Assembly: GCA_044892525.1 (NCBI GenBank)
Contig: CM097885.1
Span: 620,001 to 684,000 of the forward strand
Direction: 5' to 3'
Origin: Schmidtea polychroa
Taxonomy: Eukaryota
DNA length: 64,000 nucleotides
The translations under genes and the position numbers were made by a program. This document shows positions 1 to 64,000 of the stretch, piece by piece. Positions within the stretch are counted from its first letter, which is position 1. Each line of letters opens with the position of its first letter. Below the pieces are notes generated by a model, which was not told the DNA's origin, made no database searches, and worked only from the letters and a program-made list of their open reading frames with translations.

Positions 1-49
1 AAAATCTTTCATTTAAATAATATATTTTTATTAAATTTTTATTTTATAG

Positions 50-3000
50 GTATACTTTATCCAAATTATTGTTCATCGAAAAAACATGATAATAATTGTC
101 ATTCTATAATGGAGAATTATTACACGAAAAAATATTATAATAAAACTTATTTTATATGTCCCGTATGTAAGACTAGTAACCCTGTAACATGTAGCGTTTT
201 TTATAATAAACATAAAAATCATTTAGATAGGTTTAATTTTAAAAAAGATAGTGTTTTTAAAAGACCCTCAACTATAGAAAAAAATAATACAAATAAAAAA
301 ATTAAATTAGATACTTCTTCTTTTGAATCCCAGGTCAGATTAGAGGTTGAATCCCAGGCTGGATTGTCTTTTGTTGAATTCCAGGTCGGATTGTCTTTTG
401 TTGAATCCAATGATGGATTGGTTGTTGAATCCCAGGTCGGATTGCCTTTTGTTGAATCCCAGGTCGGATTGGTTGTTGAATCCAATGATGGATTATTCAC
501 TTCCTTTGATTCTTGGAATGGATTAAATATAATACAAATAGGTGGAAATGTATCGACAATACAAAGAGATTTAAGAGGTACCCATCAAATATTAAGTTTA
601 AATACTAGCGACTTAAATATAAAAGAAATAATATTTCCTGAACAACTAATAATAAAATTACGAGATATTATTAACGAATTAGGATCCGTCAAAATTCAAT
701 TCGGAATAACAATCGAATTTGAAAAAGACGGGTAAATAAAGGTTAATAATATATCCAATTACGCAAAACCTTTAACTGCATCATTTTTTGATCAAGGCAT
801 TAAGGAACTAAATGAGAAAATAACTAATATTACAAAGTTAGGAAGCAATTGGATTTTAAAAAATATAACAGAAATCCACTTCACTATAACAAAAATAAGT
901 AGGTTAAGTAGATTAAGTGGTAGGAGTTTCATTGAAACACCTACTTATCTAAAAAATAAATATTGTTTAATTAATATAAAAAACACTGATGATTCATGTT
1001 TTTTATATAGCATTTTAGCTATTTTAAAATATGATGAAGTTAGTATTTATGCTAGAAATAGGACATCGAGTTATAATTTATCCGACTTAGTATATAACCC
1101 GTTAGAATTACCTATGAAATTAAAAGACATTAGGAAATTTGAATCTAAAAATTCGGGTTTAATAATTAATGTTTTTTCATATGATAATAGCAAACAATTA
1201 ACTGATAATTATGTATTAAAACATTCACATTTAGATATTATAAATCAGGGGTGCCCACTAATTTTTCTAGGAGTGCTACATTCACATCCAAAATGTGTAT
1301 GCGATCTACTTTTTTAATACTTACATAATATTTACCTACAATGCAATAAATTCATCACAATAGAACAAATATATGTCAAAATATGGAAAATTAAACTATG
1401 TAACTATTTATTATAAAAAAATGTAACTTAGGAAATCAAATTTAATGAAAATTATTGTTATATAGAACTTTTGGATGTTGATGCTCTACATTGGGTTGAA
1501 TCCACTAGATTTTTGTAGTTTGTGATATAAGTGCTAAGACAACTTCTTAGGCTGGATTCCAAATGGTCATCTGTTAATGTTGCTCGGTACTTTGACTTTA
1601 TAATTTTCATATGTGAAAATGCAGACTCACATAAATAAGTTGAACCAAAAAATGATACTAAATTTCGAAGCATTTTTTCAAGTTTGAATATTTATCCTCT
1701 GATAGATATTTCCATACATTTGGTTCGGAAGATCTTGATTTAATGAAGATATCATTTTGAAGTGTGATTATTTCCATTTCAAGTATAGGGATATCCATTT
1801 TAAACAAAGTTGAGATTGAATCTGCAACAATTTCTGGCTTTATTTTTGGATTAAACAGAAAGGACATAAATGCAGCCACAATTTCAAGTTTCTTGAAGTC
1901 TTGAAAACGTCTCTCGAACTCTAAAACCAAAATTTTGATCTGTTCCGCATATCTCGTAATATTAAAGTTGACATTTTCAGATTCTTTTAATTGTGACAAC
2001 ATATTTGGAAAATAACTTAAATTTTTGTCTTTTATTTTGATAATAAGTAAATGAAGCTTTTGTATAAATGCAATGATTGAACTTATCATATCGAATATCA
2101 ATTTATCCTTACGATGTAAGTCGAGATTTAATTCATTCAGAATTGCAGTAATATCTACTAAAAATGCCAAATCCAAGAGCCAAACATCATCTTCCAATTG
2201 TTTGAACTCATCACCTCTTGCGACAAGGAACAACTTAATCTCAGAAAGCAAATCTCTAAATCTTTGTAAGAATTTTCCTCTACTTAGCCACCTTACATCT
2301 GAATGCATCAGTAATTCAGCAGGACCTTCGCTATTACTTTCTTCAATTTGTAATTTGAAAAGTCATCTCTGAAGACTTCTTGCACGAATCGAGTTAGCAA
2401 TTTTGAATGGTATTTCCATAATATCTCTCATATTCAGAATTTTAGCACACAAGGCTTGTTGATGAATAATACAGTGGTAGGAAAGAAAATCTGGGAATTC
2501 ACAATCATTCCTAAAATATGCTATAAATCCGTTGTGACGCCCTGTCATAGCTGGTGCGCCATCTGTTGTTATTGATACAAGCTTACAAATTTGGAGCTGA
2601 ATGCTGTTGGCATAAGCTTTAAAATTCTGAAATATATCCTCACCTCGAGTTTTACTTTTGAGTGGTATAATTGTTAATAATTCTTCCTTCGTAGAAAAAT
2701 CTTTAAAGACCATTCGAATAAAAATTATAAGCTGCGAAATATCAGCCGCATCAGTTGATTCGTCTGCTTGCAATGAAAATGCAGTACAATTTCCTATGTC
2801 TAACATTAACTGATATTTTAAATTGGTACTTATTTCTTGGACTCTCCGTGTAACTGTATTACGGGACAATTGCATATCAGTAATAGCAGAAATTATATCT
2901 GATTTATTTTCCACTTTGTTACACAAAAATTTAAGCATAAAACAGAAATTTTATATAAAATCTAAATTTATATAAAAAATATTTTTTTTATGAAGATCTA

Positions 3001-3960
3001 CTAAAAAATCCTTCCTATCTACCGGATAGATCGCGATCGAACTTATGGGCACCCTTGTTATACATCGTTCCTAAGTTTTAAATAGAACTGTAATTAATTT
3101 ACTACTTTTAAATAAAGGAAACAATTTCCATTACGTTGCTATAAGTAATTTAAATAGGTTACTGAATTGTGGTATCAACACTAGTTGTCCTACACGCATA
3201 CGTTCATTATGGTGCCATCGGTGTTTGAATGGGTTAAGGTATAAACAAGCACTGGAAAAACATGAAATATTATGTAAACGTAATCAATTAGGAACAACTC
3301 TTTACACTTTCCCTCAAAATAAATTATTGCAGTTTACTGACTGGTCGAAAACAGTAACTCCTCCTTTTGTAGTTTATGCCGATTTTGAGGCTATTTTACC
3401 TTCTGATAATGTTCATTTCCAACGACACATGCCAATATCTGCGGGTCTTTTACTTGTAAATAACTTTGATGGATCTAAATCTTGTCAACAGTTCATAGGT
3501 TTAGATTGCGTCGAGAGTTTTTTAAGTGCTATAGAGGATATAGCATTAAATAAGGTTCTTCCTTTGTATTATAAAATGGGTGGGAAACCTATGATTAAAT
3601 TAACGAAAATTGAACAACGTCAATTTGTAAGTGCATCTGTTTGTTATCTTTGTATGAAATCTATCGTTGATCCTGTTAGAGATCACGATCATTTTACTGG
3701 GAAATTCTTGGGTGCAGCTTGTAGCACATGTAACAAAAATAAGAAAATAAATAAAATTTTGCCTATCGTATTTCACAACTTGAAGGGATACGATATGCAT
3801 CATATACTTAAATACGGAATAAATAAATTTAAAAATTGGACTTTAGGTTGCATCCCAATAACGACTGAAAGATTTATTTCTTTGATTGCGCATTTAGGCA
3901 AAAGAATTGAATCTTATCAATTCATTGATTCTTTTTATTGTTAATGATTCTTTAGCTAAA
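50..3960 (+). pseudogene. Polinton family-B protein-primed DNA polymerase B, 5' half, with stops, interrupted by a hAT element (1246-3057)
   Basis: Splice acceptor tttatag at 43-49; CPVC zinc finger; INIKNTDDSCFLYS..HYVAI vOTU-like region; Exo I VYADFE; CxxC..RDHDHFTG..ACxxCN endonuclease-VII-like motif; Exo II FHNLKGYD; ends at junction with a retrotransposon fragment at ~3990. Confidence 0.9.
1246..3057 (-). mobile_element. hAT DNA transposon (Buster/SPIN/GTF2IRD2-like), internally deleted, broken transposase
   Basis: TIRs CAGGGGTGCCCA (1246) and TGGGCACCCTTG (ends 3057); 8-bp TSD ttataaat/ttatacat of nnnTAnnn type; transposase motifs SLQADESTD, TTDGAPAM, HCIIHQQ, VRWLSRG, STYLCESAFS. Confidence 0.93.
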
Positions 3961-3989
3961 GCAGTCAAAACTTTGAATTCTTTGCCTTT

Positions 3990-5700
3990 ACGGGTAAGTT
4001 GTCTATCAGAGCGATGGCGTTTTTGGGATCACTAGAGAATAAGGATGAGTTGGACTGAAGGCTTTTGTTAAGGATAAATTTTTCGTTTAAAGGGGAGAGT
4101 TTATAAGAAATAGGGTTTATGAAAGAATACTCAACGTCATCGGTTACAGAGTTTCTTTGTATAGAAGCCTCTATGATATCATGAGAGTCGTTATGGCTTA
4201 CTGAGTCTATTGGTATGTAAGAGTTAGTTGTTTCGACGATAGAAGTATCGTTTAATGGAGAAGGTTTGAAGGATATGGGATTTTTTTCCATTCATTCTGT
4301 TTATCTGGTCGAGTTGCCTAAAATAAAGGTAAATATTGGAGCTATTAAAGATAATTTTATCGTAGTCTGGAGGCTTCAATGGTACAGCGTCTTTTGCCTC
4401 CTGGCTTTTGTGATAAATTTCTCTTCTTCTCCATTGAGAACCCACCGAAAAAAGAAAAAATCAAATTTTATTTTATGCAATTAACGGGGCACATGGCCAA
4501 GAAGGGGAGATGTTATCTGTAGCTTTTAGTTCAATAGACTGTGGATGTTAGAGTGTAATACTCCTACATCAAAACGTGGTTTTTCCTGAAAACTTCAGTC
4601 TTATTTGGAGTCTGGGATCCATTTTGAAGCTCCTGACATTGGCTCATTCACATTTACAGGTAAGCATCATTGAGCAGAGTAGGGATAATCATGGCTAATC
4701 ACAGACTTGATCAGCCATGGCTCGTATAGATGCATCTGGCATTCATTCATTCAGGTTAGTTTATTAGGAGAGGTAGAGCAAGTCCATCCTCTGTCTGGTG
4801 AGTATATGTCATTGAATTCTCATTGAATTCTGAGGAGGCATTCCAAACAGATTGGACAGATTTCGCAGTTATAGTAATTGTTAGGAGAGGCAGTTAGAGC
4901 TTCTGTCTGATTAGTTTATATGCAATTATGAGCACTAAAATCTTTCGTTTAAATCTATCTTAATAGGATAGAGTTTATAATAAATAGGGTTTATGAAAGA
5001 ATACTCAACGTCATCGGTTACAGAGTTTCTTTGTATAGAAGCCTCTATGATATCATGAGAGTCGTTATGGCTTACTGAGTCTATGGAGATGTGAGAGTTA
5101 GTTGTTTCGACGATAGAAGTATCGTTTAATGGAGAAGGTTTGAAGGATATGGGATTTTTCATAGAGTCATTATCCATATTGGAGTGTGAAAGGTGGTTAG
5201 AGTATTTCTTTGAGATGTTGGAGTCATCTTTAATGGGAGTTGAAGTAATATTTGGGAGATAGAGATTATCAAGATTAGTATTTGATGAGGCACTGCTCGA
5301 TAGTTGGACATCATCGCAGTCTTCATCATCAAGATCACAGGTATTAGTTTTATTGGTAGGAGGGTTTAAGTAAAAAGGAGTATTATTATCCGACGAAGCT
5401 TTAAGGACTGGAGTGATAGGAGTTGTAGCTGAGATTGAGAGTATTGGCCTTGACAAGGTGTTTGTTGTCAAAAAGTCTCTTGATAATCGAGCAGATGAGA
5501 TAACAGGTGTTTTTTTATGAATATTTCTATTATAATTAGATTTTGATAATTTAATATTAGAATTAGTGAATTTAAAAGATTTTAATATTTTATTTAGGCT
5601 TGAAGGTTTAATGGTATTCATCGTTTTAGGTGAATTGGGGATATCGCGGTTATGGTCTATAAAGGTGGTGATTGGTTTTGAGAAGTGGGATAAAAGATTA
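3990..5700 (-). mobile_element. 5' fragment of NeSL-like non-LTR retrotransposon ORF (same family as 38150-41630)
   Basis: Near-identical to 39745-41450; Ser/Asn/Pro-rich ORF pieces MNTIKPSS.. and SFKPSPLNDTS.. Confidence 0.65.
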
Positions 5701-6264
5701 AATTTTTAAATTAAAGTAAATAGTGGTTCAAAATTTGAAATTAAAGTTAATTAAGGGCTCAACTAAGTAAATTAGGGTTCAAATTTTTAAATTAAAGTAA
5801 ATATTGGTTCTAAAAAATTAAAATAAAGTAAATCAAGGTCCAAAATTTTAAATTAAATTAATGAATGGGCACAAATAACTAAATTAAGGTTCTAAAAAAT
5901 TAAAAATAAGTTAATTAAGGTCCAAATTTTAAAATTAAGTAATCAATGGTAAAAAATTAAAGTTAAATAAGTAAATTAAAGTAAGATTTTTAAATTTATT
6001 AACAATTGAAATTTTTTAATGAAAGTTTTTATGAAATAATTTTTTATGAATAATTTTTAATAGAAATTTTAATGAAATATTTTTCAATGGTAATTTTTAA
6101 TGGAAATGTTTATGAAATAATAATAAAAATAATAATAATAATAAAAATAATAAGTAGATGGATTGGGCACCGCTGGCACAGGGCACCGCTAGCACAGTAC
6201 CCCCCCCCGGTCGTCATATTTTTCAAAAATATGCTAAGTCTAAAAGTACATTTTTTAAACAAAG

Positions 6265-7010
6265 ACATATGACTCATCAAGGTCATTGAAACAAAGACCA
6301 TGACTAATAGTATGACTCATCAAATTTCTCAAGGTCATTTAAACAAAGACCGTGACTCATCCTATGACTCATCAAGGTCATTTTCAAGGTCGAATGACTC
6401 ATAATATGACTCATCAATGCCAAAAAATTTTTCAAGGTCATTTAAACACAGTCCATGACCCATCAAGGTCATTTTCAAGGTCGTATCACTCATAATATGA
6501 CTCATCAATGCCAAAACTTTTTTTCAAGGTCATTTAAACAAAGTCCATGACTCATCAAAGTCATTTCCAAGGTCATATGACTCATACTATGACTCATGTG
6601 CCCATGAAATTTTTTCCCAAGGTCATATGACTCATAGTATGTCTCACCAAAATTTTCAAGGTCATTTAAACAAAGCCCATGACTCATAATATGACTCATC
6701 AAGGTCAATTTCAAGGCCATATGACTCATACTATGACTCGTAAGACCTTGAAAAAAAATTTTCAAGGTCACCTGCCTCATCCTATGCATCATCAAGGTCA
6801 ATTTCGAGGTCATATGAGTCATACTATGACTCATCGAAATTTTTTCAAGGTCATATGACTCATCCGACGACTCATCAAAATTTTCAAGGTCATTTTCAAG
6901 GTCATCTGAGTCATGCCTTACCTCATCAAGGTCATTTTCAAGGTCGCATGACTCATCCAAGGTCATTCCCAATGTCATATGAGTCATCGCGATGAGTCAT
7001 CAAGGTCATA
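6265..7010. promoter_or_regulatory. Subterminal degenerate repeat array of ATGACTCAT (AP-1/bZIP-type) and TCAAGGTCA (NR5A/ERR-type) motifs
   Basis: Dozens of interleaved tgactcat and caaggtca copies; mirrored at ~24615-25290; function inferred. Confidence 0.6.
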
Positions 7011-7157
7011 TTATTATTTTTATAAATATTATTATTTTTATTATTATTTTTAAAAATATTATTATTTTATTTTTAATTTTTTCAAAGTTCTCGCCAACGA
7101 AAATTAATAATCGATAGCTCATTTTAAAGCTCAATCCAAGACCTTTCGAATGAGCTA

Positions 7158-7328
<171 letters not shown>

Positions 7329-7448
7329 AATCTATATACTCCGAGTCTATATACTCCTAGTCTATCCGATAAAATATTTTGTCCCCCTATGGGTAATGCT
7401 CACAAGGGTACTGGTCACGCTCAACAAATCAACAAAACATACATTTAT

Positions 7449-7946
7449 TTAAACAATAAAATAATGTAAAATTACCAAAGGTAAACTAAATATTGATGTA
7501 CTATTCGCAGCAATATTGTTTGAAATTGGTAACGTAGAATTGATTTTCAGAGATTCTATTGATCCTTTGATTGTTTGAATTTCTCTTAATAATAATTCAA
7601 TCTTTTTTAACAAATAATCATGCTTCTTATCAATTATTTTCATATTCATTTTATTTTCAACAATAGAGTTATTGAAAACCTTAATATGATCAATCAATTC
7701 AAATTTTATATTTTGTATATATTCAAATGATAGTTCATAACTGTTTTCTAAATTCTCCAATCTTTGAGATATTCTTTTTCCTGGATGCTTTGACCATTTT
7801 GGTTTGTCCAGAATATATAAAATATCCATCAACTTGGCTGTATTCGGACAAACACATATTGATTAATTAAAAGACTCCACTGTTATTGTTGTATTGTGTG
7901 AGCACACACTCGTTATAATAATTAGCAATATGAATATAGTTTTCAT
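7449..7946 (-). pseudogene. Signal-peptide, coiled-coil, C-terminal hydrophobic (GPI/TM-like) protein with one in-frame stop
   Basis: Upstream in-frame ATG gives MKTIFILLIIITSVCSHNTT..SFN*SICVCP..; C-terminus NSTSIFSLPLVILHYFIV. Confidence 0.6.
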
Positions 7947-8051
7947 GGTGTATCAAATCAAAACCTTTCTTTTACATTTATAGTCTATCAACCAATCAAA
8001 ATCATCCGGTATTAGTATAAATAAAACATCATATTTTAAATTATTGTAAAA

Positions 8052-8572
8052 ATGTCTCAATTTATGGAAAATCTTTTAAGAGAACTCGTCAACAGGAATA
8101 TTATGGAAAGCCTATGTTTCCTGGTCGATCGGACCGAAAAGATTATAGAAGGTAATCACATTGATTATGAAGATGTGATCAATTCTGATTGTCTCGAAAC
8201 CAAAAAATTCTATTTTAATAGAATTTTTAACTGTCTATGCGACGATCAGATGAAGTGGACCCGAATACTAGTAGGGTTCGCTTATATGAAAATAATAATC
8301 CAAAGAAGTCTATGGGACTCAGAGCACTATTATCAGTGGTCTCAAGAAGTAATACTTTTATAATTTATATTTTATTAATATTTATTTTCTAGATAATCAA
8401 GTCAAAGTTTCAACCATGGATTGAAGCCAATGGCGGATGGGGAGTACTCAATCAACTCGCCAGAAATGCGAAGGAAATTGATGATCAGAAAAGAAAATTT
8501 AAAAACTATGTAAAACTTGCAACAGGTGTTGCTATTTTGTATATTTTAACCAGATTTTTAAATAAAAATTAA
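8052..8572 (+). CDS. Viral Bcl-2 family protein, 2 exons (8052-8348, 8393-8572), 158 aa
   Basis: BH1-like LCDDQMKWTRILVGFAY; 44-nt GT-AG intron; exon 2 gives BH2 PWIEANGGW and tail anchor YVKLATGVAILYILTRFLNKN. Confidence 0.88.
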
Positions 8573-8655
8573 TATAGTTATTTTTGTTTGATTTTTAAAT
8601 AAATTTTTAAATAACATTTTAAATAAATTTACAAACACTAATTAACTAAGATTTA

Positions 8656-9053
8656 TTAATTAACACATTCGCAGTCGTCATCTCCACATTTCATTATATT
8701 TTCAACGACATGATCAATACAATCATTCGTAATATTATCTTTAGATTCATCTTTAGGTTCCTCTATAGGTTCCTCTATAGGTTCCTCTATAGGTTCATCT
8801 ATAGGTTCATAGATTTCCTCATCAATTTCTTGAGTATCGGTTTCTTGAGTTTCTTCCTCAACATCAAATCCTGTATCTTGACTCTCAACTAACCAGCCGA
8901 TATTTAAGGCATTTGTAATAGATAATATGTCCTCAATTTTCACACCAGATATTTCTGCTAACTTTTCCCACAAAAAGTTGATTAAAAATTCTAAATAATA
9001 AATAATTCGGTAATTAATTAATCATGTTAACCTTTTTCTGCAGTCATTTTCAT
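8656..9053 (-). CDS. Small acidic protein (EEPI repeats), 2 exons
   Basis: In the mirrored copy exon 1 22693-22714 (MKMTAEK) splices in frame to 22756; highly Asp/Glu-rich. Confidence 0.65.
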
Positions 9054-9179
9054 CACTTTAAAACTATATTATAATTTTGTTTATAGATTTTCTTTGTTAA
9101 ATTTGCATGTCATTTGCATTTATGTTGCAATTAATAAAGAGAAAAACAAATCTGACTAATACATTTATTAAATATAATA

Positions 9180-9590
9180 TTAAAATATTTGTGAAAGTCT
9201 AGCAGACATAATTTTCCAAATAGGAGAATATACATCATTATTATCAACTTTATATCCCTGGATTGCTATTGTTATATACCAATTTTCATTTTCTTTGAAA
9301 CTGATTTCATCAAAAGCATCATAAAATCTTGCATATCTATTGTTGAACCATGCATGTTGATTACACGATAGATTCGAATCTATCCGTTTAAAAACATCAT
9401 CAATAGTTTTGACATCAATCATTGAAAGCGTGCCGGATAAGAATTCGAATTTAGTCGGAATTAGCTTGACTGGTGCAACCAATTTCATATTGATTTCTTC
9501 TTTCAAAAAATACATTTTGTAGTTGTGGAACATTTGAACTGGTTGTACCATTTCTTTAGGTTTTTCGGTGCTTGAAATTTTCTTGGTCAT
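9180..9590 (-). CDS. Putative OB-fold ssDNA-binding protein
   Basis: Intact 136 aa in both arms; C-terminal ITIAIQGYKV..YSPIWKI pattern resembles viral gp2.5-like SSBs (recognition by eye). Confidence 0.5.
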   Translation of the reverse strand: MTKKISSTEKPKEMVQPVQMFHNYKMYFLKEEINMKLVAPVKLIPTKFEFLSGTLSMIDVKTIDDVFKRIDSNLSCNQHAWFNNRYARFYDAFDEISFKENENWYITIAIQGYKVDNNDVYSPIWKIMSARLSQIF

Positions 9591-9870
9591 CGTGAATAAT
9601 GAATAAATTTAAATGTTACAGGGTTTTTATACCTTTGACTCATGCCTATCAACCAATCAGATTACAGTATGTCTTTGTTTAAATTTGCATTTCATTTGCA
9701 TTAATGCTGCATTTATGTTCTATTAATGTACATATTATTAATGTTTTATTATTACTATCATTATTTCTATTATTATTATTTCTAATTCTATTATTTATAT
9801 TATTATTATTATTATTATTATTTCTAATTCTACTTTAAATATAAAAAAAAAACTCAATACAAAAATACAT

Positions 9871-10285
9871 TTATTGATATTTATCTACAATCCGGGAGTA
9901 GTGAAACCTTCTCAGAGTTTTCACTAACTCCCATTCCACATATCGCCGATATCGATCGGCACAGCAGGAACATCCGAACATATATTGATATTCCGGCTTC
10001 ATTTCTTTCACTGTTCTGTTAATCTTTATATCCCATAAGAATTGATGGAATACCTCCATAATTCTTATTTGGGTTGAGTAGAAAATGAGGTCCGGAATTA
10101 TTTCTGCTTCTCGATCCTTGATGATTTCAATAATTTGAGGATAATAGTATTTGAGTGTATTGATCATTACATCTAAATATTTTTCTAAAATAATAAATAG
10201 TAAATAATGTGAAAATAAAAATTTAAAATTTACCGTAATCGTCGATATCCTTCATGAGGTTTGCAGAGCTTGGTAATTTGTACAT
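9871..10285 (-). CDS. Hypothetical protein, 2 exons (MYKLPSS..DDY/EKYLDVMINT..CSCC..)
   Basis: 49-nt GT-AG intron joins in frame (mirror copy exons 21453-21504 and 21554-21867). Confidence 0.7.
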
Positions 10286-10360
10286 GATGTTGAAAAAAAA
10301 TGAATTCTAAACAAAAACCGTTTGTTTAAATCAATCAATAACCAATAAGAAATTAACCAA

Positions 10361-10798
10361 TTAGAAATCGACCAATGAAATTATCTCATTTCGAACATTG
10401 TCAACAAATTCTCTATACTCCAAATTTCTCAACCCCAACATGACAACCTTTCCACTAGCAAACACGTTGACACATATAGGGTTATATTTTATTAGTCTTA
10501 GTGCCGGAAACAATTCCGGTTCAAACATACAATCACATTTTTTCGACATGTTATATAGATTGATACTATGTCCCATATCCATAGTAACGGTAATTGATTG
10601 GATTGTAATATTATTTATTCGATATTGTAATTTATTAATATCCAAAGGTTTCTTACATCCCATGATTCGGCATTTACCAGTCTTGAAAAATATTATCGGA
10701 TATTTCCCACTTCTATCGATAATTTGCTGGGGTTTCCCTGGTGGAAACCTCATATTCGATACATCAAAATTTCCTCGATAATTTATATTTGCTAACAT
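10361..10798 (-). CDS. TATA-binding-protein-like protein (minimal two-repeat core)
   Basis: Repeat 1 IIFFKTGKCRIMG; repeat 2 IQSITVTMDMGHSINL..FEPELFPAL..VFASGKVVMLG matches TBP signature YEPELFPGL..IFxSGKVVLTG. Confidence 0.88.
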   Translation of the reverse strand: MLANINYRGNFDVSNMRFPPGKPQQIIDRSGKYPIIFFKTGKCRIMGCKKPLDINKLQYRINNITIQSITVTMDMGHSINLYNMSKKCDCMFEPELFPALRLIKYNPICVNVFASGKVVMLGLRNLEYREFVDNVRNEIISLVDF

Positions 10799-10897
10799 TA
10801 CTAAATCATTTATGAAAATTAGTCTTTATATATAAATTGAGCACGAGTTCATTAAATCATCGAATATAAACAAATACACATTTATAAAATCTTTGAA

Positions 10898-11523
10898 ATG
10901 GAATTAAGAAATGATGCTGTATACCAAATCGTTGGTCCGAGTGGTAGTGGAAAAACATTATTTGTTTGTAAATTACTAAAATCCAATTTATTAAAATCAA
11001 AATTCAACAGGATTTATTGGCATAGGGGTGCTGATGAAGAACATGGATTAACTCAATCAAGTTTCTGTAAATTAAAAAACATGAAAATAGTAAAGGGATT
11101 CGATAAAAACTGGTCCAGCCGATTAAAGAAAGGCGATGTCATTATTATCGATGATTTGTATCAAGAAGCTAATAAAGAAAAAGATTTTAATAATTTATTT
11201 ACAAAGACTAGCAGACATGTCGGTGTAACAGTTATTTTCATAACTCAAAATCTATTTCATCAAGGTGGGCACATCAAACACGTAATTTAAATGTACAATA
11301 TTTAGTCATTTTCAAGAATCCTAGAGATGCAACAGTGATTGATTTTCTTGCACGTCAAGCATACCCTAACAATCGTAATTTTCTTATCAGCGCATTTCAA
11401 GATGCTACAAAAATACCTCATGGATATATATTTCTTGATTTCACACAACAATGTCCCGATGATTTACGTGTAAAAACAGATATTTTCAACCCAAAAGGTG
11501 CCATGGTTTATAAACAAAGTTGA
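10898..11523 (+). pseudogene. A32/FtsK-like genome packaging ATPase, one frameshift near 11275
   Basis: Walker A GPSGSGKT, Walker B IIIDD, SRH, ITQNLF, then FKNPRD..PHGYIFLD. Confidence 0.92.
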
Positions 11524-11541
11524 AAACCTCTATGAATAATA

Positions 11542-11754
11542 ATGTTTCTAAAAGCAAGGGTGAAAAATATTAAGAAATTAAGAAAAGGTATTAGAAAGAC
11601 TATTAAAGTTCCAAAGGTTCCACCAACAACTAGTTATACACCATCTAAAAAACTTGTAACTGAAAATTTTTCTGCAATGAATCTTATTTCGAAAAATCCT
11701 AAACCTAAACGTAAAACCCGTAAAACCTGTAAAACCGGTAAAAAAGTAGTTTAA
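11542..11754 (+). CDS. Small Lys/Arg-rich protein, putative virion core/DNA-condensing protein
   Basis: 70 aa, strongly basic, within the structural gene cluster. Confidence 0.5.
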   Translation: MFLKARVKNIKKLRKGIRKTIKVPKVPPTTSYTPSKKLVTENFSAMNLISKNPKPKRKTRKTCKTGKKVV

Positions 11755-11778
11755 AATCATCGCAGTTTTCCATTTTTT

Positions 11779-12075
11779 AATGCATTGTTAAAGGCTCCGA
11801 GTATGAAAAGAATGAATATATTGCAATCATTCCCAAATTTTGTTGTCGATGATTTACTCAATATTATACTTAAAGTAGTCAAAGGCAAAATTAAAATCAG
11901 TAAATCAAAAAAGCATTTATTGAGCAAACATAGGAAACCTTTATTATCTTTAGTAAATAATAAAAATCGTAAGCAAATGAGGAAAATTATATATAAACAA
12001 CAAGGTGGATTTATTGGTGCATTGATACCTCTGGCATTATCATTATTAGGTGGAGTTGTAGGAAATCAATCATAA
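11779..12075 (+). CDS. Basic Polinton protein with GG cleavage-like site and amphipathic/hydrophobic C-terminus
   Basis: KQQGGFIGALIPLALSLLGG; in-frame ATG at 11779. Confidence 0.65.
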   Translation, partial: NALLKAPSMKRMNILQSFPNFVVDDLLNIILKVVKGKIKISKSKKHLLSKHRKPLLSLVNNKNRKQMRKIIYKQQGGFIGALIPLALSLLGGVVGNQS

Positions 12076-12136
12076 ACAATGGGTGCTAATCCTTCATTGC
12101 CCGACATAAAATTTAATTTTAAATCTTCTTGTTGTA

Positions 12137-13257
<1,121 letters not shown>

Positions 13258-13261
<4 letters not shown>

Positions 13262-14274
13262 ATTTTTATACTATTTTGCCGAGCAATAGTTGTCCATTAA
13301 TTCATCCAGACAATTAAGCAACCAAATTCATCATCGAACTCCAAAACCCCATCTATTTGGATAATGACTGGGATGTTGCTCTGTTGGATTTTACATTTGT
13401 ATACAATTTATTCCCGATCTATAGCAAATCCGTTATTGAATATAATAAGAAAGTAGCAGTAACGGAATATATTAGTGTTCTTATTGATAAAGATAGTTAT
13501 AACTTGACGAGTTCATCAAAATCAAGGAAACCTATAATTTATGATGATGGTCAATATTTATACATGAATTGCTTGAATAAGCCATTCGAAATTATATTTT
13601 CTACAGTGGCTGATGCTAAACGTCTTGGATTTACTGATTTACGTAATGTATTTAATGATACAGTCAAAATAAATCTCTCTACACTTCCAAAATCTAATAA
13701 TTTAGTGGAATTCAAATTTAAGCTGTCATACATTGAAATAACAGAGCATGCATATACTTTTAAAGATAATTTATATATTACAGACCTCGAACAATTACAA
13801 ACTTATTTAGGTGACAATTGTAGCGATATTTTAACAGTTTTTGAGCTTCAAAAAGATAAAGTATTTAGATTTAGTATAAATTCTAATCTTAGTCAAGTTA
13901 AATTTGACTCAAATTTGGCAAAAACATTAGGATTGACTAAACCAGTATGTACACAAAATGAACAAATTTGTGAAGGAACAAACAAACCGAAAATCCTTAA
14001 ACATCATCAGCAAATGTTCATTTACAGTAATATCGTGGAACCAGTTATTGTTGGCGATTCTAGTGTACCTTTAATGAAATCTATATGGATTGAAAAACAT
14101 GATCAAGATGAAGTTGTACAAATCAATGTAGAAAATCCCATGTATCTACCTGTTTCAACATCTTGTATAAACAATATAGAAATAAATATAAGAGATGATT
14201 CTGGTCAATTAATCTAATTTCCAAAAGGCTCAAAAACTCATTTGACATTACATTTTCGTAAAATAAATGGCTAA
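13258..14274 (+). pseudogene. Minor capsid protein (penton), two in-frame stops
   Basis: N-terminal FYTILPSNS..WDVAL; C-terminal FIYSNIVEP..VGD..PL..YLPV..IEINIRD..G..LHFR. Confidence 0.85.
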
Positions 14275-14635
14275 TTCTGATATTATTAGTATGTATAGTG
14301 GTAGCCAATCTGGTGGTGAATTACCATATTTTATTGGTAAACAGTACGGATCAGGATGGTTGAGAACAATTGGTAGATTTGCATTGCCTATTCTTAAACG
14401 TATTGGTAGTTTTGGTATGAAAACTGCAAAAGATGTTATTATGAATGAACAGAAAATATTACCATCTCTAAAAACAAATGCTTTAGCAGAATTAGGGAAA
14501 GTTTTACCCGGGGTTGCAGGTATGTTTCAAAAAGAAAAACCTCCAGCTCCAGCTCCAGCTCCAAAACGTAAAAGACATGGAATATCACGTATAAACAAAC
14601 GAATGAAAGGACATGGAACTATATTTGCAAAATGA
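14267..14635 (+). CDS. Conserved small Polinton virion protein (Gly motif plus amphipathic helix)
   Basis: QSGG..PYF.GKQYGSGWLRTIGRFALPILK; lies between penton and MCP. Confidence 0.75.
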   Translation: MANSDIISMYSGSQSGGELPYFIGKQYGSGWLRTIGRFALPILKRIGSFGMKTAKDVIMNEQKILPSLKTNALAELGKVLPGVAGMFQKEKPPAPAPAPKRKRHGISRINKRMKGHGTIFAK

Positions 14636-15855
14636 TTTGTGGTAAATCCGAATTATGTATATTTGATAGACCGTCGCCCCAGGCTGTAATAGAATTTGGG
14701 GCATTTGAGGAAGTTTTTCCTATGAATTCAATTACCGATAGTAGAAATGATATCGAGTTTTATATTAATGGTTCACAAACCGAATATTTAGATTTGAACG
14801 ATACTTTATTGACTGTTCAGATTAAGGTTGTAGATAAAGATAGAAAAGTTTTGGATGCCAATGCAGATGTAATACCGAACAATTTCCTGTTTCATACTCT
14901 TTTTAAAGATGCAGTGTTGGGATTTAATAATATTAAGATTGAGGGCGGAAATAATACATTCATTCACAAGGCATTAATAGAAACTATTTTAAATTACAAT
15001 TCCGATACTAAAAATACCTGTCTTACACCTATGGGCTATGCAGCAGCAGATGATGAAAGAAAAAAGTGGGTAAAAGGCTCAAAGGTTTTCACCATGTGCT
15101 CATCGTTACAACTTGATTTTATGGATCAACCGAAATATTTACTACCGGGGGTTAATGTACATATTAGACTGAAAAGGTCTGATTCTGCATTATCTCTTAC
15201 TAGTGCAACTACTACACCAATATGTCAATTAGTTGATGCAAAATTATTGGTGAGAAGAGTTCGAGTAGACCCCTCAGTATTAGCAGGTCATCAATTGGGT
15301 CTTAATTCAAAACATGCAATTTATCCATTAAAAACAAAGGAAATTGTACAATTTGCTATTGCTAAAGGTGCTTCATCATTCTATAAAGAACAAATATTTG
15401 GTGACAGAAGAATGCCTAATTTTATTCTGATAACATTTCAAAGTGAAGCACAATATAATGGATCATATACTGCGTCCAGCTCAATTTTCAAAAACTTTGG
15501 TGTTACATCATTGACTTTGTCGAAAAATACTGATTATAGAGAAACATATATTCAAGATTTCGAGAATGACAATTACTGCGCGACATATATGCAGAGTATT
15601 GTTAGAAATATGGGTTATTTAGATAAAAATTTGAATTGCGGAATAACACTAGAAGATTTTAAAAGCAAATACCCATTTTTTACATTTGTTTTAGCCCCTG
15701 ATTTTGATTTAAATCAAAGTCAATTACCTCAAAATGGAAATTTACGACTGGATATAAAGTTTGCAAAAGCTATTACTGAACCAGTACATCTTATAATATA
15801 TGGAGTATTTGAAAATGAAGTTCAAATTACTGCAAATAGAACAGTGTTGGTATAA
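14632..15855 (+). CDS. Major capsid protein (double jelly-roll), intact 407 aa
   Basis: KSELCIF, YLDLNDT, QPKYLLPGV, GNLRLDIKFA motifs typical of Polinton MCP. Confidence 0.92.
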   Translation: MICGKSELCIFDRPSPQAVIEFGAFEEVFPMNSITDSRNDIEFYINGSQTEYLDLNDTLLTVQIKVVDKDRKVLDANADVIPNNFLFHTLFKDAVLGFNNIKIEGGNNTFIHKALIETILNYNSDTKNTCLTPMGYAAADDERKKWVKGSKVFTMCSSLQLDFMDQPKYLLPGVNVHIRLKRSDSALSLTSATTTPICQLVDAKLLVRRVRVDPSVLAGHQLGLNSKHAIYPLKTKEIVQFAIAKGASSFYKEQIFGDRRMPNFILITFQSEAQYNGSYTASSSIFKNFGVTSLTLSKNTDYRETYIQDFENDNYCATYMQSIVRNMGYLDKNLNCGITLEDFKSKYPFFTFVLAPDFDLNQSQLPQNGNLRLDIKFAKAITEPVHLIIYGVFENEVQITANRTVLV

Positions 15856-15899
15856 ATGTATACAGAAACATAAAAAGTTATCATGGAGTAAGTTGTTTT

Positions 15900-16266
15900 T
15901 ATACTCTGGATTTATTTAAATAGTTCTGTTCAGGTCAATAAAATCGGAAAACAGATATTGGGAAATGAATTTGTTGGAGTTTTTCCTCTTGATAAAATTC
16001 CATATTTGAGCAATAATCAAGCAATAATCGTCAATACTCAATAGTCTCATCTTGGTGGAGAACATTGGATAGCTATATATGTGAAATCTGGTAATATATT
16101 CGTGTTCGATCCTATGGGTTTTTATTACCCAGCTTTGTTGATATCAAAACTACAAACAATGGGGAAACCTATTGTGTATAATAAAACTATTTTTCAAAAT
16201 CCCTTGACCCAAACATGTGGTCAACATTGTTTAGCTTGGTTATTGTACAAAAAATTTGATGTTTAA
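15900..16266 (+). pseudogene. Adenain-like cysteine maturation protease, one stop at ~16041, start uncertain
   Basis: FVGVFPLD..IVNT..GEHWIA..FDPMG..Q..TCGQHC. Confidence 0.88.
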
Positions 16267-16731
16267 TAAAATTTTATGTATCCTTTCCTTTGTTGTTGTG
16301 ATTATTATTATTATTAATATTATTATTATTAATATTATTAATATTATTATTAATATTATTAATATTATTATTATTATTAATATTATTATTATTGTGAAAA
16401 ATATTATTATTTTTAATTAATTTTATTATTATTCGAATAAATATTATTATTTGTAACATAAAGACTGCCTTTGCCTGAAGCATGCACAGTGCAAGTTAAC
16501 AAAGGCATGACTAACAAAGACAGTCACATGTAATTTTGAGTGATTTACATTACATACATGCATGCGTGTGATTGGTTGAGAGAGTAAAATATTCAATGTA
16601 TATGTGTGTGTGTCTATATTCTCATTGGCTGGGACAGGAAAATATTCATTCTCTTTATAAACATTGACAAATCTAAAATTTGTCACAATTATTTTGAAAT
16701 TTTGAAAATCAATTTGAAAAAAAAAACCAAA

Positions 16732-20913
<4,182 letters not shown>

Positions 20914-20940
20914 AGACTAATTTTCATAAATGATTTAATA

Positions 20941-21376
20941 ATGTTAGCAAATATAAATTATCGAGGAAATTTTGATGTATCGAATATGAGGTTCCCACCA
21001 GGGAAACCCCAGCAAATTATCGATAGAAGTGGGAAATATCCGATAATATTTTTCAAGACTGGTAAATGCCGAATCATGGGATGTAAGAAACCTTTGGATA
21101 TTAATAAATTACAATATCGAATAAATAATATTACAATCCAATCAATTACCGTTACTATGGATATGGGACATAGTATCAATCTATATAACGTCGAAAAAAT
21201 GTGATTGTATGTTTGAACCGGAATTGTTTCCGGCACTAAGACTATTAAAATATAACCCTATATGTGTCAACGTGTTTGCTAGTGGAAAGGTTGTCATGTT
21301 GGGGTTGAGAAATTTGGAGTATAGAGAATTTGTTGACAATGTTCGAAATGAGATAATTTCATTGGTCGATTTCTAA
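20941..21376 (+). pseudogene. Second TBP-like copy, 2-nt deletion frameshift at ~21189
   Basis: tataacgtcg versus tataacatgtcg in the left copy. Confidence 0.88.
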
Positions 21377-21452
21377 TTGGTTAATTTCTTATTGGTTATT
21401 GATTGATTTAAACAAACGGTTTTTGTTTAGAATTCATTTTTTTTTCAACATC

Positions 21453-21867
21453 ATGTACAAATTACCAAGCTCTGCAAACCTCATGAAGGATATCGACGAT
21501 TACGGTAAATTTTAAATTTTTATTTTCACATTATTTACTATTTATTATTTTAGAAAAATATTTAGATGTAATGATCAATACACTCAAATACTATTATCCT
21601 CAAATTATTGAAATCATCAAGGATCGAGAAGCAGAAATAATTCCGGACCTCATTTTCTACTCAACCCAAATAAGAATTATGGAGGTATTCCATCAATTCT
21701 TATGGGATATAAAGATTAACAGAACAGTGAAAGAAATGAAGCCGGAATATCAATGTATGTTCGGATGTTCCTGCTGTGCCGATCGATATCGGCGATATGT
21801 GGAATGGGAGTTAGTGAAAACTCTGAGAAGGTTTCACTACTCCCGGATTGTAGATAAATATCAATAA
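21453..21867 (+). CDS. Mirror copy of the 2-exon hypothetical protein
   Basis: One residue difference (Y/C) from the left copy in the ORF track. Confidence 0.7.
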
Positions 21868-21914
21868 ATGTATTTTTGTATTGAGTTTTTTTTTATATTT
21901 GAAGTAGAATTAGA

Positions 21915-21948
<34 letters not shown>

Positions 21949-22155
21949 TAAATAATAGAATTAGAAATAATAATAATAGAAATAATGATAGTAATAATAA
22001 AACATTAATAATATGTACATTAATAGAACATAAATGCAGCATTAATGCAAATGAAATGCAAATTTAAACAAAGACATACTGTAATCTGATTGGTTGATAG
22101 GCATGAGTCAAAGGTATAAAAACCCTGTAACATTTAAATTTATTCATTATTCACG

Positions 22156-22566
22156 ATGACCAAGAAAATTTCAAGCACCGAAAAACCTAAAGAAATGGTA
22201 CAACCAGTTCAAATGTTCCACAACTACAAAATGTATTTTATGAAAGAAGAAATCAATATGAAATTGGTTGCACCAGTCAAGCTAATTCCGACTAAATTCG
22301 AATTCTTATCCGGCACGCTTTCAATGATTGATGTCAAAACTATTGATGATGTTTTTAAACGGATAGATTCGAATCTATCGTGTAATCAACATGCATGGTT
22401 CAACAATAGATATGCAAGATTTTATGATGCTTTTGATGAAATCAGTTTCAAAGAAAATGAAAATTGGTATATAACAATAGCAATCCAGGGATATAAAGTT
22501 GATAATAATGATGTATATTCTCCTATTTGGAAAATTATGTCTGCTAGACTTTCACAAATATTTTAA
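22156..22566 (+). CDS. Mirror copy of putative ssDNA-binding protein
   Basis: One residue difference (L/M) from 9180-9590. Confidence 0.5.
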   Translation: MTKKISSTEKPKEMVQPVQMFHNYKMYFMKEEINMKLVAPVKLIPTKFEFLSGTLSMIDVKTIDDVFKRIDSNLSCNQHAWFNNRYARFYDAFDEISFKENENWYITIAIQGYKVDNNDVYSPIWKIMSARLSQIF

Positions 22567-22692
22567 TGTTATATTTAATAAATGTATTAGTCAGATTTGT
22601 TTTTCTCTTTATTAATTGCAACATAAATGCAAATGACATGCAAATTTAACAAAGAAAATCTATAAACAAAATTATAATATAGTTTTAAAGTG

Positions 22693-23090
22693 ATGAAAAT
22701 GACTGCAGAAAAAGGTTAACATGATTAATTAATTACCGAATTATTTATTATTTAGAATTTTTAATCAACTTTTTGTGGGAAAAGTTAGCAGAAATATCTG
22801 GTGTGAAAATTGAGGACATATTATCTATTACAAATGCCTTAAATATCGGCTGGTTAGTTGAGAGTCAAGATACAGGATTTGATGTTGAGGAAGAAACTCA
22901 AGAAACCGATACTCAAGAAATTGATGAGGAAATCTATGAACCTATAGATGAACCTATAGAGGAACCTATAGAGGAACCTATAGAGGAACCTAAAGATGAA
23001 TCTAAAGATAATATTACGAATGATTGTATTGATCATGTCGTTGAAAATATAATGAAATGTGGAGATGACGACTGCGAATGTGTTAATTAA
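22693..23090 (+). CDS. Mirror copy of acidic protein (exons 22693-22714, 22756-23090)
   Basis: 41-nt GT-AG intron, in frame. Confidence 0.65.
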
Positions 23091-23173
23091 TAAATCTTAG
23101 TTAATTAGTGTTTGTAAATTTATTTAAAATGTTATTTAAAAATTTATTTAAAAATCAAACAAAAATAACTATA

Positions 23174-23694
23174 TTAATTTTTATTTAAAAATCTGGTTAA
23201 AATATACAAAATAGCAACACCTGTTGCAAGTTTTACATAGTTTTTAAATTTTCTTTTCTGATCATCAATTTCCTTCGCATTTCTGGCGAGTTGATTGAGT
23301 ACTCCCCATCCGCCATTGGCTTCAATCCATGGTTGAAACTTTGACTTGATTATCTAGAAAATAAATATTAATAAAATATAAATTATAAAAGTATTACTTC
23401 TTGAGACCACTGATAATAGTGCTCTGAGTCCCATAGACTTCTTTGGATTATTATTTTCATATAAGCGAACCCTACTAGTATTCGGGTCCACTTCATCTGA
23501 TCGTCGCATAGACAGTTAAAAATTCTATTAAAATAGAATTTTTTGGTTTCGAGACAATCAGAATTGATCACATCTTCATAATCAATGTGATTACCTTCTA
23601 TAATCTTTTCGGTCCGATCGACCAGGAAACATAGGCTTTCCATAATATTCCTGTTGACGAGTTCTCTTAAAAGATTTTCCATAAATTGAGACAT
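23174..23694 (-). CDS. Mirror copy of viral Bcl-2 (intron 23354-23397)
   Basis: Exon 1 translation identical; exon 2 mirrored. Confidence 0.88.
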
Positions 23695-23799
23695 TTTTAC
23701 AATAATTTAAAATATGATGTTTTATTTATACTAATACCGGATGATTTTGATTGGTTGATAGACTATAAATGTAAAAGAAAGGTTTTGATTTGATACACC

Positions 23800-24297
23800 A
23801 TGAAAACTATATTCATATTGCTAATTATTATAACGAGTGTGTGCTCACACAATACAACAATAACAGTGGAGTCTTTTAATTAATCAATATGTGTTTGTCC
23901 GAATACAGCCAAGTTGATGGATATTTTATATATTCTGGACAAACCAAAATGGTCAAAGCATCCAGGAAAAAGAATATCTCAAAGATTGGAGAATTTAGAA
24001 AACAGTTATGAACTATCATTTGAATATATACAAAATATAAAATTTGAATTGATTGATCATATTAAGGTTTTCAATAACTCTATTGTTGAAAATAAAATGA
24101 ATATGAAAATAATTGATAAGAAGCATGATTATTTGTTAAAAAAGATTGAATTATTATTAAGAAAAATTCAAACAATCAAAGGATCAATAGAATCTCTGAA
24201 AATCAATTCTACGTTACCAATTTCAAACAATATTGCTGCGAATAGTACATCAATATTTAGTTTACCTTTGGTAATTTTACATTATTTTATTGTTTAA
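23800..24297 (+). pseudogene. Mirror copy of signal-peptide/GPI-like protein, same stop at codon 28
   Basis: ATG 23800; TAA 23881-23883. Confidence 0.6.
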
Positions 24298-24414
24298 ATA
24301 AATGTATGTTTTGTTGATTTGTTGAGCGTGACCAGTACCCTTGTGAGCATTACCCATAGGGGGACAAAATATTTTGTCGGATAGACTAGGAGTATATAGA
24401 CTCAGAGTATATAG

Positions 24415-24490
<76 letters not shown>

Positions 24491-25574
24491 TTAATAATAA
24501 TAATAATATATAGCTCATTCGAATTTTCGTTGGCGGGAACTTTGAACAAATTAAAAATAAAATAATATTTTTAAAAATAATAATAAAAATAATAATATTT
24601 TTTAAAAATAATAATATGACCTTGATGACTCATCGCGATGACTCATATGGCCTTGGGAATGACCTTGGAAATTTTGATGAGTCATCGGATGAGTCATATG
24701 ACCTCGAAAAATTCGATGAGTCATAGTATGACTCATATGGCCTTGAAAATGACCTTGATGAGCCATGGGATGAGTCAGGTGACCTTAAGGAAATTTTTCC
24801 AAGGACATATGACTCATACTATGACTCATGTGACCTTGAAATTGTCCTTGAAGAGTCATAGGATGAGTCAGATGCCCTTGAAAATTTTTTTCACGGTCAT
24901 ACGAGTCATAGTATGAGTCATATGACCTTGAAAATGACCTTGATGAGTCACATTATGAGTCATGGTCTTTGTTTAAATGATCTTAAAAATTTTGATGACT
25001 CAGACTATGAGTCATATGGCCTTGGGAAAAAATTTTCATGGGCACATGAGTCATAGTATGAGTCATATGACCTTGAAAATGACCTTGATGAGCCATAGAC
25101 TTTGTTTAAACGACCTTAAAAAATTTTTTTGACCTTGATGAGTCATATTATGAGTCATACGCCCTTGAAAATGGCCTTGATGAGTCATAGGATGAGTCAT
25201 GGTCTTTGTTTAAATGCCCTTGAGAAATTTGATGAGTCATACTATGAGTCATGGTCTTTGTTTCAATGACCTTGATGAGTCATATGTCTTTGTTTAAAAA
25301 ATGTACTTTTAAACTTAGCATATTTTTGAAAAATATGACGACCGGGGCGGGGGGTACTGTGCTAACGGTGCCCTGTGCCAGCGGCGCCCAATCCATCTAT
25401 TATAATAATAATAATATATCAACCAAATACTATACAACACATAAAAAATTAACTAAACACATAAAAATAACTAGACACATAACAAAACATATAAACATTA
25501 ACTAGACACATAAAAAACATAAAAATTTACCAAACAAATAACAAATGTATATATATAAACTTTTATTTAATAAA

Positions 25575-26560
25575 ATTAGTCCTCATCAGACAAAATAACG
25601 TCATCGATATCGATATCATCTTCTCCAAAATCTTCTCCAACATCTTCAATAAGTTCTTCCTCATATTCTCCAACATTTTCATCAAATTCATCTCCATCAA
25701 TTTCTCCAACATTTTCTCCAATATTTAATTCACTTAATCTTACATGCCCATTTTTTCAGCAGCTTCAGGGAAATCATCCAACTTCTCATTTCGCTCAGAA
25801 TAAATTACAAAATCAACTTCAAGAGTGTATCCATAAGACAACGAATCAAGATTTAAATTCCTACATTCATCCATTATTAAATCAAATCCATCGAGAACCC
25901 AACTAAATTCACCACAAGGTAATGATTGACTTAAAGCCCAACCATATAGATTATTAATATCTATATAAAGTAACTCAGTGTTCTCATCGGTTTTTACGTA
26001 ATGCTAATTCACAAAAGTAATACCGCCTCTTATTCCACCCTCATAAAAGCTAAACATTTCGTTTTCAGTTATGAGCTCAATTGGTTCATTTAAAGACATT
26101 AATGCCGAAGACCAAGACATACCTGGAATTCCGAAAAAATTCAATGGTTCCAATCTATTGTGAGCAATAGATTTCAACCGAAACTGATGAAAGAAATCAG
26201 CCAAAAGAAAACAATCAAGTTTTAAGTAGATCATCATATAATCTAATAAAATTAGGCAATTAGTTTCTACCCAAATCTCCTGAGCTTTTTCATACTAAAG
26301 CTCAGTAACACCCTCCCAGATTGGTGGTAATTCATAAGTAGTTTGGAGAATATCTAAAGATGTAGCGAAATTATAAGGGAAGATTCCTTTTTCAGAAACT
26401 ATAGTGCCAGAAAAAACAGAATTAGTAAAAGGCAAAGAATTCAAAGTTTTGACTGCTTTAGCTAAAGAATCATTAACAAATTGATAAGAATCAATGAATT
26501 GATAAGAATCAAAGAAATAAATTTTTCAGTCGTTATTGGGATGCAACCTAAAGTCCAAAA
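25575..26560 (-). pseudogene. Family-B pPolB central fragment (Exo III, motif A) fused to its acidic C-terminal tail
   Basis: KGIFPY, YLKLDCFLLADFF, GIRGGI, LYIDINNLYGWA, GYTLEVD. Confidence 0.85.
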
Positions 26561-26912
26561 CATGGATATTTTGTGCGATAAATTTATGAATATTGGTTAA
26601 TTTTGTTATTTTTAGTCATTTAAAATAATATTTAGCAAAGGTAATTTAGCAAAATATCGTTGAAGGATTTATCCACCCGATAACAATATTCCTTCAATAG
26701 ATTAACTGATATTCAACCTATTTAATTTCTGGAAATATAATTAAAATCATAAATTTCCTTCAATAAAGTTAAATCAAAAACGCAAGAGACGCTCAAGCAA
26801 ATCAAGAATTAAAAAATAAACACATTGCAGAAACAGAATTTATATAAAGTCAAACCCTGACTCCTCCAACAGATTCAAGTCTAAATAAAATTCAATCAAA
26901 AGCAATAACACT

Positions 26913-27103
26913 AGTAAGTAGGACTCCAACCCACTTTCAAGGTCATGAAATATGTCCAGATCAAATATAGGTCAATTGAATCATTTATTTTTAAATTAAC
27001 ATTTTATTTATTTACTTCTTTTTAATTTTTTCTTTTTAATTATATCAATTAATTATTTTCTTAGTTTATTAATATTTTATTTTAATTACTTACGCTATTT
27101 AAA

Positions 27104-27146
<43 letters not shown>

Positions 27147-29500
27147 TATTTTATTTATTTCTTTATTTTTTCTTAAATTTTACATTTACATTATATTCTA
27201 ACAAGAGAGTTAATTATAACAATAATATTTCAATTTGTATAAAATTTTAATTAGTAATTATTCAATTTGAATAAAATATTTATTAGAAATTATTTAATTT
27301 ATTATAAAATAAAACGCTGTGTTAATTTTAAATAAACTGGATATTAATTTTTTGGAAAAAATAAATAAATAAAATAGTCTAAAAGGTTAAATTATGGTCT
27401 AAAATTTAAAATTTAAAAATTGAAAATTGAAAATTAAAAACTAAACTAATCAAACTAAATCAAACGCTATTACCTTAATTCAAGAATTCACTAAAGTAGA
27501 TCAGAAGATATTAATTATCAAAATGTAACAAAGACTCTGAAATTCATCAAATTTCATCTAATGACCTGGTGATATTCAATACCATTCTCAAGAATGCTAA
27601 AGTCGAAAATTCTTTGAATTTAACAAATAAATAAAAAAAATTATTGTTGATTATAGTTTATCATTAATTATTTTTTTGTTAGGGGTTGTAACGAAAATAC
27701 TTTGACAACACAAGATTTTTAAATTTATTAACAAAAAGTTGGAATAATAGTCAGTAATTGAGAATTGAAATTTTTTAATGAAAATCTTTAATAGAAATGT
27801 TTTAAGATAATTTTTAATGAAAATTTTAATGGAATAATTTTCAAAGAAATTTCTTTTATAGATTAAAAATAATAATATAATTATTTCAACCAAATACTAT
27901 ACAACACATAAAAATAACTAGACACATAACAAAACATATATATATATATATTAACTAAACACATAAAAATTAACTAGACACATAAAAAACATAAAAATTA
28001 CCAAACAAATAAAAAGAACAAATGTAAAGATATAAACTTTTATTTAATAAAATCAGTCTTCATCAATATCAATATCATTTTTTCCAACATCTTCTCCAAC
28101 ATTTAATTGACTTAATATTACATACCCATATGATAAACTAGTATTTTCCCCACCCAAACCCTTTTGTCATCTTTGTTAGTTAGTTATTTAATAAAATTAG
28201 TCCTCATCAGACAAAATAACGTCATCGATATCGATATCATATTCTCCAAAATCTTCTCCAACATCTTCAATAAATTATTCCTCATCTTCTCCAACATTTT
28301 CATCAAATTCATCTCCAACAATTTCTCCAACATTTTCTCCAACAATTTCTCCAACATTTTCTCCAATATTTAATTCACTTAATCCTACATGCCTATATGC
28401 AAGACTAGTATTTTTCCCCACCCAAACCCTTTTGTCATCTTTGTTAGTTAGTGCTATTTTATTATTTTTAATTGTAAAAATTTGATGATTTTTGTTTGTT
28501 AATTTTGTTTGAGGAATCGAAAAAATTTGATTAGCTTTATAACAATCCAGGTATGACTGATGTTTTATGTCACTACCTTTCAATGTTACACCTCATCACC
28601 CAACAAGCTATAACACTTGGGTCTAAGAAAAACCCATTCCTTATATTTAAGACCTTTATTCTCGTCTTTGAACTTTCCAATGACAGAATCAAGGTTCTTA
28701 CTATATAAGGAATGACAACTATTGTAATTGGAAGTATGTAATAAATTATCTCGAATCATTGCAGGTAAAAGAACCTCAAGTTTACAGTTAATGACTTCGA
28801 GGAAAAAAGAGTCTGTATCACCTGCAACGATATTAATTTTATTAACAAATTGATAAGAATCAATGAATCTTAAGCTTATTTTGCCTAAATGCGCAATCAA
28901 AGAAATAAATTTTTCAGTCGTGATTGGTATGCAACCTAAAGTCCAATTTTTAAATTTGTTTAAACCATATTTAAGAATATGGTGCATATCGTATCTCTTC
29001 AAGTTGTGAAATAAGATAGGCAAAATTTTATTTATTTTCCTATTTATGTTGCATGTGCTACAAGCTGCACCCAAGTATTTCCCAGTAAAATGATCGTGAT
29101 CTCTAACAGGATCGACGATACATTTCAAACAAAGGTAACAAACAGATGCACTAACAAATTGACGTTGTTCAATTTTTGTTAATTTCATCATAGGTTTGCT
29201 ACCCATTTTATAATAAAAAGGAAGAACCTTATTTAATGCTATATCCTCTATAGCACTTAAAAAACTCTCGACGCAATCTAAACCTATGAACTGTTGATAA
29301 GATTTAGATCCATCAAAGTTATTTACAAGTAAAAGACCAGAAGATATTGGCATGTGTCGTTTGAAATGAACATTATCGGAAGGTAAAATAGCCTCAAAAT
29401 CGGCATCAGCTACAAAAGGAGGAGTTACTGTTTTCGACCAGTCAGTAAACTGTAATAATTTATTTTGAGGGAAGGTGTAAAGAGTTGTTCTTAACTGATT
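26913..29500 (-). mobile_element. Family-B Polinton right end: terminal repeat, AT-rich spacer and internally deleted pPolB (28180-29500)
   Basis: Terminus-like AGTAAGTAGGACTCC..TTTCAAGGTCAT..GTCCAGATCAAATATAGGTCAAT; RDHDH, AGDTDS, LRPKCY, DDKR motifs. Confidence 0.75.
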
Positions 29501-30467
29501 TTTTATGTGTTTAGTTAATGTTTATATGTTTTGTTATGTGTCTAGTTATTTTTATGTGTTAAGTTAATTTTTATGTGTTGTATAGTATTTGGTTGAAATA
29601 ATAATATTATTATTAATCTATAAAAAAAAATTTCATTAAAAAAATTTACTTAAAAAATTAATACACTAAAATTTTCGTTGAAAATTATCTTAAAAAATTT
29701 TTATTAAAGATTTTCATTAAAAAATTTCAATTCTTAATTACTGACTATTATTCCAACTTTTTGTTAATAAATTTAAAAATCTTACTTTAATTTACTTATT
29801 ACTTTAATTAAAAAATTTGAAACTTAATTTACTTATTTCAGCCCATTGATTACCAAATATATCTATTAATTTACTTTAATTCAAAAATCTTAGCCCATAA
29901 TTTACTATATTTCAATTTTTAGACCCTTAATTTACTGTAATTCGATTTTTGAACCATCATTTACTTTAATTTTAAATTTAAGAACCATAATTTACTTTAG
30001 TTTAAAAATTTGAACCTTAATTAACTAATAAAAGTTAAATTATCATTTTCAATTAATATTTTACAAACATAAAATTACAATATTTGAAATTCTAAATATC
30101 TCTATTAACATGTTTGCAATTAATTTTAAAAATACAAAAATTTTACAAAATTTTCAAATTGAATATTAAATATTTTTTTAATTTGATAATGTTTATTCTA
30201 AATAAGATTTTCCCATGAGAAAATTCATATTTGTTTAAATGCAAAACTTTAAATTTAATTCTATAAAAAAAATTATTTTTCAAGACGTTTAAAAGCTCTA
30301 GGACAAGAAGAAAATACAGTTTAGAAAGGTAGTGAGTGAATTTCCTAATGAATTACAGAAGGGTATAGGACAAAGTTCCAGTTCTCTATTCTCAATTTAT
30401 CATCACTCAGCAGCAACATTGACAAAGTTTATCTTAAACAAGCTGCAAATTTATATATAAAATTACA

Positions 30468-30960
30468 TTTAGATTGCGTCGAGAGTTTTTTAAGTGCTAT
30501 AGAGGATATAGCATTAAATAAGGTTCTTCCTTTTTATTATAAAATGGGTAGGAAACCTATGATTAAATTAACGAAAATTGAACAACGTCAATTTGTAAGT
30601 GCATCTGTTTCTTATCTTTGTATGAAATCTATCGTTGATCCTGTTAGAGATCACGATCATTTTACGGGGAAATACTTGGGTGCAGCTTGTAGCACATGCA
30701 ACATAAATAGGAAAATAAATAAAATTTTGCCTATCGTATTTCACAACTTGAAGAGATACGATATGCACCATATTCTTAAATATGGTTTAAACAAATTTAA
30801 AAATTGGACTTTAGGTTGCATCCCAATCACGACTGAAAAATTTATTTCTTTGATTGCGCATTTAGGCAAAAGAATTGATTCTTATCAATTCATTGATGCT
30901 TATCAATTTGTTAATGATTCTTTAGCTAAAGCAGTCAAAACTTTGAATTCTTTGCCTTTA
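30468..30960 (+). pseudogene. Family-B pPolB fragment (EndoVII/Exo II), same junction to retroelement as at ~3990
   Basis: ttgccttta/cgggtaagttgtc junction repeated. Confidence 0.85.
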
Positions 30961-33025
30961 CGGGTAAGTTGTCTATCAGAGCAATGGCGTTTCTGGGATC
31001 ATTAGAGAATAACGATGAGTTGGACTGAAGGTTTTCGTTAAGGATAGATTTTTCGTTTAAAGGGGAGAGTTTATAAGAAATAGGGTTTATGAAAGAATAC
31101 TCAACGTCATCGGTTACAGAGTTTCTTTGTATAGAAGCCTCTATGATATCATGAGAGTCGTTATGGCTTACTGAGTTTATGGAGATGTGAGAGTTAGTTG
31201 TTTCGACGATAGAAGTATCGTTTAATGGAGAAGGTTTGAAGGATATGGGATTTTTTTCCATTCATTCTGTTTATCTGGTCGAGTTGCCTAAAATAAAGGT
31301 AAATATTGGAGCTATTAAAGATAATTTTATCGTAGTCTGGAGGCTTCAATGGTACAGCTTTTTTTGCCTCCTGGCTTTTGTGATAAATTTCTCTTCTTCT
31401 CCATTGAGAACCCACCGAAAAAAGAAAAAATCAAATTTTATTTTATGCAATTAACGGGGCACATGGCCAAGAAGGGGAGATGTTATCTGTAGCTTTTAGT
31501 TCAATAGACTGTGGATGTTAGAGTGTAATACTCCTACATCAAAACGTGGTTTTTCCTGAAAACTTCAGTCCGGTTTGGAGTCTGGGATCCATTCTGAAGC
31601 TCCTGGCATTGGGTCATTCACATTTACAGGTAAGCATCATTGAGCAGAGTAGGGATAATCATGGCTAATCACAGACTTGATCAGCCATGGCTCGTATAGA
31701 TGCATCTGGCATTCATTCATTCAGGTTAGTTTATTAGGAGAGGTAGAGCAAGTCCATCCTCTGTTTGGTGAGTATATGTCATTGAATTCTCATTGAATTC
31801 TGAGGAGGCATTCCAAACAGATCGGGACAGATTTCGCAGTTATAGTAATTGTTAGGAGAGGCAGTTAAGGCTTCTGTCTGATTAGTTTATATGCAATTAT
31901 GAGCACTAAAATCTTTCGTTTAAATCTATCCTTAATAGGATAGAGTTTATAATAAATAGGGTTTATGAAAGAATCCTCAACGTCATCGTTTACAGAGTTT
32001 CTTTGTATAGAAGCCTCTATGATATCATGAGAGTCGTTATGGCTTACTGAGTTTATGGAGATGTAAGAGTTAGTTGTTTCGACGATAGAAGTATCGTTTA
32101 ATGGAGAAGGTTTGAAGGATATGGGATTTTTTTCCATTCATTCTGTTTATCTGGTCGAGTTGCCTAAAATAAAGGTAAATATTGGAGCTATTAAAGATAA
32201 TTTTATCGTACTCTGGAGGCTTCAATGGTACAGCTTTTTTTGCCTCCTGGCTTTTGTGATAAATTTCTCTTCTTCTCCATTGAGAACCCACCGAAAAAAG
32301 AAAAAATCAAATTTTATTTTATGCAATTAACGGGGCACATGGCCAAGAAGGGGAGATGTTATCTGTAGCTTTTAGTTCAATAGACTGTGGATGTTAGAGT
32401 GTAATACTCCTACATCAAAACGTGGTTTTTCCTGAAAACTTCAGTCCGGTTTGGAGTCTGGGATCCATTCTGAAGCTCCTGGCATTGGGTCATTCACATT
32501 TACAGGTAAGCATCATTGAGCAGAGTAGGGATAATCATGGCTAATCACAGACTTGATCAGCCATGGCTCGTATAGATGCATCTGGCATTCATTCATTCAG
32601 GTTAGTTTATTGGGAGAGGTAGAGCAAGTCCATCTTCTGTTTGGTGAGTATATGTCATTGAATTCTCATTGAATTCTGAGGAGGCATTCCAAACAGATCG
32701 GGACAGATTTCGCAGTTATAGTAATTGTTAGGAGAGGCAGTTAAGGCTTCTGTCTGATTAGTTTATATGCAATTATGAGCACTAAAATCTTTCGTTTAAA
32801 TCTATCCTTAATAGGATAGAGTTTATAATAAATAGGGTTTATGAAAGAATCCTCAACGTCATCGGTTACAGAGTTTCTTTGTATAGAAGCCTCTATGATA
32901 TCATGAGAGTCGTTATGGCTTACTGAGTCTATGGAGATGTAAGAGTTAGTTGTTTCGACGATAGAAGTATCGTTTAATGGAGAAGGTTTGAAGGATATGG
33001 GATTTTTCATAGAGTCATTATCCAT
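30961..33025 (-). repeat. ~876-bp tandem duplication of NeSL-like 5' ORF fragment
   Basis: ORFs at 31194/32070 and 31865/32741 offset by 876. Confidence 0.85.
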
Positions 33026-33074
33026 TTATTATTATCTTTTTTTTATTATAAAATTATTATTATAAAAAAGTCAT

Positions 33075-35196
33075 TATCCTTTTTATTATAAAATGGGTAG
33101 CAAACCTATGATGAAATTAACAAAAATTGAACAACGTCAATTTGTTAGTGCATCTGTTTGTTACCTTTGTTTGAAATGTATCGTCGATCCTGTTAGAGAT
33201 CACGATCATTTTACTGGGAAATATTTGGGTGCAGCTTGTAGCACATGCAACATAAATAGGAAATAAATAAAATTTTGCCTATCGTATTTCACAACTTGAA
33301 GAGATACGATATGCACCATATTCTTAAATATGGTTTAAACAAATTTAAAAATTGGACTTTAGGTTGCATCCCAATCACGACTGAAAAATTTATTTCTTTG
33401 ATTGCGCATTTAGGCAAAATAAGCTTAAGATTCATTGATTCTTATCAATTTGTTAATAAAATTAATATCGTTGCAGGTGATACAGACTCTTTTTTCCTCG
33501 AAGTCATTAACTGTAAACTTGAGGTTCTTTTACCTGCAATGATTCGAGATAATTTATTACTTACTTCCAATTACAATAGTTGTCATTCCTTATATAGTAA
33601 GAACCTTGATTCTCTCATTGGAAAGTTCAAAGACGAGAATAAAGGTCTTAAATATAAGGAATGGGTTTTTCTTAGACCCAAGTGTTATAGCTTGTTGGGT
33701 GATGAGGAAACAAAAAAGGCTAAAGGTGTAACATTGAAAGGTAGTGACATAAAACATCAGTCATACCTGGATTGTTATAAAACTAATCAAATTTTTTCGA
33801 TTCCTCAAACAAAATTAACAAACAAAAATCATCAAATTTTTACAATTAAAAATAATAAAATAGCACTAACTAACAAAGATGACAAAAGGGTTTGGGTGGG
33901 GAAAAATACTAGTCTTGCATATAGGCATGTAGGATTAAGTGAATTAAATATTGGAGAAAATGTTGGAGAAATTGTTGGAGAAAATGTTGGAGAAATTGTT
34001 GGAGATGAATTTGATGAAAATGTTGGAGAAGATGAGGAAGAATTTATTGAAGATGTTGGAGAAGATTTTGGAGAATATGATATCGATATCGATGACGTTA
34101 TTTTGTCTGATGAGGACTAATTTTATTAAATAACTAACTTACAAAGATGACAAAAGGGTTTGGGTGGGGAAAAATACTAGTTTATCATATGGGTATGTAA
34201 TATTAAGTCAATTAAATGTTGGAGAAGATGTTGGAAAAGATGATATTGATATTGATGAAGACTGATTTTATTAAATAAAAGTTTATATCTTTACATTTGT
34301 ACTTTTTATTTGTTTGGTAATTTTTATGTTTTGTTATGTGTCTAGTTATTTTTATGTGTTGTATATATTTGGTTGAAATAATAATATTATTATTATTAAT
34401 CTATAAAAAAAATTTCATTAAAAAAATTTACTTAAAAAATTAATCAATTAAAATTTTCTTTGAAAATTATCTTTGAAAATTATTCCATTAAAATTTTCAT
34501 TAAAAATTATCTTAAAACATTTCTATTAAAGATTTTCATTAAAAAATTTCAATTCTCAATTACTGACTATTATTCCAACTTTTTGTTAATAAGTTTAAAA
34601 ATCTTGTGTTGACAAAGTATTTTCTTTACAACCCCTAACAAAAAAATAATTAATGATAAACTATAATCAACAATAATTTTTTATTTAATTTTTTATTTAT
34701 TTGTTAAATTCAAAGAATTCCCGACTTTAGCATTCTTGAGAATGGTATTGAATATCACCAGGTCATTAGATAAAATTGATGAATTTCAGAGTCTTTGTTA
34801 CATTTTGATAATTAATATCTTCTGATCTACTTTAGTGAATTCTTGAATTAAGGTTATAGCGTTTGATTTAGTTTGATTAGTTTAGTTTTTAATTTTCAAT
34901 TTTCAATTTTTAAATTTTAAATTTTAGACCATAATTTAACCTTTTAGACTATTTTATTTATTTTTTTTTCCAAAAAATTAATATCCAGTTTATTTAAAAT
35001 TAACACAGCGTTTTATTTTATAATAAATTAAATAATTTCTAATAAATATTTTATTCAAATTGAATAATTACTAATTAAAATTTTATACAAATTGAAATAT
35101 TATTGTTATAATTAACTCTCTTGTTAGAATATAATGTAAATGTAAAATTTAAGAAAAAATAAAGAAATAAATAAAATAAATAATAATAATAATAAT

Positions 35197-35245
<49 letters not shown>

Positions 35246-35260
35246 TTTAAATAGCGTTAA
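33075..35260 (+). mobile_element. Family-B internally deleted pPolB (to 34120) and subterminal region, cut at the R2-like element
   Basis: 281-aa ORF FHNL..DSYQFVN/KINIVAGDTDS..KAKGV..DDKR; inverted copy of 27090-29220. Confidence 0.85.
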
Positions 35261-35265
35261 TTACC

Positions 35266-38140
35266 TTAATTCATTGTAAGATTAAACAACTTGAAGAGCG
35301 CAGCATGCGGTATAGTTATCAAGGCCTTCGCGCTAATGCCGTCAGGACCACTAGCCGTTTTCAATTTCATCTTTTGCACAGCAGCTGCGATCTCCTCCAA
35401 TGAGATGTGTGCAGCTACTGACTTATCCTCAGTTGTCCTCTGGACAGGCCGGGTATCGGGTTCAGACTCTTTTTCGAAAACCTGTTTCCAATAGTCCCCT
35501 CTACCCGGCATTGGATCATCCTCCAACAGCAGACTATCCAGCTTACCTTCAAGGATAGTGCTTGCGGCCGCACTTCGATCCTTCTGGAATAATCTCTGCA
35601 AAGCACCATAAATAGCTCTCTTCCTAGCTACCTTTATGTGCTTTTTAACCTTTGTACCATCCACGGGGACCTGGTACGTTTGGTTAAACTTGTTTTTCCT
35701 CTTTTTGAGTTTTACTTGAAACTGCTTAGTTACTGATAAGCAATATTCACTGATATACAATAAACTCGTTGAGAATTTTCATCTTCAGTAAGGATGATCC
35801 TATCCAGTTGGTCCTCATGCCAAATGCTATGACCCTTGCTTCGAGGGAATTTCCTTAAAATAGTCATGATGTCTGGAGATGGACTCGGGGCTTGTGGGTT
35901 CTCCATCGCCTGCTCCATGCCCATCCCCTTCATCTTGTCTTCTAACTCTTTAAACACTGCTTTATATTTATTACTATCTAAGTGTTTGCGAATGTATTCC
36001 TTTGAACGTTTGAAGGCTGAACATCCAAGGTGAAGTATATCAAGAAGGTGAGATTGAGGTCTATAACGATTTTCAAGGTGAAGTTGAGCCATGAGGAGGT
36101 CTTCTTCATTACTCCAGTAATAAGCAGGTTTATTGGAAAGTTTCCTCAAGATGGCCTCATCACGTAAGGTGCGATGGGCTTTAGATATATGGACTCCACG
36201 TCCCCTCAGCGTTAGGAAAGGCAAAAAGCAATACTCACAGACAAACGACTGTTCCACATCCCTCTCCAGTTTTGTAGCGTTGTTATTTTTATTTGTACTC
36301 ATTTTCATTTTACTGGTTGTTGTGGGAGTTCTTTCGTGTTAGATATCCTCCCACATGATACCTAACTGACCATAAGAGGCCTCACCAAAGGAAGTGGTGG
36401 GGGGAAGAGAAAAGGGTCCCTATGAAAAAATTCTAAACAAAAATTCCCTCATCACAAACAGTGATGAGGGCTAATACTTCAATTGTTAATATTTATAAAA
36501 CTTTAATCAAAAGTATAGTTTGAAAAGCTAATCAAATATTAAAACTTTAATTAAATCAAAAACAAGAGAAAAGAAAATGTTAAAAAAAAACTTTAATCAA
36601 ATTAATTTTAATTTAGATTTAAACTTTAAAAAAAAATGAACATCAAAACTTAAAATAAAATAAAATAAAATAAAATAACATAGAATAAAATAGAATGAAA
36701 CAAAATAAAATAAAATAAAATAGAATAAAATAAAATAACATATAAAGTTACCTCCCTCAATTAAGTTAAATCCCTAATACTATTAAAAATTCATAAAAAG
36801 AAAATATAAAAAATATCAAAAGAAAAACAAATATAAAATTAAATTAAAAAATAGAATAAAGTAAAATTCTTAGAAGTCATACCTCCCTCAACTAAAAAAA
36901 AAGATTCCCTAATTATATGGTACCTGAATAAAATTGGTAGGTTAACCACTTTGGCAGACTGATATTAAAAATAATAACTTGTCATAGATACTCAGCCTTT
37001 TACCAAAGTATATGGGAATTACTTCTTTAAAGCACCCCGTCAGCTCATCCAATTTTTAAAGAATATGAATAATATGAATTATTAAAATTAAAATTATAAA
37101 GTTATAAAACAACATAAAAAATAAAAAAAAAAAAGGTCGTAATGGTGGCCCTTATGTGTGCCTAGAATGTTGATCAGATATTCTAGGACTTACTACCCTT
37201 AGTGAATCATCTAACAGTTGCGATCTGTCTTGATAATTCACCAGGATACCCAACTTTCAAATCGGCGTGGGAAACCATCTGCAATGCTCCACCATTTGGC
37301 AAATACAGATATCGACGTTTCGTTCATTGACCGGCTGTCGACCTTACCTCCTCCCTTTGGACCACAAAAAAGGCTTTTCAGTTCTGAAATCAAAACTTTC
37401 TGGTCATTTTTTGTTGGTTGGTCCGGGCCGCACCCTCCTCCGAGCACTTGTCATTACCTGACCAATGGGCATCCAATTTCGGGAGGTTTGGATGCAACAC
37501 CTAGTCCCCTTTGTCTTAAGACATCAGGCCGCCCCCATCTCTGGGCACTTGTCGTAACCTGACCAATGGGCAACATTAAGGCTGTTGACTTTTCCCTTCT
37601 AGTCCACAATAAAGGCTTTCCAGTTCGAAAATCAAAACTTTCCAGTCACTTTTTGCTTGGTTGTCCTAGGCCGCACTCTTCTAAGAGCACAATTGTCGTT
37701 ACCCGACCAGCGGTGGGCCGTTTTCGGTGCCCGTAAACAGTTAGAGGGCGTATATCCCCTTTACCAATCACCCAAGGGCAGTTGGTTGTACTTCTTAATT
37801 GAAGTCACGTCTTTTCAGACTTAAGTATCAAAGCCGCTTTGCAGCCAATACTTCGTAGCAACCATTGTAAGTGTATCCAGCGGGTGAATCCCCCCGCAGA
37901 TCTTCTTACGTCCTATTTAGTTTCTTCCTCACGGTAGCGACCCGTAGTTCCAATACTAAGGACTACATACATTCCATGACATAATTTCCACCTCAAAACT
38001 CAGGGAAAGATCTCTTAAGCAGGACTTTAACCTCGCGAACGATCCTGACCAAGAGTTTCGAACTTAACTTCTGAAGGTACCTGTTTAAAGCCCGAAAACG
38101 CCCCAACGGTTTGCCTCAGTAAGTCTGTTTCCATTACTCA
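35266..38140 (-). mobile_element. R2-clade non-LTR retrotransposon, 5' portion (C2H2 finger, Myb-like domain, start of RT), 3'-truncated
   Basis: FVCEYCFLPFLTLRGRGVHISKAH; WSNEEDLLMA; RRAIYGALQRLFQKDR-like region; TASGPDGI..LFKLFN; upstream boundary approximate. Confidence 0.8.
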
Positions 38141-38149
38141 TGAACCTGC

Positions 38150-41100
38150 ACGTTTATTTGGAGTATGATATTTGAATCTTTTAATACAAAGCAGTTCATT
38201 TTTAGTCCTGGTTTTGTTATGGACATTGTCTGCTGGTTTTTTAATTTTCTTTTTTTTCCATTTCATTAAGGGCTGTTTCACGGTCCATATTGTCGTTATT
38301 AAAATTAGTTATTAAACCTTTAATAAGTGGGAAGTATTTTTTAATATTATCGTCAGGTATTTTGTAGGTAAAATAGTTTTCCTCAACAGTTCTGATATTT
38401 TTTTGCATAATAGTAATTTTAGGAATGGTTAGTTTAGTATTCTTTATCAGGCATTGGATGAGGTGGCACACAAAAAAGGCAACTGGGATATTCATATTTT
38501 GTGAGTGTAATTGCGAGTGGTGAAACGATATTTTGCAGATCAAGAATGGTATTCAGTATGCTATTAGCGAGAGATAAGTGTATGGAGTGGCTATCGTCAA
38601 GTAAAGAATCTATTATAACAGCTAATTGTCTCCGCTTATCAAGATAAAAGAAAAACCAGTTGTCTTTGCCATTTGACATTGGCATAATAATTTCGTTCCA
38701 CTCTGCGAAGTCTTTGAAGGGGAAGGAGGAGAAGAAGGTTTTGTAATTATGCTGGATTTGAAAGTTATCAACATAAGGGTCAACAAAGATGGTAGATTTT
38801 TTCATGTCGAAAGAGTAAACCAATGCCTTTATTGTGTGCTGGGACCATCAAGCTGATTCCTTATCCACATTATTATAAGCAATCATTTGGTATTTCTCTA
38901 CTATAGTTAACATCAAAACCATTTAGATATTCTTCATCTGATGAAGTTTGTTTCCGTTCCTTTGTGTTTCAAGGTTATCTGCAATCACCTCCTGGGTGTT
39001 TAATACATTATTCATAATATTATAGTCATAATAATATTGTTAGTATTTGGTGGTATTGGGTGGCGTTGAGCTATATGATTGATAATGCCATCTATTGGGA
39101 CCCAGCTCCTACATGCACAGTATATATCGGCATTTTTATCAATAATTCCATTTCTATGTTTTTTTGACATGTGCTCCCATACACATGCCAATGGAGTGTC
39201 CCAATTTCACGTTGTAAAGCATTTTTTGTAGTTCTTATTGTGGCTATTACATGTGAGGTGATTATTTTTGTCGATTTTAATAAATATCATTTTGAGGGTA
39301 TCTTTATCATTTTGTATTTCATGCACATATTGTTCGACATGTCTGTAAATGTCTTTGTGCGTAACCGGATATATTACATAGCGTTCGTTGGCCTTTGCAT
39401 TGGCCGCAGTCTATGATGGAGTGTTCTGTGATAAGGATGTGGTGTGTGCTGATCCAATTTTTCCCTATTGTAAATGGAAATCGCTCCACAAAAAGGTGTG
39501 CGTAAGTGGGGTCTGCATCTACATTTCGCTCTGGAGTTGAAGTAGTAGAGGTTAGGATCTTGCCTGCATAGTGATTTCAGACTAGGTGGTATTAATTTTT
39601 GGGTTGGTTTAGGGATTTCGCTTGTGTCCATGGATATTTTTATTCCAAAAAGGGATTTAGGTTTATTACAACTACAACATTTAGAGTTAGTAGCATTATT
39701 TTTATTTTTAGCGTTATCTGCTCCATTATCAGTTGCATTAATTATGGGTAAGTTGTCTATCAGAGCGATGGCGTTTTTGGGATCATTAGAGAATAAGGAT
39801 GAGTTGGACTGAAGGTTTTCGTTAAGGATAGATTTTTCGTTTAAAGCGGAGGGTTTATAAGAAATAGGGTTTATGAAAGAATACTCAACGTCATCGGTTA
39901 CAGAGTTTCTTTGTATAGAAGCCTCTATGATATCATGAGAGTCGTTATGGCTTACTGAGTCTATGGAGATGTGAGAGTTAGTTGTTTCGACGATAGAAGT
40001 ATCGGTTAATGGAGAAGGTTTGAAGGATATGGGATTTTTTTCCATTCATTCTGTTTATCTGGTCGAGTTGCCTAAAATAAAGGTAAATATTGGAGCTATT
40101 AAAGATAATTTTATCGTAGTCTGGAGGCTTCAATGGTACAGCGTCTTTTGCCTCCTGGCTTTTGTGATAAATTTCTCTTCTTCTCCATTGAGAAGCCACC
40201 GAAAAAAAAAATTTATTTTATTTTATGCAATTAACGGGGCACATGGCCAAGAAGGGGAGATGTTATCTGTAGCTTTTAGTTCAATAGACTGGATGTTAGA
40301 GTGTAACACTCCTACATCAAAACGTGGTTTTTCCTGAAAACTTCAGTCCTATTTGGAGTCTGGGATCCATTCTGAAGCTCCTGGCATTGGCTCATTCACA
40401 TTTACAGGTAAGCATCATTGAGCAGAGTAGGGATAATCATGGCTAATCACAGACTTGATCAGCCATGGCTCGTATAGATGCATCTGGCATTCATTCATTC
40501 AGGTTAGTTTATTAGGAGAGGTAGAGCAAGTCCATCTTCTGTCTGGTGAGTATATGTCATTGAATTCTCATTGAATTCTGAGGAGGCATTCCAAACAGAT
40601 CGGACAGATTTCGCAGTTAGAGTAATTGTTAGGAGAGGCAGTTAAGGCTTCTGTCTGATTAGTTTATATGCAATTATGAGCACTAAAATCTTTCGTTTAA
40701 ATCTATCCTTAATAGGATAGAGTTTATAATAAATAGGGTTTATGAAAGAATCCTCAACGTCATCGGTTACAGAGTTTCTTTGTATAGAAGCCTCTATGAT
40801 ATCATGAGAGTCGTTATGGCTTACTAAGTCTATGGAGATGTGAGAGTTAGTTGTTTCGACGATAGAAGTATCGTTTAATGGAGAAGGTTTGAAGGATATG
40901 GGATTTTTCATAGAGTCATTATCCATATTAGAGTGTGAAAGGTGGTTAGAGTATTTCTTTGAGATGTTGGACTCATCTTTAATGGGAGTTGAAGTAATAT
41001 TTGGGAGATAGAGATTATCAAGATTAGTATTTGATGAGGCACTGCTCGATAGTTGGACATCATCGCAGTCTTCATCATCAAGATCACAGGTATTAGTTTT

Positions 41101-41630
41101 ATTGGTAGGAGGGTTTAAGTAAAAAGGAGTATTATTATCCGACGAAGCTTTAAGGACTGGAGTGATAGGAGTTGTAGCTGAGATTGAGAGTATTGGCCTT
41201 GACAAGGTGTTTGTTGTCAAAAAGTCTCTTGATAATCGAGCAGATGAGATAACAGGTTTTTTTTTATGAATATTTATATTATAATAAGATTTTGATAATT
41301 TAATATTAGAATTAGTGAATTTAAAAGATTTTAATATTTTATTTAGGCTTGAAGGTTTAATGGTATTCATCTTTTTAGGTGAATTGGGGATATCGCGGTT
41401 ATGGTCTATAAAGGTGGTGATTGGTTTTGAGAAGTGCGATAAAAGATTAAAGGCTTTTAAACAGTATTAACGTTGACGAAATTGTCAATATTTAGAGGAA
41501 TGATAGGTTTAGAAGAGTTAGATCTTAAAGGATGGAGAACTAACGGTTTTTTGATAACGGGTTTATTTGAAGCAGTGGTGTTATAGGGCTTAAAAAGGAT
41601 AGAGTAAAGGCTAACTCGTAGGGTATTTCA
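38150..41630 (-). mobile_element. NeSL-like non-LTR retrotransposon, degenerate 5' half with Cys-rich regions and Ulp1-like protease domain
   Basis: WNEIIMPM..W.FFYLDK..IIDSL..LANSILNTILDLQNI homologous to the pre-RT region at 58100-58500. Confidence 0.65.
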
Positions 41631-41631
41631 A

Positions 41632-42028
41632 TTTCGTTGTTCAATTTTCGTTAATTTCATCATAGGTTTTCTACCCATTTTATAATAAAAAGGAAGAACC
41701 TTATTTAATTCTATATCCTCTATAGCATTTAAAAAACTCTCGACTCAATCTAAACCTATGAACTGTTGATAAGATTTAGATCCGTCAAAGTTATTTACAA
41801 GTAAAAGACCAGCAGGTTAAAAGACCAGTCAGTAAACTGCAATAATTTATTTTGAGGGAAAGTGTAAAGAGTTGTTCCTAATTGATTACGTTTACATAAT
41901 ATTTCATGTTTTTCCAGTGCGTGTTTGTACCTAAACCCATTCAAACACCGATGGCACCATAATGATTGTATGCGTGTAGGACAACTAGTGTTGATACCAC
42001 AATTCAGTAACCTATTTAAATTACTTAT
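41632..42028 (-). pseudogene. Family-B pPolB fragment
   Basis: WCHRCLNGF..HEILC..GLDxVESFL. Confidence 0.85.
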
Positions 42029-42029
42029 T

Positions 42030-42396
42030 AAAATTTTATTCAAATTGAAATATTATTGTTACAATTTACACTCTTGTTAGAATATATTAAATGTAAATGT
42101 AAAATAATAACAATAAAAAAATAATAATAATAATAATAAATAAATAAAAATTAAATTAAAAAAAAAATTAATTAAATAACATAAGTAATTAAAATAAAAT
42201 TTTAATAAATAATTAATTAATTAAATGTAATAAATTGAAAATTAACTAAAGTAATTTTTTTAAAAAAAAAACATAATAAAATAATTAATATAATAAATTT
42301 AAAAAAAAATAAATAGGAATGATTCTATTGACCTATATTTGATCTGGACATTGGGATGACCTTGAAAGTGTCCTGGAGTCCTCACTATATACTACT
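42030..42396 (+). repeat. Family-C Polinton terminal region ending ..CACTATATACTACT
   Basis: Matches 61320-61733; reverse complement starts AGTAGT, the canonical Polinton terminus. Confidence 0.75.
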
Positions 42397-43975
42397 AATT
42401 ATAATCATAATTTTCTTTAATTTAACCCTTTATTTACTTAATTTAGCCCTTGTTTACCGAATATAGAAGTTTAAAATATAGACCATTGATTACTTTAATT
42501 TAAAAATGTATCCCTTAATTTAAATAATTTCCATCTAAAATTATTTCAAAAAAATTTTTTTCTAAAATTGTCATTGAAAAATATTTCATAAAAGTTTTCA
42601 TTTAAAATTTTCATTGAAAAATATTTCATAAAAATTTTTTTTAAAAATTATCTTAAAAATTATTTCATAAAAATTTTCATTAAAAAATTTCAATTCTCAA
42701 ACACCTTCTATTATTTTGTTAATAAATTTAAAATCTTACTTTAATTTGCTTATTACATTACTTATTTAAAAATTATTACTTTAATTTACTTATTTAAAAT
42801 ATTTGACCATTGATTACTTAATTTAAAAATTTGGACATTAATTAACTTTAATTTAATTTTTTAGAACCTTAATTTACTTTAATTTTAAATTTTGACCCTT
42901 AATTAACTTTAATTCAAAATTTGGACCTTAATTTACTTTAATTGAAAATTTTAGACCTTAATTGAAAATTTTAGACCATAATTTTCATGTAAAATTGTCA
43001 TTGAAAAAATTTTCATTTCTCAGGCGCCGTTTAGTAGGTGGTTAGGAGCCCGCTTCAAATGCAAGCCTTTTTTTTGCTGCAACATTTGATTGCGCAATTG
43101 TTGCATCTTGTTTTTTTTCTATTGAAAATTCAAGAAAAAAAAATAATCGTAGCTTACTGTACAACAAAAAAAATAAGTTGCAACAATTGCGTAATCAAAA
43201 TTTGCAGCAAAAAAAAGTTGCCGCAAAAAAAAAGTTGCCGCAGACCCCCTCCCCCCCCTAAAATTTTCAATTAAGGTCTAAAATTTTCAATTAAGTAATT
43301 AAGGTCGTATTTTTCAATTACAGTAAATTATGGTTCTAAAAAATTAAATTACAGTAAATTAAGGTCTAAAATTTAAAAGTAAAGTAAATTATGGTATATA
43401 TTTTAAAACTTAAGTAAATTAAAGTCTAAAATTTCAATTAAGTAAAGTAAGGTCTAAAATATTCAATTAAGGTCTAAAATTTTCAATTAAATTAAAATAA
43501 GGTTCTAAAAAATTAAATTAAAGTTAATTAAGGTCCAAATTTTTAAATTAAGTAATCAATGGTCAAATATTTTAAATAAGTAAATTAAAGTAATAATTTT
43601 TAAATAAGTAATGTAATAAGCAAATTAAAGTAAGATTTTAAATTTATTAACAAAATAATAGAAGGTGTCTGAGAATTGAAATTTTTTAATGAAAATTTTT
43701 ATGAAATAATTCTTTAAGTAATTTTAGATGGAAATTTTTATGGAATAATTTATAAGATAATTTTTAATGATAATTTTTATGAAATATTTTTCAATGACAA
43801 TTTTAGAAAAAAAATTTTTTTGAAATAATTTTAGATGGAAATTATTTAAATTAATGGATACATTTTTAAATTAAAGTAATCAATGATCTATATTTTAAAC
43901 TTCTATATTCGGTAAACAAGGACTAAATTAAGTAAATAAAGGGTTAAATTAAAGAAAATTATGATTATAATTATA
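42397..43975. repeat. AT-rich foldback (arms ~42397-43010 and ~43480-43975) around a more GC-rich ~240-bp core
   Basis: cttgtttaccgaatatagaag (42450) mirrored at ~43900; one arm recurs at 49390-50100. Confidence 0.8.
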
Positions 43976-45061
43976 ATTAGATTTAAAGAATAATTGTCTT
44001 TTCATTTAAAACCATTTTAGAATAATATTTTTTATCAAAGTTCTTATCTTGATTTATTTAATTTTAATTGAAAGTAATGACGAAATAGAGCGTGTTGTCT
44101 TCAATTTTAATGAATTAATTTGAAAGATTATTCAGATAAATTTTTGTGTTTAAGGTATTCCTTAGTAATTTTTTTTTTAGAGTTGATGGTTTTTGTGAAT
44201 TTTTATCATTTTCATGAATTTCATGTGGATAGAATGAATATTTAAAAATTTTAAGTTAGTTCTAAGATAAATTTAATTAATTTCTTGATAATTGGATGCA
44301 TTTTTATTGATTGGTTTTTTAATTTTAAATAAAAATTATTTTTAATGACAGTTAGGTTAATAATCACGTGATAGGATATGACTTTGTAATAATATTTTTT
44401 TTCATATATTTTCTAAGAATTTCATGTAGATTTATTTAAAAATTTAAAGTTTTAATGACGATTTTAATTGAATTTCTTGATAATTTGTTAAATTTTAAAT
44501 AAAAATTAATTTTTTTTTAATGACTGTTAGGTTAATAATTAAGTAATTGGTTTAATTTTAGATGACTTTGTAATGCATTTGACTAAATAATTTTTTTCAA
44601 TAATTTTCTAAGAATATTTACACATTGATGAACTTTTTTAAAAACACATAAGCTAAGAAACCAGTTAACCTTATCAAGAACTTTAAATTTACTTGATAAT
44701 TTACAGAAATAATATACAAAATTTAATTTACAGAAATAATTTACAAAATAATAATACAGAAATTTATGATTAAGTTTGCTTTTATGAACAATCAATATAT
44801 ATCATCTCGAGTTAGGTATTTGATAGGTGAAATATTTGTAGTAAATAATAAATTTATTATGTCTTTGTTACATAACACGACTTTAGCGTCAAAATGTGTT
44901 TTTAAAATAAATTTTAATTTTAAAATACCGCAATGTAATATATTAATTTTTTCCTGCCCTTCCTTGATTTTGATTGGTTAGAATTTGGTCCTATAAACAA
45001 TAATAATCTATAAACAATAATCAATCATTAGTCACATTTAACAAATAATTAACCTTTAAAA

Positions 45062-48000
45062 ATGAATTCTTTAATAGAAAACGTTATGAAAGTTCGAGAA
45101 AAAATTCAGGAATTTGGTTAATTTTAATTTATTTATTAATTAATTTATTAATTAATTTAGATAATATTAATGAAGACAATTTAAAATCGAAGATTAAAGG
45201 AAATTTGAAAAGAAAAAGTAAACATAATTTTTAATTTATTAATTTAATTAATTAATAATTTAGGTAATACGAATAAAGAGAAAAAATATGTCAATGTGTC
45301 AATAAATCGAAATGAAAATTTACAATGTAAGTATTGATTACTTTTTATAATTTAAAGGAAATTTAATATAATTTTTTATTTAAGTAAATGTTAATATTTT
45401 TAATTTAGTAAATTTTTATTTTTTAGTAAATAAAATTTGTAAAATAATAATAATTTGCAAATTTTTGCGTAAACATTTATTAAAATCTTTCATTTAAATT
45501 ATATATTTTTATTAAATTTTTATTTTATAGGTATACTTTATCCAAATTATTGTTCATCGAAAGAACATGATAATAATTGCCATTCTATAATGGAGAATTA
45601 TTACACGAAAAAATATTATAATAAAACTTATTTTATATGTCCCGTATGTAAGACTAGTGACCCTGTAACATATAGCGTTTTTTATAATAAACATAAAAAT
45701 CATTTAGATAGGTTTAATTTTAAAAAAGATAGTGTTTTTAAAAGACCCTCAACTATAGAAAAAAATAATACAAATAAAAAAATTAAATTAGATACTTCTT
45801 CTTTTGAATCCCAGGTCGGATTAGAGGTTGAATCCCAGGCTGGATTGTCTTTTGTTGAATTCCAGGTCGGATTGCCGTTTGTTGAATCCCAGGTCGGATT
45901 GGTTGTTGAATCCAATGATGGATTATTCACTTCCTTTGATTCTTGGGATGGATTAAATATAATACAAATAGGTGGAAATGTACCGACAGTAAAAGAGATT
46001 TAAGAGGTACCCATCAAATATTAAGTTTAAATACTAGCGACTTAAATATAAAAGAAATAATATTTCCTGAACAACTAATAATAAAATTACGAGATATTAT
46101 TAACGAATTAGGATCCGTCAAAATTCAATTCGGAATAACAATCGAATTTGAAAAAGACGGGTAAATAAAGGTTAATAATATGTCAAATTACGCAAAAACT
46201 TTAACTGCATCATTTTTTGATCAAGGCATTAAGGAACTAAATGAGAAAATAACTAATATTACAGAGTTAGGAAGCATTTGGATTATAAAAAATATAACAG
46301 AAATCCACTTCACTATAACAAAAATAAGTAGGTTAAGTAGATTAAGTGGTAGGAGTTTCATTGAAACACCTACTCATCTAAAAAATAAATATTGTTTAAT
46401 TAATATAAAAAACACTGATGATTCATGTTTTTATATAGCATTTTAGCTATTTTAAAATATGATGAAGTTAGTAGTTATGCTAGAAATAGGACATCGAGTT
46501 ATAATTTATCCGACTTAGTATATAACCCGTTAGAATTACCTATGAAATTAAAAGACATTAGGAAATTTGAATCTAAAAATTCGGGTTTAATAATTAATGT
46601 TTTTTCATATGATAATAGCAAACAATTAACTGATAATTATGTATTAAAACATCCACATTTAGATATTATACATCAGGGGTGCCCACTAATTTTTCTAGGA
46701 GTGCTACATTCACATCCAAAATGTGTATGCGATCTACTTTTTTAATACTTACATAATATTTACCTACAATGCAATAAATTCATCACAATAGAACAAATAT
46801 ATGTCAAAATATGGAAAATTAAACTATGTAACTATTTATTATAAAAAAATGTAACTTAGGAAATCAAATTTAATGAAAATTATTGTTATATAGAACCTTT
46901 GGATGTTGATGCTCTACATTGGGTTGAATCCACTAGATTTTTGTAGTTTGTGATATAAGTGCTAAGACAACTTCTTAGGCTGGATTCCAAATGGTCATCT
47001 GTTAATGTTGCTCGGTACTTTGACTTTATAATTTTCATATGTGAAAATGCAGACTCACATAAATAAGTTGAACCAAAAAATGATACTAAATTTTCGAAGC
47101 ATTTTTTCAAGTTTGAATATTTATCCTCTGATAGATATTTCCATACATTTGGTTCGGAAGATCTTGATTTAATGAAGATATCATTTTGAAGTGTGATTAT
47201 TTCCATTTCAAGTATAGGGATATCCATTTTAAACAAAGTTGAGATTGAATCTGCAACAATTTCTGGCTTTATTATTGGATTAAACGGAAAGGACATAAAT
47301 GCAGCCACAATTTCAAGTTTCTTGAAGTCTTGAAAACGTCTCTCGAACTCTAAAACCAAAATTTTGATCTGTTCCGCATATCTCGTAATATTAAAGTTGA
47401 CATTTTCAGATTCTTTTAATTGTGACAACATATTTGGAAAATAACTTAAATTTTTGTCTTTTATTTTGATAATATGTAAATGAAGCTTTTGTATAAATGC
47501 AATGATTGAACTTATCATATCGAATATCAATTTATCCTTACGATGTAAGTCGAGATTTAATTCATTCAGAATTGCAGTAATATCTACTAAAAATGCCAAA
47601 TCCAAGAGCCAAACATCATCTTCCAATTGCTTGAACTCATCACCTCTTGCGGCAAGGAAAAACTTAATCTCAGAAAGCAAATCTCTAAATCTTTGTAAGA
47701 ATTTTCCTCTACTTAGCCACCTTACATCTGAATGCATCAGTAATTCAGCAGGACCTTCGCTATTACTTTCTTCAATTTGTAATTTGAAAAGTAGTCTCTT
47801 TACATATGATAATAGCAAACAATTAACTGATAATTATGTATTAAAACATCCACATTTAGATATTATACATTGTTCCAAAGTTTTAAATGGAACTGTAATT
47901 AATTTACTACTGTTAAATAAAGGAAACAATTTCCATTACGTTGCTATAAGTAATTTAAATAGGTTACTGAATTGTGGTATCAACACTAGTTGTCCTACAC

Positions 48001-48450
48001 GCATACGTTCATTATGGTGCCATCGGTGTTTGAATGGGTTTAGGTATAAACACGCACTGGAAAAACATGAAATATTATGTAAACGTAATCAATTCGGAAC
48101 AACTCTTTACACTTTCCCTCAAAATAAATTATTACAGTTTACTGACTGGTCGAAAACAGTAACTCCTCCTTTTGTAGTTGATGCCGATTTTGAGGCTATT
48201 TTACCTTCTGATAATGTTCATTTCCAACGACACATGACAATATCTGCTGGTCTTTTACTTGTAAATAACTTTGACGGATCTAAATCTTATCAACAGTTCA
48301 TAGGTTTAGATTGCGTCGAGAGTTTTTTAAGTGCTATAGAGGATATAGCATTAAATAAGGTTCTTCCTTTTTATTATAAAATGGGTAGGAAACCTATGAT
48401 TAAATTTACGAAAATTGAACAACGTCAATTTGTTAGTGCATCTGTTTTTT
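45062..48450 (+). pseudogene. Family-B pPolB 5' half with upstream exons (45062-45116, 45161-45217, 45264-45326, 45531-)
   Basis: Phase-1 GT-AG introns, in frame to CILYPNYC..MENYY; paralogous to 50-3960. Confidence 0.85.
46674..47792 (-). mobile_element. Truncated second copy of the hAT element at the identical PolB site
   Basis: ttatacat/CAGGGGTGCCCA; open C-terminal transposase frame; no second TIR. Confidence 0.9.
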
Positions 48451-50105
48451 AATCTATCCCAAGAATCAAAGGAAGTGAATAATCCATCATTGGATTCAAC
48501 AACCAATCCGACCTGGGATTCAACAAAAGGCAATCCGACCTGGAATTCAACAAAAGACAATCCAGTCTGGATTCAACCTCTAATCCGACCTGGGATTCAA
48601 AAGAAGAAGTATCTAATTTAATTTTTTTATTTGTATTATTTTTTTCTATAGTTGAGGGTCTTTTAAAAACACTATCTTTTTTAAAATTAAACCTATCTAA
48701 ATGATTTTTATGTTTATTATAAAAAACGCTATATGTTTCAGGGTCACTAGTCTTACATACGGGACATATAAAATAAGTTTTATTATAATATTTTTTCGTG
48801 TAATAATTCTCCATTATAGAATGGCAATTATTATCATGTTCTTTCGATGAACAATAATTTTGATAAAGTGTACCTATAAAATAAAAATTTAATAAAAAAA
48901 TATAATTTAAATGAAATATTTTAATAAATGTTTACGCAAAAATTTGCAAATTATTATTATTTTACAAATTTTATTTACTAAAAAATAAAAATTTACTAAA
49001 TTAAAAATATTAACATTTACTTATTTAAAATTAAAAAACCAATCAATAAAAATGCATCCAATTATCAAGAAATTAATTAAATTTATCTTAGAACTAACTT
49101 AAAATTTTTAAATATTCATTCTATCCACATGAAATTCATGAAAATGATAAAAATTCACAAAAACCATCAACTCTAAAAAAAAAATTACTAAGGAATACCT
49201 TAAACACAAATATTTATCTAAATAATCTTTCAAATTAATTCATTAAAATTGAAGACAACACGCTCTATTTCGTCATTACATTCAATTAAAATTAAATAAA
49301 TCAAGATAAGAACTTTGATAAAAAATATTATTCTAAAATGGTAAGAATTAACACTAGTGTTAAATGAAAAGGTAATTATTCTTTAAATCTAATTATAATT
49401 ATAATCATAATTTTCTTTAATTTAACCCTTTATTTACTTAATTTAGTCCTTGTTTACCGAATATAGAAGTTTAAAATATAGACCATTGATTACTTTAATT
49501 TAAAAATGTATCCCTTAATTTAAATAATTTCCATCTAAAATTATTTCAAAAAAATTTTTTTTCTAAAATTGTCATTGAAAAATATTTCATAAAAATTTTC
49601 ATTAAAAATTATCTTAAAAATTATTCCATAAAAATTTCCATCTAAAATTACTTAAAAAATTATTTCATAAAAATTTTCATCAAAAAATTTCAATTCTCAA
49701 ACACCTTCTATTATTTTGTTAATAAATTTAAAATCTTACTTTAATTTGCTTATTACATTACTTATTTAAAAATTATTACTTTAATTTACTTATTTAAAAT
49801 ATTTGACCATTGATTACTTAATTTAAAAATTTGGACCTTAATTAACTTTAATTTAATTTTTTAGAACCTTAATTTACTTTAATTTTAAATTTTAGACCTT
49901 AATTGAAAATTTTAGACCTTAATTTATTTAATTGAAATTTTAGACCATAATTTACTTAATTGAAAATTTTAGACCTAATTTAATTTAATTGAAAATTTTA
50001 GACCTTAATTTACTTAATTGAAAATTATAGACCTTAATTTACTTAATTGAAATTTTAGACCTTAATTTACTTAAGTTTAAAAATATATACCATAATTTAC
50101 TGTAA
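48450..50105 (-). repeat. Inverted, internally deleted duplicate of ~43260-45955
   Basis: MENYYTKK ORF on minus strand; mirrored upstream AT-rich region. Confidence 0.85.
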
Positions 50106-50439
50106 TTGAAAAATTCGAGCGACTAATTTATTGGTTAACTTTGCAGTCATTTAAAGCAAAACTTAATTTATTCATCTAATGTTCGTTACAATAGTTAATA
50201 ATATGAGAAAAATATGGTCATTATTCATTGATAATTTTAAATTCTTTATCATTTGGAGTAAATTTGTTTGAGGCAAAAATAATTAAATGAGTCATAATAG
50301 AAATATGGTTATCATTTAACCAATTAAGGGGCTTATTAGTTAGAAATATATATATTATAAAGTAACAATTATTTTCTAATTTAATTAGATGATCATTAGA
50401 CGTAATATATCTTTGCGAGAAATTTAAAATGTTTGAGTA

Positions 50440-51039
50440 ACCAAAACATGGATATTTTGTGCGATAAATTTATGAATATTGGTTAATTTTGTTATTTTTA
50501 GTCATTTAAAATAATATTTAGCAAAGGTAATTTAGCAAAATATCGTTGTAAGATTTATCCACCCGATAACAATATTCCTTCAATAGATTAACTGATATTC
50601 AACCTATTTAATTTCTGGAAATCATAAATTTCCTTCAATAAAGTTAAATCAAAAACGCAAGAGACGCTCAAGCAAATCAAGAATTAAAAAATAAACACAT
50701 TGCAGAAACAGAATTTATATAAAGTCAAACCCTGACTCCTCAAACAGATTCAAGTCTAAATAAAATTCAATCAAAAGCAATAACACTGGTAAGTAGGACT
50801 CCAACCCACTTTCAAGGTCATGAAATATGTCCAGATCAAATATAGGTCAATTGAATCATTTATTTTTAAATTAACATTTTTTTTATTTACTTCTTTTTAA
50901 TTTTTTCTTTTTAATTATATTAATTAATTATTTTATTTTGTTTTATTTTAATTACATACTTTAGTTAATTTTTAATTTATTACATTAATTAATTTCTTAG
51001 TTTATTAATATTTTATTTTAATTACTTACGCTATTTAAA

Positions 51040-51097
<58 letters not shown>

Positions 51098-53303
51098 TAT
51101 TTTATTTATTTCTTTATTTTTTCTTAAATTTTACATTTACATTATATTCTAAAAAGAGAGTTAATTATAACAATAATATTTCAATTTGTATAAAATTTTA
51201 ATTAGTAATTATTCAATTTGAATAAAATATTTATTAGAAATTATTTAATTTATTATAAAATAAAACGCTGTGTTAATTTTAAATAAACTGGATATTAATT
51301 TTTTGGAAAAAATAAATAAATAAAATAGTCTAAAATATTTGATTAGTTTTATAACAATCCAGGTATGACTGATGTTTTATGTTACTACCTTTCAATGTTA
51401 CACCTTTAGCCTTTTTTGTTTCCTCATCACCCAACAAGATATAACACTTGGGTCTAAGAAAAACCCATTCCTTATATTTAAGACCTTTATTCTCGTCTTT
51501 GAACTTTCCAATGACAGAATCAAGGTTCTTACTATATAAGGAATGACAACTATTGTAATTGGAAGTATCTAATAAATTATCTCGAATCACTGCAGGTAAA
51601 AGAACCTCAAGTTTACAGTTAATGACTTTGAGGAAAAAAGAGTCTGTATCACCTCAACGATATTAATTTTATTAACAAATTGATAAGAATCAATGAATCT
51701 TAAGCTTATTTTGCCTAAATGCGCAATCAAAGAAATAAATTTTTCAGTCGTGATTGGGATGCAACTTAAAGTCCAATTTTTAAATTTGTTTAAACCATAT
51801 TTAAGAATATGGTGCATATCGTATCTCTTCAAGTTGTGAAATACGATAGGCAAAATTTTATTTATTTTCCTATTTATGTTGCATGTGCTACAAGCTGCAC
51901 CCAAGTATTTCCCAGTAAAATGATCGTGATCTCTAACAGGATCGACGATACATTTCAAACAAAGATAACAAACAGATGCACTAACAAATTGACGTTGTTC
52001 AATTTTTGTTAATTTCATCATAGGTTTGCTAACATTTTATAATAAAAAGGAAGAACCTTATTTAATGCTTTATCCTCTATAGCACTTAAAAAACTCTCGA
52101 CGCAATCTAAACCTATGAACTGTTGATAAGATTTAGATCCATCAAAGTTATTTACAAGTAAAAGACCAGAAGATATTGGCATGTGTCGTTTGAAATGAAC
52201 ATTATCGGAAGGTAAAATAGCCTCAAAATCGGCATCAACTACAAAAGGAGGAGTTACTGTTTTCGACCAGTCAGTAAACTGTAATAATTTATTTTGAGGG
52301 AAGGTGTAAAGAGTTGTTCCTAACTGATTTTTTATGTGTTTAGTTAATGTTTATATGTTTTGTTATGTGTCTAGTTATTTTTATGTGTTTAGTTAATTTT
52401 TATGTGTTGTATAGTATTTGGTTGAAATAATAATATTATTATTAATCTATAAAAAAAAATTTCATTAAAAAAATTTACTTAAAAAATTAATCCACTAAAA
52501 TTTTCGTTGAAAATTATCTTAAAAAATTTTTATTAAAGATTTTCATTAAAAAATTTCAATTCTTAATTACTGACTATTATTCCAACTTTTTGTTAATAAA
52601 TTTAAAAATCTTACTTTAATTTACTTATTACTTTAATTAAAAAATTTGAAACTTAATTTACTTATTTCAGCCCATTGATTACCAAATATATCTATTAATT
52701 TACTTTAATTCAAAAATCTTAGCCCATAATTTACTATATTTCAATTTTTAGACCCTTAATTTACTGTAATTCAATTTTTGAACCATCATTTACTTTAATT
52801 TTAAATTTAAGAACCATAATTTACTTTAATTTAAAAATTTGAACCTTAATTAACTAATAAAAGTTAAATTATCATTTTCAATTAATATTTTACAAACATA
52901 AAATTACAATATTTGAAATTCTAAATATCTCTATTAACATGTTTGCAATTAATTTTAAAAATACAAAAATTTTACAAAAATTTTCAAATTGAATATTAAA
53001 TATTTTTTTAATTTGCATTTGATAATGTTTATTCTTAATAAGATTTTCCCATGAGAAAATTCATATTTGTTTAAATGCAAAACTTTAAATTTAATTCTAT
53101 AAGAAAAATTATTTTTCAAGACGTCTAAAAGCTCTAGGACAAGAAGAAAATACAGTTTAGAAAGGTAGTGAGTGAATTTCCTAATGAATTACAGAAGGGT
53201 ATAGGACAAAGTTCCAGTTCTCTATTCTCAATTTATCATCAATCAGCAGCAACATTGACAAAGTTTATCTTAAACAAGCTGCAAATTTATATATAAAATT
53301 ACA
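50440..53303 (-). repeat. Duplicate of ~26555-30467 (family-B terminus plus deleted pPolB 51330-52330)
   Basis: Shared blocks aaaacatggatattttgtgcg, gtaagtaggactccaacc, ggacaagaagaaaatacag. Confidence 0.85.
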
Positions 53304-53569
53304 TAAAAATTGTTGATAAATTGTTAAAGTTTTAATAATATATTTCGAATAATAAAAATTTCCCTTGATAAAATTCTGAATATGAAATAAATATTAAAAA
53401 TTATATTAAAATTTAAAACTGTAAAAATTTTAAATTTTATTTATAAATTTCATTTTTAAATTGTTTTATTAATCAATTTATTAGAAAATAATCTTAATGA
53501 AGCATTTTAAGTATTATTTTAGTTTTAACTAATTTTTCTAAATTTTATTTAAATTTATTTTTGTAGTCG

Positions 53570-54850
53570 TTTATGATATGGAGGCCTTTAAGCAGTTAGT
53601 CTTAGTTAACGTAGCTGTCTTTGCTGGAAATAATACAAATTACCTTTTACCTTGACTGCATTGATGGAGGTGCTACTCGTCATGAACCTACCTCATGCAG
53701 TTATCCATTTGTATGCCGAATGTCCTTTACCGTCAAACTTCCTGTGGCTTCGTCATAATCGTTCTTATTGGTCTAACAATGTACCGCACTACGTCGATCC
53801 CTCTTAAAAGGTTTTTGAATTTCAACATTTTGCTCTTATCATAGCCCATTTTTGACTGCTTTGGTGACAACATCAGAGTGCCTTCTTTTATTTTTTACCT
53901 TTTTAGGATCTGACTTTCACAGTGGATACATAAAGATTTTCAGCAAAAGCCTCAGCGATATGTCCTAGTAATTTCATTTATTTCCATTTTCAGCGTAGAT
54001 TAGACTAGTAATGTCATGTAATTCTGAACACTTCTCATGCTTTCTTTCTTTATTTTCAATTTCTAGTTTATTATTTACATCCATCATTTTTATTTTTATT
54101 TTTATTCTGATATTGCATTTATTATTTCTATGTAGATAGTTTAATACCTAAATCGGTATTCCTTACTAAATCGAAAGGTTTAAGCGGTCCTTATACATGC
54201 ATCCTACTGATCCCAGTTGGTGTATAAAATAAACTGCATTGATGAAGGTTCGAACCTTCATCGTTTTCTCTCTTGCGGTCAGTCATTTGTGTGGAACTTG
54301 TATTTCTTTGTCTTTTTTGCCAGATCCTCTATCTCAGTGGTAGATAATCCTTAGTATTGTGTATATTTACTTTACCAATTTACTTTTACCAACTGTGCCT
54401 TAACAGCTTCGTACTCGGCCAGTGAGCTTATCCTTTCATCCCTGCACTCTTCAATTCGCCTATCACGCTTCGCAAATAGAACCTCTGCTACTTGTTTGAA
54501 TCCTTTCTGTGCATTCGAACCCCAACGGCAACTACTTACTCTTGCCGCTAGTATCTTTTTAAGTGTCCTAGTTAAAACTGAGCACGCTCTTCCTCTATTT
54601 TTGAAGGCTTTCTTAAATCGGCATCCAAGCTAATTCGCTGGTCATGTTTTCGGTTATTTGGAGTCATTTCCCAATATTTTTGATTTCAAGCTTTGGCTGG
54701 ACGCTTTGTTTTGCCTGTGTTTTAATAGAATGGGAATAGGTACCTTTTCTCGGAGAGATGCTTTTTCAGGAATGGTGATGTTGAAGTGATGGACTCCTTC
54801 TCCTGGCTTCTCTGATAAAGTTCTCTTTTTCTCCTTGGAATTGCCGCCTA
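53570..54850 (-). pseudogene. Highly decayed non-LTR RT-like remnant
   Basis: Minus-strand SVLTRTLKKILAARV..NAQKGF resembles R2-type RT region 2; otherwise unreadable. Confidence 0.35.
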
Positions 54851-54864
54851 TTTATCAAACTTTT

Positions 54865-57800
54865 ATTTAATAAAAGCCTGCCTCCGAAGAGACAGGTTGG
54901 TCCTTTTTACGGGACGAGTTTCGGCCAGCAGCCAAAGCTAAAACACCGAATTTTTTTTAAGTCATCAATCGTCCGAGCCTTGTACTGGTTTTGGGATCAA
55001 GGCTGATTTCTTTTCGGTCCATTGTAATATTCGTATATCGGCGGTACAATCCTTTTGGATGGAGTTTCAGACTGTCATTTTTGTCGTAGTTGTCGTAGTT
55101 GTCGTAGCCAATATACGACCATACAAAACAAGAGAGGATCACACACGATTCGCAGAAGCAAATCAAGTCATTTTAATCATTTTAAATTTACGTAGTAGAT
55201 ATTAGGGTTGCATTAATAACCTTAAGGTGTAGTACAGTATAATAACATTACAGAATAAGTATAGTAAATAATATTAATTATCAATTAATGTGTTTAAAAT
55301 GTGGTCCATATAGATATTGTAGCTCGCTGTGATCGCTGTTATAATACATTTCCTAGCTAATATGTTAATTTCCTTATCAGTTAATCCTATATCTCTTAAG
55401 GGTTTATCATTGTTGATGTCCCAGGTTCCTAAAGTCCCTACAACAAGTGCATATAATGTAGTTTTAGTTTTATTTGCAGTGCCAGTTTCAATAGCCAAGT
55501 TTCTATATTTCTCAAAATTGTTATCTCTAGCGTTATTAAAATTTTCTATTGTGTCATATGGTACCTTAATGTCAAGTAGGTGTATTTTTTTGTTTCTATT
55601 TGAGGTTACAATTAGGTGGTTATTGTTCCTGGTGGTGCTCTTTCTGTGTCAACATTAAAGTTTTTGGAGGTTAGATATTTATGCGTTATTTCTAATACTC
55701 TATTGTGCTTATTTCTTCTAGCATTTTGTGTTTTGGTGCAGTGGTTAAAAATATGTGCCTGTGTTTCCCAGTTTTTGCTGCATAATCTGCAGAGTATGTT
55801 TTGGTTCTCTTTGTGCCTATTTATTGTGTAATTAAGACTGAGCATGTTATTGCGTGCTTTAATTATGAAGTAATATTGGTTGTTATTAAGATCAGTTGAT
55901 TTTATTGGGTATGCAGATAAGTTATTGTTTCCTATTGTTTTTGATATGTGTCCTTGGTGGATCATCTCATACCATTTTTCAGCATACCATCTACTTGTAA
56001 TATTATGTAAGGCCGAGGATGTGTCTTCTAAGTTATTCTTATCTATATAATTAGTCTCATTGTTGTATTTTATTTCTAGGTTAAAAAAGCCTTTAATAAC
56101 TATTATTTTGCATTGGATATTGAATTTTTCGCGTATTCTCTTACATGATTCCCTAAATTTTGAAAAAATTGTTGAAGATTTACCGCTTATGTCCCCCTTA
56201 CAATCTGCATTAAGCCAGTCTAGGGCATTATTAATATTGATTTCCTTATTTACTGATCTAATTTTGACTATCTCAATAAGTTCACTTAATATAAAATTTT
56301 TCATCTTAATGTCGTCTGAGTTAAATATCCTAATAAATTGAGTGATACTTTGGATTAGGTATTCATCAATGGATGGTGTGATACCTAATCCTCCTAAAGA
56401 GCAGTTCGCATAAATAAAGCTATTATTAAGATTTTGGTGTATGTCTTTCAGTTCATTTTTAATTATTCGTTTAATTTTTTGGTCATAGCCTAGTTGTTTT
56501 TCCCTATTTTGTACTACTTTATTCCTATAGCAGTCAAGTATCATATGATTGATTGTGCACGTACGAAAAGGAAAAATAAATCGGGAGTGTATAAAGGTTT
56601 TATATGCATGTAATTTCTGTGCTGGGTGTAGGTCAGAGGTAAAGATCATATTTGCGTCTTCTAGTGCCGTAGATAAAATGTCATCAATGCTGTGTTTTCC
56701 CTTTTCGCCAAAACCTACACCTAGATATCTGTAAATGTTATCGCTATCTATAATCGGGATCTTTTCATCGTATATTGTTAGTGGGATGTCAGAATGACTT
56801 TTTTGTAATTGGAAATATCCACATTTGCTTGGTCTGAATTTTAGCTTAGATCTATCGGTTAGGTTGATTATATGTTGATTATATCATCTTAATGTTATCC
56901 CTGGAGTCTGATATTAGAACAATATCATCAGCATACGCCAATATGCTGACATTATATTCACTAATTATTAAGGGGAATTTATTTAGTATATCTTTAAGTA
57001 TGAAGTCTATTGCCAGACAAAAAAGTGTCATGGACATTGGGCACCCTTGCTTAACTCCGTTATGTATTTCTATTTCACTAGTGAGTTGCCCTTCACAGTC
57101 ATATTGTGTTTTACAATTGTTATATAAGTCTTTAAATACGTTCAACGTGTTGTTGTTAATACCTAGTTCTATCAATGTTTGCCAAATTAGTTTATGTGGG
57201 ATACTACCAAAGGCGTCTGCTAAGTCAAGCCATATGATGTTAATATCCTTATTACTGCGAATTGCTCTTTCTTTTACTAGTGTGAGGGTTATATTATGTT
57301 CAGAACAACCGTCAGGTATACCTATTGCTTTTTGGTTGATACTGATGAGGCCCCTTAATTTTACCCATTCAAGAAGTCTATTGTTTATTATAGCTGAAAA
57401 GATTCTATAGGATGTATCTAAGATAGCAAGGGGTCTCCATGAAGATATATCATAGCTTAATTTCTCTTTATGTGGTTTAATTATTAGTTTGGTTTTAAAA
57501 AATTTCCAATTATCTGGAGTTTTTATGTTACGGATTAAATTATTGAAAAGAGCGCATAAGAATGTGAGGCCAGGGTCAATTATTCGCCAGTCTCTGTAGG
57601 TTATTTTGTCGGTGCCTGGTGCTGAATTTAGGTTTAGTTTCTTAATATTATTATTAATCTCATTGATTGTTATTATCTTATTAGTTAGTTGTTCTATGTC
57701 ATTGTTATTTTCAATAAGTGGTAAATCTTCAATAATAATTAAATTTTCGCTAGCCGGTGGTTGTACTTGGGTAACATTATTAAATATTTTATTAATAGTT

Positions 57801-58520
57801 ATTTTAGGCTTTTTAATATAATTTTTTCTTATTTCATATACAAGTTCAGCTTTTTTAGTGTTTTTCCTTATATTAATAATAAAATTAGGTTTAGGGTATT
57901 TGTTTGGAAAAAGAGCATTATGTATCTTAGATATTTCATTTAATCCTAGTGTTGGGGTAATATCATTGTTATCTATTTGTATGGTGAGATTAGTGAGGAA
58001 ATTTCTATATTTATTAATGTTCTCATCAGGTAGTCTGTCATTTAGTATTTTACTAATAATTTCTCTTAATTGTGATCTTATTTGGTTTATCGTTGGTACG
58101 GTAAAAGTTTCTCTATTGTTATTTAGGCAGAGTGCAAAATGGCAAATATAGAGACTGGACTCTTGTATGCTGCAAGTAGGGTATTGTAGTTCAGTTATTG
58201 TAATAGAGGTTGAGGATATTATATTTTGTAAGTTTATGATTGTATTTAATATGCTATCGGCAATTAATTTGTGTTTAAGGGTGCTGTTTCCACATGTCGG
58301 GTCTATCAGCGTAGCTATTTTTTTTATTTTGTTGAGGTAAAAAATGACCATGTGTTATCCTCAATTTTGATGGGAAAGAAAATTTCGTTCCAGTCAGGGT
58401 ATGTGTGGAAAGGGAATGTTTCAAAAAAGGTTTTAAAATTTTTTTTAATAAGAGCAATGCCTATGAAGTTATCTATTATAATGGTTGTATATTTTTTGAC
58501 AAAAACAAGTAGGTAAAGTT
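54865..58520 (-). mobile_element. RLE-type non-LTR retrotransposon (NeSL-like), 5'-truncated, frameshifted
   Basis: Ulp1-like region; RT SAPGTD, WRPLAI, WLDLADAFGSIPH, GVKQGCPMS, YADD, YRYLG; CRLC..ETQAHIFNHC knuckle; KHNRV; LLDIKVPYD; LVVGTLGTW; 3' UTR with hairpin. Confidence 0.92.
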
Positions 58521-58569
58521 TAATGTTTTGTTTTTAAAGACTGATGTTTTATGTTTTATGTTTTATGTT

Positions 58570-60295
58570 TTATGTTTTATGTTTCAATGTTACACCTTTA
58601 GCCTTTTTTGTTTCCTCATCACCCAACAAAATATAACACTTGGGTTTAAGAAAAACCCATTCCTTATATTTAAGACCTTTATTCTCGTCTTTGAACTTTC
58701 CAATGACAGAATCAAGGTTCTTACTATATAAGGAATGACAACTATTGTAATTGGAAGTATCTAATAAATTATCTCGAATCATTGCAGGTAAAAGAACCTC
58801 AAGTTTACAGTTAATGACTTCGAGGAAAAAAGAGTCTGTATCACCTGCAACGATATTAATTTTATTAACAAATTGATAAGAATCAATGAATCTTAAGCTT
58901 ATTTTGCCTAAATGCGCAATCAAAGAAATAAATTTTTCAGTCGTGATTGGGATGCAACCTAAAGTCCAATTTTTAAATTTGTTTAAACCATATTTAAGAA
59001 TATGGTGCATATCGTATCTCTTCAAGTTGTGAAATACGATAGGCAAAATTTTATTTATTTTCCTATTTATGTTGCATGTGCTACAAGCTGCACCCAAGTA
59101 TTTCCCAGTAAAATGATCGTGATCTCTAACAGGATTGACGATACATTTCAAACAAAGGTAACAAACAGATGCACTATAGCACTTAAAAATCTCTCGACGC
59201 AATCTAAACCTATGAACTGTTGATAAGATTTAGATCCATCAAAGTTATTTACAAGTAAAAGACCAGAAGATATTGGCATGTGTCGTTTGAAATGAACATT
59301 ATCGGAAGGTAAAATAGCCTCAAAATCGGCATAAACTACAAAAGGAGGAGTTACTGTTTTCGACCAGTAAGTAAACTGCAATATTTTATTTTGAGGGAAA
59401 GTGTAAAGAGTTGTTCCTAATTGATTACGTTTACATAATATTTGCGTGTTTTTACCTAAACCCATTCAAACACCGATGGCACCATAATGATTGTATGCCT
59501 GTAGGACAACTAGTGTTGATACCACAATTCAGTAACCTATTTAAATTACTTATAGCAACGTAATGGAAATTGTTTCCTTTATTTAATAGTAGTAAATTAA
59601 TAACAGTTCCTTTTAAAACTATGGAACGATGTATAATATCTAAATGTGGATGTTTTAATACATAATTATCAGTTAATTGTTTGCTATTATCATATGAAAA
59701 AACATTAATTATTAAACCCGAATTTTTAGATTCAAATTTCCTAATGTCTTTTAATTTCATAGGTAATTCTAATGGGTCGTATACTAAGTCAGATAAATTA
59801 TAACTCGATGTCCTATTTCTAGCATAACTACTAACTTCATCATATTTTAAAATAGCTAAAATGCTATATAAAAAACATGAATCATCAGTGTTTATTTTAT
59901 TAATTAAACGATATTTATTTTTTAGATAAGTAGGTGTTTCAATGAAGCTCCTACCACTTAATCTACTTAACATAGTTATTTTTGTTATGGTGAAATGTAT
60001 TTCAGTAATATTTTTTATATTCCAACTGCTTCCTAACTCAGTAATATTAGTAATTTTCTCATTTAATTCTTTAATGCCTTCATCAAAAATTAATGCAGTT
60101 AAAGGCTTTGCATAATTTGAGATATTACTAACCTTTATTTACCCGTCTTTTTCAAATTCGATTGTTATTCCGAATTAAATTTTGACGGAGCCTAATTCGT
60201 TAATAATATCTCGTATTTTATTATTAGTTGTTCAGGAAATATTATTTCTTTTATATTTAAGTCGCTTGTATTTAAGCTTAATATTTGATGTGTAA
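58570..60295 (-). pseudogene. Family-B pPolB, deleted form, with EMPTY hAT site
   Basis: HPHLDIIHRS uninterrupted at ~59625-59650; DSYQFVN/KINIVAGDTDS junction. Confidence 0.88.
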
Positions 60296-60299
60296 TTTT

Positions 60300-63200
60300 A
60301 GCAATAATTTAGCAATGAATCAATTGGATTGACTCATGGTTTCGCGGGCTCACATCTCTCAACTATCCATCTGGTAGTAAAGTTGAAAAGCTGTTATTAA
60401 CACACGAAGCGATGCGGATGATCTCATTGCTGTTATACTCAATAAGGAAATTTTGTGCTTAGAGAGACCAATGTATATTGGACAAACCGTACTTGATTTA
60501 TCTAAACTTCGCATGTACCAGTTTCAATATAAAGAGCTACAGAGTTATAGAGAAAATTCAATTGTCAAATTAATATCGTAGCCGGTGACACAGATTCCTT
60601 CTTTCTAGAGTGTAAAAATGTTGATTTACGCTTACAACTATATCAAAAATTGATTGAAGATGGACTCTTAGATACTTCAAATTATCCAGTGGCTGATTCA
60701 TTTTTCTCAGATAAAATTTGTTCTGTAATCGGGAAAGTTAAGGATGAGAATAAAGGAAATGGATGTTTCTTCGTCCCAAGTGGTACTCACTCCAAGGCGA
60801 TAAAACACTCTAAAAGCCAAAGGAATAAGACTTACAAATTCTATTATCACCCATGAAGCTTATAAAATAAGTGTATACTGATGGTGGAACAGTGAGCATC
60901 CCATAAAAAAGAATATGAAGTGTCAATCATCAGTTGTATACTTTCATGACAGAAAAACGAGCTCTCCAATGTTTGGACGATAAAAGGTATTGGTACAATT
61001 GTAATGAAAGCTATGCCTACGGTCACTATAAGATTCGTCAAATGCATATTGCAACTGCTATATCTAGAAATGAATGCAAATCGAAACAAGGACTTTAACA
61101 ATTAAATTTATGTGTATAATAAAATATATATTGTGAAATATTTGACTTCGTTAATTAAAATATGTTTTATCATTTAATAATTCATTTGTCCAATTAATTT
61201 AGATAATTAGTTTTAAGTAAGAATAATTTTTTATCATGAAAAACTTTGCTTTGTTTTGAAAAATTAATGCCCATTTTATTTTAAATTAACACAGCTTTAT
61301 TTTATGATAATTACTAATTAAAATTTTATTCAAATTGAAATATTATTGTTAGAATTTACACTCTTGTTAGAATATATTAAATGTAAATGTAAAATAATAA
61401 CAATAAAAAAAAATAATAATAATAAATAAAAAAAATGAAATAAAAAAATTTAAATTAAAAAAAATAATAATAATTAGTTAAATAATTAATTAAAAATTAA
61501 TTAAAAAAATCAGTTAAATAACGTAAGTAATTAAAATAAAATATTAATAATTAATTAATTAATTAAATGTAATAAATTGAAAATTAACTAAAGTAATTAA
61601 TTAAAACAAAAAACAATAAAATAATTACTTAATAAATTTAAAAAAAAATTAAATAAAATGATTCGATTGACCTTTATTTGATCTGGACATTGGGATGACT
61701 TGAAAGTGTCCTGGAGTCCTCACTATATACTACAACAGTTTATACGGTAAAACTGTGGAAAGCTTGAAGAAACGTATAATTTGAAATTATGCAACAAAAG
61801 CAAAAGATTGATAACTTATTGTAGTCATCCTATGTTTCGTCGTAGCATCAAGATTGCGGATGATCTCATTGCTGTTATACTCAATAAGGAAATTGTGTGT
61901 TTAGATAGACCAATGTATATTGGACAAATCGTACTTGATTTATCCAAACTTCGCATGTACCAATTTCAATATAAAGAGCTACAGAGTTATAGAGAAGAAT
62001 TCAATTGTCAAATTAATATCGTAGCCGGTGACACAGATTCCTTCTTTTTAGAGTGTAAAAATGTAGATTTACGCCTACAACTGTATCCAAAAATGATTGA
62101 AGATGGGCTCTTAGATACTTCAAATTATCCAGTGACCGATCCGTTGTTCTCTGATGAAATTTGTTCTGTAATCGGGAAATTCAAGGATGAGAATAAAGGA
62201 AATCAATATAAAGAATGGGTGTTTCTTCTATTCACTACAAGGCGATAAAAACACTCTAAAAGCCAAAGGAATAAGACTTACAAAGTCTAATCTTACACAT
62301 AAAGCCTATAAAAAAGTGTATACTGATGGTGGAACAGTGAGCATCCCACAAAAAAGAATAGGAAGTGTCAATCATCAGTTGTATACTTTCATGACAGAAA
62401 AACGAGCTCTCCAATGTTTGGACGATAAAAGGTATTGGTACAATTGTAATGAAAGCTATGTCTACGGTCACTATAAGATTCGTCAAATGCATATTGCAAC
62501 TGCTATGTCTAGAAATGAATGCAAATCGAAACAAGGACTTTAACAATTAAATTTATGTGAATAATAAAATATATATTGTGAATTATTTGACTTCGTTAAT
62601 TAAAATATGTTTTATCATTTAATAATTCATTTGTCCAATTAATTTAGATAATTAGTTTTAAGTAAGAATTATTATTTATCATGAAAAACTTTGCTTTGTT
62701 TTGAAAAATTAATGCCCATTTTATTTTAAATTTACACAGCTTTATTTTATGATAATTACTAATTAAAATTTTATTCAAATTGAAATATTATTGTTACAAT
62801 TTACACTCTTGTTAGAATATATTAAATGTAAATGTAAAATAATAACAATAAAAAAAAATAATAATAATAAATAAAAAAAATGAAATAAAAAAATTTAAAT
62901 TAAAAAAAATAATAATAATTAGTTAAATAATTAATTAAAAATTAATTAAAAAAATCAGTTAAATAACGTAAGTAATTAAAATAAAATATTAATAATTAAT
63001 TAATTAATTAAATGTAATAAATTGAAAATTAACTAAAGTAATTAATTAAAACAAAAAACATAATAAAATAATTACTTAATAAATTTAAAAAAAAAATTAA
63101 ATAAAATGATTCGATTGACCTATATTTGATCTGGACATTGGGATGACTTGAAAGTGTCCTGGAGTCCTCACTATATACTACAACAGTTTATACGGTAAAA

Positions 63201-64000
63201 CTGTGGAAAACTTGAAGAAACGTATAAATTTGAAATTATGCAACAAAAGCAAAAGATTGATAACTTATTGTAGTCATCCTATGTTTCGTCGTAGCATCAA
63301 GATTGCGGATGATCTCATTGCTGTTATACTCAATAAGGAAATTGTGTGTTTAGATAGACCAATGTATTTTGGACAAATCGTACTTGATTTATCCAAACTT
63401 CGCATGTACCAATTTCAATATAAAGAACTACAGAGTTATAGAGAAGAATTCAATTGTCAAATTAATATCGTAGCCGGTGACACAGATTCCTTTTTTTTAG
63501 AGTGTAAAAATGTAGATTTACGCTTACAACTGTATCCAAAAATGATTGAAGATGGGCTCTTAGATACTTCAAATTATCCAGTGACCGATCCGTTGTTCTC
63601 TGATGAAATTTGTTCTGTAATCGGGAAAGTTAAGGATGAGAATAAAGGAAATCAATATAAAGAATGGGTGTTTCTTCTATTCACTACAAGGCGATAAAAA
63701 CACTCTAAAAGCCAAAGGAATAAGACTTACAAAGTCTAATCTTACACATAAAGCCTATAAAAAAGTGTATACTGATGGTGGAACAGTGAGCATCCCACAA
63801 AAAAGAATAGGAAGTGTCAATCATCAGTTGTATACTTTCATGACAGAAAAACGAGCTCTCCAATGTTTGGACGATAAAAGGTATTGGTACAATTGTAATG
63901 AAAGCTATGCCTACGGTCACTATAAGATTCGTCAAATGCATATTGCAACTGCTATGTCTAGAAATGAATGCAAATCGAAACAAGGACTTTAACAATTAAA
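60300..64000 (+). repeat. Tandem 1448-bp units of family-C Polinton right end (pPolB C-terminal third, AT spacer, terminus)
   Basis: NSLYGKTVE, YIGQIVLDLSK, AGDTDS, KAKGI, DDKR; terminus/PolB junctions at 61733 and 63181. Confidence 0.9.

Follow-up and report, generated by a model that had tools for sequence, protein, structure and literature searches.

A conserved short TATA-binding protein encoded by a Polinton of Schmidtea polychroa, and a positioned promoter box before most genes of the element

The locus

The window considered here is the whole stretch of 64,000 nucleotides from Schmidtea polychroa. It holds one copy of a Polinton, about 19 kb long, at 6155-25399. Within that copy, on the minus strand, lies an open reading frame of 145 aa with an ATG start and a stop-free frame, here called TBPl, whose product resembles the TATA-binding protein (TBP). 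The genes and arms of the copy are as follows (the promoter boxes are given below, with the upstream sequences).

6155-10867, no strand: left arm, the TBPl-side end of the element (o126, o103, o136, o98, TBPl); inverted repeat of 20872-25399
9180-9590, minus: o136, neighbour of TBPl, with homologues in 21 loci; AF2 model with pLDDT 90.8
10361-10798 (stop codon included), minus: TBPl, short TBP, intact gene (ORF, Pfam, AF2 and fold match)
10898-11523, plus: A32-like packaging ATPase (Pfam Pox_A32, 31.5 bits, cut-off 22.8)
11542-11754, plus: lysine-rich ORF of 70 aa
12137-13261, plus: putative integrase (rve core and chromodomain), with a poly-Ile microsatellite within the ORF
13564-14217, plus: conserved ORF of 217 aa in the position of a minor capsid or penton gene; homologues in 7 loci
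14632-15855, plus: putative major capsid protein, 407 aa, so named from synteny and conservation only
19033-20913, plus: protein-primed family B DNA polymerase (PolB), N-terminal 626 aa, ending at the inverted duplication
20872-25399, no strand: right arm, an inverted copy of the left arm, in place of the C-terminal part of PolB and the true polymerase-side terminus
20941-21376, plus: second copy of TBPl, in the inverted duplication, 2 bp shorter than the left copy and with a broken frame

The first-pass annotation of this DNA had assigned the gene to a Polinton of about 19 kb, and the assignment holds, in view of the neighbours (packaging ATPase, integrase, capsid block and PolB) and of canonical copies elsewhere in the host genome, which are about 19.1 kb long. 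TBPl is a Polinton (Maverick, adintovirus-like) gene. All three canonical copies looked at (40 kb each) carry a single TBP gene and the same gene order. With the strand of TBPl set as plus, PolB, the capsid block, integrase, o90 and the ATPase lie on the minus strand, followed by TBPl (+), o98 (+), o136 (+), o103 (-) and o126 (+). The TIRs of the canonical element are about 0.9-1.15 kb long and 79-93% identical.

The copy in the window is rearranged and defective. Its two arms, identical (100%) over 2585 nt, make up an inverted duplication of 4.7 kb. TBPl is consequently present twice in the window, a point that the earlier annotation did not mention. One might take the long inverted repeat for a true TIR that carries a TBP gene, but this was rejected on the evidence of the three canonical copies, each with one TBP gene and TIRs of about 1 kb. 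At 6155 and 25399 the copy is bordered by simple, AT-rich sequence, in which no target-site duplication clearly stands out.

The ATPase frame is also broken in the window copy, into ORF pieces at 10898-11290 and 11335-11523. An intron was ruled out: related ATPases are encoded by one ORF (206-233 aa), and contigs cross the gap unspliced. The gap is therefore a frameshift of the window copy. Of four runs compared with the window, all of them contigs of uncertain kind that show neither transcript starts nor levels, one has poly(A) ends that hang loose (11182, 11567 and 12203) as well as a loose end resembling adapter upstream of 10888; neither was counted as evidence.

Matches to the remaining genes vary in strength. 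The putative integrase reaches 25.8 bits with Pfam rve (E 1.3e-5; cut-off 32.6) and 20.9 bits with Chromo (cut-off 25.1), in both cases less than the cut-off. The ORFs of 407 aa and 217 aa in the capsid block have no match in Pfam or among PDB sequences, and the region 15856-19032, where a protease gene would have its place, contains short ORFs only. The polymerase likewise has no match among PDB sequences, and its match to Pfam DNA_pol_B_2 is weak (E 0.0022) and falls in a fragment belonging to another family. In a canonical copy (L123:7224-9998), the PolB frame continues for a further 925 aa, with a match to phrog_1907, DNA polymerase (E 2.9e-21).

The neighbouring gene o136 was considered as a possible partner of TBP. 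That idea found no support. Its model weakly resembles OB-fold single-stranded-DNA-binding proteins (SSBs): the best Foldseek match is the SSB of phage Enc34 (E 0.039, probability 0.97). On this weak evidence, o136 is probably an OB-fold single-stranded-DNA-binding protein. Searches of the protein Atlas, Pfam and PHROGs with o136 returned no match.

The window copy is one of many. Within the host assembly of 781 Mb, there are at least 150 intact copies of TBPl: all 150 matches that were scored, taken out of 4167 first-look candidates, are full length, stop-free and 98-100% identical.

A TBP fold with a reduced first repeat

TBP binds and bends TATA-box DNA and nucleates the pre-initiation complex. 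The first-pass annotation had read the product of TBPl as a TBP homologue with both repeats recognisable, and the motifs that it quoted are indeed in the translation, FFKTGKCRIMG at residues 37-47 and FEPELFPAL with VFASGKVVMLG within residues 92-122. The Pfam search that it proposed gives 56.5 bits to the TBP profile PF00352 (E 2.5e-15; curated cut-off 22.9 bits) in two stretches, the best being residues 64-125. Among PDB sequences searched with phmmer, 35 of 36 matches are TBP chains (best E 7.6e-10). Finally, when a profile of the short-TBP family described below is compared by hhalign with a profile built from 13 canonical TBPs, the probability is 99.4% and E is 1.1e-21. Because of these Pfam, phmmer and hhalign scores, the identity of TBPl as a TBP is far above chance. 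Two further statements of the annotation are borne out as well, in that TBPl (145 aa) is shorter than the typical core of about 180 aa and has no introns.

The annotation would have been overturned by the failure of any TBP fold to be predicted. The AF2 model, made from the family alignment with 79 relatives, has a pLDDT of 95.2 and a pTM of 0.84, and its matches are uniform: all 44 Foldseek matches at E<=1e-3 are TBPs (best E 5.8e-9). VIA-align superimposes 144 of the 145 residues (1-144) on human TBP 164-337 with Z 12.7 and rmsd 2.6 A; 38 TBP entries have Z>=10.8, and the next fold has Z 6.3.

The two halves of the model differ. Residues 62-145 form a complete repeat, consisting of a strand, a helix (81-85), four strands and a second helix (129-142). 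Residues 1-61 form strands only (2-10, 25-28, 35-38 and 42-48), with no helix of four residues or more. The topology of a canonical TBP repeat is S1-H1-S2-S3-S4-S5-H2, and in TBPl it is found in repeat 2 but not in repeat 1, which keeps the beta-sheet and lacks both H1 and H2. In the hhalign alignment against canonical TBPs, H2 of repeat 1 appears as a clean deletion. The earlier description of repeat 1 as eroded does not survive, since the helix-less form is common to all 80 aligned members of the family. Repeat 1 is a stable, conserved, reduced architecture, not the product of erosion. The missing parts are of some consequence in other TBPs, where the repeat-1 helices are used by TAF1, Mot1/BTAF1, NC2, Brf1 and, in part, TFIIA.

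Canonical TBP has two pairs of phenylalanines that wedge into DNA, and its acidic C-terminal stirrup contacts TFIIB. The first-pass annotation suggested that both be checked, and the outcome, as judged from alignments, is mixed. Three of the four wedge phenylalanines are kept, aligning with F38, F97 and F113 (99%, 100% and 100% conserved among the 80 sequences), and these include both of repeat 2. In place of the fourth, which is the first Phe of repeat 1, the family has an invariant proline, P23, a result on which the hhalign alignment and BLASTP against host TBP agree. The stirrup motif E-P-E-L-F-P is also retained in the sequence, aligning with canonical Y-E-P-E-L-F-P (E93 99%, P94 96%, E95 99%, L96 85%, F97 100%). 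On the host side, a TFIIB sequence, P0248, is 92% identical to a host exon.

Conservation elsewhere is strong. Invariant in the 80 sequences are P23, C43, R44, M46, G47, F97, P107, C109, N111, F113 and G122, while F38, E93, P94 and E95 stand at 96-99%, and N4-I5-N6-Y7, Q67-S68 and T70 are, like F38 and E93-P94-E95, almost invariant. S68 takes the place of an Asn of repeat 2 that is near-invariant in canonical TBPs, and Ser is found there in 97% of the family. The family is basic, with a median pI of 9.46 and a pI >8 in 78 of the 80 members.

The short-TBP family and its history

Out of 5.8 billion proteins searched, 112 came up as candidates, and 108 of these are relatives, all with PF00352. 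Most are 144-170 aa long, they are 37-97% identical, and almost all come from metagenome or run assemblies, an NCBI source being listed for only one. In an exhaustive HMMER scan of 1.84 billion cluster representatives, 714 matched with E<=1e-3; the number is 109 when E<=1e-10 is required, and 6 when E<=1e-30 is. A scan of metagenomes yielded 179 relatives, from which 80 loci were retained. The same genome that carries TBPl also carries at least three more lineages of the family, with proteins of 154, 156 and 170 aa. An IMG/VR viral contig collection searched with a TBP alignment contained no member of the short family and one distant TBP of canonical length (L031, considered further below), and the same collection searched with the capsid protein and a capsid alignment gave no match.

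The relatives travel with Polinton genes. When the Polinton proteins of the window were compared by tblastn with the 80 metagenome loci, there were 27 matches to the ATPase, and homologues of the integrase (32-59% identical, lying after TBPl and the ATPase) were found in 18 loci, of the capsid protein (26-58% identical) in 12, of the polymerase in 6 and of o136 in 21. Even where capsid identity is as low as 26%, the genes follow one another as TBPl, ATPase, o90, integrase and capsid block. The TBP gene is directed toward the ATPase gene in most metagenome loci; in the host genome the two form a divergent pair. TBPl belongs to a conserved family of proteins of about 145-170 aa that is carried by one Polinton clade, and it could act as a marker gene of that clade. 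The family is widespread in metagenomes and nearly unannotated.

In a quick IQ-TREE tree of 71 rows, chosen from 247 retrieved proteins to span the hit lists, the 52 short TBPs make up one side of a branch with SH-aLRT 99, and six host TBP/TRF genes fall among the canonical TBPs; the root and deep placements in this tree are open. The tree against host TBP and TRF that the first-pass annotation called for therefore sets the short TBPs apart. The host TBP itself is canonical and contains introns, and there are host TRF-like paralogues, some of them intronless. Identity between TBPl and the host paralogues is 23-33% over 69-82 aa, compared with 37-63% within the short family. The short-TBP family is not recently derived from host TBP genes.

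Comparison of the four lineages within the genome gives pN of 0.23-0.29 against pS of 0.57-0.76, and omega, where dS could be computed, is 0.09-0.33 (dS is saturated). This dN/dS check, likewise suggested at the outset, bears out a selected gene. Among the best 30 copies of the TBPl lineage there are 15 synonymous variants and 1 non-synonymous, a ratio biased by the picking of copies by protein score. The short-TBP family is under purifying selection.

That TBPl might be a recent retrocopy of host TBP or TRF, picked up by chance and decaying neutrally, was the second outcome that could have undone the first-pass annotation; its lack of introns and its shortness relative to host TBP are what one would expect of a retrocopy, but the notion is extremely improbable and was ruled out by the separate clade (support 99), the low identity to host paralogues, the omega values between lineages, the synteny kept across Polintons with only 26% capsid identity and the helix-less repeat 1 shared by all 80 aligned members. 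It can be said with high confidence that TBPl is encoded by the element, has the TBP fold and is under selection.

Two types of promoter box

The sequences upstream of the genes in the window contain the following boxes.

10825-10837, no strand: TATA box TTTATATATAAAT, a palindrome, between the divergent genes for TBPl and the ATPase, beginning 36 nt before the TBPl ATG on the minus strand
10865-10873, plus: TATAAACAA box, an instance of YATAAACAW, 32-33 nt before the ATPase ATG (32 nt when counted as ATAAACAA)
11510-11517, plus: ATAAACAA box, 32 nt upstream of the start codon of the 70-aa ORF
12072-12079, plus: ATAAACAA box, 65 nt before the integrase ATG
14591-14598, plus: ATAAACAA box, 41 nt upstream of the start codon of the putative major capsid gene

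By number, ATAAACAA is unexceptional: it occurs 13 times in the whole window, against 13.5 expected, and its placement alone is non-random, 7 of the 13 being on the plus strand within 10866-14598.

The pattern is clearer over many loci. When the window element and 34 metagenome loci of at least 3 kb are taken together, ATAAAC is the most enriched 6-mer at -60..-16, before 90 of 288 ORFs (9.1 expected, z 27; 22 in the control region). After dereplication to 33 sequences it precedes 91 of 273 ORFs, compared with 23 in the upstream control (-130..-81) and 10 within ORFs, 9.5 being expected. Positions peak at -41..-31, and the logo reads Y-ATAAAC-A-W. By gene, the box is found before the ATPase in 23 of 26 cases (counted at -60..-11), o90 in 6 of 8, the capsid gene in 5 of 8, o136 in 3 of 4 and integrase in 4 of 17. 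In the window, it is not found within 120 nt of the starts of PolB, o217, o98 or o126.

Only 2 of 70 TBPl genes have an ATAAAC box. A canonical TATAWA[A/T/G] precedes 27 of the 70, and 41 have neither. Counted as TATAWAW at -60..-25, a TATA box was seen before the TBPl gene in 29 of 64 loci. Upstream of TBPl one often meets CCAAT/ATTGG, followed by GTATAWAAG at -35 to -47 and, close to -10, by TCAT. In the window, TBPl, o136 and o103 have canonical TATA boxes at -36 to -41. The layout of a divergent intergenic region with two distinct boxes recurs in three other lineages within the genome, whose context was taken from pieces of 1.2 kb. A positioned YATAAACAW box, some 36 nt ahead of the ATG, precedes most genes of the element, but not the TBP gene.

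What TBPl might do

We know of essentially no account of how Polintons (Mavericks, adintoviruses) express their genes, and the usual assumption is that the host alone provides for it. The combination of an element-encoded TBP with a shared box that is absent from the TBP gene lays the question open to simple binding or reporter assays.

With moderate confidence, and from sequence patterns, TBPl may be read as an element-encoded initiation factor for promoters of the YATAAACAW type. The host machinery would make TBPl early, from a canonical TATA promoter, and TBPl would then bind TATAAACA boxes, its canonical repeat 2 covering TATA and its altered repeat 1 covering AACA, an assignment that follows the orientation of the TBP repeats on a TATA box. 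Once bound, it would recruit host TFIIB, by way of the conserved stirrup, and RNA polymerase II at the boxes without TFIID, and it would escape the regulation of host TBP because the repeat-1 helices are missing.

Several observations count against such a factor. The box TATAAACA holds a perfect TATAAA core, and the consensus for host TBP is TATAWAWR, so host TBP should bind the box and a viral TBP would not be strictly needed. Moreover, ATAAACA agrees with the forkhead site (RYAAAYA) and could accordingly be read by a host factor. Nor is the box universal, as the integrase gene (4 of 17) illustrates. Finally, the loss of one wedge phenylalanine and the change of Asn to Ser may mean that DNA binding has been weakened or changed rather than retuned.

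A more elaborate and rather doubtful form of the idea, offered tentatively, is a programme of two steps. A host-type TATA/CCAAT promoter would give rise to a minimal, TFIID-independent TBP, and the altered first repeat of this TBP would make it prefer a virus-specific TATA variant, the TATA|AACA box before the packaging, capsid and other genes; perhaps the deformable C-A step of TATA|AACA takes the place of the lost phenylalanine wedge. If this were true, no natural TBP smaller than TBPl would be known, and no promoter-specificity factor would have been described for Polintons before it.

Or perhaps TBPl is a decoy, or a means of host shut-off, that titrates TFIIB or occupies host TATA boxes and so damps transcription of the host or of rival elements. 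The protein has the look of one: the stirrup (E-P-E-L-F-P, conserved 85-100%) and the DNA saddle are kept, the repeat-1 helices are missing, and with them perhaps the surfaces for a productive or regulated complex, and the gene has a strong host-type promoter. Nonetheless we consider it unlikely. It leaves unexplained why a positioned TATA-like box should stand before element genes and be missing from the decoy's own gene, and the conserved residues of the concave side, with the basic charge, point to specific DNA binding. Also, the elements are in the germ line at very many copies, where a general shut-off would presumably be costly. As far as upstream sequences can tell, the promoter data favour an element-specific promoter factor over a decoy.

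It is also improbable, to about the same degree, that TBPl serves as a DNA-bending protein with no role in transcription, its saddle bending AT-rich element DNA at origins, at termini or in packaging, and that the YATAAACAW boxes are read by host TBP or a forkhead-type factor. It is true that the genes of the packaging ATPase and of a probable SSB lie beside it, that one wedge Phe has gone, and that the box, with its canonical TATAAA core, fits a forkhead site. Against this, one would hardly expect the TFIIB stirrup motif to be kept at 96-99% if there were no partner in the polymerase II or III machinery, and the closest relatives in sequence and in fold are all bona fide TBPs. Nor do the termini have a cluster of ATAAAC, which in the window occurs outside the late block only at 9077 and its mirror, 22662.

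Whichever role it plays, TBPl is a natural experiment: a TBP saddle without the two helices of repeat 1, the surfaces met by many regulators of TBP, that is nevertheless selected.

Relation to known systems

Like cellular TBP, TRF and TLF, TBPl has two tandem repeats in the form of a saddle, a complete C-terminal repeat, the stirrup motif and a basic charge. Unlike cellular TBP, it has 145 aa rather than about 180, a repeat 1 without H1 and H2, a Pro for one Phe and a Ser for Asn; it is also intronless, belongs to a separate clade and resides, in very many copies, on a virus-like mobile element.

Giant viruses (mimivirus, ASFV) encode TBP-like proteins, and TBPl resembles the TBPs of large DNA viruses in being the homologue, on a virus-type element, of a host initiation factor. 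It lacks the core of about 180 aa with both repeats complete by which a viral TBP may be recognised. L031 offers a contrast. This 44.7-kb IMG/VR contig encodes a canonical TBP along with a ribonucleotide reductase, a heliorhodopsin and a family B polymerase; its TBP has 182 aa, scores 124 bits against Pfam TBP (TBPl scores 56.5) and is 26% identical to TBPl. The virus is much larger than the TBPl element and is not a Polinton.

Virophages and polinton-like viruses have gene-proximal promoter motifs that all their genes share, the late promoters of a helper giant virus. There, as here, short AT-rich motifs precede genes of a small dsDNA element at a constant spacing. Those motifs are read in the cytoplasm by the transcription machinery of a helper giant virus. 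The box described here differs in being TATA-like. Its element resides in the genome of an animal and itself encodes the candidate reader.

The first-pass annotation regarded a TBP in an element of about 19 kb as unexpected. The gene is unusual, but it is not wholly unprecedented: TBP genes are marked on maps drawn for the genomes of midsize eukaryotic linear dsDNA (MELD) viruses, which are 10-50 kb long and polinton-related, with an adintovirus-like PolB (Starrett et al. 2021, PMC8502044, Virus Evol 7:veaa055, and preprint). There the TBP is mentioned in figure legends, in the section on non-animal data sets, and those legends and the accompanying passages contain no analysis of the TBP protein, its architecture, its family or promoters (PMC8502044). 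The likeness of these genes to TBPl lies in the label given in a legend. Sporadic TBP genes are also noted, in the parts consulted of a 2023 paper, in mirusvirus-like elements of a green alga. A 2026 preprint on the diversity of polinton-like viruses mentions neither TBP nor promoters. In the literature covered, no description was found of the short architecture, the short family or the promoter box; the finding of the box is new here. One further resemblance to adintoviruses may be mentioned: Bcl2 homologues are reported from them in the same article (PMC8502044), and in the TBPl element a weak Bcl-2 match lies at 8052-8363.

Symmetry of the window copy and the polymerase side

The Polinton copy in the window is symmetrical, its two arms (6155-10867 and 20872-25399) being mutually inverted and 100% identical over 2585 nt. 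An inverted duplicate of the opposite end stands in for the C-terminal part of the polymerase and for the polymerase-side terminus, yet at about 19.2 kb overall the copy stays near the length of the canonical copies of the same element. Replication products with duplicated ends occur in linear protein-primed genomes. The symmetrical copy could be such a product, or else it could be an artefact of assembly.

In a canonical copy from the same genome, the interval from the polymerase gene to the terminus, a region missing from the window copy, contains a 182-aa frame that encodes a C3HC4 RING finger (L123:5878-6423, - strand; E 1.5e-9). The Polinton polymerases listed below also carry an Endonuclease VII-like (HNH) insert directly past the first of the exonuclease motifs, with Pfam E values of 3.5e-5 to 1e-3 and a PHROG endonuclease VII match at E 2e-4.

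Polymerases with the HNH insert, from Pfam and PHROG matches
3429-3944 (+), window
28586-29353 (-), window
L123:7224-9998, canonical copy

Small ORFs of the element

Three of the element's small ORFs follow.

Small ORFs
9180-9590 (-), o136, 136 aa, adjoining the TBP gene; mirror copy at 22156-22566 (+)
8052-8363 (+), 103 aa, weak Bcl-2 family match below the cut-off (E 0.008, 17.1 bits)
11542-11754 (+), 70 aa, rich in lysine and arginine, immediately 3' of the ATPase gene

In 21 metagenome loci the first of these is conserved as a neighbour of the TBP gene, and its structure is predicted with confidence (pLDDT 90.8). Since the model bears a weak likeness to two single-stranded-DNA-binding proteins with an OB fold, that of phage Enc34 and CP312R of ASFV, o136 is a candidate for the replication SSB of the Polinton. 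The 103-aa ORF comes with a CCAAT box and, 36 nt upstream of its ATG, with TATAAAT; Bcl2 homologues are reported from adintoviruses in PMC8502044. The 70-aa ORF, with a ATAAACAA box at -32, could encode a small DNA-condensing core protein.

Trinucleotide microsatellites lie within the element at about 7150-7330, 12520-12650, and 18500-18700, and one is translated as a long poly-Ile stretch within the integrase ORF.

Other TBP carriers

L031, an IMG/VR contig, encodes a canonical TBP (182 aa, 124 bits). The 20.4 kb of it covered by the analysis also carry heliorhodopsin, both subunits of ribonucleotide reductase, and a split family B polymerase. It is a contig of a large virus, resembling the heliorhodopsin-bearing mirusvirus-like elements described in PMC10675990. 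The host genome has several TBP paralogues (L127, L129, and L130; also L125 and L126) besides an intron-containing TBP, and in three of the paralogues both repeats lie within a single open frame of 166-215 aa.

Remainder of the window

Pieces of Polintons, nested in one another, make the window a graveyard. Many polymerase fragments from other Polinton families, 32-53% identical to the polymerase of the present element, stand without the remaining core genes.

Polymerase fragments of other Polinton families
109-1269
3057-3593
29189-29503
41661-42028
45590-48398
52042-52332
59151-60204

Two neighbouring ORFs of 216 and 191 aa (1658-2938, - strand), the second with a weak match to DUF4371 (E 7.4e-5), appear to be a broken gene of transposase origin, with no relation to the Polinton.
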